The notes: generated by a model from the sequence alone, not told the origin. Counted from the first letter of the stretch, positions 1 through 64,000 are shown. The stretch is DNA of 64,000 bases from Herpetosiphon aurantiacus DSM 785 (GCA_000018565.1 CP000875.1:313199-377198); one strand, 5' to 3'. Program-made: numbers and translations.

Positions 1-1562
1 GATTCAACTTGCGCATGGCCGATGCGGGTTGGCAATACCCAACGCACGCTGCCTTTGGCACGTTTCTTATCTAAGTTCAAAGCTGCCAAAGTCGCCTCGA
101 TATCCAAATCACGCGGCAGGGCGGTTGGTAATTCGAGTGCTTGCAACAAAGCCCGTTGACGCTCGGCCTCGGCGCTAGACCACATGCCAAGTTGCACTGC
201 CAGATTGGCAGCAAAGGTCATGCCAATCGCTACTGCTTCGCCATGCACATAGCGTTTGTATTGGGTCGCGGCCTCGACGGCTTGGCCCAAGGTATGGCCA
301 TAATTGAGCAACATGCGTTCGCCAGTTTCGCGTTCGTCGCGATTGACCACGCCAATTTTGACCGCCGCCGAGCGTACCAACAGATCGCTGGTTATTTTGG
401 CGGGCACATCATTGAGGCTTGCCCCTGCTTGCTCCAAATCAGCGAACAACTGCGCATCAGCAATCACGCCATGTTTGACGGCTTCGGCCCAGCCTGCTGC
501 CCGCTCGCGACGCGGCAAACTGCTCAATACTGCATCATCAATTAACACCAAACGTGGCGGATGAAACGCACCGATCAAATTTTTGCCCCGTGGATGATTA
601 ATGCCTGTTTTGCCACCAATGCTGCTATCGATCATCGCCAAAATTGTGGTTGGCAATTGCACGACCGCGATGCCGCGCAAAATTGAGGCCGCGATAAAGC
701 CCGCTAAATCGCCAACCACGCCGCCGCCCAACGCCAACACCGTATCGCCACGCTGCACGCCATTTTCGAGCAGCCATGTATATAATTCGCCTGCTTGCTG
801 CCATGATTTGCTAGCCTCTTGCGCCGGAATATCGTAGCGTTGGCAGCTGAAACCGGAGTTTTCTAAGGCTTGAATCAAGGTTGGCGCATACATCGGCCCA
901 ACATGACTGTCGCTGATTAGCCAGCATGTGCCAGTGAGGCCAAGATTGGCTAATTCATTGGGTAGGGCTGCCAGTGCGCCGCTTTTGACATAATAACGAC
1001 TGTTGAATGAGCTAAACACTTCGCTGACCTGCGGTTTGCCCACTAAACCCCAAGCCCGAATGAGTTGTTCGACCACAATTTGTGGAGCCAAGCCATCGGT
1101 CTGGATCGTCCAGTTGGCAAGGGTGCTGTAAAGTGGCAAACGCTCGGCGAGCTGAATCACCAGTTGTTCATTAATATCGCTCGCCAGCAATGGCCGAGGA
1201 TTGGCTTGATCGGCAGTTAAACGTTTAACCAAGGTGCTGATGGCGCTGGTGAGATAGACACACCAAGCCTGTTCACGCAGCAATTGCCGATTAATTTCGC
1301 GCAAAACGATGCCGCCACCACAGGCGATGACGGCTTGATCTGTTTGTAGTGCTTGGACCAAAGCGGCGGTTTCGCGCTCACGAAAGCCTGCTTCGCCCTC
1401 TTGGCTAAAAATGTCGCTAATACTTTTTTCAGCGCGTTCGATAATCAGTTGATCTAAATCGATAAAACGCCAGCCGAGCGCTTGGGCTAAACCTACGCCA
1501 ACCGTACTTTTGCCTGCGCCGCTTGGGCCAATTAATGCAATCGATTGCCCAGATGGTTGCAT
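1..1562 (-). CDS. aroKB: Bifunctional shikimate kinase / 3-dehydroquinate synthase (AroK-AroB fusion), partial, runs off window start
   Basis: The reverse-complement translation from ATG 1560-1562 starts MQPSGQSIALIGPSGAGKSTVG..., with a Walker A motif typical of shikimate kinase. The frame stays open to position 1. My hand translation shows 3-dehydroquinate synthase motifs (GGGVVGDLAGF, DSSIGGKTG). The ORF track omits it because it is partial. Confidence 0.75.
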   Translation of the reverse strand, partial: MQPSGQSIALIGPSGAGKSTVGVGLAQALGWRFIDLDQLIIERAEKSISDIFSQEGEAGFRERETAALVQALQTDQAVIACGGGIVLREINRQLLREQAWCVYLTSAISTLVKRLTADQANPRPLLASDINEQLVIQLAERLPLYSTLANWTIQTDGLAPQIVVEQLIRAWGLVGKPQVSEVFSSFNSRYYVKSGALAALPNELANLGLTGTCWLISDSHVGPMYAPTLIQALENSGFSCQRYDIPAQEASKSWQQAGELYTWLLENGVQRGDTVLALGGGVVGDLAGFIAASILRGIAVVQLPTTILAMIDSSIGGKTGINHPRGKNLIGAFHPPRLVLIDDAVLSSLPRRERAAGWAEAVKHGVIADAQLFADLEQAGASLNDVPAKITSDLLVRSAAVKIGVVNRDERETGERMLLNYGHTLGQAVEAATQYKRYVHGEAVAIGMTFAANLAVQLGMWSSAEAERQRALLQALELPTALPRDLDIEATLAALNLDKKRAKGSVRWVLPTRIGHAQVE

Positions 1563-1639
1563 GTTTGTGTCCTTCCATTACCAATAATGCCAAACTTGGC
1601 ATCCCATCTGTGGCGAATGGTAGCACCTTTGGCGATGCT

Positions 1640-1776
1640 CAGGCAAATTGTTGGATCAAAAGTTGAGCAGTGGTCATTGCATTAGCCTGATCATCACCGC
1701 CAGTTGCCACAACTAGCAAAAGAATCAAGAGTATAATAACTACCAACAACATAAAAAAAATCACACCACGATCCAT
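1640..1776 (-). CDS. 45-aa hydrophobic small membrane peptide (hypothetical)
   Basis: The peptide is MDRGVIFFMLLVVIILLILLLVVATGGDDQANAMTTAQLLIQQFA. A strong RBS (AAGGAGG) lies 7 nt upstream. It was not in the ORF track because it is shorter than 60 aa. Confidence 0.3.
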
Positions 1777-1935
1777 AATGCAACCTCCTTGGGAGTGTGA
1801 AACAGCCGCGCCTGCGGTTGCTATGCGGGTTTGTTTGCTGCTAGCACAATGATGCCTGATTCGCCTAGGAGTCTCTAGATGTGCAGATTACGAGTGCATT
1901 ACGTAGGTATCGCAATATGCTGAGGAATTTCTGAG

Positions 1936-2787
1936 ATGGCTATAACAACTGTGCGCGAGGCATTAATTGAGGCAGCTAGCTCTTTGATCAGCGCTTCGCT
2001 GACCCCGCAACTCGATGCCCGCGTGCTGCTGGGCCATGTGCTTGGTCTTACGCAGACCCAAATCTTGGCGGCCTTCAACGATCAGCTCTCGACTGAGCAG
2101 GTTGAGCAATTTCAGGGCTTAATTGAACGGCGTAGCGCCTTAGAACCAATCGCCTATCTGATTGGCTCGCGTGAGTTTTATGGCTTAATGTTTAACGTTG
2201 ATCGGCGGGTTTTGGTGCCACGGCCTGATACTGAGATTTTGGTGGAGCAGGCATTAACCTGGATCAAACAGCAGCAACGCCCGTTGGTGGTGGCCGATAT
2301 TGGCACGGGCAGCGGTTGTATTGCGGTGGCGGTGACCAAACATGCACCCACGATTAAAATGTATGCAGTTGATCTTTCGCCCGCTGCCTTGGCCGTGGCT
2401 CAAAGTAATGTGGAGCGCCATGGCTTGCAGCAACAGATTGAGCTGATTCATGGCGATGGTGTCAGTCAATTGCCAGAGCCAATTGATTTGCTTTTGAGCA
2501 ACCCACCCTATACCTTGCTCGACGAAATTGAGCCTGGAGTACGGTTGCACGAGCCAACCCTCGCACTCGATGGTGGCCCCGATGGGCTTGATTGCTATCG
2601 CCAATTATTGCCAGCAACGGCGGCAATTTTGCGCCAAGGCCTGCCGAGCGCAGCGCTGTTTGAGATTGGGGCTTGGCAAGGGTCAGAGGTTATTGCCCTT
2701 GCGCAAGCCAGTTTTCCGCAGGCCAAGATTCAACTTGTACGCGATTTAGCTGCCCGTGATCGGGTGGTGCAAATTGAGCAGGTCTAG
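1936..2787 (+). CDS. prmC: Release factor glutamine N5-methyltransferase PrmC/HemK
   Basis: It has the NPPY motif (LLLSNPPYTL) and a class I SAM-methyltransferase GxGxG motif (DIGTGSGCIA). Confidence 0.85.
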   Translation: MAITTVREALIEAASSLISASLTPQLDARVLLGHVLGLTQTQILAAFNDQLSTEQVEQFQGLIERRSALEPIAYLIGSREFYGLMFNVDRRVLVPRPDTEILVEQALTWIKQQQRPLVVADIGTGSGCIAVAVTKHAPTIKMYAVDLSPAALAVAQSNVERHGLQQQIELIHGDGVSQLPEPIDLLLSNPPYTLLDEIEPGVRLHEPTLALDGGPDGLDCYRQLLPATAAILRQGLPSAALFEIGAWQGSEVIALAQASFPQAKIQLVRDLAARDRVVQIEQV

Positions 2788-3827
2788 CGTGCTCCAAAGT
2801 TGACTGTCCAATAAATTTGGTATTCTGAATTGGGATTACGGGCGATCCCAACCCCAATTTCGCTGACATCGGCATATAGAATGTTGGCGCGATGACCTGG
2901 ACTTTGCATCCAAGCATCGATAATTGCTTGAGCATCGGTATAGCCAGCCGCTAAATTTTCGGCCCAAGCTCGCCATGAGTAGCCTACCCGTTGCATGCGC
3001 TGGCCTGCGTTCGAGCCATCGCTGCCAGTGTGCTCGAAAAAGTTGTTGCGAGCCATATCGTCGCTATGAATTTGGGCAGCTTGGTTGAGGGTTGGGTTGA
3101 TCGTCAAGCTGCTTAATCCAGCTTGGTTGCGTTGACGATTGATCGCATCAACCAAGGCTGTGATTTCGCTCGGATAGCTGGGGGTGGGCTGGGCTTTGAG
3201 TTCGGCTCCCAAACGGCCAAGCAGCACACCTTTTGCGCCATGATCTTCCAGCCGAGCGCGTTCAAACCACTGAGTCATCACCCAATCGCCATCGGGGTTT
3301 TGTTCGAGGAGTGGCTCGGTCAGCGGCAAGCCTAGCAAACTCAACGACTGTTCATAGGCATTCAACGAGCCATCAAGCAAGCCATGATTCAGCCAATAGC
3401 TCAAAAATGGTTCGCAAACTGAGCGCCCAGTTTCGTTAAATACTAAACAGCCTTGGGTGCTTGGGTTGGTTTTGGGAGCATTGCGCCAGTTGCCGTGGTT
3501 GCGTTCGTAGATTTCGGCTCCCAAACGGCCAAGCAGCACATCATAGGGCGCGGCCAATTCAGGGTGTAGCTCAAAGCGTTGGCGTTCAAAATATTGAGTT
3601 GTAAATGTGCCATTAGCAGTTGTTTCGCTTTGAGCAGGCGAGAGAGGATAGCCAAACACTGCCAAACCACCATTTTGTTGCCAATAGCTCAAAAAACGCC
3701 CACTAATACAATTGCTAATGCCTGGCACATCGGCAAAACACAGGCTGGTTTGGGCAGCAGCAGGTTTGGGGCTAAAACTCAAACTGCCGATAACCAAGAT
3801 CATCATCAATAGAAAACGTAGGCGCAT
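2784..3827 (-). CDS. Secreted CAP/SCP/PR-1 domain protein with two N-terminal ~80-aa repeats
   Basis: There is a signal peptide (MRLRFLLMMILVIGSLSFSPKPAAAQ). The C-terminus carries a CAP domain signature (GHRANILYADVSEIGVGIA). Tandem LLGRLGAE(I/L) repeats are present. An AAGGAG RBS precedes it. Confidence 0.7.
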   Translation of the reverse strand: MRLRFLLMMILVIGSLSFSPKPAAAQTSLCFADVPGISNCISGRFLSYWQQNGGLAVFGYPLSPAQSETTANGTFTTQYFERQRFELHPELAAPYDVLLGRLGAEIYERNHGNWRNAPKTNPSTQGCLVFNETGRSVCEPFLSYWLNHGLLDGSLNAYEQSLSLLGLPLTEPLLEQNPDGDWVMTQWFERARLEDHGAKGVLLGRLGAELKAQPTPSYPSEITALVDAINRQRNQAGLSSLTINPTLNQAAQIHSDDMARNNFFEHTGSDGSNAGQRMQRVGYSWRAWAENLAAGYTDAQAIIDAWMQSPGHRANILYADVSEIGVGIARNPNSEYQIYWTVNFGAR

Positions 3828-4039
3828 AGGTGCTCCTTGGTGCGAAGGTCGCCGTCAGTAGCTTTATTGTACCGAGGCCTGGCCTGAATCAACGCGGTAC
3901 TTTCTGGCTAAAAGCGGCTAGCACAAACTGCTACCGCTAGTCCTAGTACGATTGGCAGATTTAGCCTAGGCTAGACCTTTGTTTTTACAGCGGTTTTGCG
4001 GCATACTCGACAAACAACCAAACTACGGGAGATCAGGTT

Positions 4040-6229
4040 ATGCAACGCATTGGCTTTCCAACCTTCACTACACCATTGATTGGCCGCGATGCCGATGTTG
4101 CAGCGCTAGTAACACGTTTGCGCCAATCGCCAACCCGTTTTACCACTTTGCTCGGCCCAAGTGGCACTGGCAAAACCCGCCTGAGCATTCAAATTGCTGA
4201 TCGTTTGCACGCTGAGTTTCGTGATGGCGTGGCCTTTATTTCGTTAGCAACCCTCGACGACCCCGATTTGGTGATTCCAACAATTGCCCGCACATTTGGC
4301 TTGGCTGAACGCGGCAGTTTGGTGTATGAAGAAGCTTTAGTGCAATTTTTACGCGAACGTCAATACTTAATTGTGCTCGATAATATGGAGCAAGTGATCG
4401 AGGCTGCGCCGCATGTGATTGGCTTGCTCAGCCAAACCGAGCATGTGCGAGTGCTGGTAACCAGCCAACAAGCTGCTAATGATCCCCAAGAAGAAGTTAT
4501 TCCAATTCCACCATTGGCGATTCCGCTAGGCGGTGGCTCAGTCCAAATCGAAACTATCAGCATGAGTCCAGCGGTGGCACTCTTTTTGGATCGGATTCGG
4601 CGCGTGCGACCCGAATTTATGCTTGATCCCAATAATGCGTTGCATATTGTCGAGATTTGTCGGCGTTTGCGCGGCTTGCCCTTGGCGATTGAGTTGGTAG
4701 CAGCGCATAGCGATAAACTACGCCCCGCCGATTTGCTCTTGTTGTTGCGCAATTATCTGCCTGCTGAGCAAAATGTGGGAGCCGCGCCAGCCCCCGAACA
4801 AGTGTTACACCCCGTTTTGGATTGGTGTATTTCGTATAGTATTCCGGCGATTCGCTGGTTGTTGCCGCGCTTGGGGGTCTTTCAAGGCGAATGGACGCTG
4901 AACCAAGTTCAATTATTGGCCAACGAAGCGCCTAACACAATTGATATTGCCAAAACGCTCGAAGCTATGGTTGCCAAAGGCCTGCTGCTGAGCAACGCCG
5001 CCTCAGAAGAACCAACCTATAGCATGCTCGATACAATTCGCCAATATGCGGCCCGCCAACTCAAGCGCAATGCCCAACTCGACCATGCTTGTCACGAGCT
5101 GCATGCGAAGGCTTTTCAACAATTGGCAATCGATATTGATACTGGCATTCGCCAAGGTCAAGGCATGGTCTGGAGCAAATGTCTGAATCAAGCGATGCCC
5201 AATGTGCGCAGTGCTTTGCAATGGCTATATCAACAACAACGCTACAGCGAGATTGCCCGCTTAATTTCGAGCATGGTATTGCCGTTGTTTCAACAAGGCT
5301 ACATTCGCGAAGGATTAAGCTGGATCGCCCGCATTGGGGCACATGCTGCTAGCTTCGAGCCGGAAATTCAACTGCATTTTGGCTATGCCAATGGGCTGCT
5401 TTCCTATGCAATCAGCGATTATCCCTCGGCCTTGCAGGCCTATGGTGCGGCGCTGACCCATGCCAAAACCCTCGGCGATTTGGATTATCAAGCGCGTTTG
5501 TTGAACAATCAAGGCATGATTTACGCCGAGCAAACCAATTATGAGGCGGCCCGCCAAGCCTATGAAGCGGCCTTAACGATTCGCCAACAACAATCCAATG
5601 TTTGGGGCGAGGCGATTATTTTGAACAATCTTGGCTCAGTCACCCAATTTCAAGCTGAACACCAAGCCGCTCGTGAGTATTTCCAAGCAAGTTTGGCAAT
5701 TTACCAGCAAATGGGTGACCAAATGAGCCAAGCAGTCTCGTTTCAAAATATTGCTGGCACCCATTTGAATATGCACGAATATGCCGAGGCTGAGCACTTA
5801 TATCGTGAGAGCATCGCGATTCATCGCCAAAACGAAGAATCGCCACCATTAATTATGGCCTTGTATGGGTTGGGTTTGGCCTTGCTGCGCCAGAATGCTG
5901 ATGAACGACGTGAATCGGGCGAAGTGCTGCATCAAGCAGTCACGATGGCGGCGCGACTGAATGTCCAACGTTCATTGGCGATTGCTTTCGAAGGCTTTGC
6001 TGAATGGTTGGCGACTAGTAACCCTGAGCATGCGGCCTATTTGGTCGGCGGTGCGGCCAGTTTGCGTAATGCCTGCGATGTTGGCTACTCAGCAGTTAGT
6101 TGGCGCGACATAACCAGCTTGCGCGAACAGCTTGATCGCAACTTGGGTCAGGCTGAGCGGCAAGCCGCCGAAGCCACAGGCGAAGCCTTGAGCCAAGCCG
6201 AATTGCTGCTGCTGGTTTCTCAAGCCTGA
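4040..6229 (+). CDS. STAND-class P-loop NTPase (NB-ARC-like) with C-terminal TPR repeats
   Basis: It has a Walker A motif (LGPSGTGKTRL) and multiple TPR-like repeats (YANGLLSYAISDYPSALQAY and similar). No HTH is evident. Its 3' end overlaps the convergent marR by 10 nt. Confidence 0.7.
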   Translation: MQRIGFPTFTTPLIGRDADVAALVTRLRQSPTRFTTLLGPSGTGKTRLSIQIADRLHAEFRDGVAFISLATLDDPDLVIPTIARTFGLAERGSLVYEEALVQFLRERQYLIVLDNMEQVIEAAPHVIGLLSQTEHVRVLVTSQQAANDPQEEVIPIPPLAIPLGGGSVQIETISMSPAVALFLDRIRRVRPEFMLDPNNALHIVEICRRLRGLPLAIELVAAHSDKLRPADLLLLLRNYLPAEQNVGAAPAPEQVLHPVLDWCISYSIPAIRWLLPRLGVFQGEWTLNQVQLLANEAPNTIDIAKTLEAMVAKGLLLSNAASEEPTYSMLDTIRQYAARQLKRNAQLDHACHELHAKAFQQLAIDIDTGIRQGQGMVWSKCLNQAMPNVRSALQWLYQQQRYSEIARLISSMVLPLFQQGYIREGLSWIARIGAHAASFEPEIQLHFGYANGLLSYAISDYPSALQAYGAALTHAKTLGDLDYQARLLNNQGMIYAEQTNYEAARQAYEAALTIRQQQSNVWGEAIILNNLGSVTQFQAEHQAAREYFQASLAIYQQMGDQMSQAVSFQNIAGTHLNMHEYAEAEHLYRESIAIHRQNEESPPLIMALYGLGLALLRQNADERRESGEVLHQAVTMAARLNVQRSLAIAFEGFAEWLATSNPEHAAYLVGGAASLRNACDVGYSAVSWRDITSLREQLDRNLGQAERQAAEATGEALSQAELLLLVSQA

Positions 6230-6717
6230 TTTGGCTCTAAATCGAGCAGCCAACAGCGTAACAGCGTGGCTAATTGTTCGCGCTGCTCGCTACTCAAACT
6301 GGCAATCAAGCGTTGTTCGTTGGCTAGATGCGCCTCGACGGCTCGATTGATCAGATCTAAACCCTCAGCTGTCAGCTGCACCAACAGGCTACGCCGATCG
6401 TGCGGATCGGGAATGCGCTCGATCAAGCCACGATCGGCCAAGCGATCAAGCCGATTGGTCATGGCTCCTGATGAGAGCATCAAGGTATTGAACAAGGCGG
6501 TTGGGCTACGCTGATAGGGCGCTCCTGACCGCCGCAAACTTGCCAGCACATCAAATTCCCCGCGTTGTAAGCCAAATTGGCCGAATATCCGCGCCAAATC
6601 ACGGCTCAAATGTTGTTCCAATCGCGCAATCCGCCCAATCAAGCCCATCGGCGTAGCATCAAGTTCTGGTCGTTCGCGCTGCCACTCAGCAATAAAACTA
6701 TCAACTTGGTCGTGCAT
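6220..6717 (-). CDS. MarR-family transcriptional regulator
   Basis: It has a winged-helix MarR signature (ASLRRSGAPYQRSPTALFNTLMLSSGAMTNRLDRLADRGLIERIPDPHDRRS). Confidence 0.8.
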   Translation of the reverse strand: MHDQVDSFIAEWQRERPELDATPMGLIGRIARLEQHLSRDLARIFGQFGLQRGEFDVLASLRRSGAPYQRSPTALFNTLMLSSGAMTNRLDRLADRGLIERIPDPHDRRSLLVQLTAEGLDLINRAVEAHLANEQRLIASLSSEQREQLATLLRCWLLDLEPNQA

Positions 6718-6724
6718 AGATTAT

Positions 6725-6845
6725 CTCGATATAAAGATACTTGGCATGAAGATAGATTATATCTTGATGTCAAGATACATTGTCAATACCATCAGCATAG
6801 CATATCTGGGTGCTGGTGAAATCTAGCGAAGTTTGTGTTGATCGG
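6725..6845. promoter_or_regulatory. marR promoter/operator region with inverted repeats; homologous copy upstream of eamA at 21325-21450
   Basis: It has inverted repeats (CTTGGCATGAAGATA / TATCTTGATGTCAAG, and ATCTTGA-TG-TCAAGAT). On the minus strand a TTGACA-N19-TATAAT promoter reads into marR. Confidence 0.5.
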
Positions 6846-6869
6846 CTAATGATGGAATATGCTCTTTGA

Positions 6870-7366
6870 TTACCCGAATCGGCGGCTGGAGGATTGGATT
6901 TTAGCGCTAGTGGGGGATGATTGGCTATAGTGTGTAGGCTGGTTGGTTATCTCGAATGCTGCATCCAAATCACTGCCTTTCATTTCCCTGTTTTGGTGAG
7001 CCAGCGGCGCACCAATTAATGTTGCAACGTTGGCAACGAGGTCGGTAAAACTGGCCGGAAGTTCGAGCACATCGCAGCCAGCTGCTTGCCTTGAATAAAG
7101 GCATGATCAACCGTCGTAACCAGAACGGGGATCTGCACCGTATTCGGATCAAAATGGAGTAATTTAAGTAATGGCCAGCCTGGGGCGGATGCTTGAAGGC
7201 CTACATCGAGAATAATTAAACTCGGTTGACTATCCCGTAACTGTTGATAGGTCAGGTCGGTGGTCAGGTAGGTGGTTGTAGCATAGCCTGCTTCGAGCAA
7301 GAATTCCTGTAATAAATCCAATAACGCCACATCATTATTGACAACGGCAATCGTTTGGGGCACCAT
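6870..7366 (-). pseudogene. Stand-alone CheY-like receiver domain gene, copy A, disrupted by a 16-bp deletion (frameshift)
   Basis: The first 94 aa are identical to the intact copy B (11569-11982) apart from V13L and F22L. A 16-nt deletion relative to copy B splits the C-terminus into a second frame (ORF 6870-7070). Confidence 0.5.
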
Positions 7367-7397
7367 AGGATGCTTCTTTATTATGGACTCGCGCTTA
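6998..7397. repeat. Direct repeat DR-A (~400 bp, ~97% identical to 11597-12009)
   Basis: I aligned the two copies by eye. They include the receiver gene, the upstream CATAGGATGCT(T/C)CTTTATTATGGACT leader, and the 3' flank. Confidence 0.8.
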
Positions 7398-7512
7398 CGG
7401 GCATTAACGGCATGATAGATCTAAGCTTGATGCGTATGGGGAATTTACTTTTAGTTCCTGATGTGGTAACTCCACGGATAGTCCACATGGCTCTCATTGT
7501 GTATCACGTTCG

Positions 7513-7941
7513 TTATGACGCTTCGGGTTCGGGGTTATCTGTATCGACCAATCCATGACGGATGGCCTCGCGAGCTCGTTCCGACAATCGTTGATATGTC
7601 GCCCGAATCTGGTCTAACTCGTCCTCTTCCAACTCCTCCAGATCAAGAAGCGCATTATGAGCACCCTGCGTTGCACGGATCAATTCATCAAGCTTGATTT
7701 GAATGGCTTCTGAATCGCGCGTCTGTGTATTTTGAATCAGAAAGACCATAAGAAAGGTAATAATCGTTGTGCTCGTATTAATCACCAACTGCCATGTATC
7801 GCTCCAGCCAAACAGTGGTCCACTAATCATCCACAGGAAGATCACCCCGACCGCAAGACCAAACGTCCTTGGTCGTCCCGTGATATGGGCAGTCCACTTG
7901 GAGACTTGGGTAAACCGTGACTTCGTTTTGACGCTGTACAT
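7513..7941 (-). CDS. Low-affinity iron permease family (PF04120-like) small membrane protein
   Basis: The motifs WSDTWQLVINTSTTIITFLMVFLIQNTQTRD and IQIKLDELIRA match the family consensus. Confidence 0.6.
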   Translation of the reverse strand: MYSVKTKSRFTQVSKWTAHITGRPRTFGLAVGVIFLWMISGPLFGWSDTWQLVINTSTTIITFLMVFLIQNTQTRDSEAIQIKLDELIRATQGAHNALLDLEELEEDELDQIRATYQRLSERAREAIRHGLVDTDNPEPEAS

Positions 7942-8225
7942 ACCATATCCTTTCTATGGTACCGATGGCGGGGATGGGATAAAGACCGGCATCTCACACC
8001 AGCCGTCCTCAAAAAACCATAGGCACGTTACGTGATCTTCGGCACAAAGACATCAACTCCCAGAACTACGATTGCTGGACATCCTTGCATTGCACACCAC
8101 TAAGTCGTCAATGTGGAAGCGAATAAAGCCAACCCGAGCACCTAGGCGCTTCACCTACAACGCCTCAATAATGCGGCGAACGCATAGATTCGGAAAATGT
8201 GACTCTTCATCTTCCCAGGCACGAT

Positions 8226-8921
8226 CTAGACAGCTGTCCCAAAGATCGCTCCAACGCCAGCCGTTAATGCCATCGCAAGCGCACCCCAAAACGCCACCCG
8301 CATGGCACCGACAATAATGGACGAACCACCGGTATAGGCAGCCAATATTCCCAGCAGCGTGAGGAATATGAGTGAGGTTCCCGTTACCAAAACAACGAGA
8401 TAGGAATTAGCCGCAAGCACGGCGGTCATCAGCGGGAGTATCGCGCCAACGGCAAAGGCAGCCGCCGACGCAAGCGCTGCTTGGATGGGACGGGCACTCA
8501 TGGTTTCGGAGATCCCAAGTTCATCACGGGCGTGGGCCGCGAGTGCATCCTTCAGCATCAATTGCTCGGCGACTTGCTCAGCGAGGGATGCGTCAAGGCC
8601 ACGGCGACCATAGATGGCTGCCAGTTCCGCACGTTCGGCGTGGGCATCCACGGCGAGTTCCATGCGCTCACGGTCAATATCCGCTCGTTCCGTATCTGCC
8701 TGGGAACTGACCGATACATATTCGCCTGCGGCCATGGACATTGCCCCTGCAACCAAGCCAGCAATGCCGGCCACGACCACCGACTGATGGGATGCATTTG
8801 ATGCGGCCATCCCAACCACCAGACTGGCAGTTGAGACAATCCCATCGTTTGCGCCTAAGACTGATGCACGCAGCCAGCCGATATGCTGGGTTCGATGCTG
8901 TTCTCGATGTGACGTGACCAT
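8226..8921 (-). CDS. VIT1/CCC1 family iron/manganese transporter
   Basis: It has the LGANDGIVSTASLVVGMAAS signature. It has an N-terminal ferritin-like (Er/DUF125-like) part and a C-terminal TM part. An AAGGAG RBS precedes it. Confidence 0.75.
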   Translation of the reverse strand: MVTSHREQHRTQHIGWLRASVLGANDGIVSTASLVVGMAASNASHQSVVVAGIAGLVAGAMSMAAGEYVSVSSQADTERADIDRERMELAVDAHAERAELAAIYGRRGLDASLAEQVAEQLMLKDALAAHARDELGISETMSARPIQAALASAAAFAVGAILPLMTAVLAANSYLVVLVTGTSLIFLTLLGILAAYTGGSSIIVGAMRVAFWGALAMALTAGVGAIFGTAV

Positions 8922-9168
8922 GGTGACTCCTTTGGAATCCAGGGAGCGGGTGAACCCCGTGTCTCTGATTCTCAGCGCAATACGCTCAGTGTGCCTTCCG
9001 CTTCACCAAGTCAGGAGCAGGTTGCACCAAGCAGTGGATCAGTATGTTGATCGATCATGGTGTATGCCTATGCCCGCTCGATCAGCGATGAGCAGCGCCT
9101 TGCACGACACACATCGATCCGATTACATGCAGAGCAGACGCGATGAACTACTGTCAGCCTTTGCACGG

Positions 9169-9729
9169 TTACACACTGACAGGCTGGATGCCAAAGCGTG
9201 CTGCGACCTCGGGGGTAATCAATCCTCGGAGCGCATAGCCAAGTCCGGTGATGATGAGGCCGAGGATGAAGAACCCGAGGCCGAGGGCCATCGCACCGTA
9301 GGATGCGCCGAGCGCCATTGCCGACAAACTGAGTGAGGTCACGAGACCCGCCGCAGTGAGTTGAGTCGTGCGTGCTTGGTTTGCCACAGGCTGACCCTTC
9401 GCATCCTTCAATGCCGCATCAACGGTATTCGTGCCAGATGGGTCGCCGCTGGCAACGGCAAAACGACCCATCTGGGCATAGGATAATCCATTGGAGCTGT
9501 CAGCGGCATGATGCTGAATAAGTGCGGCCATGCTGAGCGCAGTTGCGATCCCGGTTACTGGGGCATTCGGGATCGAGGCATCCGCTGGGGTTGTAATCTG
9601 TTGGGAACGGAGTTGCTCAGCGACGAACCTATTGATAAAGATGCCAGCGCCTGTGGTGACCAATCCACCACAGGTAAAAAGAACGCCGATCACCATAACG
9701 AGCGTTGGAAAGAGTCGTATCGTTTTCAT
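9169..9729 (-). CDS. Membrane protein, TM segments at both ends (hypothetical)
   Basis: A GAGGAGG RBS precedes it. There are hydrophobic N- and C-terminal segments. Confidence 0.45.
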   Translation of the reverse strand: MKTIRLFPTLVMVIGVLFTCGGLVTTGAGIFINRFVAEQLRSQQITTPADASIPNAPVTGIATALSMAALIQHHAADSSNGLSYAQMGRFAVASGDPSGTNTVDAALKDAKGQPVANQARTTQLTAAGLVTSLSLSAMALGASYGAMALGLGFFILGLIITGLGYALRGLITPEVAARFGIQPVSV

Positions 9730-9805
9730 CCCGACCTCCTCGCTGCAATGCAGCGGTCATCGTGGTCCGATTGCTGTGGTACTTGTAGGCTCCCCGCAGG
9801 TCGAA

Positions 9806-10242
9806 TTATGACTCCACCGTCGTTTGCGCCATGGTGATTGACTCCATGTGATGGACGGTCAAGAGCATCGTGCTCGCGATCTCGGCCCGCACACTATGCG
9901 CAATGGCGGGATTGAGGAACAGGATCTGTCCCGCATCCAAGCGATGATCATTCCCTGCGATCTGGATGCTCAACCTGCCGTTCAGTACCTGAATACTGAC
10001 GATTCCTTGGGCAACATGATCGGGAAGTTCACCGCCCGCATCAAAGACAAATAAGACGAGCGTGACTGGGGCTTGACGGAACAGGGTTATCTGCCGATGC
10101 CCGTGGATCGCGGGATGCACCTCATTCACGAGGTGATCGACAGCATCGGCAAGATGCAGAATCTGATTGTTGCCGATACCGCGTGTGATGGGATGGTCGC
10201 GGAGCCGAGGTGCTCCGTTGGGGACGGGAATAGGGTCGATCA
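9806..10242 (-). CDS. Cupin-domain protein
   Basis: There is a His-rich metal-site-like motif (HPAIHGHRQ). I chose the ATG at 10242 as the start because it has an AAGGAG RBS. Confidence 0.5.
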
Positions 10243-10747
10243 TAGTAACTCCTTGGATACGGATACGTGCCAATAGGCAGAGCATCGGACAGCCCTCCGT
10301 ATCGATTGCGATAGCCTACGTGCGACAGCAGTCTCCGTGGTTTCGGACACAAGCAGATCGGTGAGCGTTGGATTAAGCAGGGTATGACGACGGATGCGGG
10401 TGGGTGACTCTCCAAGAGCACGGAGGGGCATGTGGGAGCCATGGGTTGTCGGATACCAGCTGAGCGATTGTCTATTCAATCGTGCCATATCATGGCACTG
10501 TATCGTTGTCTTCCTGAAATGCTGACGGCACGAGGAGGCAGAATCCACCTTCGGTATTCCAGACATCTCGATCACCACGATCGTTTCCTGACAACCCATC
10601 TTGGGTGGATGATACTACCGCTTCATCGTGACAAACCGCAGCATGTGAAGTATTAGTAGCAGGACTACTGATATTGTTTTGGTTATACGGTAGGATATAC
10701 CATGGTGGTTGTTTCATCGAGAATTCCTTTCTGGGAGGCATCGGTGA

Positions 10748-11101
10748 TCAACATCTGCTATCCTTATGCATATAGTCTTGTTCTATGGGGACGGCCATGC
10801 TTTGAGGGGGACTTGTTCTGATAATCATCGCAGCGTTAATCCCCGCAGCAATCAGTGGCTCAGTAATTCCTGCCGCCGTCGTATCATGATGAATCCAAAT
10901 GATTCCGTCCCGATATTCTAGGTGCAGTAAACAATGATGGATACGATGGTGACCGTTCCATCCAATAACAATGACGAGATAGCGATGCTGATAAGGGTCA
11001 AAAATGGTTTGGAAACTATAGTTTCCATAGGCATACGGAATGCAGGTTTGTTCCGTTAAGACCAGTTCAAGGATTGTGCAGGGGCTTGTGCAGGTATCCA
11101 T
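10748..11101 (-). CDS. xisI: XisI-family protein (FdxN-element excision-controlling factor-like)
   Basis: It has the YLVIVIGWNGHHRIHHCLLHLEYRDGIIWIHHDTT...PLIAAGI signature typical of XisI (PF08869). It overlaps the 3' end of xisH. Confidence 0.75.
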   Translation of the reverse strand: MDTCTSPCTILELVLTEQTCIPYAYGNYSFQTIFDPYQHRYLVIVIGWNGHHRIHHCLLHLEYRDGIIWIHHDTTAAGITEPLIAAGINAAMIIRTSPPQSMAVPIEQDYMHKDSRC

Positions 11102-11490
11102 TGAATTGACTCCTCTTGGGTTGCATCAACCACAATAAACCGCATCTGATAAGCCGAACGTAAGAGATCCCTCAGCGGTGCGACTAACAAGGCCGTAAAT
11201 AGAGCTCGATCAAGCGCACAGTAGAGCGTACACATCGGGTCAAGTCGTCCAAGAATTGCTTGTGTCACTAAGGCTTGCCCCAAGAAGCATGTCAATGGTG
11301 GTACGCTACTGTCATCGTGCGGAGGGTAGATCGCAATCGCGATAGAACTATGGCTGTTGCTATTTGCCGCAAGATCAAGTTGGCTTTCGATCCCATACCA
11401 GAGCATACGTAATGGTTGATGGGTGATTAACCATCCCTGCCGTTCTAAGGCTGGAATCAAGATGGAAGACATGGTTGTATGAGACAACAT
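11056..11490 (-). CDS. xisH: XisH-family protein (PD-(D/E)xK-like endonuclease fold)
   Basis: It matches XisH: ALERQGWLITHQPL compared with ALxKDGWTITHDPL, and it has a C-terminal FIVVD...ESIQW motif. I chose the MLSH start because an AGGAG lies 9 nt upstream. The ORF-track start at 11520 is probably too long. Confidence 0.7.
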   Translation of the reverse strand: MLSHTTMSSILIPALERQGWLITHQPLRMLWYGIESQLDLAANSNSHSSIAIAIYPPHDDSSVPPLTCFLGQALVTQAILGRLDPMCTLYCALDRALFTALLVAPLRDLLRSAYQMRFIVVDATQEESIQWIPAQAPAQSLNWS

Positions 11491-11568
11491 CTTTCTCATC
11501 TCCTGCATGGAATGGGGCACACTTCGCCTTTCGGTAGGTAACCTATATTGAATTGATTACCCTTGGAT

Positions 11569-11982
11569 TTATGGTGGATCGCTTGTCGGTATGATTCGAG
11601 CCAGCGGCGCACCAATTAATGTTGCAACTTTGGCAACGAGGTCGGTAAAACTGGCCGGAAGTTCGAGCACATCGCAGCCAGCTGCTTGTAAAAAGGCTTG
11701 CTTACCTTGTATAAAAGCATGATCAACCGTCGTAACCAGAACGGGGATCTGCACCGTATTTGGATCAAAATGGAGTAATTTAAGTAATGGCCAGCCTGGA
11801 GCGGATGCTTGAAGGCCTACATCGAGAATAATTAAACTCGGTTGACTATCCCGTAACTGTTGATAGGTCAGGTCGGTGGTCAGGTAGGTGGTTGTAGCAT
11901 AGCCTGCTTCGAGCAAGAGTTCCTGTAATAAATCTAATAATGCCAAATCATTATTAACAACAGCAATCGTTTGGGGCACCAT
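11569..11982 (-). CDS. Stand-alone CheY-like receiver domain protein (intact copy B)
   Basis: The phosphoacceptor is in IILDVGL, with T in VLVTTVD and K in IQGKQ. The first acidic position is N (NND). Confidence 0.7.
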   Translation of the reverse strand: MVPQTIAVVNNDLALLDLLQELLLEAGYATTTYLTTDLTYQQLRDSQPSLIILDVGLQASAPGWPLLKLLHFDPNTVQIPVLVTTVDHAFIQGKQAFLQAAGCDVLELPASFTDLVAKVATLIGAPLARIIPTSDPP

Positions 11983-12009
11983 AGGATGCTCCTTTATTAT
12001 GGACTAGCG
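11597..12009. repeat. Direct repeat DR-B (partner of 6998-7397)
   Basis: Alignment by eye. It has 16 extra nt relative to DR-A. Confidence 0.8.
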
Positions 12010-12107
12010 TAGGCAGCAATTGTCTGCGCATTGTGATCGATGCGGAAATTCCGCAGCCGATCATGGTTTCCGCTTGCATTGGGCCAGCCCAACGCAAGCG
12101 GGATGGA

Positions 12108-12317
12108 TTAGGCATACGACTCCGGTTGACTCTCGGCGGTGCGCGTAGAGGATGGGTCAACCAGCCTCAGTCGCATTGGTCGGAGGGTCGTAACCCGCAG
12201 CGACGAATGACACGTCGCACAGATCACGATGCTGCCGCAATGCAAGACCCCCGAGAGTCCTTGTTTAGCACGACAGACGGGACAGGCAACCACGGTTATG
12301 CGCGCATAGGTGCTCAT
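12108..12317 (-). CDS. Zinc-ribbon small protein (two CxxC pairs)
   Basis: It has CPVC...CATC pairs. Its start overlaps the stop of the upstream LapA-like gene by 4 nt. Confidence 0.4.
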   Translation of the reverse strand: MSTYARITVVACPVCRAKQGLSGVLHCGSIVICATCHSSLRVTTLRPMRLRLVDPSSTRTAESQPESYA

Positions 12318-12699
12318 ACCGTGCGCTTTGGCGCATCATCGATCCATGGATCAAGGCGCTCACCGGTTTGTGGATTATAGTGTTGTGGCCCAGCCTCGAC
12401 GGCGAGTGGCATGGTTGTTGGTGGTGGCATCGCAGCATCAATTGGAATCAATGGTCGTTGGACAGGAGTGGCCTGCCCACGCTCGCGGAGGTTCGTATAG
12501 TAGGTCTCGATCTGGCGTGGAAAGGCAAACAAGCCAACCACCAGCATCCCACTGGCCAAGGCAGCCAATAGGAGCATCCATAGAGGCAAGGCTGGTGTTT
12601 GCCAATCGAAGAGGTGAATCGAAATCGCCGTTGTGTTTTGGAAGCCGATTGCTGCAAAGAGCAAGATTAAGATTCCAGTAATGATGCCAAGAATGGCTT
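12314..12699 (-). CDS. LapA-domain (DUF1049-like) small inner-membrane protein
   Basis: The protein starts MKAILGIITGILILLFAAIGFQN. An AAAGGAG RBS precedes the ATG at 12699. Confidence 0.5.
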
Positions 12700-13424
12700 T
12701 CATGAGGAGGACTCCTTTGCCCATGGTCGCACTGTGCTGCATGCTGAGGAGCTGGATATTGATCCAACCATTCCAACAACGCAGGAACAGGAATTCCACG
12801 GCAATAGTAGATCCATTCAGGAGCAGTTCCTGAATAGGTGGTAGGTGGTGCAGCCATCGATGACGATGGAGACACGCAACCCATAGATGTGGGTTATCAC
12901 CATATAAGAGAAGGGGAACTCGGTGTGATAGGATAACCAACGGTTATCGATGGGGGAGTGGCCGAGTTGAGGAGCACGATGCGCTTGAAGTGATACACAA
13001 GAGCATCTACGTATCACTATAGCACGCTTTCCATAATAAACAAGCTGCTGTTATCGTTTCGCCTCAACAATCATGTCTGAACCCGCTGCCTTGATATCGA
13101 TCCCTCACCCCTTGGGATAGGGACTTTACAGAGCTATCTATCGAGCGTACTCTTTCGGATGTAGCCGCATGCTTCCTATGTCATCGCCACCTGATGACTT
13201 ATTCTTCCCACACTTTTCTTCAGTTGTTGGTGTGATTCGCCCAATCTCTATGGGTGGGATCACGACCCGCAAAGCTCTACGATGCTCACCAGATGCACCA
13301 CCGAAAACCCTTGCCCAACCAAGTACTGATAGATAGCAGCGAAGGTCAGCTGTTTGAGGCCATCTGCTGTGCTTGGATTAGCGAATGGGTTATAGGTGTA
13401 TCTTGGTTATGGAGGAACTTCCCT

Positions 13425-15020
13425 ATGCGTATCATCCATCGTTCAGAACAAACCATCCAAACGGCGCATCATTATGCTGAACGTGCAGCGCATCATGGAG
13501 ATGCTGTATTTGATGGGGTAAGCATTCCGCCTGAGATTAGCGCACGAAACTGGGCTTTGGAAGGAACCGTGCATAGTACCAAGATTGTGACCAATCAGCT
13601 TGATAGCACACGTTATTTCCTAGGACCACAAGTCTGTATTACCCATGATGATAATCGTCGGACAACGTGGGCTGCCCATGTCGAACATGCACAGGCTGAT
13701 CAAGCCCATGGACAGTTGATTTTGAGTCAATTTATTGGCCCAAACCCTGCCGCAGCGGCGGCCTCGCTCAGCCCTGCAATGCGCTACGTTCCACAACTTG
13801 AGCGGACCATCATCGCGGAGGGTGAGATTTGGCGCTATCATCTTACCTTGAACAAATTTACTGGAACCATTGTTACGACGTGGATTACGCGCAGCGCTAA
13901 AGGTCTCCAATTGTGGCTCGATGGAACATTGGTTAATACCGAATCGTCAGAAGTTGATTTCCCCTTTTTCGGCTTGAGCCAAGTTGCGGTTGGGCATGTT
14001 GCGACCGCCCCGCCACCATTCGGTTTGTTGAGTTATAAATGCCGTAATACCGGTCGCCTGTTTATTCGACGGTATGTTGATGGCCAACTGGGACCAGAAG
14101 TTGGCCTTGATGTTGGTGAAATCCGTGGCGGACTCTCATTTGGCATTAGTGGTAAACAGATTCTGGCACGGGTCGATCGGATTACTGCAGGTGGATTAGT
14201 TCCAACCCTGCTACGATCAGCGGATGGCGGAAAATCGTTTGATAAGCCCCATGCGATTGATCTTGGTGGCTATGACCAAGATTTTAAGCTTATCCCTGGC
14301 TATACCGAACCAATCGTTGATAAAGGCGGCGCGTTTCATGTGCCGATCATCCTCAGTAATGGGCGTGAATCGGTTGCGCTTAATTATATTCCTGAACATG
14401 AGACGATTGTCGAAGCCATTCGCGTGACTGGTGGCAACCCATTGGGCAAACTCGCGGTATTTCCAAGCACGGTTGGCAGTAAAACCTCCTTTGGCAATGG
14501 CACGAGCGATGGTCATGGCCTAATTATGATTCTTGCGACTGAAGGCCGACTATTTACCAGTAATTCTTCGGCTGGCGGAATCTATTTTCCCGAAGCTGTT
14601 CTGCTGAATCATGAAATGCCCTTAATTGCCGGATTCGCTGCATCGGAATGCTATAGCAGTGGCTTAAAACCCAACATTGTCAGTATGGACTATATCTATC
14701 TTGAAGCGAATTCAATTGGTCAGGTAGCTTCCCCAACGCTCCATTATGAAACATGGGATATGCCGCTGCCGTTGCCCCAAGCCACGGCGAAAAGTAAGGG
14801 AGCATCAGTGGCTATCACGATCCAGTCTGATGCTGATGTTGAGCCAGGTAAGGTGGTCTTTAACTTTGATGACCCATCGATTGTGATTACCAATAGCACA
14901 ATCACAAGCCTGCGCACTGCCACCCTTGAAACGAATACCCCCAAGCTTTCAGGAAAAAAGGTCTCTTTTGATATTCTGACCCTTTTTCATCGGCATTATG
15001 GTGAGGCGATGATTGATTAA
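13425..15020 (+). CDS. Hypothetical 531-aa protein with a BNR/Asp-box motif (possible beta-propeller fold)
   Basis: A GGAGGAA RBS lies before the ATG at 13425. It has an SADGGKSF Asp-box. There is no signal peptide. The local GC is lower than in neighbouring regions. Confidence 0.5.
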   Translation: MRIIHRSEQTIQTAHHYAERAAHHGDAVFDGVSIPPEISARNWALEGTVHSTKIVTNQLDSTRYFLGPQVCITHDDNRRTTWAAHVEHAQADQAHGQLILSQFIGPNPAAAAASLSPAMRYVPQLERTIIAEGEIWRYHLTLNKFTGTIVTTWITRSAKGLQLWLDGTLVNTESSEVDFPFFGLSQVAVGHVATAPPPFGLLSYKCRNTGRLFIRRYVDGQLGPEVGLDVGEIRGGLSFGISGKQILARVDRITAGGLVPTLLRSADGGKSFDKPHAIDLGGYDQDFKLIPGYTEPIVDKGGAFHVPIILSNGRESVALNYIPEHETIVEAIRVTGGNPLGKLAVFPSTVGSKTSFGNGTSDGHGLIMILATEGRLFTSNSSAGGIYFPEAVLLNHEMPLIAGFAASECYSSGLKPNIVSMDYIYLEANSIGQVASPTLHYETWDMPLPLPQATAKSKGASVAITIQSDADVEPGKVVFNFDDPSIVITNSTITSLRTATLETNTPKLSGKKVSFDILTLFHRHYGEAMID

Positions 15021-15511
15021 TCAGCCAGTTTGGCCTCTATTCGTGGCATAATTACCAGCACGAAGCGATTCCAATCAGCGTCTGTCGTTGTGTTTATCAT
15101 GCGATAGTGCTATACTAGGTAGGTGAAGTATATCAATTGTATTTCACCTACCTACCTCTTAACTCGGCCATATCCCCCACTCGATAACTATTTTGGTTAT
15201 CCTATCATTCCGAGTTTTCACTCTTCAGATGAATGTTAATGATTGTCGGTGTGTTGAACACCATCATTGTTGCTGGCGAAAACGCTACCATACCATAATG
15301 GTCGCTTGCTCGCTGCAATTGTTGGTGATAGCCACTCACAAAAATCCCGCATGGTGACGCGCAGTTGCATCGGCATGTACTTAAAGGGATACGTCATCAA
15401 GCTCCGAGTCATCCACATATGGATGGCTTGGAATTAATTGTTGTTGTATGCACCCCTGTTGCTGTATGCACGTTCAATCAACCCGCTGGCTGCGCCGCGA
15501 GATAGGATATT

Positions 15512-16723
15512 TTGATGAAGCCGAATGGGATGCAGATCTTATTCATTGACCATGATGGGCATGGCATACCCATTATTGCGTCGATCATCACGGCAATTCA
15601 AACCGTCCAGTATCGCCTGATTGCGGTCTCCGACCTCCACCATGGCCTGAGTATGCTGGCAACTCGCCGGATCGATGCTATCTTGGTGCGACTGTCACTG
15701 ACGGATAATACCGGCATGATCATCCAAACGCTGTCTGATCATGCATCAACCTATCCACTCATTCTCTCCTCCCCAAATACCGATGATCACACCTTGATCC
15801 CTATGCTGCACGGCGGGGTTCATGCCACGCTGTTTGACGATGAACTTACGCCAGCACTGTTTCAGCGGACACTCGACTATGGGTTTGCCCGCGTCGCTCA
15901 ATTAGCGGCAGAAGATCATGTCCAAACGCTCACCAGCACGCTGGCAGTGGCGCTTGATACAACCCATCAGATTGAACATCATCTGGCAATTGCGATTCAT
16001 GAACTCCAAACGCCCATCAGTATTTTGCTCGGCTATATTGATCTATTTGAGCGACGAGTTGCGACATGGGGTGGAATTCCCCTACGCGAACGGCAAATGA
16101 TTAATACGATGCGGATGCAAGCGATTCATGTAGGACGATTGGTTCCAACGTTGCTTGATAGCACGCTGATGACGCACGAGCTTGGGCCGATTCAGCGGCG
16201 TTCGCTTGAACTGAGTGCGGTGCTGCGAACGGTCGTTGGAGCAATGCAAGGCATGCGAGCCTCGCATCTGTTGGTGTTGCGGGTGCCCGATGCAGCTGTA
16301 TGGATTGAGGGCGATTATGGGCGCTTAGTTCAAATTTTTCAGAATCTCTTGCTCAATGCCCTGCACTATAGCGGCATGCATAGTGAAATTACCATCACCC
16401 TCGCTGCTGATGGGCAGATCACCATTCAGGATTATGGGGTCGGGATCTCCGCTGATGCCCTTGTGCAAATTGCGCGTCCATTTTTTGACACTGCTGATCC
16501 CCATGGAGCGGCACGGATTGGTCAAGGACTTGGCTTGGCCATTGTGCAAGAACTCATCCAGCAACACGAGGGCAGCATCACGATCGCCAGCACGGTAGAT
16601 CATGGAACAACCATCACCATCCAATTTCCCTGGAGTGTTCGGCCAACCCGTCTACCGGAACATCCTGCATCAATGCCGGTGAACTATCCCACCATTACTG
16701 ATATTCAAGGGAGCACGCTATGA
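15512..16723 (+). CDS. Sensor histidine kinase with N-terminal degenerate receiver-like domain
   Basis: It has an H-box (IAIHELQTPISILLGYIDL) and HATPase_c motifs (NLLLNALHYSG, DYGVGIS, GQGLGLAIV). The start may be at 15530. Confidence 0.75.
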   Translation: MMKPNGMQILFIDHDGHGIPIIASIITAIQTVQYRLIAVSDLHHGLSMLATRRIDAILVRLSLTDNTGMIIQTLSDHASTYPLILSSPNTDDHTLIPMLHGGVHATLFDDELTPALFQRTLDYGFARVAQLAAEDHVQTLTSTLAVALDTTHQIEHHLAIAIHELQTPISILLGYIDLFERRVATWGGIPLRERQMINTMRMQAIHVGRLVPTLLDSTLMTHELGPIQRRSLELSAVLRTVVGAMQGMRASHLLVLRVPDAAVWIEGDYGRLVQIFQNLLLNALHYSGMHSEITITLAADGQITIQDYGVGISADALVQIARPFFDTADPHGAARIGQGLGLAIVQELIQQHEGSITIASTVDHGTTITIQFPWSVRPTRLPEHPASMPVNYPTITDIQGSTL

Positions 16724-16992
16724 AAAAACGTTCTGTTCTGCTCTGGCTAAGCCTGATTGGTGGGCTGATGCTACTGGGTAGTGCTAGCCCACAACCACAG
16801 GTGACGATTGGTGGTCTGACCATTCCCGTGTGGCAGATGCTCATGGCGATCGTTCTCACCATGCTGAGTGGATTAGTGCTGCGGTTCATAGCTCACCAAT
16901 ATCATGAGTATCGCACACTCTACAACCACCCCCCCACCCATTGGAATCAATGGCCAGACGATCCGCTGCCATCGAAACCGAGCATTCGCTAA
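16720..16992 (+). CDS. Small membrane protein, translationally coupled to the kinase (ATGA overlap)
   Basis: There is a signal/TM segment (MKKRSVLLWLSLIGGLMLLG) and a second TM segment. Confidence 0.45.
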   Translation: MKKRSVLLWLSLIGGLMLLGSASPQPQVTIGGLTIPVWQMLMAIVLTMLSGLVLRFIAHQYHEYRTLYNHPPTHWNQWPDDPLPSKPSIR

Positions 16993-17020
16993 CCCAACGA
17001 CTATTTCGGAAGGAGGCGTT

Positions 17021-17332
17021 ATGGTGGCCTGTTCTACCACCACGATCATTGAAACAGTGCTGATCGCAACGCTATGTCCTGACACGACGGGAACATGTGC
17101 CGTACAAACTGTGTTTGACCGCGAGCAACAGCATTATATGGTGGTGGTTGCTGGTTGGCACGGACAGCATCGGATTCATCGTTGTCTTGTGCATATCGCC
17201 TATCACGATGAGCGGGTTTGGATTCATTGTGATCATACAATCCATGGGATTCCTGAGCGCTTAATCGCCGCAGGGATTCCTGCCACCCGCATTTTGCAGG
17301 TTTTTCCGCTGGCTGGCCTACGCATGCCCTAG
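17021..17332 (+). CDS. Orphan XisI-like protein
   Basis: It has the YMVVVAGWHGQHRIHRCLVHIAYHDERVWIHCDHT...RLIAAGIP signature. A GGAGG RBS lies before the ATG at 17021. There is no adjacent xisH. Confidence 0.65.
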   Translation: MVACSTTTIIETVLIATLCPDTTGTCAVQTVFDREQQHYMVVVAGWHGQHRIHRCLVHIAYHDERVWIHCDHTIHGIPERLIAAGIPATRILQVFPLAGLRMP

Positions 17333-17372
17333 CCGCCCATGGCGCTCCGATCATTCAAGAAAGGGGCTATCG

Positions 17373-17837
17373 ATGGATAGTCATTGGTTTACACCCGATC
17401 ATCAGCACTATTTTCAGGTAGGGATTGATTCCTATCCGCATCCCGTTCCCGTTACCAATGCCCTACGTTGTCTGTTGTTTGGGTTTAGTCAGCAGGATCA
17501 TCCGCTGGTGATCCATCCCCTGACCTTTGCTGAACCAAATCATTTTGGTACCTTCACGCAGCGCTGGATGAGTCCTCAGATGCAAGGGAATGCCATCGCA
17601 GGCTGGACAGGCTTTATGGCTTTACGCTATCTGTTGGGCTACTTTAGCCAGTGGGTGCTGCTCCCACCTGCTATTCGCTATCAGGCTTGGCATCCGACCG
17701 CCCGCACGGTTACGCCACCAGTTCAGGTGATTGCCGCCATTCGGGCCTGGGATGTGGGCTGGGAACATCAGCTTGATAACCTTTTGCCACGGATTGAAAC
17801 ATTGCGCCACCCACAATATGCCGCTCTGGCAGGGTGA
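17373..17837 (+). CDS. Hypothetical protein
   Basis: It is an ORF with an AAAGGGG RBS. It has Trp-rich regions and no recognisable motifs. Confidence 0.4.
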   Translation: MDSHWFTPDHQHYFQVGIDSYPHPVPVTNALRCLLFGFSQQDHPLVIHPLTFAEPNHFGTFTQRWMSPQMQGNAIAGWTGFMALRYLLGYFSQWVLLPPAIRYQAWHPTARTVTPPVQVIAAIRAWDVGWEHQLDNLLPRIETLRHPQYAALAG

Positions 17838-17866
17838 TTGCTTCCCGTTAGTATAGGAGGTGTGGC

Positions 17867-20209
17867 ATGCCGACACCGATTCGCTCAATCTTAATCATTG
17901 GAAATTATGCTCCGCGCCAGTGTGGCATAGCAACCTATACCACCGATTTACGCATGGCCTTGCTTGACGCGTATCCGCAGAGCAGGATCGACGTGATGGC
18001 CATGAATGATACTCCCGCAGGCTATGACTACCCCGATTCAGTCGTCTTTACGATTGATCAGGATGACCCCTATGCCTATTATCAAGCTGCCGATTTTATC
18101 CGCTTGAGTTCGTATGACCTTGTGTGTATTCAGCACGAATATGGGATTTTTGGTGGTGCTTCGGGGCGGAATCTGCTCTTGCTCATTCGTGCTATCACGA
18201 TTCCGATTGTAACCACCTTACACACGGTGTTACGCGAACCAACCGCCGATCAACATACGATTCTGTGGGAGCTTGCGCAACGATCACAACGGATTATCGT
18301 GATGAGTTCGCATGCGGTCGATTTAATGCATACAATCTATGGTATTCCATTGGCTCAGATTGATTGTATTCCGCATGGCATTCCTGATCTGCCGTTTCGC
18401 GATGGCTATGAGGATAAACAACACGCGAATCTGATTGGGAAGCAGGTTTTGCTTACCTTCGGCTTGCTTTCGCCAAATAAAGGGATTGAAGATGTCTTAC
18501 ATGCGTTGCCATTGCTGATCAAACAGCATCCGCATGTGCTGTATCTGATTGTTGGCGCAACCCATCCAACCGTTCGTCAAACCTTTGGCGAGGCCTATCG
18601 GGAGATGCTTCAGGCCTTAGTCGAGCAACTTGGAATTCAAGCGCATGTGCGGTTTCACGACCAATTTGTGAGTTCCAGCGCTTTAGCAATTTATATGGGT
18701 GCGGCTGATATTTATATTACGCCCTATCATACCCAAGAACAAAGCGTCTCGGGTACTTTAGCCTATGCGATTGGGGCAGGCAAGGCGATTGTCTCGACAC
18801 CCTATTGGTATGCAACCGAACTCTTGGCCCATGGTGGTGGCATGCTGGTTCCGTTTCATGATCCAGCGCTGCTCGCTGAGCAGGTTAACACGCTTTTAGC
18901 CGAACCCCAGCTGCGTCAAACCATCCGCGAACGCGCCTATCAACGCGGGCGCACGATGCTCTGGTCGGTTGTTGCCACGCACTATATGCACAGTTTTATG
19001 CAGGCACGAACGCACCCCCTCCATCCCGTGCTAGTGCTGGCGAATCAACCAATCAAGTCCGATTCGCCGATCATCCCGCCGTTATGTCTTGATCATCTGA
19101 TCGCCATGACTGACGATATGGGCTTGATCCAACATGCGATCTTGAATATTCCGAATCATCACGAAGGCTATGCGACCGATGATAATGCGCGAGCCTTGAT
19201 TGCCACGATGCTGCTCGATCCTATCCAAGAACCACAGGCCCAGCGCTTGGCAATGCGCTATTTAGCGTTTCTCTGGTATGCCTTTAATCCAGCGACCCAA
19301 CGGTTTCGCAACTTTATGGGGGCAAATCGGCAGTGGTTAGAGGCGACAGGCTCGGAAGATGCCCATGCTCGCAGTATCTGGGCACTTGGCACGGTGCTTG
19401 AACAGAGCCATGATCCGGGCTTGTGCGGCGTTGCGCAACGACTCCTCCGTTTTGCGCTTCCAGCGGTGGCTCAGCTGACTCACCCACGGCCATGGGCCTT
19501 AGCATTGTTGGGTTTCGCTGCCTATCGTCAACGCTTTCCTGGTGATCGCACGGTTATGGCCAGCCAATTGCACCTCGCTGAACAATTATTGTCCCGCTTT
19601 CAAGCGGCGCATCAGCCTGATTGGGAATGGTTTGATGATCATCTGACCTATGATAATGCGGTTCTGCCGCATGCATTGATTGTCAGCGGTCAAACCCTTC
19701 AGCGCCCAGATATGGTTGAGGCTGGGTTAACGGCCTTGACCTGGCTCTGTGCGATTCAGCGGCCTGAGGCTGACCATTTCAAGCCCATTGGCTCGAATGG
19801 GTTTTTCCAGCGTGGGCAAGCTCCAGCCCACTATGATCAACAGCCAATTGAGGCTCAGGCAACCGTGCTGGCAGCCTGTGCCGCCTTTGAAAGCACAGGC
19901 GATTCAGGCTGGTACGATGAAGCCCAGCATGCCTTTTATTGGTTTCTCGGCCACAACGATGCAGGCGTAGCCCTTTACGACCCGCGCACTGGTGGCTGTG
20001 CTGATGGGCTGGAAATTGATCGGATTAATCAAAATCAGGGGGCTGAATCAACCCTCGCATTTTTAATTGGCCGATTGACGATGCAGACGATCACGCCACC
20101 AATCAGGCGCGGAACAGCGGAAAACACGTCAGCCAGCGTCACCCGACCACCGCGCATTCGAGCGGATTTGATTCCGCCACGTGATCCCAATCCATCAAGA
20201 CCATTGTAG
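17867..20209 (+). CDS. GT4-family glycosyltransferase fused to a C-terminal (alpha/alpha)6-barrel-like domain
   Basis: A GGAGG RBS precedes it. The N-terminal ~380 aa have a GT-B/GT4 layout. The C-terminal ~350 aa are helical, resembling AGE or GH63 toroids. The specific family cannot be assigned by eye. Confidence 0.7.
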   Translation: MPTPIRSILIIGNYAPRQCGIATYTTDLRMALLDAYPQSRIDVMAMNDTPAGYDYPDSVVFTIDQDDPYAYYQAADFIRLSSYDLVCIQHEYGIFGGASGRNLLLLIRAITIPIVTTLHTVLREPTADQHTILWELAQRSQRIIVMSSHAVDLMHTIYGIPLAQIDCIPHGIPDLPFRDGYEDKQHANLIGKQVLLTFGLLSPNKGIEDVLHALPLLIKQHPHVLYLIVGATHPTVRQTFGEAYREMLQALVEQLGIQAHVRFHDQFVSSSALAIYMGAADIYITPYHTQEQSVSGTLAYAIGAGKAIVSTPYWYATELLAHGGGMLVPFHDPALLAEQVNTLLAEPQLRQTIRERAYQRGRTMLWSVVATHYMHSFMQARTHPLHPVLVLANQPIKSDSPIIPPLCLDHLIAMTDDMGLIQHAILNIPNHHEGYATDDNARALIATMLLDPIQEPQAQRLAMRYLAFLWYAFNPATQRFRNFMGANRQWLEATGSEDAHARSIWALGTVLEQSHDPGLCGVAQRLLRFALPAVAQLTHPRPWALALLGFAAYRQRFPGDRTVMASQLHLAEQLLSRFQAAHQPDWEWFDDHLTYDNAVLPHALIVSGQTLQRPDMVEAGLTALTWLCAIQRPEADHFKPIGSNGFFQRGQAPAHYDQQPIEAQATVLAACAAFESTGDSGWYDEAQHAFYWFLGHNDAGVALYDPRTGGCADGLEIDRINQNQGAESTLAFLIGRLTMQTITPPIRRGTAENTSASVTRPPRIRADLIPPRDPNPSRPL

Positions 20210-20237
20210 TGTCTCTTGGCGAGGCAGTCTGGAATAC

Positions 20238-21194
20238 ATGATGATGCAACCTAATCGACTCGATCTCTTCGCACGCCATCCAGCCAACCCGATTTTACAA
20301 GCAAGCGATTGGCCGTACCCGATTAATAGCGTGTTTAACCCTGGTGCAACCGTGCTCGCCGATGGGACGACCTTGTTATTATGCCGCGTTGAAGATCGGC
20401 GTGGCCATTCGCATTTTTGTGCAGCTCGCTCGGCCAATGGGCTTGATCATTGGCAAATTGATGCCCACCCAACCTTTGCCCCCGATCCACAGCAGTATCC
20501 CGAAGAACGCTGGGGGATTGAAGATCCACGCATTACCTATCTTGAGGAATTAGCGGCCTATGGGGTTGTATATACCTCCTATGCGACTGGTGGGCCTGGG
20601 GTTTCCTTGGCAACCACCACCGATTTCAAGACCTTTACCCGCTATGGGGTCGTGATGCAGCCCGAAAATAAAGATGCGGCGCTCTTTCCAGTGCGGATTA
20701 ACGGCTTATGGGCGATGATCCATCGCCCAATTGGCGCACAAGGGTCGCATATTTGGATGTCGCTCTCACCGGATTTGCGCCATTGGGGCCAACACCAATG
20801 TATGCTTGAGGCTCGTAAAGGCGGATGGTGGGATGCTAATAAAATTGGGTTGTCGCCACCGCCGATCGCCACCGAGGAAGGCTGGTTGATGATCTATCAT
20901 GGCGTTCGGATGACTCCTGGTGGGTGTCTCTATCGGCTTGGCGTAGCCCTGTTCGATACCGAACATCCTGAGCGCTGTCTGCGGCGTGGCGAACCATGGG
21001 TCTTGAGTCCGCACACGGAGTATGAACGCCATGGTGATGTCCCCAATGTGATTTTCCCCTGTGGCGTGACCGTCCTGCCGGATGGCGATACCCTCCATGT
21101 CTATTATGGAGCCGCCGATAGCTGCGTTGCGGTTGCGATTGGAAGTATTCGCCAGATTCTTGATTGGCTGACGATCTATGGAGTGGCGACGTAA
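20238..21194 (+). CDS. GH130 family glycoside phosphorylase/hydrolase (beta-mannoside phosphorylase-like)
   Basis: It has DUF377/GH130 signatures (WGIEDPRITY, IYHGV, and a beta-propeller). Its start overlaps the upstream gene's end. The start may be 20181 or 20238. Confidence 0.8.
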   Translation: MMMQPNRLDLFARHPANPILQASDWPYPINSVFNPGATVLADGTTLLLCRVEDRRGHSHFCAARSANGLDHWQIDAHPTFAPDPQQYPEERWGIEDPRITYLEELAAYGVVYTSYATGGPGVSLATTTDFKTFTRYGVVMQPENKDAALFPVRINGLWAMIHRPIGAQGSHIWMSLSPDLRHWGQHQCMLEARKGGWWDANKIGLSPPPIATEEGWLMIYHGVRMTPGGCLYRLGVALFDTEHPERCLRRGEPWVLSPHTEYERHGDVPNVIFPCGVTVLPDGDTLHVYYGAADSCVAVAIGSIRQILDWLTIYGVAT

Positions 21195-21324
21195 GCCTAG
21201 GCCGCTGGATTGCTTGAAGGCTGGTTGGGCAACTGAACCGCGAACATGGTATCAAGCTAATTGGAAGAAGATCGAGTTTCAGTCGTTCTCCTAGGCACTC
21301 AGCCAAAAACTATTAACCTCGTCG

Positions 21325-21450
21325 TGCATGAAACTGTCTCGACATAAAGATGCTTGACATGAAGATAAATTTCTTATATCTTCATGTCAAGCTAAATTGT
21401 CAATCCCATCACTATTGTCATTAGATAGTGCTGATGGGATTTAGCGAAGG
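21325..21450. promoter_or_regulatory. eamA promoter with MarR-type operator (homolog of 6725-6845), plus relic of marR 5' end
   Basis: There is a perfect 15-bp inverted repeat (CTTGACATGAAGATA / TATCTTCATGTCAAG) that contains a TTGACA-N17-TATCTT promoter. Upstream at ~21296-21334 there is a relic marR 5' end. Confidence 0.5.
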
Positions 21451-21458
21451 CGGCGGCG

Positions 21459-22358
21459 ATGCAACGATTGTGGAATATGCTGTTAACGGCGATTGCTCCA
21501 ATTTTGTGGGGCACAACCTATGTCATTACCACCGAGTGGCTGCCAGCCAACCGTCCGTTGTTGGTCGGCGTAATGCGGGCCTTGCCGATTGGCTTGATCT
21601 TTTTGGCCTTGGGGCGGCAATTGCCCAAAGGCATTTGGTGGTGGCGCTCGTTGGTGCTGGGCGCGTTGAATATTGGCTTCTTCTTCCCCTTATTATTTAT
21701 TGCCGCCTACCGCTTGCCTGGTGGTATCGCCGCTACGTTGGGCGCATTGCAACCATTTATCGTGGCGTTTTGGGGCTGGGTGGTGCTCAAAGAGCGAGTC
21801 ACTTCGCGCTTGCTGTTGATGGCGGGTTTAGGTGTGCTTGGGGTTGGCATGATGCTGCTCAATCCACAGGCTCAACTTGATGCTTGGGGCATGCTGGCAG
21901 CTTTTGGTGGCGCGATGCTCTATGGCGTGGGCATTACATTAAACAAACATTGGGGACGACCAGTGCCCTTATTGACCTATACCGCTTGGCAATTGGTGGT
22001 TGGCGGCCTGATGATTGTGCCAATTGCCCTGTTGATTGAAGGCCTACCGCCCGCCTTTACAACCAGCAATTGGCTGGGTTTTGGCTTGATTGGCCTCGTC
22101 AACACGGGCGTGGCTTATCTCTTTTGGTTTCGCGGCATCGAGCGCCTAAAAACATCCACCATGTCGTTTTTGATTTTGCTTAGCCCAGTTTCAGCGACCG
22201 TGCTAGGCTGGCTGGTACTCGATCAACGCCTGAGTTGGTTGCAAATGCTGGGCGCTTTGGTGGTACTGGCTAGCATCGTATTAAGCCAACTGCCGAGCCG
22301 CCAGCCCACCCCGCGTTTGCAGGTGCAACCAGCAGCTGACTCTGCCCTCACCCCCTAG
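21459..22358 (+). CDS. EamA/DMT-superfamily transporter
   Basis: It has 10 predicted TM segments with two EamA halves. Confidence 0.8.
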   Translation: MQRLWNMLLTAIAPILWGTTYVITTEWLPANRPLLVGVMRALPIGLIFLALGRQLPKGIWWWRSLVLGALNIGFFFPLLFIAAYRLPGGIAATLGALQPFIVAFWGWVVLKERVTSRLLLMAGLGVLGVGMMLLNPQAQLDAWGMLAAFGGAMLYGVGITLNKHWGRPVPLLTYTAWQLVVGGLMIVPIALLIEGLPPAFTTSNWLGFGLIGLVNTGVAYLFWFRGIERLKTSTMSFLILLSPVSATVLGWLVLDQRLSWLQMLGALVVLASIVLSQLPSRQPTPRLQVQPAADSALTP

Positions 22359-22414
22359 CCCCCTAGCCCGCCTAGCGAGCGAGGGGGAATCCAACGGTCA
22401 TGAAGCTTGGAATA

Positions 22415-22457
22415 CCCCTCGCCCGCCGACGTGGGAGAGGGGATGGGCGTGAGGGAA
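22415..22457. repeat. GC-rich hairpin repeat R2 copy (CCCCTCGCCCGCC-N4-TGGGAGAGGGG-N-TGGG(C/G)GTGAGGGAA)
   Basis: It lies between convergent genes. Related copies are at 23773-23817 and 56034-56077. Confidence 0.7.
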
Positions 22458-23438
22458 CTAAACCACCCGACCTTTGGCAATCGTCTGGTCAGCAATTCGC
22501 AGCACAAATTTTGAGCCTCTTGGCAAAGCTTTGATATGCTCTTTAATCCCATGCAGATCGAGATGACCACGTACAGGTTGTCCGATTGTGACCGTTTGGC
22601 CTTCTTCAAGGATCAGCAAACGTTCGGTACCATTCAACTCATAATTCTCACCCTCGAAAAGCCTGCCATAGATAAAGCCATAATGCATATGGGTGGCCTT
22701 TTGAAACTGTTCCAGTTGCTTGGCTGCAATCGTTAAGTTTGCTATAAACGATCGCCCCTTATGTTCAAGCAGCTGAATGCCTTGACCTTTGGCCAAAATG
22801 GGGTTATTTATTGTTGGAAATGTTGCATTGCTAGCGTAGTTTTCAGTAATCATCCATTGATGTTGTTCTGTAAACCAAGGCTGATTGTTGATTTCGGATT
22901 GATTCAGAGTAATGGCCGTGATTTCAAATGGCACGGGAATATGCTTCGGCTTGGTAGCGATTGATGTGTGCCCCGCTGCGAGTTTGATGTAGCCGTTGTG
23001 CAGATCATACTCATTCAAATGCTTGCCATAGAATAATGAATAGACTTGGCTTGGGTTATTGGCTGGCATTGCTAGGAATGTTACTTCAACTGGTAAATCA
23101 TACTTTGATTTTGCGCGAACAGCCTGCTCTAAATTGGTAATTTGAGTCACATGACCTGTACCATCAAGCCGTTGTGCTGAACGAAGCCAAAACGGTGTTC
23201 CGACTGTTAGTTGCCCTAACTGATATTGTGGGCTGAGAAACCAGAGACAAGCTTGAACGGTCTCGCCTGGCATGACATGGCGATCTTCATCGAGCAGCAT
23301 CGTAAAGCACCATGCCTGTTTATCATCGACTCCATAATACAATTCAGCGCGATAGTAGTAGTGCGCAAAGTGGGTTCGACTGGGGTTCTGGTCAAAGGTA
23401 ATTTCAACCCCAATATGGTGATCGATATTCGTACTCAT
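22458..23438 (-). CDS. Hypothetical cytoplasmic protein
   Basis: It is a long ORF with no motif recognised. Confidence 0.5.
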   Translation of the reverse strand: MSTNIDHHIGVEITFDQNPSRTHFAHYYYRAELYYGVDDKQAWCFTMLLDEDRHVMPGETVQACLWFLSPQYQLGQLTVGTPFWLRSAQRLDGTGHVTQITNLEQAVRAKSKYDLPVEVTFLAMPANNPSQVYSLFYGKHLNEYDLHNGYIKLAAGHTSIATKPKHIPVPFEITAITLNQSEINNQPWFTEQHQWMITENYASNATFPTINNPILAKGQGIQLLEHKGRSFIANLTIAAKQLEQFQKATHMHYGFIYGRLFEGENYELNGTERLLILEEGQTVTIGQPVRGHLDLHGIKEHIKALPRGSKFVLRIADQTIAKGRVV

Positions 23439-23562
23439 CTAGCTCTCCTTTTGTTTGCATTAGGTTTATAGTATAGCTGTAATGGTTTATCGCATTAACA
23501 ACCGCCAGCGTTCCCTCACCCCCTGACCTTTCAAGGATAGGTTTTTAACAATGATTGCGCAT

Positions 23563-23636
23563 CACCACCCTTCCGTCCCGCCTCAAGGCGGGAGACGCAG
23601 GGGGCTTTAATCCCCCTGCACCCCCTCAAGGGCAAT
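23563..23636. repeat. Double-hairpin repeat R1 copy 1
   Basis: The sequence CACCACCCTTCCGTCCCGCCTCAAGGCGGGAGACGCAGGGGGCTTTAATCCCCCTGCACCCCCT recurs at 53584-53649 with the apical loop flipped. Confidence 0.75.
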
Positions 23637-23772
23637 CAGGGGCAGTTATTCATCCACCGATGAACCACGGGATTGGTGGTTCAAACCGGAAAACGGTTAA
23701 AAACCTACCCTTGTAAGCACCCCCTGACCCCCTCTCCCGCCCGCGAGGCGAGAGGGAACCGCTCCTGGAGTG

Positions 23773-23817
23773 CTCCCCTCGCCCGCCGCCGTGGGAGAGG
23801 GGCTGGGGGTGAGGGAA
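23773..23817. repeat. R2 hairpin repeat copy
   Basis: The sequence is CTCCCCTCGCCCGCCGCCGTGGGAGAGGGGCTGGGGGTGAGGGAA. Confidence 0.7.
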
Positions 23818-23963
23818 AGAACCATGGTTGCCAACCTCATGAACCATTACATATACCGACTTGAGCGCCATTGGGGTCTGTCGCAAGACCTACTTGCTCG
23901 TGCCATTTCTGGTACAATAGACGCACAGTTGAGCGACTAGATCAGAACATAGAGCTAGTTTCT

Positions 23964-26462
23964 ATGTTCTTTGTTTTGATGGTTATGCAAGCAAATCAGC
24001 ATATTATTGAACTTGGCAAAACCTTGGCTGCCGAAGAAAAGGCCGGCTGCGACGATACTGCAACCGACCACGGCATCAGCATATTTCTGCGCGAATGGCA
24101 GGCCCAACATCCCCAAGCCTTGCATGAACCAGTTGTGCAGGGCGTGCTTGATGCCCTCGATGGCTACTCCGAGTTGAGCCATGCCGAACGTGAGGCTCGT
24201 TTGAGTGTTGCGCTTGATCGGCTGCGCAATTTGTTTCGCAAACAGCCCAAAGCTCCGGCTGAACCCGTGGGTGCTGTGCCGCCAATCGATACCTTGCTGA
24301 AAACTTTGCAAGGCATTGGCCCAAGTACTGCCCGTTCATTTGCCAAACTCGGGGTGCATACGCTCGAAGATTTGCTCTATCACGTGCCGCATCGCTACGA
24401 CGATTTCAGCAAACGCAAGCAGATTTGTGATTTGGTGGTGGGCGAAACTGATACGGTGATTGTAACCGTCGATGCAATTAAAAGCTTCAATGCCAAAGGT
24501 CGCCAAGGTGTGGAAATTACCGTCGGCGACGATACTGGCGTGCTCAAGGCTTCGTGGTTTCGTGGTACGTGGATGGCCAAGCAGTTTCGCGAAGGCATGC
24601 GGATTGTGCTCAGTGGCAAAGTCAGCATGTTCCGCGAAATGAAATCGATGAGCAACCCACAGTGGGAGCCATTTGTTGAAGACGATTTGGTGCATACAGG
24701 TCGCCTTGTGCCCGTCCACCCACTGACCAAAGGCTTGCAAGATCGCAATGCCCGTCAAGTTATTAAACGGGTCGTTGATGCAGTGACCCCAACCTTGTCC
24801 GACCCGTTGCCGATTGAACTCCGCGAACGAGCTGGATTATTGCCCTTGGGCGTTGCCATCAGCCAAATACATTTCCCTGATAGTTGGGCAATGGTGCAAC
24901 GCGCCCGCCAACGCTTGGGCTTTGATGAATTTTTGTACATTCAATTGGGCGTATTACAGCGCAAACGGCTGTATCAAGGCGTGCAAGGCCAGCCAATTGC
25001 CTTTAATCAAGCGATTCATGATGCCTACCTGAGCAGTTTGCCCTTTGCTTTGACCAACGCCCAAACTCGGACATTTAACGAAATTTGCCGTGATTTGGAG
25101 CGGCCAGTGCCCATGACACGGCTGGTGCAGGGCGATGTTGGTTCGGGCAAAACGGCGGTGGCGGCGGCAGCTTTGGTGCAGGCAGTCGCAGCGGGTTTTC
25201 AAGGGGCGATGATGGCTCCGACTGAAATTTTGGCCGAGCAACATTATCGCGGGCTGAAAAAACTGCTTGCCAATGTTAAAATTCCAGGCCGTGAAACCAA
25301 TAGCAATGGCGATTGGCGCGATGAACTTGATCAAGAAAAACGTAATCGCCTCGCCCAAATTAAGCAATTATTGATGCTGGCCGACGAGCCAGAACCCGAG
25401 CCAGGTGGCATTCGGGTTGCGCTGCTAACTGGTAGCCTCAAAGCTCGCCAACGCCGCGAAGCGCTCAAACTGATCGCCGATGGCGAAGTTGATATCATCA
25501 TTGGAACCCATGCCCTGATTCAAGCCAATGTTGATTATCAAGCGCTCGGCTTGGCAGTGGTCGATGAGCAACATCGCTTTGGGGTTGAGCAGCGCGAGGC
25601 ACTCAAACGCAAGGGCTTCAATCCACATCTTTTGGTGATGACCGCCACGCCAATTCCGCGCTCGTTGGCCTTGACGATTTACGGCGATCTTGATGTTTCA
25701 GTGATCGACGAGCGCCCGCCAGGCCGCCAGCCAATTCGCACCAAATGGATCAGCTCGGGCGAACGCAGCAAAGCCTACAAACATATGCGCAAGGAGATTG
25801 CGGCTGGCCGTCAAGCCTTTGTAATTTGCCCGTTAGTTGAGGAAAGCGAAAAACTCGAAGATGTAAAATCGGCGATTGTTGAGCAAGAGCATTTGCAACA
25901 CGAGATTTTCCCTGATCTCAAGGTAGGCTTGATTCATGGCCGTATGACTTCGAGCGAAAAAGACACAATTATGGCCCAGTTTCGCGACCGCGAATTCGAT
26001 ATTTTGGTGGCGACGGCGGTGGTTGAAGTTGGGATTGATATTCCCAATGCCACGACGATTATGATCGAAGGTGCTGAGCGTTTTGGTTTGGCCCAATTGC
26101 ACCAATTTCGCGGGCGGGTTGGGCGGGGCAGCCATCAATCGTTCTGCGTTTTGGTCAGCGATAAAGAAGATAACGATGTAACCGTGGCGCGGCTTTCGTC
26201 GATGGAAGAGAGCGAAGATGGCTTCCGTTTGGCTGAAATTGACCTTGAATTGCGTGGGCCAGGTGAGTTTTTTGGTATTCGCCAGAGCGGCACGCCTGAT
26301 CTTAAAGTTGCCCAGTTGACCGATACGCGCTTGCTGCATGCGGCGCGGATTGAAGCTGAGCGAATATTGAAACTTGATCCTGAATTGGAATTACCTGAAC
26401 ATGCCAAAGTCCGCGAAAAACTCCAAGCTTTTTGGGCGGGCATGGAAACTCAAAGCAACTAA
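23964..26462 (+). CDS. recG: ATP-dependent DNA helicase RecG
   Basis: It has the DEQHRFGV motif, a Walker A (GDVGSGKT), and a wedge or N-terminal domain. The start is uncertain. It could be 23871, 23964, 23977 or 23985. Confidence 0.85.
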   Translation: MFFVLMVMQANQHIIELGKTLAAEEKAGCDDTATDHGISIFLREWQAQHPQALHEPVVQGVLDALDGYSELSHAEREARLSVALDRLRNLFRKQPKAPAEPVGAVPPIDTLLKTLQGIGPSTARSFAKLGVHTLEDLLYHVPHRYDDFSKRKQICDLVVGETDTVIVTVDAIKSFNAKGRQGVEITVGDDTGVLKASWFRGTWMAKQFREGMRIVLSGKVSMFREMKSMSNPQWEPFVEDDLVHTGRLVPVHPLTKGLQDRNARQVIKRVVDAVTPTLSDPLPIELRERAGLLPLGVAISQIHFPDSWAMVQRARQRLGFDEFLYIQLGVLQRKRLYQGVQGQPIAFNQAIHDAYLSSLPFALTNAQTRTFNEICRDLERPVPMTRLVQGDVGSGKTAVAAAALVQAVAAGFQGAMMAPTEILAEQHYRGLKKLLANVKIPGRETNSNGDWRDELDQEKRNRLAQIKQLLMLADEPEPEPGGIRVALLTGSLKARQRREALKLIADGEVDIIIGTHALIQANVDYQALGLAVVDEQHRFGVEQREALKRKGFNPHLLVMTATPIPRSLALTIYGDLDVSVIDERPPGRQPIRTKWISSGERSKAYKHMRKEIAAGRQAFVICPLVEESEKLEDVKSAIVEQEHLQHEIFPDLKVGLIHGRMTSSEKDTIMAQFRDREFDILVATAVVEVGIDIPNATTIMIEGAERFGLAQLHQFRGRVGRGSHQSFCVLVSDKEDNDVTVARLSSMEESEDGFRLAEIDLELRGPGEFFGIRQSGTPDLKVAQLTDTRLLHAARIEAERILKLDPELELPEHAKVREKLQAFWAGMETQSN

Positions 26463-26510
26463 TTTGTGGCGAATTTGCAACATTGCGTGACTAAAACACG
26501 AAAAACCCTC

Positions 26511-26539
26511 TTGACAGAGAGTGATTGCTGCGGTACTAT
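26511..26539 (+). promoter_or_regulatory. Sigma70-like promoter TTGACA-N17-TACTAT
   Basis: It is a consensus -35 with a 17-nt spacer. It drives the short transcript described next. Confidence 0.4.
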
Positions 26540-26545
26540 ATATTC

Positions 26546-26640
26546 AAACCTTCTCCTCTCTCTTCTCTCCCACAAGCGGCTCCATTATGCGAGCCGTTTG
26601 TGGTTTTAGAACATTTTTTTATTTTACCTCAATAGCAAAC
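26546..26640 (+). ncRNA. Candidate small RNA: CU-rich 5' tract + strong intrinsic terminator
   Basis: The transcript begins with CCUUCUCCUCUCUCUUCUCUCCC. It is followed by a 13-bp hairpin (CCACAAGCGGCUC / GAGCCGUUUGUGG) and a U-run. It has no ORF with an RBS. Confidence 0.3.
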
Positions 26641-26795
26641 CCATTCTCACTTTGCCCTAAAAAATTTTTACTTTGTATCCAACGGTAGCGAAACTGCAAC
26701 GTTCTGCCACTTTAAGAAGTGGTATGCTCAAAGCCTAAATCAACATCAAGAGGGTTTCGATTGTTTGCTCATTTGAGCACAGCGCTCAGCTAGGC

Positions 26796-26824
26796 TTGCC
26801 GTTCGGCCACGACGGCGCTATAAT
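26796..26824 (+). promoter_or_regulatory. Promoter TTGCCG-N17-TATAAT for the EF-G paralog
   Basis: A consensus -10 lies 66 nt upstream of an AAGGAGG RBS. Confidence 0.45.
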
Positions 26825-26889
26825 CGACAAACAATCAACCTCACATTGATTCCGTCGTCGTTTCAAGTAACTCCAAAGGAGGAGTCTCT

Positions 26890-29001
26890 ATGAAAGAGTA
26901 CGGTCCGGATCGTATCCACACAATTGGCCTCTTTGGCCATGGCGGTGCTGGCAAAACTACCCTCGCTGAAGCCCTACTTTTCGCCAGCAAAGCTCTCCCA
27001 CGGATGGGTCGCGTCGAAGATGGCTCGACGGTTAGCGATTACGACCCCGATGAAGTCAAGCGCCATGCCTCAATTAACCTCTCGGTGATTCCGATCGAAT
27101 GGAATGGCAACAAGTTCAATTTTATCGATGTGCCTGGCTATGCCGATTTCCGGGGTGAAGCCGCTGCGGCGCTCCGTGTGATCGATGGGATGGTGCTGGT
27201 GCTCGATGCGGCTGGCGGGGTGGAAGTTGGCGCAGAATTACTTTGGCAAATGGCTCGTGAGGCGAATATCCCACGGGTCGTTTTTATTAACAAGCTTGAT
27301 CGCGAAAATGCCAATTTCCAGCGGACTGTCGAACAAGCCAAGGGTCTGTTGAGCGAGGCAATCACGCCTGTGCATATGCCAATCGGCAGCGGAGCCAACT
27401 TCAAGGGCATCGTGTCGCTACGCAAACGCAAAGCATGGCTGCATCACAATGGCAAAGATGGCGCGTATGAAATTGCCGAAATTCCCGCCGAAATTCGCCA
27501 AGAAGCGCTGCAAATGGCCGATGGCTTGATCGAAAAAATCGCCATGACCAACGACCACCTGATCGAAGAATATTTAGAAGGTGGAGCCGATGCCCTGAGT
27601 GCCGAGGAAATTCGCCAAGGCTTTCAAGCGGCAATCAATGCGCATACGATTATGCCGCTGTTTATTGGCTCGGCCACCACGCTTTCGGGCATTCCCCAGT
27701 TGCTCGATGGGATTCTCGATGCGATTCCTTCGGCGGCCAATCGCTTGACGACCGCCCACGATTTGCGCAACGATGATGATTATTTCCTTGAAGGCAAGGC
27801 TGATGAGCCACTGAGCGCTTTAGTGTTCAAAACCTTGGTTGACCAATATGTTGGGCGCTTGAGTTTCTTCCGCGTGTTTAGCGGCGAAATTCATTCCAAC
27901 TCAGTGGTGCGTAATGCTCGTACAGGCCGCGAAGAGCGGATTGGCCAGCTCTTTCAGATGCGCGGCAAGGAGCAAACGCCTGTCTCCTCGGTGAGCGCTG
28001 GCGATTTGGGAGCTGTGGCCAAACTCGCTGATACGCTCAGCGGCGACACGCTTTACAATCCTGAAAACCCTTTACGTTTACGCAGTGTTAGCTACCCCGA
28101 AGCTGCTTTTACCGCCAAAGTTACGCCTCATTCCAAAAACGACCTCGATAAGTTGGGCAATGCATTGCATCGGATCGTCGAAGAAGACCCCACCTTGCAC
28201 CTCGGACGCGACATCCAAACTGGCGAAACCTTGCTTGCTGGTTTGAGCGAAACCCACCTGAATTTTGTGGCCGAGCGAGTCAAACGCAAATTCGATGTGC
28301 ATTTTGATTTGGCAATACCTAGCGTGCCCTATCGCGAACGCATCAGCAGCACCGCTACTGCCACCTATCGCCACAAAAAACAAACAGGTGGGGCTGGGCA
28401 ATTTGCCGAAATTTCGCTGCGGCTCGAACCATTGCCAACTGACCCGAATCGTGCTGATCCATTGGAATTTGTCAGCGAGATTGTGGGGGGCGTGGTTTCA
28501 CGGTCGTTCTGGCCAGCGATTGAAAAGGGTATCCGTGAATCGATGGCCTTGGGCGTGCTTTCTGGCCATCCAGTGATCGACGTGAAAGCAGCGATTTACG
28601 ATGGCAAGGAACATCCCGTCGATAGCAAAGAAATTGCCTTCAAAACCGCTGGTAAATTTGCCTTCCGCGAGGCCGCGCGTAAAGCCAACCCAGTTATTAT
28701 CGAGCCAATTTATGCCTTGAAAATCAATGTGCCCGATGAATATGTTGGCGATATTCTAAGCGATTTGAATGGCAACAAACGTGGGCGAGTGCAAGGTATG
28801 GAGCAAATCGGCCATAGTCGCACCTTGATCACAGCCCACGTGCCATTAGCTGAATGCCAGCGTTATGCTACCGATTTGCGCTCAATTACCCAAGGCCGTG
28901 GCGATTTTGTGATGCGGCTTGATCACTATGATGATGTGCCACATAGCGTTGCCCAAACGATCATTGCCAACTCCAAACAGCAACACGACGATGATGAGTA
29001 G
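26890..29001 (+). CDS. Elongation factor G family GTPase (EF-G paralog)
   Basis: It has the G1 motif (GHGGAGKTT), DVPG, NKLD, and the five-domain EF-G length. Confidence 0.85.
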   Translation: MKEYGPDRIHTIGLFGHGGAGKTTLAEALLFASKALPRMGRVEDGSTVSDYDPDEVKRHASINLSVIPIEWNGNKFNFIDVPGYADFRGEAAAALRVIDGMVLVLDAAGGVEVGAELLWQMAREANIPRVVFINKLDRENANFQRTVEQAKGLLSEAITPVHMPIGSGANFKGIVSLRKRKAWLHHNGKDGAYEIAEIPAEIRQEALQMADGLIEKIAMTNDHLIEEYLEGGADALSAEEIRQGFQAAINAHTIMPLFIGSATTLSGIPQLLDGILDAIPSAANRLTTAHDLRNDDDYFLEGKADEPLSALVFKTLVDQYVGRLSFFRVFSGEIHSNSVVRNARTGREERIGQLFQMRGKEQTPVSSVSAGDLGAVAKLADTLSGDTLYNPENPLRLRSVSYPEAAFTAKVTPHSKNDLDKLGNALHRIVEEDPTLHLGRDIQTGETLLAGLSETHLNFVAERVKRKFDVHFDLAIPSVPYRERISSTATATYRHKKQTGGAGQFAEISLRLEPLPTDPNRADPLEFVSEIVGGVVSRSFWPAIEKGIRESMALGVLSGHPVIDVKAAIYDGKEHPVDSKEIAFKTAGKFAFREAARKANPVIIEPIYALKINVPDEYVGDILSDLNGNKRGRVQGMEQIGHSRTLITAHVPLAECQRYATDLRSITQGRGDFVMRLDHYDDVPHSVAQTIIANSKQQHDDDE

Positions 29002-29042
29002 GGTTGATAAGGATGAATTATGAAGGATGAGGGATGAAATAG

Positions 29043-29110
29043 TGATCCACGAAGGACACGAAGGAATACCAAGCAGAAGCCTGCCTTCGTGTCCTTCGTG
29101 TCCTTTGTGG
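29043..29110. repeat. Array of degenerate 9-mer CACGAAGGA repeats forming an inverted pair (terminator-like)
   Basis: The sequence CACGAAGGACACGAAGGAATACC...CCTTCGTGTCCTTCGTGTCCTTTGTGG lies between convergent EF-G and rpsT. Confidence 0.65.
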
Positions 29111-29210
29111 TTAAAACTAGCCCCCAACCCCCAACAACTGATTCCCAGATTAACGCAAAAAAGCCCAAAATAGGGCTTTCGTTGCAGAGAATTGCTAAAA
29201 ATGGCGCAGC

Positions 29211-29498
29211 TTATTGCACAGTGGTGCGCGTGCCGATGCCGTTAGCAATGTTAAATCGGCGAACCAACCGTGATTTACGGCGGGCAGCTTGGTTTTTGTG
29301 AATGATGCCTTTAGCGGCTGCTTGATCAAGCGCCTTCAACGCTGCTGCCAATGATTCTTTGCTAGCTTCGTTTTTGGCATTGACGCTTTGGGCTGATTTT
29401 TTGACCAAGGTTTTGAGTGCTGAGCGCACCATGACGTTGCGGTTATGGCGGCGAGCATTTGTCCGAATACGTTTGCGGGCGGAAGCTGTATTAGCCAA
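29211..29498 (-). CDS. rpsT: 30S ribosomal protein S20
   Basis: The sequences MANTASARKRIRTNARRHNRN and AAKGIIHKNQAARRKSRL match S20. Confidence 0.85.
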   Translation of the reverse strand: MANTASARKRIRTNARRHNRNVMVRSALKTLVKKSAQSVNAKNEASKESLAAALKALDQAAAKGIIHKNQAARRKSRLVRRFNIANGIGTRTTVQ

Positions 29499-29600
29499 CG
29501 TGACCTCCTCGAAGGTTTGGTATCATAAGAAAACGCCGAGGCCACGCAGCCTGCGGCTAATTTGGTTTCGCGACGATGGATTATACCAGAAAGAATCAAA

Positions 29601-31442
29601 ATGAGCAACGAGTCCTTATCGACGACTCCCGCGCCAGCCCCAAGCCCGTTACGTAAACGCTCGATGAGTGCCCTGTTGAATAGCGCAATTGTGATGTTGG
29701 GCTATTTATTGAGCCGTGTGATTGGCATTGTGCGTCAAACGGTCTTATCAAGCTATTTTGGCACAAATATCGTTAGCGATATCTATACCACAGCCTTTCA
29801 AATTCCCGATTTGTTGTACTTGGTGATTATTGGTGGAGCCTTGGGCACGGCCTTTATTCCAATTTTTATCGAAGCCTATACGAAGGAAACCCATGAACGC
29901 GCTTGGCAAGTGGCAAATTTGGTGATCAACGCCGCATTGACTGTGCTGAGTGTGGTATCGTTGGCAATTTTGTTGCTGGCCGACCCGCTGCTGCGTTGGC
30001 TCAACCCAACCTATACGCCTGAACAACTGGGCTTGGCGATTTACTTGGTGCGCTTGTTTATGCTCTCGCCGTTGTTGCTTGGTTTGGGTGGTTTGGCAAT
30101 GGCGACGCTGAATGCGCTTGACCATTTCACCCTGCCAGCCTTGGTTCCGGTGATTTATAACGTGGCGATTATTGCCGGAATTGTGCTGATCGGGCCGTTG
30201 CTGGTGCGCTTTGGTTGGGTGCAGCACTCGATCAGTGTGGTTGAGCATAATGGTCAACCAGTTTCAATCGAAGGAGCCGCCTGGGGCGTGGTGTTGGGGG
30301 CGTTGCTTTATTTAGTTTGTCAATTGCCAGTGCTCTATCGCTCAGGTTTTCGCTATCGTGTGCTGTTCAACTGGCGCGATGCCGCCTTGCGCCGGATTGG
30401 CCTGCTGATGGGGCCACGAGTGTTTGGACAAGCAGCGATGCAAATCAACACAATTGCGATTTTTAGTTTTGCCAAATTATTTGGTGATGGCCGCGCCACA
30501 GCGTTGAGCAATGCCCTGACGTTAATGTTGCTGCCGCATGGAATTTTTGCCCTCAGCTTGGCCACCGTGATGTTTCCGCAACTTAGCCGTTTAGATGCTG
30601 CTGGCGATCACGAGGGCTTTAATCAAACCACCCGCAACACTTTGGGCACAGTCTTATGGGCAATTATTCCTGCTGCTGCTGGCTTGATCATGCTGGCCAC
30701 GCCGATTGTGCAGGTGCTATTTCAACGCGGCAACTTCGATAGCCAATCGACCTTGTGGGTGGTGCAGGCCTTGATGATGTATGCCACCGCCTTGCCAGCC
30801 TTTGGCGCTGCCGAAATTCTGATTCGTGGCTTTTATGCCCGTCAAGAAACCACGATCCCAGTGGTGATTGGGGTGGTGACCGTAGCGTTGAATATTGGTC
30901 TGTGTTGGCTATTGACCCAATTTAGCACCAGCCATATTGGTTTGGCAGGTGCATTTAGCATCACCAACAACCTCGAATTACTGCTGTTGCTGGTGATGTG
31001 GCGGCGACGCAATGGCAATCTTGATGCGACTGGTCAACTCCGCCGCTCCTTGCTGATTACGCTGGTGAGTTCGTTGGCAATGGTGTTGGTGTTGCAAGCG
31101 CCAGTCTTGGCCTTGCTGCTTGTTGGCCTGCTGATGCTGAATTATGCTTGGCGGCGTTGGGGGCGGCAGCGCTGGCCGCAGGCTGGTCAAGCGCCGATTT
31201 GGTTGGGTTTAGCACTGGCTACGTTGGCAGGCTTGGGCTTAGGCTGGCAATTGCAATTATTCGATTTGGCGACATGGCTGCAAATTGCGCCGCAAGCTCA
31301 GAGTTTATGGCGTTTGCTTGGCTCGTTGGTTTTCAATGGCTTACTGGCAATTGCCGTTTATTTTGGGTGTTCAAGTGTTTTGGGTGCGTCGGAAGCCGCA
31401 GTTTGGCAACGACGGATTTTGGGCCGTTTGAAACGCCGCTAA
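29601..31442 (+). CDS. murJ: Lipid II flippase MurJ/MviN with C-terminal extension
   Basis: It has the MviN N-terminus (LLNSAIVMLGYLLSRVIGIVRQTVLSSYFGT), 14 or more TM segments, and an extra ~100 aa at the C-terminus. Confidence 0.8.
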   Translation: MSNESLSTTPAPAPSPLRKRSMSALLNSAIVMLGYLLSRVIGIVRQTVLSSYFGTNIVSDIYTTAFQIPDLLYLVIIGGALGTAFIPIFIEAYTKETHERAWQVANLVINAALTVLSVVSLAILLLADPLLRWLNPTYTPEQLGLAIYLVRLFMLSPLLLGLGGLAMATLNALDHFTLPALVPVIYNVAIIAGIVLIGPLLVRFGWVQHSISVVEHNGQPVSIEGAAWGVVLGALLYLVCQLPVLYRSGFRYRVLFNWRDAALRRIGLLMGPRVFGQAAMQINTIAIFSFAKLFGDGRATALSNALTLMLLPHGIFALSLATVMFPQLSRLDAAGDHEGFNQTTRNTLGTVLWAIIPAAAGLIMLATPIVQVLFQRGNFDSQSTLWVVQALMMYATALPAFGAAEILIRGFYARQETTIPVVIGVVTVALNIGLCWLLTQFSTSHIGLAGAFSITNNLELLLLLVMWRRRNGNLDATGQLRRSLLITLVSSLAMVLVLQAPVLALLLVGLLMLNYAWRRWGRQRWPQAGQAPIWLGLALATLAGLGLGWQLQLFDLATWLQIAPQAQSLWRLLGSLVFNGLLAIAVYFGCSSVLGASEAAVWQRRILGRLKRR

Positions 31443-31554
31443 ATCTACTGTGACCTAATTCACACTCCCATTGCTCAATCGGTGACAGAAATTGACACAT
31501 TCGCCAATTATAGTGCCTACATCAACAGATAAATATGTATGGAGGAACGTAATC

Positions 31555-31980
31555 ATGGCGAATCGACGGATTTCAACGATTGTGATGGCAGTTTTGGGTG
31601 TTTTGATGCTGGTTGGTTTATTCTTACCTTATCTGAAAAGTACCACAACCGATTTTTCAATCAGCGTTTTCCAGACCTTTGGTAGCGATCTTAAAGGGCT
31701 TGTTCCAGAAGATAGCAAAACACTCTATATGATTATTGCGGCAGCGGTGGCAGTTGGTGGTTTATTTGCCTTATTGAGTCTTACTGGCAAGAAAGTTTTT
31801 GGAGTATTCAGTATTATCGTTAGTTTTCTGATTGCGGCATTTCATGGTTTATTGACGGCTGGTTTGTCGGGAGAACGTGATGTTGTGCAAGGTTTAGGGT
31901 TTTGGTTGCTCTTAGGGGTTAGTTTAGCGCTATTTATTACAAGTATTGTATTTGTAGCCCGCAAACCCAAACTTGCCTAA
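31555..31980 (+). CDS. Small polytopic membrane protein (hypothetical)
   Basis: A GGAGGAA RBS precedes it. It has 4 TM segments. Confidence 0.5.
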   Translation: MANRRISTIVMAVLGVLMLVGLFLPYLKSTTTDFSISVFQTFGSDLKGLVPEDSKTLYMIIAAAVAVGGLFALLSLTGKKVFGVFSIIVSFLIAAFHGLLTAGLSGERDVVQGLGFWLLLGVSLALFITSIVFVARKPKLA

Positions 31981-31994
31981 TTCGTAGTTCGAAG

Positions 31995-32033
31995 CGCGGC
32001 GGCAGTTCCACCTAACTGCCGCCGTTTTGTATT
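31995..32033 (+). terminator. Intrinsic terminator (GCGGCGGCAGTT...AACTGCCGCCG + TTTTGTATTT)
   Basis: It is a perfect 12-bp stem followed by a T-run. It sits between convergent genes. Confidence 0.6.
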
Positions 32034-33568
32034 TAACTATTCGATTTGGCAAATGGCAGATACATTCGGAAATTGAGGTTTGGTACAACCGTTGGTGTAC
32101 GGCTGGGGGTTATTGTCGCGGTTGGGGTGCGACTAGGCGTTATCGTGATGGTAGCTGGTGTGCCAGTCGAGGTACGGGTTGGGGTGTTGCTTGGAGTTGC
32201 GGTTGCAGTCCGCGTTGCTGTCGCAGTTGGGGTGCGCGTAATCGTCGGTGTGATAGTTGGGGTTGCCGTGCCGCCAGTGCCACTTTGGGCCATTTCATAT
32301 AAATTGGGAAAATTGCCCGTGAGTAATAACATGCTCAGCAAGCGCCAAGCATTGGGATAATAGCTGTTGGGCGTATCTTTGGTGGCGAGCACCGCATTGT
32401 ATGCTTGTTGCGGTGTGGTTTTGAGGCTGGCAGTTGCCGCACCACAATTGACTGCTTGCGGAGCTGGAGCCGCCCAAATTGCCGCCGCTGCGTTGGCGAC
32501 GAAGAATACGCCACGATAATTATCAACTGATGTGCCGTCAAGCCGATAGCGAGCTTGAATGTTGTCAATGCCCACGCTGCTGAAAAAACCACCAATTTCG
32601 TTCATGGTTTCGCGTGAGTTGCTGGTGTTGTACCACGCTTTGTCGATCGCGATGCGCCATGCAAACCGCGCTGCATCGTAGCTCCACCACGCCGATTCTT
32701 CTGGTTGCCACGATACATATTGCACATCGCCGTCATATTGATTCCAATTGGGCACAAGTTTCGAGCAATTGCCTGCTTTGGCTTGCACCAAATTGGTGAT
32801 AGCGTAGTTACGGGTGTTGACGGCGGCCCATTCAGTATTTTTGTTGGTGAATTTGCCAAAGACCGTGCTATAGCCAGGTGAAAAATAAGAAAGATTAACA
32901 ATACCTTGAGTATATTCGGTCGCGGTTGACCATGAATCACCTGGCAGTAGTTCGTTGCCTTGGTTATTGGGCAAGCCGGCGGGTGGGTTGCTGCCAGCAT
33001 GATCAACTTCATAGGTATAAATATTGTTGATCATGGTGCTGGCAAGCGTGCAATAATTCAGGCCATTGCTGCTAGCGGGCCAAACTCCTTGTTGCACTTT
33101 GATACAGGCATTGACCAGTCCCATGGCAATATCTTCATCGCCATCGGTTGCTGCGCCGCTGCCATTAATTTGGCCTGGATTGCCGATGTGCCAATGCATC
33201 AGGCCGCGGCTGGTAAAATAATCACGAGTGAAAAGCCACAAACCGTCGAAGGTTGCTTGATCATCGAATAATGAGGCGAAAAGCAAGCCATAGCCTTGGC
33301 CCTCAGAGACCGTGGTGCTATTGCTAACTCCGCCGAGTACCCGCAAACGTCCGCCACCACCAGCGTTGTTGCTGGTAATTTGAGCACTTTTCCATTCATT
33401 CCAAGCTTGAGTGAGATCGGTCACATTGTAGTTAATGCCCGAAGCTTGATTATAGGGAAAGCTAAATGCTTGCGGATTGGCGCTGGCCGATTGCTGACGG
33501 GGCAAGCTAAGGCCGAGACCAACCAACATAACCAAAATAAGCCAACGCGAGTGCAATGCTTGCTTCAT
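32033..33568 (-). CDS. GH8 family glycoside hydrolase (endoglucanase-like) with signal peptide and Pro/Thr linker but no CBM
   Basis: It has GH8 catalytic signatures (TVSEGQGYGLLFA, ATDGDEDIAMGLVNA). It is a paralog of 33652-35481. It ends with a PT-linker plus a 19-aa tail. Confidence 0.8.
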   Translation of the reverse strand: MKQALHSRWLILVMLVGLGLSLPRQQSASANPQAFSFPYNQASGINYNVTDLTQAWNEWKSAQITSNNAGGGGRLRVLGGVSNSTTVSEGQGYGLLFASLFDDQATFDGLWLFTRDYFTSRGLMHWHIGNPGQINGSGAATDGDEDIAMGLVNACIKVQQGVWPASSNGLNYCTLASTMINNIYTYEVDHAGSNPPAGLPNNQGNELLPGDSWSTATEYTQGIVNLSYFSPGYSTVFGKFTNKNTEWAAVNTRNYAITNLVQAKAGNCSKLVPNWNQYDGDVQYVSWQPEESAWWSYDAARFAWRIAIDKAWYNTSNSRETMNEIGGFFSSVGIDNIQARYRLDGTSVDNYRGVFFVANAAAAIWAAPAPQAVNCGAATASLKTTPQQAYNAVLATKDTPNSYYPNAWRLLSMLLLTGNFPNLYEMAQSGTGGTATPTITPTITRTPTATATRTATATPSNTPTRTSTGTPATITITPSRTPTATITPSRTPTVVPNLNFRMYLPFAKSNS

Positions 33569-33592
33569 CGAGGTTGCTCCTACACACAAAAA

Positions 33593-33620
33593 CAAGGATG
33601 CAGGCAAAACTGCATCCTTG
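33593..33620 (-). terminator. Hairpin (AAGGATGCAG...CTGCATCCTT) + U-run on the minus strand, 6 nt upstream of the GH8 RBS
   Basis: It is a 10-bp perfect stem. The minus strand reads ...CAAGGAUGCAGUUUUGCCUGCAUCCUUGUUUUUGUGUG. Confidence 0.45.
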
Positions 33621-33651
33621 CAATAAACCGACGGCTAGTATACCAACAATT

Positions 33652-35481
33652 CTATGGCGCAACGCTACAAGCTGTGCCATTCAGGCTAAAACTGGTTGGT
33701 TTGGGGTTGCTGCCATTGTAGCTGGCTTGGAAGCCAAAGCTGGCAGTGCCGCCACTACCAATATAGCCATTCCAGCCTACGTTATTGACGCTGACTGCTT
33801 GGCCAGTTTGGCTCACAGTTCCATTCCAGAGATTGTTAATTTGTTGATTGCCTGCGAAATTCCAGCGCACATTCCAATTGTTGATTGCTGTGCCGTTGTT
33901 GCGAATGCTTACATCGGCGGTAAAACCACTACCCCAATCGTTGCTGATGCTGTAGGTAATTTGGCATGCCCCAGCAATTGGCGTATTGGTTGGTGGCACG
34001 CTGGTCGGAACCGTGGTTGGAATCGGGGTCAGGGTTGGAATTGGGGTCAAAATCGGTGTGATTGTGACAGGGGTGTTGGTTGGCCGTGGTGTGCTGGTTG
34101 GCGGCACGGTTGTGTTGGTTGGTGGCACGTTGGTTGGAACCGCCGTGTTAGTTGGTGGCACACTGGTTGGCACAGGCGTGTTGGTTGGCGTAACACCGTT
34201 GGCCAATTCATAAATATTGGGGAAATTGCCAGTCAACAACAACATGCTCATCAAACGCCAAGCATTGACATAATATGAATTTGGCGAATCTTTGGTGGTC
34301 AACACCATATTGTAGGCTTGTTGCGGGCTGGTTTTGAGCGTGCCCGTTGCCGCGCCACAATTGATAGCTTGCGGTGCAGGAGCGGCCCAAATTGCGGCAG
34401 CAGCATTGGCGACGAAGAACACACCACGATAATTATCAACTGATGTGCCGTTCATCCGATAGCGAGCCTGCACATTTTCGATGCCCACGCTACTGAAGAA
34501 CCCCCCAACTTCGTTCATGGTTTCGCGTGAGCTGGCGGTGTTGTACCAAGCTTTATCGACGGCAACGCGCCATGCAAAGCGAGCAGCGTCATAGCTCCAC
34601 CAAGCATATTCTTCGGGCTGCCACGAAACTAATTGGGCATCACCATCATATTGGTTCCAGTTGGGCACAAGCTTCGAGCAGTTGCCTGGCCGCGATTGAG
34701 CGAGGTTGGTAATTTCATAATTGCGGGTGTTGACGGCTTCCCATTCGCTGGTCTTGCCCGTGAATTTACCAAATACCGTGAAATAGCCAGGCGAGAAATA
34801 CGAGAGATTGACGATGCCTTCGGGATAATCGCGGGCCAAATTCCAACCATCGCCGGGCAATAATTCGTTGCCTGGGTTGCTGGGCAAGCCAGCGACTGGC
34901 GATGAGCCTGGGTGATCAACTTCATAGGTGTAAATATTGTTGATCATGGTGGTGGCAAGGCTACAATAATCTAAGCCATTGCTGCTATTTGGCCAAACGC
35001 CCTTGCGTACTTTGACACAGGCATTGACGAGGCCGAGAGCAATATCTTCATCGCCATCGGTAGCGGCGTAGCTGCCGCGCAATTGGCCAGGATTGCCAAT
35101 GTGCCAGTGCATCAAGCCGTTGGGGTCAAGGTGATCGCGGGTGAACAACCACAACCCATCGAGGGTGGTTTGGTCGTCGAATAGCGAGGCAAACAAAATG
35201 CCATAGCCTTGGCCTTCGGAAACCGTCGATGAGCTATCGACCCCACCCATCACCCGTAGCCGATTACCGCCACCAGCGTTGTTGGCGGTGATCATGTTGC
35301 TTTTCCACTCGTTCCAAGCCTGCGTGAGATCGGTCACATTGTAGTTAATGCCCGAAGCTTGATTGTATGGGAATAATAATGGGCTAACACTATTGCCTTG
35401 GGCGGCTTTGGATTGCCACCATGGCACGGTCAGTAGCGTGAGCAACGCCACCATCAGCAACATTTTGCGATGCTTTAACAT
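33652..35481 (-). CDS. GH8 glycoside hydrolase with C-terminal CBM2
   Basis: It has a signal peptide, the GH8 motifs, a PT linker, and a CBM2 (CQITYSISNDWGSGFTADVSIRNNG...NGTACS). A GGAGG RBS precedes it. Confidence 0.8.
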   Translation of the reverse strand: MLKHRKMLLMVALLTLLTVPWWQSKAAQGNSVSPLLFPYNQASGINYNVTDLTQAWNEWKSNMITANNAGGGNRLRVMGGVDSSSTVSEGQGYGILFASLFDDQTTLDGLWLFTRDHLDPNGLMHWHIGNPGQLRGSYAATDGDEDIALGLVNACVKVRKGVWPNSSNGLDYCSLATTMINNIYTYEVDHPGSSPVAGLPSNPGNELLPGDGWNLARDYPEGIVNLSYFSPGYFTVFGKFTGKTSEWEAVNTRNYEITNLAQSRPGNCSKLVPNWNQYDGDAQLVSWQPEEYAWWSYDAARFAWRVAVDKAWYNTASSRETMNEVGGFFSSVGIENVQARYRMNGTSVDNYRGVFFVANAAAAIWAAPAPQAINCGAATGTLKTSPQQAYNMVLTTKDSPNSYYVNAWRLMSMLLLTGNFPNIYELANGVTPTNTPVPTSVPPTNTAVPTNVPPTNTTVPPTSTPRPTNTPVTITPILTPIPTLTPIPTTVPTSVPPTNTPIAGACQITYSISNDWGSGFTADVSIRNNGTAINNWNVRWNFAGNQQINNLWNGTVSQTGQAVSVNNVGWNGYIGSGGTASFGFQASYNGSNPKPTSFSLNGTACSVAP

Positions 35482-35646
35482 CAAACAACCTCCAAAAGAA
35501 CAATTGAGAAAAAAGAGGGCAGGCAATCAATTACTGCCGCCCTCAGTCTACTATTTATTAATATATTTAATGGATAGCCTAAAAGTCCCAAGTTAATATT
35601 TATTAAGCGATGCTCGCCAGCCGGCGCAAGCGAGCATCGTGGGAGC

Positions 35647-38211
35647 TTACTGGAACAAGCGATCGTATTCGGCGTAAGCCATTGCGATATCGGCCTGGGC
35701 CCAGAAGCGGTGGTAGGTGAAGGTTGGAGCAGGGCCACCGTTTAGGTAGGCTTGCACGGCTGGGAAGGCTGGATCATCTTCGTACTTGGTGCGAATGCTC
35801 AAGAAGGTTGATGAATTGTTGATTGGATCACCATTGGCCATGGTGCCAGTCCAGCCGTTTGGCACTGACACTGGATCATCGAAGCGGTTGTAATCGCGGC
35901 GGGTTTCGGGGTTCGCAACACCCTTATCATCGCGGTATTCTGACCACATACGGTCGATCAATTCTTTGGCCATGGTTTGTGAAGCGACATGTTGAGTGCC
36001 ATAGCGCTTGGTTGCAGCGCTGTAGTACATCAAGGTTTTGGCATAGGCGGCGGCAACACCAACGTCTTGGGTCTTATCGACGACCGTGACGTGCAAGTTG
36101 GTGTTAGCGGCTGGATTGCTGGCGTTCCAGGTAGCTGGTTGGCCGCTCCAAGCCAAGGTTGATGGAATTTCATAGCTGCCATTGCTGGTCAAGGTGGTGT
36201 TGGCCAAAGCCCAGGTTACCCACTTATCGAGCACGTTCTTGGCTTTGACATCGCCTGAAGCGTAGTAATATTCAGCGACCCGTTCCATCGACCAAGCTTG
36301 GAAACCAAACCAGGTGTTGCTAGCGGGATCGTGATAGACTGGTTTTTCGTCGTAGGCCATATTGTAGAAGGTGCTGGTTCCGGCTGGGGCTGCTTCGTAG
36401 CGGCCATTCCAGCTATTGGTAGCACCACCAGCGATGGCACCTTCGCTTGATTGCAACCAAGTATAGAACTCGATTTGGCGGGTCAAGCTGGTGTTCCAGT
36501 CGCGAGCGCCGTTGGTTGAAGCTGGCTTGAAGGCTGGTTGGCTGCCCAAAATCCAGGCTGCCATTGGGTTTTGGTAGCCAAAGTGATTGTGGCTGCTGCC
36601 GATGCGCCATGCCCAGCCACCACCATTGCCAATCGAACCACCCCAAGCGTAGTACCACGACAATAGGTAGTGAGCGCTGCTGTAGCCTGAACCAGCTGGA
36701 CATGAAGTTGAAGTACAGCCAATTTGCTTGAAGTACTTATCGAAGAAGGCGTAGCGCAAGTAGTCGCCCATCTTGGCGGCCTTGGTTACCAAACCATTGA
36801 CGATTGGTGAGCCACCTTGTTCGTCGGCCCATACTTTGGCCCAGTAAATCGCTTGGACAGCACGGGCATCAGCATCGGGGGCGTTGGTGTAGCGCCATTG
36901 GCGGGCATAGCTCGCATCGCCAGTGAACAAGTTCAAGAAGCCGAAGGGGCCGCCATCGTTGAAACTTTCCCACGATGGATGGGGCACGGTTTCCCAAACT
37001 GATTCTTGAGCGCCACGTTGGAAGGTGTTGATATATGATGGTTTGCTGGTGCCATCGCCACGGCGGCCATAGCCATACCAGTTATCAACGTCGAGCAACC
37101 AGTGCATGCCATAGACATCGCTGGTGCCATAAGCCGAGCGCAATTCAGCGGCGATTGGGTCTTGGCCAACTGAAACGTTGGTTTGCAATTGTGATGGATA
37201 TTGGCTGGGTAATTCCCATTCGCCAGCATAGGTGGCTGGGCTATTGGCATTATACGAACCACTGCTTGGTTGATCTTGGCTGGTTGGAATGATGTACATT
37301 TCCATGTTGCGCCAAGCATCGGCCAATGGTTGCCAATTGCCAGTTGCCTCACCGTACATCGCTTCGAGCCACAACCAATAGCTATAGGCTTCGGAAGTGG
37401 TTTCGTGGCCATAATCCGGAGCTTCGACAATCAAGGTTTCGATTGAGTGGTAGGGCACACCTTCAGGGCTGAAATAGCCATTAGCTGGGTTCTTCAACTC
37501 AGCATACATTTCCAAGAAGCGTTGATCGTAGGTATCATCGCCTGGTTGGGTTGGGGTGCTGGTTGGTGGCACAACCGTTGGGGTATTGGTGGGCCGTGGC
37601 GTGCTGGTTGGGCCGTTGGTCGCGGTTGGCGGCACAGCCGTATTAGTTGGGCGAGTTGTGCTAGTTGGTGGCACAGCCGTATTAGTTGGTGGTACGGTTG
37701 TGTTAGTTGCCCGTGGTGTATTGGTTGGTACAACTACCGTGTTGGTTGGGCGGGTGGTTGCGGTTGGTGGAGTGGTTGCGGTTGGGTTCGGATTCGTTTC
37801 ACCACAAACCACACCATTTAATGTAAACACCGTTGGGATTGCATTAGCACCGCTGTAGGTTCCTTGGAAGCCAAAGTTGACTGCACCACCACTGCTGATC
37901 GTGCCGTTCCAGCCTGCGTTACGCACGCTTACTTGGTTGCCAGTTTGGGTTACAATCCCACTCCAGAGGTTGGTAATTTGCTGATTGCCAGCGAAACTCC
38001 AGCCAACCGTCCAGCTACTGATGGCTGCACCATTATTTTGAATATTAACATCGCCGAGGAAGCCACTGCCCCAATCGTTGGGAATGCGATAGGTGACCAC
38101 ACAACTGGCAGCGGCGGCGGTTGGCTTGGCATTCTGGGTGGTCAACAGGCCACCAATCATCGTTAGCAGCGCTAACAGCATCGCCCCTCGGGCGTAATAG
38201 TGCCGAGACAT
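35647..38211 (-). CDS. GH48 family cellobiohydrolase (exoglucanase) with N-terminal CBM2
   Basis: It has a signal peptide, a CBM2 ([25 protein letters not shown]), a PT linker, and GH48 signatures ([42 protein letters not shown]). Confidence 0.85.
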
Positions 38212-38386
38212 ACATACTCCTTGGGTAAATGAAAAGTTCAGAGACAATACGAAGCGAACCTCTGCCCAATCGACGGCAGAGCTATCTATTTCCATACAAC
38301 TGGTTTAGCGAATTCAGGGCAATGGTTGGATCAAACAGCGCGGATTGTTCAATCGAACCATTGCCGAGGCTTGGCTAATTCGTTGG

Positions 38387-41161
<2,775 letters not shown>

Positions 41162-41275
41162 CTAAATGATTCATTGCGACTTGTCAAGCGTAAATTTTAA
41201 AAAGTTTTTAGATTTGGATTTAGGCTCTTCTGAAGCGCTAAAAAGCTACTACATACCTATTAAGAGAGCTAGAGC

Positions 41276-41325
41276 GTGTTTTCAGAAAACACCTGCTTGA
41301 CAAAATACATAAGATCTTTTATTCT
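41276..41325 (+). promoter_or_regulatory. Palindrome GTGTTTTC-a-GAAAACAC followed by promoter TTGACA-N17-TATTCT for the LacI gene
   Basis: It has a perfect 8-bp-arm inverted repeat that abuts a consensus -35. Confidence 0.4.
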
Positions 41326-41385
41326 CTCCCTAAGACTTCTGAGACCGGTTCCAAAGTAATTTAAATCAGTTTGTGGGGTTTCGCC

Positions 41386-42408
41386 GTGGAACAACTCACG
41401 ATTCGCCAAATAGCCCAACTTGCCAATGTTTCACGCTCGACCGTTTCGCGGGTAATCAACAATCATCCCAGCGTGCGGCCCGAAGTGCGACAACGGGTGT
41501 TGGAAGTTATTCGCGAACAAGACTATGTTCCGCAGGCAGCCGCTCGTAGTCTGGCAAGCCGCCGAACCAATGTGGTGACCCTGTTGATCCCACGCAGCTC
41601 GGCAATTATCTTCACTGACCCATTCTTCCCATTAATCATCCAAGGAATTACCGAAACCTGTTCTGAGCGGGATTATTCGGTGATGCTTTCGATGGTGACT
41701 GGCACCCAAGAACGGGATTTCTATCAGCGGGTATTACGCAGTCGGATGACCGACGGTCTGTTGATGCTTTCGAGCGATATTGATGACCCAGTGTTACCCT
41801 TGCTGATTAACGACCAAATGCCGTTGGTCTTAATCGGCGAACACCCGTATATGCAGCCAATGTATACCGTTGACGTGGCAAATCGGGCCGGGGCAGTGCT
41901 AGCAGTCAGCCATTTATTGCAACTTGGCCATCGACGGATTGGGGCGATTACAGGCCTACTGCAGATGAAAACCGCCATTGATCGCCGTGACGGCTATAAG
42001 CAAGCGTTATTGCAAGCAGGCGTTGCCATCGAGCATTCGTTGATGATCGAGGGCGAATTTACCCAAGAGGGTGGCTATGCTGCAATGCGCCAATTGCTCA
42101 GCCTTGAACAGCGACCAAGCGCTGTCTTTGTGGCCAGCGACACCATGGCATTAGGAGCCTTACGGGCTATTTACGAGGCCGGGTTACATGCTCCCCACGA
42201 TATTTCGCTGATCGGCTTTGATGATGTGCCAGGCGCGGCCTATACAACCCCCGCCCTGACGACGATTCACCAACCAATTCAGAAGCTTGGTAGTACCGCC
42301 GCCACGATGTTGCTTGACCATCTCGAAGGGCGACCACCGCTCCAGCAACACATCCGTCTCTCACCTTCGTTAGTCTTACGCCAATCGTGCGGGCCACGGG
42401 TCGCCTAA
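41386..42408 (+). CDS. LacI-family transcriptional regulator (CelR-like)
   Basis: It has an HTH (LTIRQIAQLANVSRSTVSRVINNH) and a periplasmic-binding-fold sugar domain. The start is either GTG at 41386 or TTG at 41371. Confidence 0.8.
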   Translation: MEQLTIRQIAQLANVSRSTVSRVINNHPSVRPEVRQRVLEVIREQDYVPQAAARSLASRRTNVVTLLIPRSSAIIFTDPFFPLIIQGITETCSERDYSVMLSMVTGTQERDFYQRVLRSRMTDGLLMLSSDIDDPVLPLLINDQMPLVLIGEHPYMQPMYTVDVANRAGAVLAVSHLLQLGHRRIGAITGLLQMKTAIDRRDGYKQALLQAGVAIEHSLMIEGEFTQEGGYAAMRQLLSLEQRPSAVFVASDTMALGALRAIYEAGLHAPHDISLIGFDDVPGAAYTTPALTTIHQPIQKLGSTAATMLLDHLEGRPPLQQHIRLSPSLVLRQSCGPRVA

Positions 42409-42460
42409 ACAGCACCCACGGATTCACTAGATCGCATGGTCTGTCGAACACGGGAGTTTT

Positions 42461-42474
42461 TGGGAGCGATCCCA
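42461..42474. promoter_or_regulatory. Palindromic CelR-type operator TGGGAGCGATCCCA upstream of ABC transporter
   Basis: It matches 13 of 14 positions of the T. fusca CelR consensus. It is 62 nt upstream of the SBP start. Confidence 0.55.
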
Positions 42475-42535
42475 AATGAGTTCGAATGGACACTGATGTT
42501 CAACCCACTCAACGCCGGAATCAAGGAGGATTCGT

Positions 42536-43996
42536 ATGCAACGCTCACGCCGTCCGTTTATTACTTGGCTAAGCCTCTTAACTCTGATTTCAATGATCTT
42601 GGTTGCTTGTGGTGGAGCTGAGACCGCTCCCACTGCAACCACTGCTCCAGCTGCTACCGCTACGACTGCGGCTCAAGTTGAACCAACTGCTGCTGATGCT
42701 CCAACCGAAGTTGCCGCAACCGCTGAACCAGCAACCGCTGAGCCAGCTGGTGGCGATGTTGTTACCTTGAAGCTGTGGCACATGCCTAACGGTGCTGCTC
42801 CAGCCGATGCCATCCAAGCTGAAATCGATGCCTTCGAAAAAGCTAACCCCGGCATTAACGTTGAGCCAGAAATGCTCGACTGGGGTGCAGCTTTCCAACG
42901 CATCCAAACCTCGGTTCAAGGTGGTGAAGGCCCATGTATTACCCAATTGGGTACGACCTGGAACCCAACCTTTGCGGCAATGGGTGGCTTACGCCCATTC
43001 ACCGAAGAAGAAATCACCGCTATGGGTGGCAGCGATAGCTTCGTCGCCGCTTCATGGGCAACCTCACAATTGCAAGGTATGGAAGGTACATTCTCGATTC
43101 CATGGTTTGCTGATGTTCGCGCCTTGGCCTATCGCAAAGACTTGTTGGAAAAAGCTGGCTTGAAGCCAGAAGAAGCCTTCAAGGATTGGGCCAGCTTCAA
43201 AACGACCTTGGCTACCATCCAAGAACAAAATCCTGACGTTGCTGGGATCGCTTTCCCAGGCCGCAACGACTGGAACGTTTGGCAAAATAGCTCAATGTGG
43301 ATTTGGAACAGCGGTGGCGATTTGTTGAGCAGCGATCTCAGCGAAGCAACCTTCAACTCAGAAGCAGCTGTGGCTGGGGTTTCAGAATTTGCTAACCTCT
43401 ACAGCAGCAAATTGACCGTTACCAATACCTTGGAATTGAACTCAGCCCAAGTTGATGCCAGCTTTGGCGATGGCCGCACCTTTAGCGCAATCACTGGCCC
43501 ATGGTTGATCAGCAACGCTCGCACTGCTGCCGACGCTGGTGGCTGGGCTAACCGCACCGTGGCCGATAACTTGGCCTACGCCGAATTCCCAGCTGGCCCT
43601 GGTGGCTCATACACCTTCGTTGGTGGTAGCAACTTGGCCATCTTGAAGAGCTGCGAAAACGCCGATGCCGCTGTCAAGTTCGTGCAATTCTTGGCTGCTA
43701 ACGAATCACAATTGCGCTATAGCCAAGCCATCGGGATGTTGCCAGCAACCAAGACCGCTCAAGCCGATGCTAGCATCGCCAGCGATGCCTTGTACAGCGT
43801 CTTCATCGCCGCTGCTGCTAAGGGCAAAACCTCAGCTCCAATCGCTGAATGGGGTCAAGTCGAGAGCGTTCTCAACGAACAACTTGGTTCACTCTGGGAC
43901 GATGTAGCAACCGCTGGCGGTCCAGTTAGCGCTGAAGTCGTCAAGACCCGCTTGGATCAAGCTGCTCAAACTGTCAACGAATTGTTGGGTAACTAA
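42536..43996 (+). CDS. ABC transporter solute-binding lipoprotein (carbohydrate/cellodextrin type)
   Basis: It has a lipobox (LVAC) and an Ala/Thr/Pro-rich tether. It has the SBP family 1 fold. An AAGGAGG RBS precedes it. Confidence 0.8.
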   Translation: MQRSRRPFITWLSLLTLISMILVACGGAETAPTATTAPAATATTAAQVEPTAADAPTEVAATAEPATAEPAGGDVVTLKLWHMPNGAAPADAIQAEIDAFEKANPGINVEPEMLDWGAAFQRIQTSVQGGEGPCITQLGTTWNPTFAAMGGLRPFTEEEITAMGGSDSFVAASWATSQLQGMEGTFSIPWFADVRALAYRKDLLEKAGLKPEEAFKDWASFKTTLATIQEQNPDVAGIAFPGRNDWNVWQNSSMWIWNSGGDLLSSDLSEATFNSEAAVAGVSEFANLYSSKLTVTNTLELNSAQVDASFGDGRTFSAITGPWLISNARTAADAGGWANRTVADNLAYAEFPAGPGGSYTFVGGSNLAILKSCENADAAVKFVQFLAANESQLRYSQAIGMLPATKTAQADASIASDALYSVFIAAAAKGKTSAPIAEWGQVESVLNEQLGSLWDDVATAGGPVSAEVVKTRLDQAAQTVNELLGN

Positions 43997-44074
43997 TCGG
44001 ACGAGTGACGTGGCGCAGGGTGTTTGCTCACTGCGCCACGCCCACCACTGCATCCACGCAATGGAGCGACGTTT

Positions 44075-45052
44075 ATGGCTCTGGCACCAAAAAAAAATAA
44101 ACTCTCACTCTGGCAACGGATTCGGCAAAACAGCCTAGCATATAAATTTATCGCTCCAACCTTTGTGGCGATGATGATTGTGCACTTGATTCCGATTGTC
44201 CAAGGGTTGTATCTTTCACTCCTCGATGTTCGCCTTACAACCTTAACCCTCTATCTCAAAGCACCATTTGTTGGGCTAAAATACTACATCGAAGTCTTCA
44301 ACGCGATCTTTGGCATTGGTGAAGCTGGCGCAAGCTCGCGGGTAACAGGCCTAATTAATGCTGCCTCAAATACATTAGTCTATACCATTTGGACCAATAT
44401 TGGCACACTCGGCTTGGGCTTGATTCTGGCCATGCTGCTGAATCGTGAATTCCGCTGGCGTGGGATTGCCCGCACCCTCGTGTTGTTGCCGTGGGTTGTG
44501 CCAACCTTCGTGACTGGGACAATCTTCAACTTTATTTGGCTCGAACAAGGTGGCCTTGCCAATAAAATCTTGCTTGGCTTGAATATCGTTGATACCCCAG
44601 TAACTTGGTTGATTGGCCCGAATTCCTTGTATGCTTTGGTGATTGCCACGGTTTGGCGTGGTTTACCCTTCACCACAATTATGTTCCTCGCGGCAATTCA
44701 GGTGATTCCAACCGACCTCTATGAAGCAGCTTCGCTCGATGGAGCTAACGGCTGGCAGCGCTTTCGCCATATTACCTTGCCGTTGATTAAGCCAATTGCC
44801 GGAACCCAAGTGTTGTTTGGCTTGATTAACGGTTTCTATGGTGGCTATAATATTGCCGTGCAAATGTTCGGCGGTGGTACCGGTTTCGCAGGCGAATACG
44901 CCGACTTGCTCGTACCAGCAATTACTCGCCAAACATGGGAACGTCACTTATATGGATTTGGTTCGGCAGCCTCAGTGATTCTGATGGGCATGCTGTTGGT
45001 CTTTGTTGGCATTTGGTATCGTGCATTCCGCGATAGCTTGCGGGCTGAATAA
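44075..45052 (+). CDS. ABC sugar transporter permease (MalF/UgpA-like)
   Basis: It has an EAA-like loop and 6 TM segments. The start is the ATG at 44075, which has a GGAG RBS. Confidence 0.8.
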   Translation: MALAPKKNKLSLWQRIRQNSLAYKFIAPTFVAMMIVHLIPIVQGLYLSLLDVRLTTLTLYLKAPFVGLKYYIEVFNAIFGIGEAGASSRVTGLINAASNTLVYTIWTNIGTLGLGLILAMLLNREFRWRGIARTLVLLPWVVPTFVTGTIFNFIWLEQGGLANKILLGLNIVDTPVTWLIGPNSLYALVIATVWRGLPFTTIMFLAAIQVIPTDLYEAASLDGANGWQRFRHITLPLIKPIAGTQVLFGLINGFYGGYNIAVQMFGGGTGFAGEYADLLVPAITRQTWERHLYGFGSAASVILMGMLLVFVGIWYRAFRDSLRAE

Positions 45053-45063
45053 GGAGGCCGTTT

Positions 45064-45957
45064 ATGGGTGTTTCGCTCAGTAAAAAGGCCGAATCGGCCC
45101 GACCTGCACGCGCAACGATCAATTACAAAGCATGGTTACTTGATCGTGGTGGCGATATCCTATTGCTGGTGATCATTGCCTTGATGTTGTTGCCAATTAT
45201 CTTCTTGGTGGTTGGCTCATTCAAATCGCGTGAAGAGTTCGCAGTTGGCAGTAATTTCTTTCCAAGCGACTGGCGATTTGAAAATTATAGCGAGATGTGG
45301 ACACGGGTTAAGTTTGGTACATATTTCAGCAATAGCTTAATTATTTGTGGCATTACCACCTTGGTTGTCACGATTTTGGCATCGATGTCGGGCTATGCCT
45401 TGGCACGATTCCGCTTCCCGGGTGCTGGCGGGTTGAGTATGGCGATTTTGGGAACCCAATTAGTGCCTGGCACGCTGTTCCTGATTCCGTTGTATATGAC
45501 CTTCCTTTGGATGAAAAATAACCTTGGAATTCCTTTGATTGGCACCAATTTTGGCGCGATTGTGCTGTATGTTGGGTTCTTTTTGCCAATCTCGCTCTGG
45601 ATTCAGCGCAGTTTCTTTGCGACGATTCCGATAGATTTGGAAGAACAGGCCATGGTCGATGGGGCAACTCGCTTCCAAGCTTTTGTCTATATCGTTATGC
45701 CATTGGCAGGCCCAGGCGTGATTTCAACCGCGATCTTTGTGTTCTTGACTGCATGGGACGAATTGTTGTTCGCATGGGTCTTGAATGTTCAAACGATTCC
45801 GGTCGGGATTCGCCAATTTACGGGGGTGGCTGGCTCGCAAAATCGCTACGAGTTGCTTTCGGCAGCCTCGGTGGTGATTATTCTGCCAGTTGCTGCGATG
45901 TTCTTCCTATTGCAAAAGCGTTTTATCGCTGGCCTCACTGCTGGCGCAGTCAAATAG
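45064..45957 (+). CDS. ABC sugar transporter permease (MalG/UgpE-like)
   Basis: An AAGGAGG RBS precedes it. It has 6 TM segments. Confidence 0.8.
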   Translation: MGVSLSKKAESARPARATINYKAWLLDRGGDILLLVIIALMLLPIIFLVVGSFKSREEFAVGSNFFPSDWRFENYSEMWTRVKFGTYFSNSLIICGITTLVVTILASMSGYALARFRFPGAGGLSMAILGTQLVPGTLFLIPLYMTFLWMKNNLGIPLIGTNFGAIVLYVGFFLPISLWIQRSFFATIPIDLEEQAMVDGATRFQAFVYIVMPLAGPGVISTAIFVFLTAWDELLFAWVLNVQTIPVGIRQFTGVAGSQNRYELLSAASVVIILPVAAMFFLLQKRFIAGLTAGAVK

Positions 45958-46081
45958 ATTTATTTTCTCAACAACCAGAACAAAGGCGTGTAGACTTTGG
46001 CGTTGCTGAGGTCTGCACGCCGATTTGTATCTGTATCGATCAGTGTTTGGGCACAGCACCCAAACATAGGAGCACAGGATC

Positions 46082-48406
46082 ATGACCGAACAACGCCACC
46101 ATTCCTCAATTCCTCTCGCTGCGTGGCAACGCCCACTTGGCCTCGATTATCCGAATGCGGCGATTGCCGCCCACGATCATGGGCCGATTATTGACGATGG
46201 AGTCTTTCATGGTTTGCCAATTGGTGGCATGGGTAGCGGGGCGATTGGCCGCAACTTTCGCGGCGATTGGTCACGCTGGCATTTAGAGGTTGGCAAGCAC
46301 GTACATCGCAGCGTTTGGCCGAATCAATGGAGTGTTTTCTGGCAAACCGCCAGTCAACAAGCCGCCCAAGTTTTATGCACGACCCAACCAGATACCGATG
46401 AATTGAGTAGCTGGAACTGGAATTATCCAGTTGGCGCTGGCAATTATCATGCACTTTTCCCCCGCGCTTGGTTCGATTATCAACACCCCGATTGGCCACT
46501 GGAATTGGTTCAAGAGCAATTTTCGCCTGTTTTGGCGGGTAATCTCAAGGAAAGCAGCTTTCCCGTTGGCGTGTTTACCTGGCGCGTAACCAATCGTGGC
46601 AGCGAAACCGTGCGTTTGGGATTGATGCTGACATGGGAACATACCCGTGCGGTCGAAGCTGCTGGCTTAAGCTTGCAACGCCAACACAGCGCTTGGAACG
46701 ACGGTAACACCAGCGGCGTAACCTTGACCCAAACCAGCGATCAAGCCTTGAGCAGCCATAATGGCACTTGGGCTTTGGCGGTGCAAGCCCCCGAATCGGC
46801 CAGCGTCAGTCAATGGACATGCTGGGATGTTGCGCAAGATGCTGCCGCGCTCTGGCAAGATTTTGCCAGTGACGGCCAATTAGCCGACTATCCAACCAGC
46901 CAAAAAGTTGCTGCCGATCAACGCAGCGCAACGGCAATTGCCGTCACCCTCGAATTAGCGCCTGGTGCTAGCGCCGTGATTCCCTTCAGCCTCGCTTGGG
47001 ATTTTCCAATTGTCGAGTTTGCTGATCAAAGCCGCTGGTACAAGCGCTATACCCGTTTTTGGGGCACGAACGGCGATCAAGCTCAAGCCTTGGCGGTTGC
47101 TAGTTTGACCAATGCTGATGCTTGGCGTACAGCAATTGAAGCATGGCAAAACCCCATTCTTGCTGATGATCAACGGCCATTTTGGTATAAATCTGCTCTT
47201 TTTAACGAACTCTATTATTTGGTTGATGGTGGTACGTTGTGGGTTGATCGGGCGGTTGGCGGGCCGGAGCCTGCGGCTGATGATGTGGGCTTGTTCAGCT
47301 ACCTCGAATGCTACGACTACCCGTTCTATGGCACGCTCGATGTGTCGTTCTACAGCTCGTGGAGCATCTTGGCCTTGTGGCCAGAGCTTGAACGCGGCGA
47401 GATTTTGGCCTTCTCCAAAACGGTTAACGATGCTGATGATACCGTTGTCACAATTGTGGCAACTCAAGTCCCAGCAATTCGCAAGGCCGCTGGCGCATTG
47501 CCGCATGATCTTGGTGCGCCCAAAGAGCAACCATTAATCAAAACCAATGCCTACGACTTCCAAGATATCAATAACTGGAAAGATCTCAACCTCAAGTATA
47601 TTTTGCGAATCTATCGTGATGTGAGCTTGTGGAACGATCAGGCCATGCTGGAAGCAACTTGGGACACAATTCCAACTGCTTTAGAATATGTGCATCAATT
47701 CGATAGTGATGGCGATGGCTTGCTCGACCATAGTGGAGCCGACCAAACCTACGATACCTGGGCCATGAGCGGCGCGGCCAGCTATTCGGCAAGCTTGCTG
47801 ATTTGTGCCTTGGAAGCTGCGATTCGCCTAGCCCAACGCATGGGCGACCATGCCCAAGCCGATGCTTGGAGTGAATGGCTGGCCGCGGCTCGCCAAAGTT
47901 TTGAAACTAAGCTTTGGAATGGTACTTACTTCCGCTATCACACCGCTGATACTGATTTGCGCGAAGTGATTATGGCCGATCAATTGGTGGGCCAATGGTA
48001 TGCAGGCGCAATTGGCTTGCCAGCGGTTGCTCCACGCGAGATGATTCGCTCGGCCTTGCAAACGGTCTATCGCTTCAACGTCATGCAATATGCCAACGGC
48101 GCATTGGGTGCAGTCAACGGCATGCATCCAGATGGCACGGTTGATACCAGCTCCAACCAAGCCAGCGAAGTTTGGAGCGGCACGACCTATGCGATTGCGG
48201 CCATGATGCTGCAAGAAGGGCTTGATCTTGAAGGCTGGCAAACCGCTTGGGGAGCCTATAACGCCACCTATAATGAACTTGGATTGTGGTTTCGCACACC
48301 GGAAGCATGGGGCATCGAACGAACTTTCCGTGCCAGCATGTACATGCGACCACAATCAATCTGGGCGATTGAGCATGCCTTAGCGGTGCGTGCTAAAAAC
48401 GCCTGA
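46082..48406 (+). CDS. GH116 (GBA2-type) beta-glucosidase, cytoplasmic
   Basis: Its N-terminal motif GLPIGGMGSGAIGRNFRGDWSRWHL matches the GBA2/TxGH116 family. The C-terminal part is an (alpha/alpha)6 domain. There is no signal peptide. Confidence 0.7.
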   Translation: MTEQRHHSSIPLAAWQRPLGLDYPNAAIAAHDHGPIIDDGVFHGLPIGGMGSGAIGRNFRGDWSRWHLEVGKHVHRSVWPNQWSVFWQTASQQAAQVLCTTQPDTDELSSWNWNYPVGAGNYHALFPRAWFDYQHPDWPLELVQEQFSPVLAGNLKESSFPVGVFTWRVTNRGSETVRLGLMLTWEHTRAVEAAGLSLQRQHSAWNDGNTSGVTLTQTSDQALSSHNGTWALAVQAPESASVSQWTCWDVAQDAAALWQDFASDGQLADYPTSQKVAADQRSATAIAVTLELAPGASAVIPFSLAWDFPIVEFADQSRWYKRYTRFWGTNGDQAQALAVASLTNADAWRTAIEAWQNPILADDQRPFWYKSALFNELYYLVDGGTLWVDRAVGGPEPAADDVGLFSYLECYDYPFYGTLDVSFYSSWSILALWPELERGEILAFSKTVNDADDTVVTIVATQVPAIRKAAGALPHDLGAPKEQPLIKTNAYDFQDINNWKDLNLKYILRIYRDVSLWNDQAMLEATWDTIPTALEYVHQFDSDGDGLLDHSGADQTYDTWAMSGAASYSASLLICALEAAIRLAQRMGDHAQADAWSEWLAAARQSFETKLWNGTYFRYHTADTDLREVIMADQLVGQWYAGAIGLPAVAPREMIRSALQTVYRFNVMQYANGALGAVNGMHPDGTVDTSSNQASEVWSGTTYAIAAMMLQEGLDLEGWQTAWGAYNATYNELGLWFRTPEAWGIERTFRASMYMRPQSIWAIEHALAVRAKNA

Positions 48407-48502
48407 TCAGCGGACAAGCCTAGCTTGTCGGATCTCCTCGCGTCGCCTTGACGCAACCATGCCTCAAAACCACGCTGGATTCTGGCCCAGCGTGGTTTCG
48501 TT

Positions 48503-48961
48503 CTACCAACTTTCGACCAAATCCTTGGCTTCTTTCAAGCTCAGTTTGGTTGCTTCACGCACCATTTTGATCGCCTGAATTTTATTGCCTTGCTGGGCAA
48601 CAATTTGGGCTTCACGCAAGAGATCTTCGGGAAGTTGCAGCACTGGTGGCTCAACCACGACTGGGCTAAGCGGGCTTTGGCCACGCTCGATTGCTTCGAC
48701 ATAATCTTTGGCTTCTTTTAGGCCAAGGCTCGTTTGGAGCCGAACGTGTTTGATGGCCTCAAGCTTTTTGCCTTGGCTTAGCAACAGCTGAATTTGAGCT
48801 TGATCAAGTTTGGCTGAATCGAAACTTGGTGTTTGCGTTGGTTTGATTGGTGGTTGATTGAAGTTGATCATGCTGCTGGGGCGTTCGGAGCGTTTACTCC
48901 AACTCCACAGCATTAAGCCCATCACGACTGCGATTGAAATCCATAAAATTGCACTTGACAT
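48503..48961 (-). CDS. Membrane-anchored protein with two ribosomal L7/L12 C-terminal-domain-like repeats
   Basis: It has an N-terminal TM segment (ILWISIAVVMGLMLWSW). Two repeats are present: KLEAIKHVRLQTSLGLKEAKDYVE and KIQAIKMVREATKLSLKEAKDLVE. An AAGGA RBS precedes it. Confidence 0.5.
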   Translation of the reverse strand: MSSAILWISIAVVMGLMLWSWSKRSERPSSMINFNQPPIKPTQTPSFDSAKLDQAQIQLLLSQGKKLEAIKHVRLQTSLGLKEAKDYVEAIERGQSPLSPVVVEPPVLQLPEDLLREAQIVAQQGNKIQAIKMVREATKLSLKEAKDLVESW

Positions 48962-49050
48962 CGTGTTGATCCTTTTAATTAAGTTAATTAAGCCCTTGCT
49001 CAAAAGTGTACTGTAAGCTCTCCAGAATCGCTAGCGATCAAAGAGCGCTT

Positions 49051-49125
49051 TTGATCCACACAGAGTACGAAGAGCACAAAGATGGCTTTTTAGCCACGAA
49101 TTACACGAATTGCACGAATGATGTT
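49051..49125. repeat. Degenerate CACGAA-type short repeat array (TTTTAGCCACGAATT family)
   Basis: The sequence GATCCACACAGAGTACGAAGAGCACAAAG...TTTTAGCCACGAATTACACGAATTGCACGAATG resembles the arrays at 58924-58982. Confidence 0.6.
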
Positions 49126-49441
49126 TAAAATCCCTGTATGTTTTATGCTCTATGTTCTATGTTCTTTTCAGCAGCAAGACGTGGTGTGAGCAGCAAAAAT
49201 TTCTATTAAACAGCGAAGAATGCGAAAACTGTTTTAGCCACAGATTAGCACAGATTATTATGATTACGCTTCAATGCTTATTGGCTGATGCTTAACCCCT
49301 GACCGCTCATAGCCTCTGCGCCGCTGCGTTAAATGCTGATCCTCGATCACCGAATATATGTCTGTTCTAGGCGCTATGTTCTTTGCTCTACGGATCAGGC
49401 TTATAATAATTGTATGCTTTGATTGATTTAGGAGACAACCT

Positions 49442-49687
49442 ATGCAAATCACCATTACCTTTTGCATGTATTGAAACTACACCCCGCGTGCTGTCAGTTT
49501 GGCAGCCCAACTGTTGGAAATCCATCGGCAAGCGATTCAGCAACTGAGCCTGATTCCGGCCAAAGGTGGTTGTTTTGAAGTTGAAGTTAATGGGCAACTG
49601 CTCTATAGCAAACTGCAAACCGAACGCCACGCCGAAGCTGGCGAAGTTGAAGGATTAATCGCCGCCTATCTCGACCAACAAGCCTAA
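49442..49687 (+). CDS. SelW/Rdx-family candidate selenoprotein with in-frame TGA (Sec) in a CxxU motif
   Basis: An AGGAG RBS lies 6 nt upstream of the ATG at 49442. The N-terminus MQITITFCMYU(TGA 49472-49474)NYTPRAVSLAAQLL matches the Rdx consensus (ITYCxxCxWLLRAAWLAQELL). The C-terminal GGCFEVEVNGQLLYSKLQ matches GGxFEVxVNGxLxFSK. A stem-loop candidate (GCUG-N9-CAGC) lies 20 nt downstream of the UGA. Confidence 0.55.
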
Positions 49688-49793
49688 AACGCTGCTGCCA
49701 GCCCATGTACGGCGTGCAGTGGGCTGGCACATTCCACATAGCCAAATCCGCATGCTATAATCGCAGCCACAACATACTAATCAAGGAGTCTCC

Positions 49794-50748
49794 CGTGTTG
49801 GTTTTGATCACAGGTTCCAGTGGGCAGATTGGCACCAATTTGGCGCTACGCCTTCTCGCAGATGGCCATGAAGTGTTTGGGGTTGATCAACGGGTCAACA
49901 CGTGGACAAAAGCCTTTGAGTATGTGATTCAGGATCTTGGCGCACCCTACCGCGATTTCCAAGGCGGAATCGGCGGCGTGCCCTATCCTAAGCCTGATGT
50001 TGTGGTGCATTTGGCGGCCAATGCCAAAGTCCACGAACTAGTAACCTACCCCCATCGAGCGTTGGAAAATGTGATGACCACCTACAACGTATTGGAATAC
50101 TGTCGCCATCAACAAGTTCCAATCATTTTTAGCTCATCACGCGAAGTCTATGGTGATATTCATCGCTACTTAACCGAAGAAGCCCAAGCCGATTTCGTCT
50201 ATACCGAAAGCCCCTATTCGGCCTCAAAAATCAGCGGCGAAGCATTTATCTATTCCTATGCCCGATGTTACAACTTGCCCTATTTGGTTTTTCGTTTCTC
50301 GAATGTCTATGGGCGCTACGATAACGACATCGAACGCATGGAGCGGGTAATTCCCTTGTTCATTCGCCGCATGCGCGACGGCCAACCTGTGACCGTCTTT
50401 GGGCGTGAAAAAACCCTCGATTTCACCTATGTCGATGATTGTGTCGATGGGATTGTGCGCGGAATCGAGCGAATTGTCAGTGGCCAAGTTGCCAATCAGA
50501 CCTTTAATTTAGCCTATGGTGAAGGCAATACCTTGGTTCGTATGGCCGAATTGATCGCCGAGGCTCTGCAAATTGAAGCAACGATTAACGTGCAACCGTC
50601 AAAACTCGCTGGTGAAGTAACCTACTATGTGGCCAACATCGGGCGAGCACGCCAACTCTTGGGTTACACGCCCCAAGTTGCTTTAGCCGATGGTTTACGG
50701 CGAGCAGTCGCGTGGAACATTGCGTGGGACGAGGAACAGCGGCGATGA
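49794..50748 (+). CDS. NAD-dependent epimerase/dehydratase (SDR family, GalE-like)
   Basis: It has a Rossmann motif (ITGSSGQIG) and a YSASK catalytic motif. The start is the GTG at 49794 after an AAGGAG RBS. A TATAAT lies at 49754. Confidence 0.75.
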
Positions 50749-53009
50749 CTGAACGATCACGGCAACGCGGCCATCAACAGCTCCAAACTATGCGCAGCAA
50801 ACGGATTCAGGCGCGACTGCTAGCGCTCTCACGGGTCATGAACGATATTATGAATGTTGATGATCCAGCGCGATTGATCACTGCTGCCAGTGCCAAATTG
50901 CGCCAGGTTTTAGCTGTTGATGCCATTGCAGTGTGGTTTTATAGTCCTACTTCACATCGTTACCTACTAAGCCACTTCAATAATGCCAACCACGAAGATT
51001 TTAGTGCAGATGATCGCGAGGCCTTAAGTGCTTTGCAAGTGCGCAGCGGCGAGGCGTTGGCTGGGCGTGTGGTCAGTGAAGGCCATGCGATCAGCGCCCG
51101 CAACGCCGACGAATATCGCAGCATGTTTGGCGCATTGGGTCGCCGCCGCGAGGCCTTATTCAATCGCTGGCGAGCGCTCCTGCCAATTTCATTTCAAGTA
51201 ACCGGTTTCACGCTGGGCGGCAATGGGCGACCCAGCGGCGTGATTGAGCTTTTCAGTAGCAAGCCCAGCATCAATGCTAACTCGGCTGCTTGGCTACAAC
51301 CAACCCTTGATCAGCTTGGTTCGTTGTTGCAGTTAGTGCGTCAACAGGCCGATGCCCGTAGCCAGCGCCGCCGTTTGGCCGCCCTCGATGCCGTCGTTAC
51401 CGCGATTAGCACCTCTTCCGACTTGCCCGACCTCTTAAATGTGGCGCTGTTGGTGGTGATTGAGGTAGTCAGCGCCAATGGTGGGGCAATTTGTTTGGCC
51501 TCGCCTGGTGGCCGTAGCATGACTTTAGCCGCGCAACATCAACTCCCGCAACGCGAGGCTTTGCTCCTTGGTTCGAGCCAAGCCAACAGCGTGTTGGAAG
51601 ATGTCGTTTACTACGGCCAGCCAACCTTGCGACCCGTGATCAGCACCAGCGATCTTGGCGAGGATATTATGGGTCGCGCTGCCATGCCTTTGCTGGCTGG
51701 GGGCACAATCGTCGGGGTTTTGGTGTTATATGGCAATTACCAAACGCTCTCGAATAATATCGATTGGCCTTCGCTGGTTTCGATGGGTTCGCAAATTGGC
51801 ATCGCGATTGCCAATACCCGTTTATACGAAGAAAGCCAACGCGAACGCCAACGGCTGGGCACGGTGATCGAATCGATCGCTGATGGCGTGGCAATTTGTA
51901 ATGGCGTTGGCGAATTAATTCTGGCCAACGAAACCGCAGCGGGCTTGGTGGAAATTTCAATTCTGCCCACCTTAGCCACCAGCAGCGAATCGGGCGCACG
52001 CTACCTTGATGGCACGTTTGTCGAAGCTGATATGCTGCCATTTGCCCGCGCTTTGGCTGGTGAAGTGTTCCGCGATTATCGTTTAATTGTGCCAGGCAGC
52101 CAAGACCAAGATGTGGTGCTGAGCTTCAGCGGTGCACCGTTGCGCCGTTCAGTATTAATTGATAGTACTGAAACATCGTTTGATGGTGCAGTAATCGTGT
52201 TTCGCGATATTACCGAGCAACGCCGTTTGGAAGAGGCCAAGGATGAGTTTTTAGCGGTTGCTGCTCACGAACTGCGCTCACCACTGGCGGCAATCAAAGG
52301 CTACAGCGATTTGTTGCTGCGCCGCGAGTTGAAGCAAGCCAGCGAAGGCCGTGATTTGCGCGGCTTTATCACCTTGAGCCAGCAAGTCAATATTATGGTG
52401 CAGTTGGTCGATAATTTGCTTGATGTTTCACGAATTGATGCCGAGCGCTATACGATTCAGCTTGATGCGGTTGATTTGGGGATCTTGCTTGATTCAGTTG
52501 TGACCCATGCTCGCCAAACCGCCAACAATCATACCTTACATTTTGAGCAACTCAACCAGAGCGTCGTCTATGGCGATTCGCTAAAATTGCGCCAAGTTGC
52601 TACCAATTTTCTGACTAATGCAATTCGCTATAGCCCGCAACAAACCAACATTTGGGTGCAAGTGTTTAGCGATGAACAATTTGGCTATGTCCAAGTTGAT
52701 GATCAAGGGCCAGGCATTCCACAAGGCCAACGCGAACGTTTGTTTGAACGCTACTACAGAGTGCCGGGGATTCGCCGTACCGGATCGAGCACCGAAGGTT
52801 TGGGTTTAGGCTTGTATTTATGTCGCGAAATTATTACACTGCACAATGGGCGAATTTGGGTTGATAGCGCTCCGAGCGGCGGCGCACGCTTTTGCATCGC
52901 CATTCCGCGCTTTATCCCTGAAAAACATGAAACCAACACAACCCAAACCACCCTCGATCTCGATGCCTTTTTATTCTCGCCCCAACCAGGCCGGAGGAAT
53001 GATGAATAG
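50745..53009 (+). CDS. Sensor histidine kinase with GAF domains
   Basis: It has an H-box (AAHELRSPLAAIKGYSDLL), N/G boxes (LTNAIRYSP, DDQGPGIP, GLGLGLYLCREII), and two GAF-like regions. It has an ATGA overlap with the epimerase stop. Confidence 0.8.
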   Translation: MTERSRQRGHQQLQTMRSKRIQARLLALSRVMNDIMNVDDPARLITAASAKLRQVLAVDAIAVWFYSPTSHRYLLSHFNNANHEDFSADDREALSALQVRSGEALAGRVVSEGHAISARNADEYRSMFGALGRRREALFNRWRALLPISFQVTGFTLGGNGRPSGVIELFSSKPSINANSAAWLQPTLDQLGSLLQLVRQQADARSQRRRLAALDAVVTAISTSSDLPDLLNVALLVVIEVVSANGGAICLASPGGRSMTLAAQHQLPQREALLLGSSQANSVLEDVVYYGQPTLRPVISTSDLGEDIMGRAAMPLLAGGTIVGVLVLYGNYQTLSNNIDWPSLVSMGSQIGIAIANTRLYEESQRERQRLGTVIESIADGVAICNGVGELILANETAAGLVEISILPTLATSSESGARYLDGTFVEADMLPFARALAGEVFRDYRLIVPGSQDQDVVLSFSGAPLRRSVLIDSTETSFDGAVIVFRDITEQRRLEEAKDEFLAVAAHELRSPLAAIKGYSDLLLRRELKQASEGRDLRGFITLSQQVNIMVQLVDNLLDVSRIDAERYTIQLDAVDLGILLDSVVTHARQTANNHTLHFEQLNQSVVYGDSLKLRQVATNFLTNAIRYSPQQTNIWVQVFSDEQFGYVQVDDQGPGIPQGQRERLFERYYRVPGIRRTGSSTEGLGLGLYLCREIITLHNGRIWVDSAPSGGARFCIAIPRFIPEKHETNTTQTTLDLDAFLFSPQPGRRNDE

Positions 53010-53502
53010 TAGTGTGATTGCAGTATTACGTCGCGTCGATATTTTTGCTGGGCTAAACGATCTCGAGTTAAGCCAAATTGCCCAATTGTGCAAAGTTGCC
53101 AAGGCCAAAAAAGGCCAAATCATCTTCCGCGAAGATAGTGACGGCGACGATTTGTATGTGGTTCACGATGGTGCGGTGGAAATTCAAGTCCAAACCCGTG
53201 GCTCCGACGGCCAACATCGTTTATCAACGATCAACACCGCTTACGAAGGGCAAGCTTTTGGCGAAATTGCCATGCTGGGCGGTGGCAGCCGTTCGGCTAC
53301 AGCGGTTGCCAGCATGAATCCAACCACCTTGTTAGTGATCAACGGCCCAGAACTTTCGACGCTCTGCGACACCAACACCGCGATTGGCTATCGCATTATG
53401 CGTAACTTTATCAACGATATGATCTACAAGCTGCGCTCGGCCTCGTTGCTGCTGCGCGGCCATATCAAATGGCAAGATAATCAACTGAGCCAGATTGATT
53501 AG
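52999..53502 (+). CDS. Stand-alone cyclic-nucleotide-binding (cNMP) domain protein
   Basis: It has the FGEIAMLGGGSRSATAVA phosphate-binding cassette. There is no HTH. Its start overlaps the kinase 3' end. Confidence 0.65.
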   Translation: MMNSSVIAVLRRVDIFAGLNDLELSQIAQLCKVAKAKKGQIIFREDSDGDDLYVVHDGAVEIQVQTRGSDGQHRLSTINTAYEGQAFGEIAMLGGGSRSATAVASMNPTTLLVINGPELSTLCDTNTAIGYRIMRNFINDMIYKLRSASLLLRGHIKWQDNQLSQID

Positions 53503-53583
53503 TCCATGTTGATAGTTTGCAATCCTTTCGCCCCTTCGTCGGAGGGAAATACGGGAGGTGTTGCTTTTCAAGGGTAGATTTGA

Positions 53584-53649
53584 TCACCACCCTTCCGTCC
53601 CGCCTCAAGGCGGGAGACGCAGGGGGATTAAAGCCCCCTGCACCCCCTA
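53584..53649. repeat. Double-hairpin repeat R1 copy 2 (loop flipped relative to 23563-23636)
   Basis: It has identical arms. The apical loop is ATTAAAG versus CTTTAAT. Confidence 0.75.
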
Positions 53650-53720
53650 AAAGTACAATTAGTGATAGCCTGTGGTTGATTGATAAACTTCAAACTAAGC
53701 GTTAATTCCTTATTCTTAGT

Positions 53721-53790
53721 GCTCTTCGCGTTCTTCGAGGTTTCGATTACTTCATGCTCTTCGTGTCCTTCGTGCCCTTCGTGGATCAAA
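53721..53790. repeat. Tandem degenerate 9-mer (YCCTTCGTG)n array
   Basis: The units are CTCTTCGCG TTCTTCGAG ... CTCTTCGTG TCCTTCGTG CCCTTCGTG. Confidence 0.65.
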
Positions 53791-53857
53791 TCTTGTGGTA
53801 CGCAACTTGCGATAGTGCTCAGTAGATTGCAATAGCCTGCTAGTGAAGGAGTTTTGT

Positions 53858-54769
53858 ATGGCTACTGAGAAAAATGTGCATCAAACTGAGCGCTTGCTTT
53901 CGGTAGCAAGCGGCAGTGCGTTGGTTGCATTTGGAATTATGCGTCGCCATTTGCCAGTAAGCTTGGCGGCGATTGCTGGTGGTGCGCCGCTCTTGTGGCG
54001 CGGCTTGACTGGCCATTGCCCAGTCTATAGTGCGCTCAATATCAATACAGCTGAACCAACGACCCAAGCCATGTGGAGCAAGCCTACTGCCCCAGCAACG
54101 CCACGGATTCCAATTCCTACCAACCATACCAATGCCGATCAGGCTGGCGTAGACCAAGCCAAGGCGATCAGCGTTGAACAGACAATTACGGTTGATCAGC
54201 CAGTCGCCGAGGTGTTTCGCTTTTGGGGCAATTTTGAAAACTTGCCTAAATTTATGCATTACCTCAATAGCGTCAAGATGTTTCAAAATGGCACGAGCCA
54301 CTGGGAAGCCAAGGCTCCGCTGGGCTTGAGCATTTCGTGGGATGCAGAAATTGCTGATGCCAAACTGAATGAATATATCGCTTGGCGTTCATTGCCCAAC
54401 TCAACGTTGCCCAATCAAGGTCGAGTTGAATTTAATGCCTTGAGCGATGAACAAACTGAAGTGCGCGTGCAGCTCGATTATCAACCACCAGCAGGCACGG
54501 TTGGTGAGGCTGTCGCCAAATTGTTTGGCAACGATCCCCAAAAGGCGATTGCCGAAGATCTTGAACGGTTCCGCAAGGTAATTGAGGATGAAGAAGAACG
54601 CACGGCGGTCAAGGCCAATGCGGTTGGCGAAAAGCCCAATGCTAACAATCCTGAATATAGCGATAAGCTCAAGGTTGAGGCCAAAACTAACAAAGAAGAA
54701 TCGCTTGAGAATGAAGATAAAGCGGTCGATACCAGTTTTCCTGCCAGTGATCCGCCAGCAACCTGGTAG
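53858..54769 (+). CDS. DUF2892 (YgaP-like) membrane segment fused to SRPBCC/cyclase-dehydrase domain protein
   Basis: An AAGGAG RBS precedes it. It has GAPLLWRGLTGHCPVYSALNI, an SRPBCC-like core, and an acidic C-terminal tail. Confidence 0.6.
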   Translation: MATEKNVHQTERLLSVASGSALVAFGIMRRHLPVSLAAIAGGAPLLWRGLTGHCPVYSALNINTAEPTTQAMWSKPTAPATPRIPIPTNHTNADQAGVDQAKAISVEQTITVDQPVAEVFRFWGNFENLPKFMHYLNSVKMFQNGTSHWEAKAPLGLSISWDAEIADAKLNEYIAWRSLPNSTLPNQGRVEFNALSDEQTEVRVQLDYQPPAGTVGEAVAKLFGNDPQKAIAEDLERFRKVIEDEEERTAVKANAVGEKPNANNPEYSDKLKVEAKTNKEESLENEDKAVDTSFPASDPPATW

Positions 54770-54862
54770 TAATTTGACTATCTGAGGCGTTAAGAGCAGT
54801 GGCTATGCTCGTAGCCCTTGCCTTGCAATACGGGAGCAACCTGTTGGTTGCTCCCGATCAAT

Positions 54863-56005
54863 TTAACTAAGCTTTTTTTCGTAAATGCGATAGGTTTTAT
54901 AGCGCCGCCCGCCTAAACCAGCAATCGTATTGTTCATCACATCGTTATTTTCAAGAATCCACGACATTTCGGCGGTATGATAGCCGCGCTTGAGGCCTGC
55001 ATTGCGCACTTCACGATAAAAAACTGCATCGATCCCGCGTCGTCGATATTCGGGCAAAACCCCCATAATCAACACCCGCATTTGGTCGATTTCGCGTTTG
55101 CGCCGCAACATCGTGAGCCAGCCAAATGGCAATAAGCGTCCATCACTGTAGCGCAACGGAATATTAATATCGGGCACAGCGATCAGTAAGCCTACCATGC
55201 GCCCCTGATCTTCGGCCACAATCATCACTTCGGGGTCGAGAAAAGGCTTGAAGCTATAGGCTAAATGGCGAAATTCAGCCAAGGTCATATGAATTGCGCC
55301 CCAATTGTTGGCCCAAGCCTGATTATAAACGTGCCAGCCCGCCTCAACTTCTTCGGCAAAACGTCGCATATTCAGTTTGCGAAAAGTTAAGCCAGTTTGG
55401 GCTTGGGCTAAGGCTGCCACCCGCTCGATTTTCGCCCCACGCCCTTTTTCGGCATAGCTGCGCTGATCGACGATCCAGGCATATAAATCGATCGCCTTGC
55501 CAAAACCTTGATGCTCGATATATTCAACATAACGGGCTGGATTATAGGTCATCATCATCACAGGGGCTAGCTCAAAGCCTTCGATCAGCAAGCCACATTC
55601 ATCATTAATCGAGAAGTTCATAGGGCCACGAATCGCTTTATAGCCGCGATCACGCACCCAAGCACAGGCAGTTTGCAGCAGTGTAGCGGCAGCTTCGGGG
55701 TCATCGAGCACCTCGAAAAAACCAAAAAAACCAATGTGCTCGTTGTGAGTGCGATTATGCAGAAAATTGATGTGGGCCGAGATTGTGCCAACAATTTCCG
55801 TGCCGCGCTGCGCCAGAAACAATTGCACATCGCCATGGGCAAAAAAACCGCCATGTTTGGGGTTAAAAAAGCGTTCGCGTTCGATTAACAAGGGCGGAAC
55901 CCACAACGGATCGGGGTTTGCGCCACGATAAACCTTCCACGGAAAATGAATAAATTGTTGCCGCTGGCGGGCATTACGCACTGGTACAATCTGCAACGGC
56001 AGCAT
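54863..56005 (-). CDS. GNAT-fold acyltransferase-like protein (tandem domains), function unknown
   Basis: It is a 380-aa ORF. The assignment rests only on general similarity recognised by eye, so it is low confidence. Confidence 0.4.
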   Translation of the reverse strand: MLPLQIVPVRNARQRQQFIHFPWKVYRGANPDPLWVPPLLIERERFFNPKHGGFFAHGDVQLFLAQRGTEIVGTISAHINFLHNRTHNEHIGFFGFFEVLDDPEAAATLLQTACAWVRDRGYKAIRGPMNFSINDECGLLIEGFELAPVMMMTYNPARYVEYIEHQGFGKAIDLYAWIVDQRSYAEKGRGAKIERVAALAQAQTGLTFRKLNMRRFAEEVEAGWHVYNQAWANNWGAIHMTLAEFRHLAYSFKPFLDPEVMIVAEDQGRMVGLLIAVPDINIPLRYSDGRLLPFGWLTMLRRKREIDQMRVLIMGVLPEYRRRGIDAVFYREVRNAGLKRGYHTAEMSWILENNDVMNNTIAGLGGRRYKTYRIYEKKLS

Positions 56006-56033
56006 TAATCAACCTCAAATGAACTTAAATCAA

Positions 56034-56077
56034 GCTCCCCTCGCCCGCCACAGTGAGAGGGGTTGGGGGTGAGGGAA
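56034..56077. repeat. R2 hairpin repeat copy
   Basis: The sequence is CTCCCCTCGCCCGCCACAGTGAGAGGGGTTGGGGGTGAGGGAA. Confidence 0.7.
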
Positions 56078-56081
56078 AAGC

Positions 56082-56432
56082 CTAGGCTTTACGCCGTTTT
56101 GGCCGGACTAAATCATAGGAATGGGCGATCAGCGCCAAACATTCCTCATCGGGCACGCTGCCATCAAGCACAATTGTGTTCCAATGGCGCTTATTTAAAT
56201 GATAGCCAGCCGTAATCGCTGGATATTGTTCGCGCAACATCTCAGCCCGATCAGGATCGCATTTCAGGCTAATTTGGGCTGGCTCACTGCGAACAAGTAG
56301 GGCAAACATTTTGCCGCGCTCATCGCCAATTTTAAACACCAAGGGTTCAATCCCAAATGGATAATCTTCAATTACGTCGTCAAGGCTCAGGCAATAGCTG
56401 CGAGCTTGGGCATAATCAACGTGGTTGCTCAT
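56082..56432 (-). CDS. MmcQ/YjbR-family protein
   Basis: It has the family motif pattern (DYAQARSYCLSL...YPFGIEPLVFKIG...HLNKRHWNTI). The start is the ATG at 56432, which has an AAGGAG RBS. Confidence 0.6.
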   Translation of the reverse strand: MSNHVDYAQARSYCLSLDDVIEDYPFGIEPLVFKIGDERGKMFALLVRSEPAQISLKCDPDRAEMLREQYPAITAGYHLNKRHWNTIVLDGSVPDEECLALIAHSYDLVRPKRRKA

Positions 56433-57036
56433 TGGCTGGCTCCTTTGCTTGATCTTTACTTTTCTTGGGGGCTTCGCCATTGACGGCGTTCATGGCTTTG
56501 GTCACGCCATCACTCAAGCACAATTCGCAGGCCTCAACCGCCCGATCGTAGAGTTTTGGCAAGGTTTCGCGTTCGGCAGCATTCCAATTGCCGAGCACAA
56601 AATTAATCACTTCCCAACCTTCAGGTGGGCGGCCAATGCCAAAGCGCAAGCGGGCAAATTTTTGAGTTCCCAGCAATTGAATAATCGAATTCATGCCACG
56701 CTGACCACCAGAACTACCTTGATTGCGCAGCTTGATCGTGCCAAAAGGCAGATCTAAATCGTCGTAAACCACCAATAATTCGCTGGCTGGGTCGATTTTG
56801 TACCAATTTACGAGGCCGACGACTGATTTGCCACTATCGTTCATAAAGGTTTGCGGGCGAGCCAAGGCCACGCGTTGGCCATTGACCAAGCCCTCAGCAA
56901 TGCGGGCATCGGAGCGCTTGCCATCGAAACTTAAATGATGGCGACGGGCAAACTCGGCTACACATTGAAAGCCCACATTATGCCGATTATTCAGATATTT
57001 CTCACCTGGATTGCCCAGCCCAACAATTAAAAACAT
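56416..57036 (-). CDS. pth: Peptidyl-tRNA hydrolase with Lys-rich C-terminal tail
   Basis: The N-terminus MFLIVGLGNPGEKYLNNRHNVGF and the catalytic His are present. Confidence 0.85.
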   Translation of the reverse strand: MFLIVGLGNPGEKYLNNRHNVGFQCVAEFARRHHLSFDGKRSDARIAEGLVNGQRVALARPQTFMNDSGKSVVGLVNWYKIDPASELLVVYDDLDLPFGTIKLRNQGSSGGQRGMNSIIQLLGTQKFARLRFGIGRPPEGWEVINFVLGNWNAAERETLPKLYDRAVEACELCLSDGVTKAMNAVNGEAPKKSKDQAKEPANEQPR

Positions 57037-57129
57037 GACATCCCCACGACAGGTTTGGTTAAAATCGCGATATACTACAGGCAATGCGCCGCCAATGGCG
57101 CAGGCTGAAGCATTGTACCATAGGGAAGT

Positions 57130-57666
57130 ATGCGCATTCTACGATTTCTGTTTGTGGCACTAGCGCTGCTGGTGCTCCTGCCCAACCGCGCTTTCGCGGA
57201 TAATCCAAACGAGCAAGTGTTGATCGACGAAGTTCGCGGAGCGTATCGGGTTGTCGCCACCCTTGCCCCAAATCCACCAGCAGTTGGTGAGGCGCTGTTG
57301 CGGGTTGTGATTACCGATGCGACCTCGGGCCAACCTTCGCCGCTTAATTTGGTGCAGCTCTATGCCGCGCCCGATAGCATTGGCCGCGAAGAATTATTTA
57401 CCATGCTGCCGGAAAATCAAGATCGTAACGCAGGCCGCTATACCAGCGACCGACTGCGCTTTACGATTAGCGATCAATGGACAATGCGCTTAGTGCTGGG
57501 CGCTCCTGAAGGCGAGATGGTTTTTACCACCAAAGTCCAAGTCGATTCAGTGTTTAAGGAGATCGGCGAAGCAGCAGTGATTGCCGTGCCTGCAACCTTG
57601 GTCGGTTTGGCGGTGGTCTTTATCGGCTATAAAATTTGGCGCAAAAAACGCCAAGCAGCCAACTAA
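57130..57666 (+). CDS. Secreted, C-terminally membrane-anchored protein (hypothetical)
   Basis: It has a signal peptide and a C-terminal TM segment followed by KKRQ. Confidence 0.5.
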   Translation: MRILRFLFVALALLVLLPNRAFADNPNEQVLIDEVRGAYRVVATLAPNPPAVGEALLRVVITDATSGQPSPLNLVQLYAAPDSIGREELFTMLPENQDRNAGRYTSDRLRFTISDQWTMRLVLGAPEGEMVFTTKVQVDSVFKEIGEAAVIAVPATLVGLAVVFIGYKIWRKKRQAAN

Positions 57667-57746
57667 ATCAAGGCCAATTTTTGGTGGCGCTAGGCTACTC
57701 AATACCAATTAAGTACGTCTTAGCGTCGCCACATTGAGTTAATTCC

Positions 57747-58913
57747 ATGCAACTAACACCAGAAAATTATCATGAGCAGTTGATCGCGTTGGCGTTAACT
57801 GACGATTTTGTGCGCCTGACCATGAGTGGTGCTGCCCGTGCCACCGATCTACGTTGGCAACGGGTGGTGGTGCGGCCTGTGCAATTGAAACAAGGCCGCG
57901 CTTGGCAAGCAGCCTATTTTGACCAGCGTCAAAATATCACCAAAAATTACGCAATCGAGCAAGCCAGCAGCGCCCTCGGTGAGATTATTGCGATTCCGCT
58001 GAGCAATATTACGCTGGAAACCACCAGCGAACGCATCCAAATCCAACGGAGCAAAAAGGGCAAAGTGATTATTAGTCGAGTCCGCAATCAAGCGGCGGCT
58101 CCAGATTTGCGCCATAACCACGTTAAAGCCTTGCCTTTGCCCAGCGATAGCCCTGATGCCTATTTACAAAAAACGGGCATTATGACCAACGATGGGGTGA
58201 TTCGTGCCAGCATGAGCAAAAAATACACCCAAATCAATGAATTTTTGCGGGTGTTCGATGAGCTTGATCTCAAACCCAGCCCTGAGCAACCGTTGCGAAT
58301 TCTTGATGCTGGCTGTGGCTCGGCCTATTTGACCTTTGCGGCCTATCACTATTTGGTCAACATTCGTGGCTTAGCGGCGGTGGTGATTGGGGTTGATTCA
58401 AACGAATATTTAATTGCTAAATGTCGCGCTCAAGCAGAAGAATTGGGCTACACCGATATGCAATTTATCGCCATGCCCTTAGCCGATTGGCAGCCTGAGC
58501 AGCAGCCAGATGTGGTGTTTTCGTTGCATGCCTGCGATACCGCCACCGACGATGCCTTGGCTTTGGCGATTCGCAGCCAAGCCCAAGCAATTTTGAGTGT
58601 GCCTTGTTGCCATAAACATCTGACGCATCAAATTCAAGCCGAGGTGCTCAACTCCATGTTGCGCCATGGCAGCATTCGCCAGCGCACCGCCGATTTAGTG
58701 ACCGACAGCCTGCGGGCGCAACTGTTGCGGATCAATGGCTATCGTAGCGAGATTATTGAGTTTGTTGATGCAGAGCAGACTGGCAAGAATTTAATGATTC
58801 GGGCTATTCGTAGCAAAAAACCTGATTCCAAAGCCGTGGCCGAATATCAGGCACTTAAGCAATTTTGGGGTGTTACGCCCTATTTAGAGCAGTTGTTGGG
58901 ATCAGGCAACTGA
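57747..58913 (+). CDS. Class I SAM-dependent methyltransferase
   Basis: It has motif I (ILDAGCGSAYLTFAAY) and the SVPCCHKH motif. Confidence 0.65.
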   Translation: MQLTPENYHEQLIALALTDDFVRLTMSGAARATDLRWQRVVVRPVQLKQGRAWQAAYFDQRQNITKNYAIEQASSALGEIIAIPLSNITLETTSERIQIQRSKKGKVIISRVRNQAAAPDLRHNHVKALPLPSDSPDAYLQKTGIMTNDGVIRASMSKKYTQINEFLRVFDELDLKPSPEQPLRILDAGCGSAYLTFAAYHYLVNIRGLAAVVIGVDSNEYLIAKCRAQAEELGYTDMQFIAMPLADWQPEQQPDVVFSLHACDTATDDALALAIRSQAQAILSVPCCHKHLTHQIQAEVLNSMLRHGSIRQRTADLVTDSLRAQLLRINGYRSEIIEFVDAEQTGKNLMIRAIRSKKPDSKAVAEYQALKQFWGVTPYLEQLLGSGN

Positions 58914-58923
58914 TCCCTTTTTT
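58898..58923 (+). terminator. Intrinsic terminator overlapping the stop codon (GGGATCAG-GCAA-CTGATCCC + TTTTTT)
   Basis: It is an 8-bp stem followed by a T6 run. Confidence 0.6.
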
Positions 58924-58982
58924 GATCCACAAAGGACACAAAGAACGCGAAACCACGAAGGACACGAAGATCGCGAAGGATT
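58924..58982. repeat. Tandem degenerate 9-mer (CACGAAGGA)n array
   Basis: The units are CACAAAGGA CACAAAGAA CGCGAAACC ACGAAGGAC ACGAAGATC GCGAAGGAT. Confidence 0.65.
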
Positions 58983-59313
58983 ATTTTTTAGCCACGAATT
59001 GCCCAGATTGTTTTGATTATTCTTCTAGATCCAAAAACCTCACATTCTCTGCGCCTCTGCGTTAAACCTGCCTCTAGGCTCTATCTTCTATATTCTCAAC
59101 TTCATCCCTCGTTCTTTTTGCCTTCTGCCTTCTGCCTTTTGATTTTCTCCCTGTTAACCATCTCTTACACAAAACTAACACTCCATCTATATTGTTCTAG
59201 TGGATGATCGGCTATACTCCATACACAGGTCGGGCAGTAAACGCCGCCTGTTCCAACAAACATACAAACACATTAGACATATCAATAAACACATTTTTGG
59301 AGGATTAACCGCT

Positions 59314-61194
59314 ATGGCAAAGATTGTAGGGATCGACTTGGGGACAACCAACTCGGTAGTCGCTGTTATGGAAGGTGGCGATCCAGCGGTTATTGCAAAC
59401 GTTGAAGGTGGTCGCACCACACCATCAGTTGTGGCCTTCTCGAAAAACGGCGAACGATTGGTTGGGCAAACTGCCAAGCGGCAAGCAACCGTCAACCCCG
59501 AAAATACTATTTTCTCAATCAAGCGCTTTATGGGCTTGGAGTTTGATAAAGCAACCCAAGAACGCAGCACGGTTCCATACGAAATTGTCAATGGCCCACG
59601 CGGCGATGCTCGGGTACGCGTACCACGCACTGGCAAGGATTACACACCCCAAGAAATTTCAGCTATGACCTTGCAAAAGCTCAAAAACGATGCTGAACAA
59701 TATTTGGGCGAGCCTGTGCGCCAAGCGGTCATTACCGTGCCAGCCTATTTCAACGATGCTCAACGCCAAGCAACCAAAGATGCTGGTCAAATTGCTGGGT
59801 TGGAAGTATTGCGGATTATCAACGAGCCAACCGCTGCGGCTTTGGCCTATGGTCTCGATAAAAAGAACGACGAAACGATCTTGGTCTTCGACCTTGGTGG
59901 CGGTACATTCGACGTTTCAGTGCTCGAAGTTGGCGATGGCGTGATTCAGGTCAAGGCAACCAATGGCGATACTCACCTTGGCGGCGATGACTACGACCAT
60001 CGGATTGTTAAATGGTTGATCGACGAGTATAAAAAAGATCAAGGCATTGACCTGACCAGCGATAAGCAAGCCTTACAACGCTTGAAAGAAGCTGCTGAAA
60101 AAGCCAAGATGGAACTCTCGACGACCATGGAAACCGAAATCAACCTGCCCTTTATTACGGCAGATGCCAGCGGACCCAAGCACTTGGTCACCAACTTGAC
60201 CCGCTCGAAGTTCGAGCAATTGACCGCTGATTTGACCGAACGGCTCAAAGGGCCATTTACCCAAGCGCTCAAAGATGCTGGCTTGAAGGCCACCCAAATT
60301 GATGAAGTGGTCTTGGTCGGTGGTTCAACCCGGATGCCAGTGGTGCAAGAATTAGTGCGCAAACTGACCGGCAAAGATCCACATAAGGGTGTGAACCCAG
60401 ACGAAGTGGTGGCAATCGGCGCAGCAATTCAAGCTGGTGTGCTTGGCGGCGAAGTCAAAGATGTGCTCTTACTTGACGTAACGCCATTGTCGTTGGGCGT
60501 GGAAACCCTTGGTGGGATCATGACCAAGTTGATTGATCGCAACACCACCATCCCAACCCGCAAATCGGAAGTATTTAGCACGGCGGCTGATGGCCAAACT
60601 GCGGTTGATATTCACGTTTTGCAGGGCGAACGCGAGATGGCTGGCGACAACATGACCTTGGCTCGCTTCCAATTGCAAGGGATTACGCCTGCGCCACGTG
60701 GTGTGCCACAAATCGAAGTGACCTTTGATATTGATGCAAACGGCATTATCAACGTTTCGGCCAAAGATAAAGCCACCAACAAAGAGCAAAAGATCACGAT
60801 TACCGCTAGCACCAACCTGAGCAAAGACGATGTGCAAAAAATGGTGCGTGATGCTGAATCGAATGCTTCAGCCGACCAAGCTCGTCGTGCCAAGATTGAG
60901 CTGAAAAACCAAGCTGATAACATTGCCTATCAAGCTGAAAAAACGCTCAACGACCTCGGCGATAAGGTTGACCCAAGCGCCAAGAGCCAAGCCGAAGCCC
61001 AAATTGCCGACTTGCGCTCGAAGATTGCTGCCGAGGATGATGCTGGGATTCAATCTGCAATGGCTACCTTGCAACAAACCTTGATGAGCATTGGCGAAGC
61101 CCAGTACAGCGACCAAGCTGCTGCTGCTGGTGCACCTGCCAACGCCAAGGCCGCTGATGATGGCGTAGTCGATGGTGAGTTCACCGTCGAGTAA
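59314..61194 (+). CDS. dnaK: Chaperone DnaK (Hsp70)
   Basis: The N-terminus is [18 protein letters not shown] and the C-terminus ends with EFTVE. A GGAGG RBS precedes it. Confidence 0.9.
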
Positions 61195-61212
61195 ACCGCG
61201 CTCGCTTCGCTC

Positions 61213-61250
61213 AAACCACCTCTATGCTAGGTCATAGGGGTGGTTTTTTG
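61213..61250 (+). terminator. Intrinsic terminator after dnaK (AAACCACC...GGTGGTTTTTT)
   Basis: It is an 8-9 bp stem followed by a T6 run. Confidence 0.6.
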
Positions 61251-61514
61251 GTTAATCAGGGTAGGCAAGTTAACACCTTTTGGGCTAAAATTCAGTCTTG
61301 CGATGGAGCCAAAAAATTGGTATGCTATTTACACTATCGACCAGATGACATTTTGAAACCAAGGAGGGTGCATATGGCTGCTGTAATTGTGTTCTCAAAC
61401 GGGGAGCTCTAAGTAGCTGGGGCACGATAGCCTAATTTAAATCGGCCCTGGGGCAGGCTCCCCGTAGCGCTCGTCGTTGCGGAATCAATTTCTATTGAGG
61501 AGTATGCTGTCGCC

Positions 61515-61706
61515 ATGAAAGGCCAAACACGCAATTATTTGAATGAAGAGTGGTTGGAAGACCAAGAAACTGAAGAAATAGCTGAGCGCCGCGAACGCAA
61601 AAATGATGATCGCCCACCGCCCAATCCGCGCCAACAAAAGGCCAAAGAATGGGGGCGGGCAATGGCGAAATATCATCGTCAGCGCAAAAAAGAAGGTCGC
61701 CAATAA
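61515..61706 (+). CDS. Small highly charged protein (hypothetical)
   Basis: It is a 63-aa ORF that is rich in Lys, Arg and Glu. The RBS spacing is suboptimal. Confidence 0.25.
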   Translation: MKGQTRNYLNEEWLEDQETEEIAERRERKNDDRPPPNPRQQKAKEWGRAMAKYHRQRKKEGRQ

Positions 61707-61761
61707 TGCCAACAGCCCGCTGCATAGATTGCAGCGGGCTTTGTTGTGGATGCTTGGTTAT

Positions 61762-62970
61762 TTATTGATGGAGCCATAATTGGTGGGTGAGTTTGTTCAC
61801 ATCCGCATCAGCAATTGCGTAAAACAAACGTCCGTCACCACCATCGACCCCACTAAACCCATCGGTAAACATATGTTGATCTCCACCAGGATCAAGGGTG
61901 ATAACTGAACCCGAGGTGCTCAGCGTATTCTGAAACAAAGACCCAAGGATATTTTCTCGGAGTAAGACCAAATCGCCACCGCCCATATCAAAGATTTGGA
62001 CACCATTACTTGATCCAGTTGATAATGAGCCACTTGCATCCAATGAGATTTGATTCGTGAACGGATCAACATTCCACATTTCAATCACCGTTGTCCCATC
62101 AGATTTATAGCGGGCAGTGAGGAGCCGTTGACTTGAAAAGGCTACATCGAAGCCCTCGATTGATGTGCCATAGACAACGCCTGAAAGAAAATTGATCGAA
62201 CCACTTGCATCTTGATCTACGTTCCAGACGCGAATGTTCATAAGATCGTTACTATTCTTATGGACGGTTGCAAACTGCCAGAGATTGGTTGTATTTCTGA
62301 TCATCGCGATCTCATCGCCGATCTGAAGTCCTCCGTCCACAAAATCAAGCCATGTAAAGGTAACTGTGTTGTTATTGTTGCGTACAACTTTCCACGAATC
62401 TAACCGCATTGTGCCGTCTTGTCGGCGGACGATCGTCACAAACTGTCCTCTGTTCAGCGAACCGACGCGAGCAATTTGCACATCTGAGACAAAGGATAAA
62501 TCGGGAATCGAGGGAATATGATCATTGAGCCGATCAATCGTTCGACCATTCGTTCCGGTCGTAACATCGTAGGCAATGAACTTCAGGCTCCTGTCGTTCA
62601 TCTCCACAGCCGCAACCACGAGACCTGAGCTACCAACGCGATCAATTGCGACATCGTTCATTGCCCCGCCATCTTCGATATCGGCCCCAAGTTTTGTGTT
62701 GGTAGTGGTATTGACGTAATAAGCACTGACCCGCAGATTGCCATCATCTTTGCGCACAGCGCTGACAAAGGTCTGAACTCCAGCAATATCATCGAAGTCA
62801 CCAATTGCTGTGGCCATCCCGTAGTCCATCACATTTACCGTGTCCTTCACATCAACAGTGTTGTAATCGGTAAATTTATTGGTCAACGTCCCACTTGCAA
62901 AGGCGGGAGTACTTAATCCAACGACGAGCAATCCAGCGGCAACCGCTTTTACTATTTGTCGAGCAACCAT
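61762..62970 (-). CDS. Secreted beta-propeller-like repeat protein (hypothetical)
   Basis: It has a signal peptide (AAGLLVVGLSTPAFA) and repeated blades (IRVWNVD, IEMWNVD, RLDSWKV). A GGAGGA RBS lies before the ATG at 62970. Confidence 0.55.
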   Translation of the reverse strand: MVARQIVKAVAAGLLVVGLSTPAFASGTLTNKFTDYNTVDVKDTVNVMDYGMATAIGDFDDIAGVQTFVSAVRKDDGNLRVSAYYVNTTTNTKLGADIEDGGAMNDVAIDRVGSSGLVVAAVEMNDRSLKFIAYDVTTGTNGRTIDRLNDHIPSIPDLSFVSDVQIARVGSLNRGQFVTIVRRQDGTMRLDSWKVVRNNNNTVTFTWLDFVDGGLQIGDEIAMIRNTTNLWQFATVHKNSNDLMNIRVWNVDQDASGSINFLSGVVYGTSIEGFDVAFSSQRLLTARYKSDGTTVIEMWNVDPFTNQISLDASGSLSTGSSNGVQIFDMGGGDLVLLRENILGSLFQNTLSTSGSVITLDPGGDQHMFTDGFSGVDGGDGRLFYAIADADVNKLTHQLWLHQ

Positions 62971-63186
62971 CGTTCCATCCTCCAATAAGAGATTCACTCT
63001 TAATTTGATGGATATAGCATAGCAGCGCGACCCATGGCAAAAGTCTCATTTCACGATTAAAAAGTCTCATCCTCCGACTCCAGCCACTAGCGACAGTATT
63101 GACGCAACCACAGAACGCCGTTGCGTAACTAAATAAAAGCCCGCTGCACGAGTTGCAGCGGGCTTTGTTGTGGATGCTTGGGTTTG

Positions 63187-64000
63187 CTAGTTGAAGATTT
63201 CGCGTAAGGCGACATAGTTGTCGATGACTGAAGGCGTTACGCGGCGCACCGTATTGACATATGAATTCAGATTCGAACAGGTGAAACATTCTTCGGTGAT
63301 AATCACTGCTGACACAACCGGAATATCTTTGCCGTGGTGGGCGCTGTATTCATAATGATAAACTGGGCTGCCACTATGACCAGCGCTGGCATCACATTTC
63401 ACATCGTAGCGCCGTGACCAACCATCACCATCAAGGTTCTTGAACCAACGTGCCCCACAATTGCCAGGATCACCATACATTCGAGCAACTTGACAGCCAG
63501 CTGGAGCATTGCCACGAGTCGCTCCGTCGCCATTACAGTTAGGGTAACCACGATTATAGCTGGTTGTATTCTTCAAATAGGTCGCTGTACGTGGAGCAAC
63601 GCCCATCCATGAAGTGGTATCGCCCAAACGATCAGGTACAACGATCATCCCAATGTCCCAGCGAGTGCGATTGTTTTGGTTTGGATCGCGCCATTCTTCA
63701 AAGGTCCAATACCATGATTCCACTGGTGGCTGTGGATTGGGCATGATCACGGTTGAGTTATACGGTGCTGAGCCTGTGCCCGTGCCATTCCGGCCAGGCG
63801 TAACTTTGGTGGTAAACCAAACATTGGTTGCTTCACGATTGATACAGTGGGCGGCGGTAATCAAGTGACGTGGCCCTACAAAAGTCCCGGTACAGTTGGA
63901 ATCTTGGTTGCCGCTCACCCGTGAAAATTGGCTGATTGTGCGTAATGGAAATTGGGTATGGTTGGTTTTTAATTCACGATTATCGTCGCCATTGCTCCAG
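63187..64000 (-). CDS. Trypsin-like S1 serine protease, partial (N-terminus beyond window end)
   Basis: It has the catalytic His (LITAAHC) and a Ser motif (DASAGHSGSPVY). The frame is open through position 64000. Confidence 0.75.
   Translation of the reverse strand, partial: WSNGDDNRELKTNHTQFPLRTISQFSRVSGNQDSNCTGTFVGPRHLITAAHCINREATNVWFTTKVTPGRNGTGTGSAPYNSTVIMPNPQPPVESWYWTFEEWRDPNQNNRTRWDIGMIVVPDRLGDTTSWMGVAPRTATYLKNTTSYNRGYPNCNGDGATRGNAPAGCQVARMYGDPGNCGARWFKNLDGDGWSRRYDVKCDASAGHSGSPVYHYEYSAHHGKDIPVVSAVIITEECFTCSNLNSYVNTVRRVTPSVIDNYVALREIFN

Follow-up and report, generated by a model that had tools for sequence, protein, structure and literature searches.

A predicted cellulose utilization regulon with CebR-type operators and a GH116 beta-glucosidase in Herpetosiphon aurantiacus

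Analysis of a 64-kb stretch of DNA from Herpetosiphon aurantiacus DSM 785 (the window) indicated that a locus containing four cellulase genes, a LacI-family repressor gene, importer genes and a GH116 beta-glucosidase gene is probably the core cellulose utilization regulon of this organism, a reading to which we assign a probability of roughly 0.8. Five predicted copies of the CebR/CelR operator, located downstream of the promoters of the GH9 and regulator genes and around the start of the solute-binding protein (SBP) gene, are a new finding of this work. The locus is a recombination of known parts and not a new kind of system, and a literature search found no experimental report on any protein of the Herpetosiphon locus. 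Gene families, catalytic residues, signal peptides, operators with their phylogenetic footprints and synteny were computed; substrates, inducer, repression and co-regulation of the GH48 gene and the two GH8 genes are what we infer.

In the proposed mechanism, a Cel9A-type GH9 enzyme, a GH48 exoglucanase and two CelA-like GH8 enzymes would be exported by Sec and attack cellulose outside the cell, with CBM2 anchoring three of the four to the substrate. Released cellobiose and cellodextrins would be captured by a lipid-anchored SBP of the CbpB/betaGlyBP type, both would be imported by a two-permease ABC system with an ATPase borrowed from elsewhere in the genome, and the imported sugars would be hydrolyzed to glucose by the cytoplasmic GH116 enzyme. 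The repressor, Haur_0297, would act by binding to five CebR/CelR-type 14-bp palindromes: a pair in the GH9 leader, a single site just downstream of the regulator promoter and a further pair on either side of the SBP start codon. Haur_0297 is presumably released by cellobiose or a cellodextrin, and enzymes, importer and repressor would therefore be induced together. The GH48 gene is probably co-transcribed with GH9, and each GH8 gene lies downstream of a terminator-like hairpin.

Organization and conservation of the locus

All nine ORFs proposed in an initial annotation of this DNA were present (Table 1), and each of the family calls was matched by Pfam (GH8, GH8-CBM2, CBM2-GH48, GH9-CBM3c-CBM2, LacI, SBP, two permeases and GH116). 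The ORF-finder starts were maximal, and revised starts, chosen by a preceding ribosome-binding site, agreed with the gene calls on public contigs. The cellulase genes are on the minus strand and the regulator/transporter block is on the plus strand, as described previously, but transcription of the cellulase genes proceeds in the direction opposite to the regulator block and not towards it. The locus had also been described as complete and as encoding an ABC importer. Cellulases, regulator, SBP, two permeases and GH116 were all detected, but no ABC ATPase gene was present in the 64-kb window, in which no frame contained an LSGGQ signature.

Table 1. Positions of genes and predicted regulatory features, numbered from the first nucleotide of the window
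Feature	ORF-finder interval	Position	Strand	Basis
GH8a, secreted endoglucanase-like GH8, 511 aa from ATG 33568	32033-33607 (maximal)	32033..33568	-	Pfam GH8 (8e-37), signal peptide, ribosome-binding site
Terminator-like hairpin and T-run between GH8b stop and GH8a ribosome-binding site		33592..33621	-	Sequence
GH8b, secreted GH8 with Pro/Thr linker and CBM2, 609 aa	33652-35526 (maximal)	33652..35481	-	Pfam GH8 (8e-36) and CBM2 (3e-32), signal peptide
Terminator-like hairpin and T-run between GH48 and GH8b ribosome-binding site		35509..35544	-	Kept in H. llansteffanensis
GH48, CBM2-linker-GH48 exoglucanase, 854 aa	35647-38295 (maximal)	35647..38211	-	Pfam GH48 (1053 bits) and CBM2
GH9-CBM3c-linker-CBM2, processive endoglucanase type, 846 aa	38387-41062 (maximal)	38387..40927	-	Pfam GH9, CBM3 and CBM2, signal peptide, ribosome-binding site GGAAGGAG
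Predicted CebR-type operator TGAGACCGCTCCCA, GH9 5' leader, ~+97 from predicted promoter		41042..41055	.	Invariant in 6 Herpetosiphon genomes, flanks variable
Predicted CebR-type operator TGAGATCGCTCCCA, GH9 5' leader, ~+21		41118..41131	.	Invariant in 6 genomes
Predicted sigma-70-type GH9 promoter, TTGACA-17-TAGGAT		41159..41187	-	Invariant block in 6 genomes
Predicted LacI-regulator promoter, TTGACA-17-TATTCT		41297..41325	+	Invariant but for one position in 6 genomes
Predicted CebR-type operator TGAGACCGGTTCCA, directly 3' of regulator promoter		41340..41353	.	Invariant in 6 genomes
LacI-family repressor Haur_0297	41371-42408 (maximal)	41386..42408	+	Pfam LacI HTH and Peripla_BP_3
Predicted CebR-type operator TGGGAGCGATCCCA, 62 bp 5' of SBP start codon		42461..42474	.	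Invariant in 6 genomes
Lipoprotein SBP, lipobox LVAC, Ala/Thr/Pro linker	42536-43996	42536..43996	+	Pfam SBP_bac_1, N-terminus
Predicted intragenic CebR-type operator TGAGACCGCTCCCA, SBP codons 28-33		42619..42632	.	Sequence, 6-genome footprint
ABC permease 1, CUT1 family, MalF/UgpA-like	44024-45052 (maximal)	44075..45052	+	Pfam BPD_transp_1, NCBIfam
ABC permease 2, MalG-like	45064-45957	45064..45957	+	Pfam, NCBIfam
17-pair hairpin between permease 2 and GH116		45985..46021	+	Conserved in 6 genomes
GH116 beta-glucosidase, cytoplasmic, 774 aa, lacking a signal peptide	46082-48406	46082..48406	+	Pfam (N-terminal and catalytic domains), TxGH116 alignment

The locus is flanked on one side by EF-G and MurJ genes and on the other by genes for an L7/L12-like protein, an epimerase and a GAF histidine kinase. 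As these flanking genes are housekeeping genes, the boundaries of the locus are considered to be right. Synteny extended to five further species of Herpetosiphon and to one Herpetosiphonaceae MAG, so the arrangement is not due to chance. Herpetosiphon is a cellulolytic soil genus that is labelled by 13C-cellulose.

Operators and the regulator

The CebR box of Streptomyces and Thermobifida is a 14-bp palindrome with the consensus TGGGAGCGCTCCCA (PMC4358012, PMC3538285). The operator motif gave 11 strand matches, all of which were within the locus, compared to 0.48 expected (0/100 shuffles). The five predicted operators had one or two mismatches to TGGGAGCGCTCCCA, or four to the strict consensus for the site at the regulator gene. 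All 14 positions of the intragenic site in the SBP gene were invariant in the six genomes, and the adjoining linker codons varied and contained an indel. The location of the TGAGACCGGTTCCA site suggests autoregulation. No convincing CebR-type box was detected upstream of GH48, GH8b or GH8a, and a terminator-like hairpin separates each GH8 gene from the gene before it; for these reasons, membership of these three genes in the regulon is uncertain. The hairpin between GH8b and GH8a was retained in H. llansteffanensis, with changes in the loop only.

The N-terminal sequence of the regulator was the same as that of Haur_0297, a member of the RegPrecise-type regulog 4804 ('beta-glucosides utilization'). 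This regulog ('Caur_1157') is an unnamed computational entry for three of five Chloroflexi genomes, in which Haur_0297 is predicted to control beta-glucoside utilization with a beta-glucoside as effector, and the accessible part of its supplement draws no link to CebR/CelR, cellulases or GH116 (Ravcheev et al. 2014, PMC4052901). Comparison with NCBIfam gave generic LacI-family matches only, all below the cut-off. The operators support a CebR/CelR-like function for Haur_0297, in agreement with its previous description as CelR-like.

Importer and distribution of the LacI-ABC-GH116 cassette

PDB matches of the SBP included Thermus thermophilus betaGlyBP (7C63, 1e-88) and CbpB of Clostridium thermocellum transporter B (7X0I, 2e-79), and by this homology the SBP is assigned to the CbpB/betaGlyBP type of cellodextrin- and beta-glucoside-binding proteins. 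A CebE-type SBP was rejected, as CebE (8BFY) was not among the best 60 of 69 matches. Both betaGlyBP and CbpB bind G2 to G5 cellodextrins at micromolar Kd values and also laminaribiose, and gene clusters homologous to this importer typically have no ATPase gene (PMC9601137). These known systems differ from the Herpetosiphon locus in feeding GH94 phosphorylases or GH1 enzymes, and a CebR box is not reported for them in the cited literature.

The distribution of the cassette was examined in GH116 loci, mostly from Chloroflexota, for which 5 kb or more of upstream sequence was available (n = 60). A LacI gene was located upstream of GH116 in 45 loci, both LacI and permease genes were present in 41, and in 33 the start of the LacI gene carried a CebR-type box. 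CebR-type boxes numbered 79 in 1.37 Mb compared to ~0.5 expected, and in 13 related loci from Chloroflexota the box at the LacI gene matched the TGGGAGCGCTCCCA consensus perfectly. Cassettes with this box were found across several Chloroflexota classes. A GH9 or GH48 gene was present within 10 kb in just 7 of the 60 loci. The accessory genes of other cassettes differed and included GH1, GH26-like and GH9 genes. The combination of these cellulases with GH116 had been regarded as an unusual pairing, which holds relative to the Streptomyces, Thermobifida and Clostridium models but not in Chloroflexota, where LacI-ABC-GH116 is common.

An alternative explanation is that LacI-ABC-GH116 is a general module for uptake of beta-glucosides or beta-1,3-gluco-oligosaccharides (laminaribiose, sophorose or aryl-glucosides) that merely adjoins the cellulase genes. 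Herpetosiphon preys on microbes, and in this genus such a cassette might chiefly serve prey or fungal-wall glucans. Laminaribiose binding by betaGlyBP and CbpB, the low frequency of nearby GH9 or GH48 genes, the variable accessory genes and the published wording of the regulog, which names beta-glucosides and not cellobiose, are consistent with this explanation, as is the activity of TxGH116 of Thermoanaerobacterium xylanolyticum, a proven cellobiase whose kcat/Km on laminaribiose (113 mM-1 s-1) is nearly equal to that on cellobiose (178 mM-1 s-1) (PMC10167657). However, the GH9 leader contains two further copies of the operator that controls the cassette, both invariant in six genomes, the synteny of cellulase genes and cassette is maintained genus-wide and in a relative with 63% identity, and the same box marks cellulose regulons in Actinobacteria. 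We consider a module that only adjoins the cellulase genes to be unlikely. General uptake and cellulose utilization are compatible, and a broad specificity could include cellodextrins. Within a cellulose utilization regulon, a wider range of beta-glucosides may be handled by the importer and by GH116, because TxGH116, betaGlyBP and CbpB also accept laminaribiose.

Secreted cellulases and their relationship to the CebR regulon

Signal peptides were detected in all four cellulases, and none of the four enzymes gave a Pfam match to a dockerin or cohesin. A cellulosome was rejected on the basis of the absence of these modules, which upheld the initial proposal of free cellulases. The proposed pairing of an exo-acting GH48 with a processive GH9-CBM3c endoglucanase was also supported. 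The GH9 enzyme matched T. fusca E4/Cel9A (1JS4, 6e-258) end to end across the catalytic and CBM3c domains, with residues 85 to 706 corresponding to E4 residues 1 to 605 in a single uninterrupted alignment. The DAGD and NEV motifs were aligned and identical to those of E4, retaining the catalytic residues D55, D58 and E424 of E4. The GH9 domain is joined directly to CBM3c (Pfam GH9 and CBM_3), as in the theme-B Cel9A/E4 type. The GH48 profile was covered from 1 to 619 of 619 positions, and PDB matches included 4L0G (5e-274) and Hahella 4FUS; the protein, which was 100% identical to its H. aurantiacus DSM 785 counterpart, is predicted to be a full-length cellobiohydrolase-type enzyme.

The best PDB match of GH8b was C. 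thermocellum CelA (1CEM, 1e-46), and the SEG, DGDED and YDA motifs were retained in this alignment. The Glu of SEG, the Asp of DxDED and the Asp of YDA are the catalytic residues of CelA. The presence of CBM2 favours cellulose rather than chitosan or xylan as the substrate of GH8b. Pro/Thr linkers and CBM2 had been ascribed to all four enzymes, but CBM2 was detected in three; GH8a (524 aa as the maximal ORF) has a long C-terminal Pro/Thr tail and no CBM2 (Pfam and translation). The H. llansteffanensis counterpart of GH8a (506 aa) is likewise without a CBM, and as this form is retained there, the CBM-less GH8a is not an artefact.

A close known parallel is the CebR (CelR) regulon of Streptomyces and Thermobifida, which consists of cebR-cebEFG-bglC and dispersed CBM2 cellulases. 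Shared features are a LacI-family repressor, the TGGGAGCGCTCCCA palindrome before the genes for cellulases, transporter and regulator, a lipid-anchored SBP with two permeases in an operon without an ATPase gene (MsiK-like sharing), a cytoplasmic beta-glucosidase gene in last position and the CBM2-GH48 and GH9 enzymes. The Herpetosiphon locus differs in its Chloroflexota host, in having GH116 instead of the GH1 enzyme BglC, in an SBP of the CbpB/betaGlyBP lineage and not CebE, in cellulase genes that are clustered beside the regulator rather than dispersed and in containing two GH8 genes and no GH6, GH5 or AA10 gene.

A second explanation is that the locus is a recent actinobacterial island, in which cellulases, regulator and operator moved jointly from a Thermobifida- or Streptomyces-like donor. 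The CBM2 modules and Pro/Thr linkers, the closeness of GH9 to T. fusca E4 and the identity of the operator consensus to that of CebR are consistent with such an island. Moreover, the closest GH48 relatives outside Chloroflexota were from Streptomyces, Sphaerisporangium and Nonomuraea (61 to 68% identity), so that the earlier label 'actinobacterial, Thermobifida-type' fits these relatives but not the host, a member of the Chloroflexota with 51% GC. However, the GC content of the locus (0.49 to 0.54) equals the window background (~0.51), every Herpetosiphon species sampled and a family-level MAG have the syntenic locus, the cassette with its box is spread over several Chloroflexota classes, the SBP matches point to CbpB/betaGlyBP, with CebE missing from the best 60 of 69, and the hydrolase is GH116 and not the actinobacterial GH1. 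A recent island is very unlikely, and ancient transfer of individual cellulase genes is possible.

GH116 beta-glucosidase

The GH116 protein matched PF12215 (1e-88) and PF04685 (3e-131), both at full length, and aligned with TxGH116 (5BVU) at 1e-201 over residues 6 to 764. E409 and D558 aligned with the nucleophile Glu E441 and the acid/base Asp D593 of TxGH116 (PMC10167657). The -1 subsite residues D420, H475, T556, E741, R750 and R756 corresponded to D452, H507, T591, E777, R786 and R792, and, like the two catalytic residues, were invariant in 25 homologues. Y62, a +1 contact of TxGH116, was replaced by Gly. Work on TxGH116 has concerned the enzyme, its genomic role not being described in the cited literature, and the Herpetosiphon host differs in being a mesophile. 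The Herpetosiphon protein has neither a signal peptide nor a membrane anchor and is encoded by the last gene of the transporter operon. These observations agree with the intracellular role proposed for it previously and support its assignment as a beta-glucosidase of the TxGH116 clade, predicted to cleave cello-oligosaccharides.

It is scarcely credible that GH116 acts on glycolipids (glucosylceramide-type, GBA2-like) or on other glycosides that are not cellodextrins and that the real cellobiase is encoded elsewhere in the genome: although databases label homologues 'non-lysosomal glucosylceramidase', the family also holds xylosidase, GlcNAc-ase and arabinanase members (an exo-arabinanase was among the PDB matches) and the gene survey covered the 64-kb window, the full-length alignment to the TxGH116 clade was far better than those to human GBA2-type or arabinanase entries, the entire glucose -1 subsite is conserved, GH116 is the final gene of a sugar-importer operon in 41/60 loci, and signal peptide and membrane anchor are both absent.

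The hairpin preceding the GH116 gene exhibited two one-sided GC/GU changes among the six genomes and is possibly an RNA stabilizer or a leaky terminator.

Organization of the cellulose utilization locus

An ORF search recovered nine ORFs at the positions where the initial annotation had placed a cellulose utilization locus, and Pfam returned exactly the family claimed for each. The coordinates in the table delimit the ORFs at their maximal length; those starts that follow a ribosome-binding site (33568, 35481, 38211, 40927, 41386, and 44075) agreed with the gene calls of the public contigs. The flanking genes were housekeeping genes (EF-G and MurJ on one side and an L7/L12-like protein, an epimerase, and a GAF histidine kinase on the other), and hence the boundaries had been drawn correctly. 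A CBM2 module had been assigned to all of the cellulases, but the first GH8 enzyme (GH8a) ends in a Pro/Thr tail of ∼90 residues without a CBM2, a form also present in H. llansteffanensis. The ABC importer was represented by a solute-binding protein and two permeases, but no ATPase is encoded within the 64-kb window. The cellulase genes, described as reading towards the regulator block, are in fact transcribed away from it, with the two blocks diverging from a common intergenic region of ∼460 bp. Given these corrections, the observation was confirmed and its interpretation was supported. No second beta-glucosidase was found in the window (ORFs past 54.8 kb were checked through gene calls only). 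Identical copies of the GH116 protein were present on 18 public contigs, and the protein was 95 to 96% identical in H. geysericola, H. giganteus, H. llansteffanensis, and Herpetosiphon sp. NSE202.

Features of the locus and of related GH116 loci (L numbers denote GH116 loci of relatives)
Feature	Position	Strand	Basis or remark
GH8 (GH8a)	32033-33607	minus	ORF + Pfam
GH8+CBM2 (GH8b)	33652-35526	minus	ORF + Pfam
CBM2+GH48	35647-38295	minus	ORF + Pfam
GH9+CBM3+CBM2	38387-41062	minus	ORF + Pfam
LacI-family regulator	41371-42408	plus	ORF + Pfam
Family-1 solute-binding protein	42536-43996	plus	ORF + Pfam
Permease 1	44024-45052	plus	ORF + Pfam
Permease 2	45064-45957	plus	ORF + Pfam
GH116, N-terminal and catalytic domains	46082-48406	plus	ORF + Pfam
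CebR-type sites	41042 and 41118		GH9 leader, downstream of predicted TTGACA-17-TAGGAT promoter
CebR-type site	41340		Directly after predicted regulator-gene promoter TTGACA-17-TATTCT
CebR-type site	42461		Upstream of binding-protein gene
CebR-type site	42619		Within binding-protein codons 28-33
Terminator-like hairpin + T-run	33592-33621	minus	Directly upstream of GH8a ribosome-binding site
Terminator-like hairpin + T-run	35509-35544	minus	Directly upstream of GH8b ribosome-binding site
Extra GH1, permease/GH116 gap	L017 7622-9016
Extra GH9 with CelD_N domain, permease/GH116 gap	L055 7891-9837
Extra GH26-like, permease/GH116 gap	L059 4949-5971; L071 7692-8720
Variant palindrome TGAGAGCGCTCTCA	L031, L033, L036, L057, L058, L065, L067, L070, L073-L075, L078-L081, L084

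Secreted cellulases and intergenic elements

Each of the four cellulases carried a Sec-type signal peptide, and no dockerin was detected in any of them with Pfam. The catalytic domain and CBM3c of the GH9 enzyme aligned in one stretch with Thermobifida fusca E4/Cel9A (1JS4; E = 6e-258) and retained the DAGD and NEV catalytic motifs; this architecture is that of a predicted processive endoglucanase. The GH48 enzyme covered the whole family profile and matched the Caldicellulosiruptor and Hahella Cel48 structures (E ∼ 1e-270). Its nearest named relatives outside Chloroflexota were actinobacterial CBM2-GH48 proteins, with 61 to 68% identity, and some myxobacterial proteins. The label of "Thermobifida-type free cellulases" was therefore fair for the enzyme lineage. 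Both GH8 enzymes kept the catalytic motifs, were closest to C. thermocellum CelA (1CEM; 1e-46), and fell in a Chloroflexota-dominated clade that joins GH8 to CBM2 or CBM3.

The GH9-GH48 spacer contained a conserved hairpin without a T-run, so that cotranscription of these two genes is plausible. The hairpins ahead of the two GH8 genes were strong and were kept in H. llansteffanensis, with changes confined to the loops. Possible roles are those of leaky terminators setting expression ratios or, alternatively, of leader attenuators; a known riboswitch or attenuator was rejected, as no match to an Rfam family in the window reached threshold. Directly ahead of the GH8a hairpin lies a possible extended -10 element, TGGTATACT. 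A block of ∼100 nt before the GH48 start (38215-38315, minus strand) showed 100% identity in H. aurantiacus and H. llansteffanensis and was more conserved than the flanking coding sequence. It has a hairpin at 38260-38281, lacks a CebR box, and may represent an unrecognized regulatory element. Past the GH48 stop, the first hairpin (35600-35645, minus strand) kept its pairing in H. llansteffanensis despite a largely different stem, which, for the two sequences compared, suggests compensatory change.

CebR-type operators

The N terminus of the regulator was identical to that of Haur_0297 of strain ATCC 23779, which an entry in the supplement to PMC4052901 already places in computational regulog 4804, "Caur_1157" ("beta-glucosides utilization"), with a predicted beta-glucoside effector. 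When the actinobacterial CebR/CelR consensus, TGGGAGCGCTCCCA, was used as a query, a site 62 bp ahead of the binding-protein start differed from it by one mismatch, and sites close to the GH9 start differed by two. Using a locally derived pattern, TGRGANCGNTCCCA, with at most one mismatch, 11 strand matches were obtained against an expectation of 0.48; all were within the locus, and none of 100 shuffles reached 11. Five sites were considered credible. Alignments of six Herpetosiphon genomes showed the boxes and both promoters as invariant islands amid variable sequence. The intragenic box in the binding-protein gene was unchanged at 14/14 positions in these genomes, with substitutions and an indel in the adjoining linker codons. 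The same palindrome is the CebR box, through which Streptomyces and T. fusca control cellulases as well as the cebR-cebEFG-bglC (GH1) operon, with cellobiose or cellodextrins as the inducers (PMC4358012, PMC3538285).

Ahead of GH48, GH8b, and GH8a, no box was found at up to two mismatches, and the sole nearby three-mismatch match (38491) fell in the GH9 coding sequence. Additional matches, TGAGATCGGTCACA at 33412 and 35325, were set aside as operators; they lie ∼150 nt inside the GH8 coding sequences and encode VTDLT, and the match is double because these genes are paralogous. A conservation check of TGAGATCGGTCACA against one other species had too little power.

Importer and probable cytoplasmic hydrolase

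The binding protein carried a lipoprotein signal (LVAC|GG) and then an Ala/Thr/Pro linker. Its best solved relatives were the Thermus thermophilus beta-glucoside-binding protein (7C63 series; 1e-88) and C. thermocellum CbpB (7X0I; 2e-79). CbpB binds cellobiose to cellopentaose with a Kd of 0.56 to 1.9 μM and also binds laminaribiose, and CbpB-type clusters characteristically have no ATPase gene (PMC9601137). The Streptomyces CebE structure (8BFY) was not among the best 60 of 69 structure matches, and the importer was therefore regarded as analogous to CebEFG and not as its orthologue.

No signal peptide was detected on GH116. Residues 6 to 764 aligned to the Thermoanaerobacterium xylanolyticum beta-glucosidase TxGH116 (5BVU; E = 1e-201), which has kcat/Km values of 178 mM-1 s-1 for cellobiose and 113 mM-1 s-1 for laminaribiose (PMC10167657). 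The nucleophile (E441), acid/base (D593), and -1 subsite residues (D452, H507, T591, E777, R786, and R792) of TxGH116 (PMC10167657) were all identical in the window protein, as E409, D558, D420, H475, T556, E741, R750, and R756, and all eight were invariant in an alignment of 25 homologues. This conservation argues that GH116 is very probably an active cytoplasmic beta-glucosidase, and we infer activity on cello-oligosaccharides. NCBIfam matches to the regulator, binding protein, and GH116 were all far below cutoffs and gave no informative name. Five GH116 homologues of ∼1015 to 1222 residues (P0021, P0035, P0052, P0056, and P0061) were fused to an alpha/beta-hydrolase/dienelactone-hydrolase-type or GH39-like domain. 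Six Herpetosiphon genomes retained a 17-pair hairpin in the permease 2/GH116 gap (45985-46021, plus strand), in which two one-sided GC/GU changes were seen, and a second short hairpin lies directly ahead of the GH116 ribosome-binding site.

Overall, these analyses indicated, with a probability of about 80%, that the locus is a CebR-type regulon inducible by cello-oligosaccharide. Cellodextrins would be released by the secreted Cel9A-type, GH48, and GH8 enzymes, taken up by the CbpB-type importer with an ATPase supplied from elsewhere in the genome, and converted to glucose by GH116, while the LacI repressor, at operators downstream of the promoters, would block transcription until sugar is present. 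The main alternative, that the cassette of LacI regulator, importer, and GH116 handles a broader range of beta-glucosides, beta-1,3 oligomers among them, draws on the hydrolysis or binding of laminaribiose by the characterized relatives; it is compatible with a cello-oligosaccharide regulon and was considered improbable.

Distribution of the GH116 cassette

One genome per species was scanned, yielding 80 GH116 loci, mostly from Chloroflexota. GH48-GH9 divergent from LacI-binding protein-permease-permease-GH116 was found in five other Herpetosiphon species and in one Herpetosiphonaceae MAG, whose GH116 was only 63% identical. Two further Herpetosiphonaceae MAGs had GH116 beside GH9 and GH48 in another gene order, and a Thermoflexus locus had GH48 near GH116. 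For 60 loci, 5 kb or more of upstream sequence was available. Among these, a homologous LacI gene lay upstream of GH116 on the same strand in 45, the LacI gene and permeases were both present in 41, and a CebR-type box occurred at the LacI gene start in 33. Over all 80 loci, 79 boxes were detected in 1.37 Mb (∼0.5 expected), 55 of them at the LacI gene start, and thirteen distant loci had the perfect CebR consensus. Cassettes of the Limnocylindrales type carried the variant palindrome TGAGAGCGCTCTCA ∼60 to 70 bp upstream of the LacI gene, an apparent lineage-specific change in operator code. GH116 directly followed permease 2 in most cassettes, with an extra variable gene between them in some. 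A fixed extra hydrolase was rejected for the distant cassettes; the inserted gene differs among them (GH1, GH9, GH26-like, or unknown), and cassette content is thus modular.

These counts indicated that the pairing with GH116, which had been called unusual, is so in comparison with the Streptomyces, Thermobifida, and Clostridium models but is the common arrangement within Chloroflexota. The trait specific to Herpetosiphonaceae is the physical linkage of the cassette to the cellulase set. Acquisition of the locus as a recent actinobacterial island was unlikely: GC content stayed at ∼51% along the whole window and did not shift at the locus, the locus is retained throughout the genus and the cassette has a phylum-wide distribution, the binding protein differs from the CebE type, and the hydrolase belongs to GH116. 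An actinobacterial source of the window itself was rejected from this GC content, from the Chloroflexota affiliation of the GH116 relatives, and from the GH48 protein, which was 100% identical to that of H. aurantiacus DSM 785; the host is a member of Chloroflexota. A glycolipid hydrolase function was also unlikely for GH116, given the clade to which it belongs, the conservation of its subsite, and its position in a sugar-importer operon.

The system combines known modules into a mosaic: operator and cellulases of the actinobacterial type, an importer of the CbpB type, and a hydrolase of family GH116. What is known of the GH116 family comes mostly from human GBA2 and from a single bacterial member whose enzymology has been studied. 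We saw an even chance that the standard enzyme for cytoplasmic hydrolysis of cello-oligosaccharides (beta-glucosides) in a CebR-box-controlled LacI-ABC cassette conserved across Chloroflexota is GH116, and not GH1, GH3, or GH94. If so, bacterial GH116 would gain its first clear physiological role, as the enzyme for the intracellular step in cellulose utilization. The presence of an identical operator in both Actinobacteria and Chloroflexota would then reflect either an ancient shared circuit for cello-oligosaccharide sensing or interphylum transfer of the regulator and its sites. Confirmation would carry the CebR/CelR operator code beyond Actinobacteria into a second phylum, and cellulose-responsive genes of uncultured Chloroflexota could therefore be predicted from sequence. 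A literature search of incomplete coverage found nothing pairing GH116 with Herpetosiphon or CebR, which is weak evidence of novelty; the advance is incremental, since all of the parts are individually known and the regulator was already in a computational regulog. Herpetosiphon is a recognized cellulolytic soil genus that was strongly labeled by 13C-cellulose stable-isotope probing (PMC8545098). The locus looks like core machinery of this abundant soil cellulose degrader and offers a compact, testable model for cellulolysis beyond Actinobacteria and Firmicutes.

Other features of the window

A small protein with an N-terminal transmembrane helix (48503-49003, minus strand) contained two tandem repeats (KKLEAIKHVRLQTSLGLKEAKDYVE and NKIQAIKMVREATKLSLKEAKDLVE) resembling part of the ribosomal L7/L12 C-terminal domain; it was only ∼60% identical between Herpetosiphon species, compared to >93% for its neighbors. 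At 17867-21194 (plus strand), the gene for a 780-residue GT4-family glycosyltransferase overlapped by 29 nt with a GH130 (beta-mannoside phosphorylase family) gene, possibly as a coupled synthesis and recycling pair. A STAND-type NB-ARC/TPR NTPase (4040-6229, plus strand) adjoined a CAP (cysteine-rich secretory protein family) domain protein (2784-3827, minus strand).
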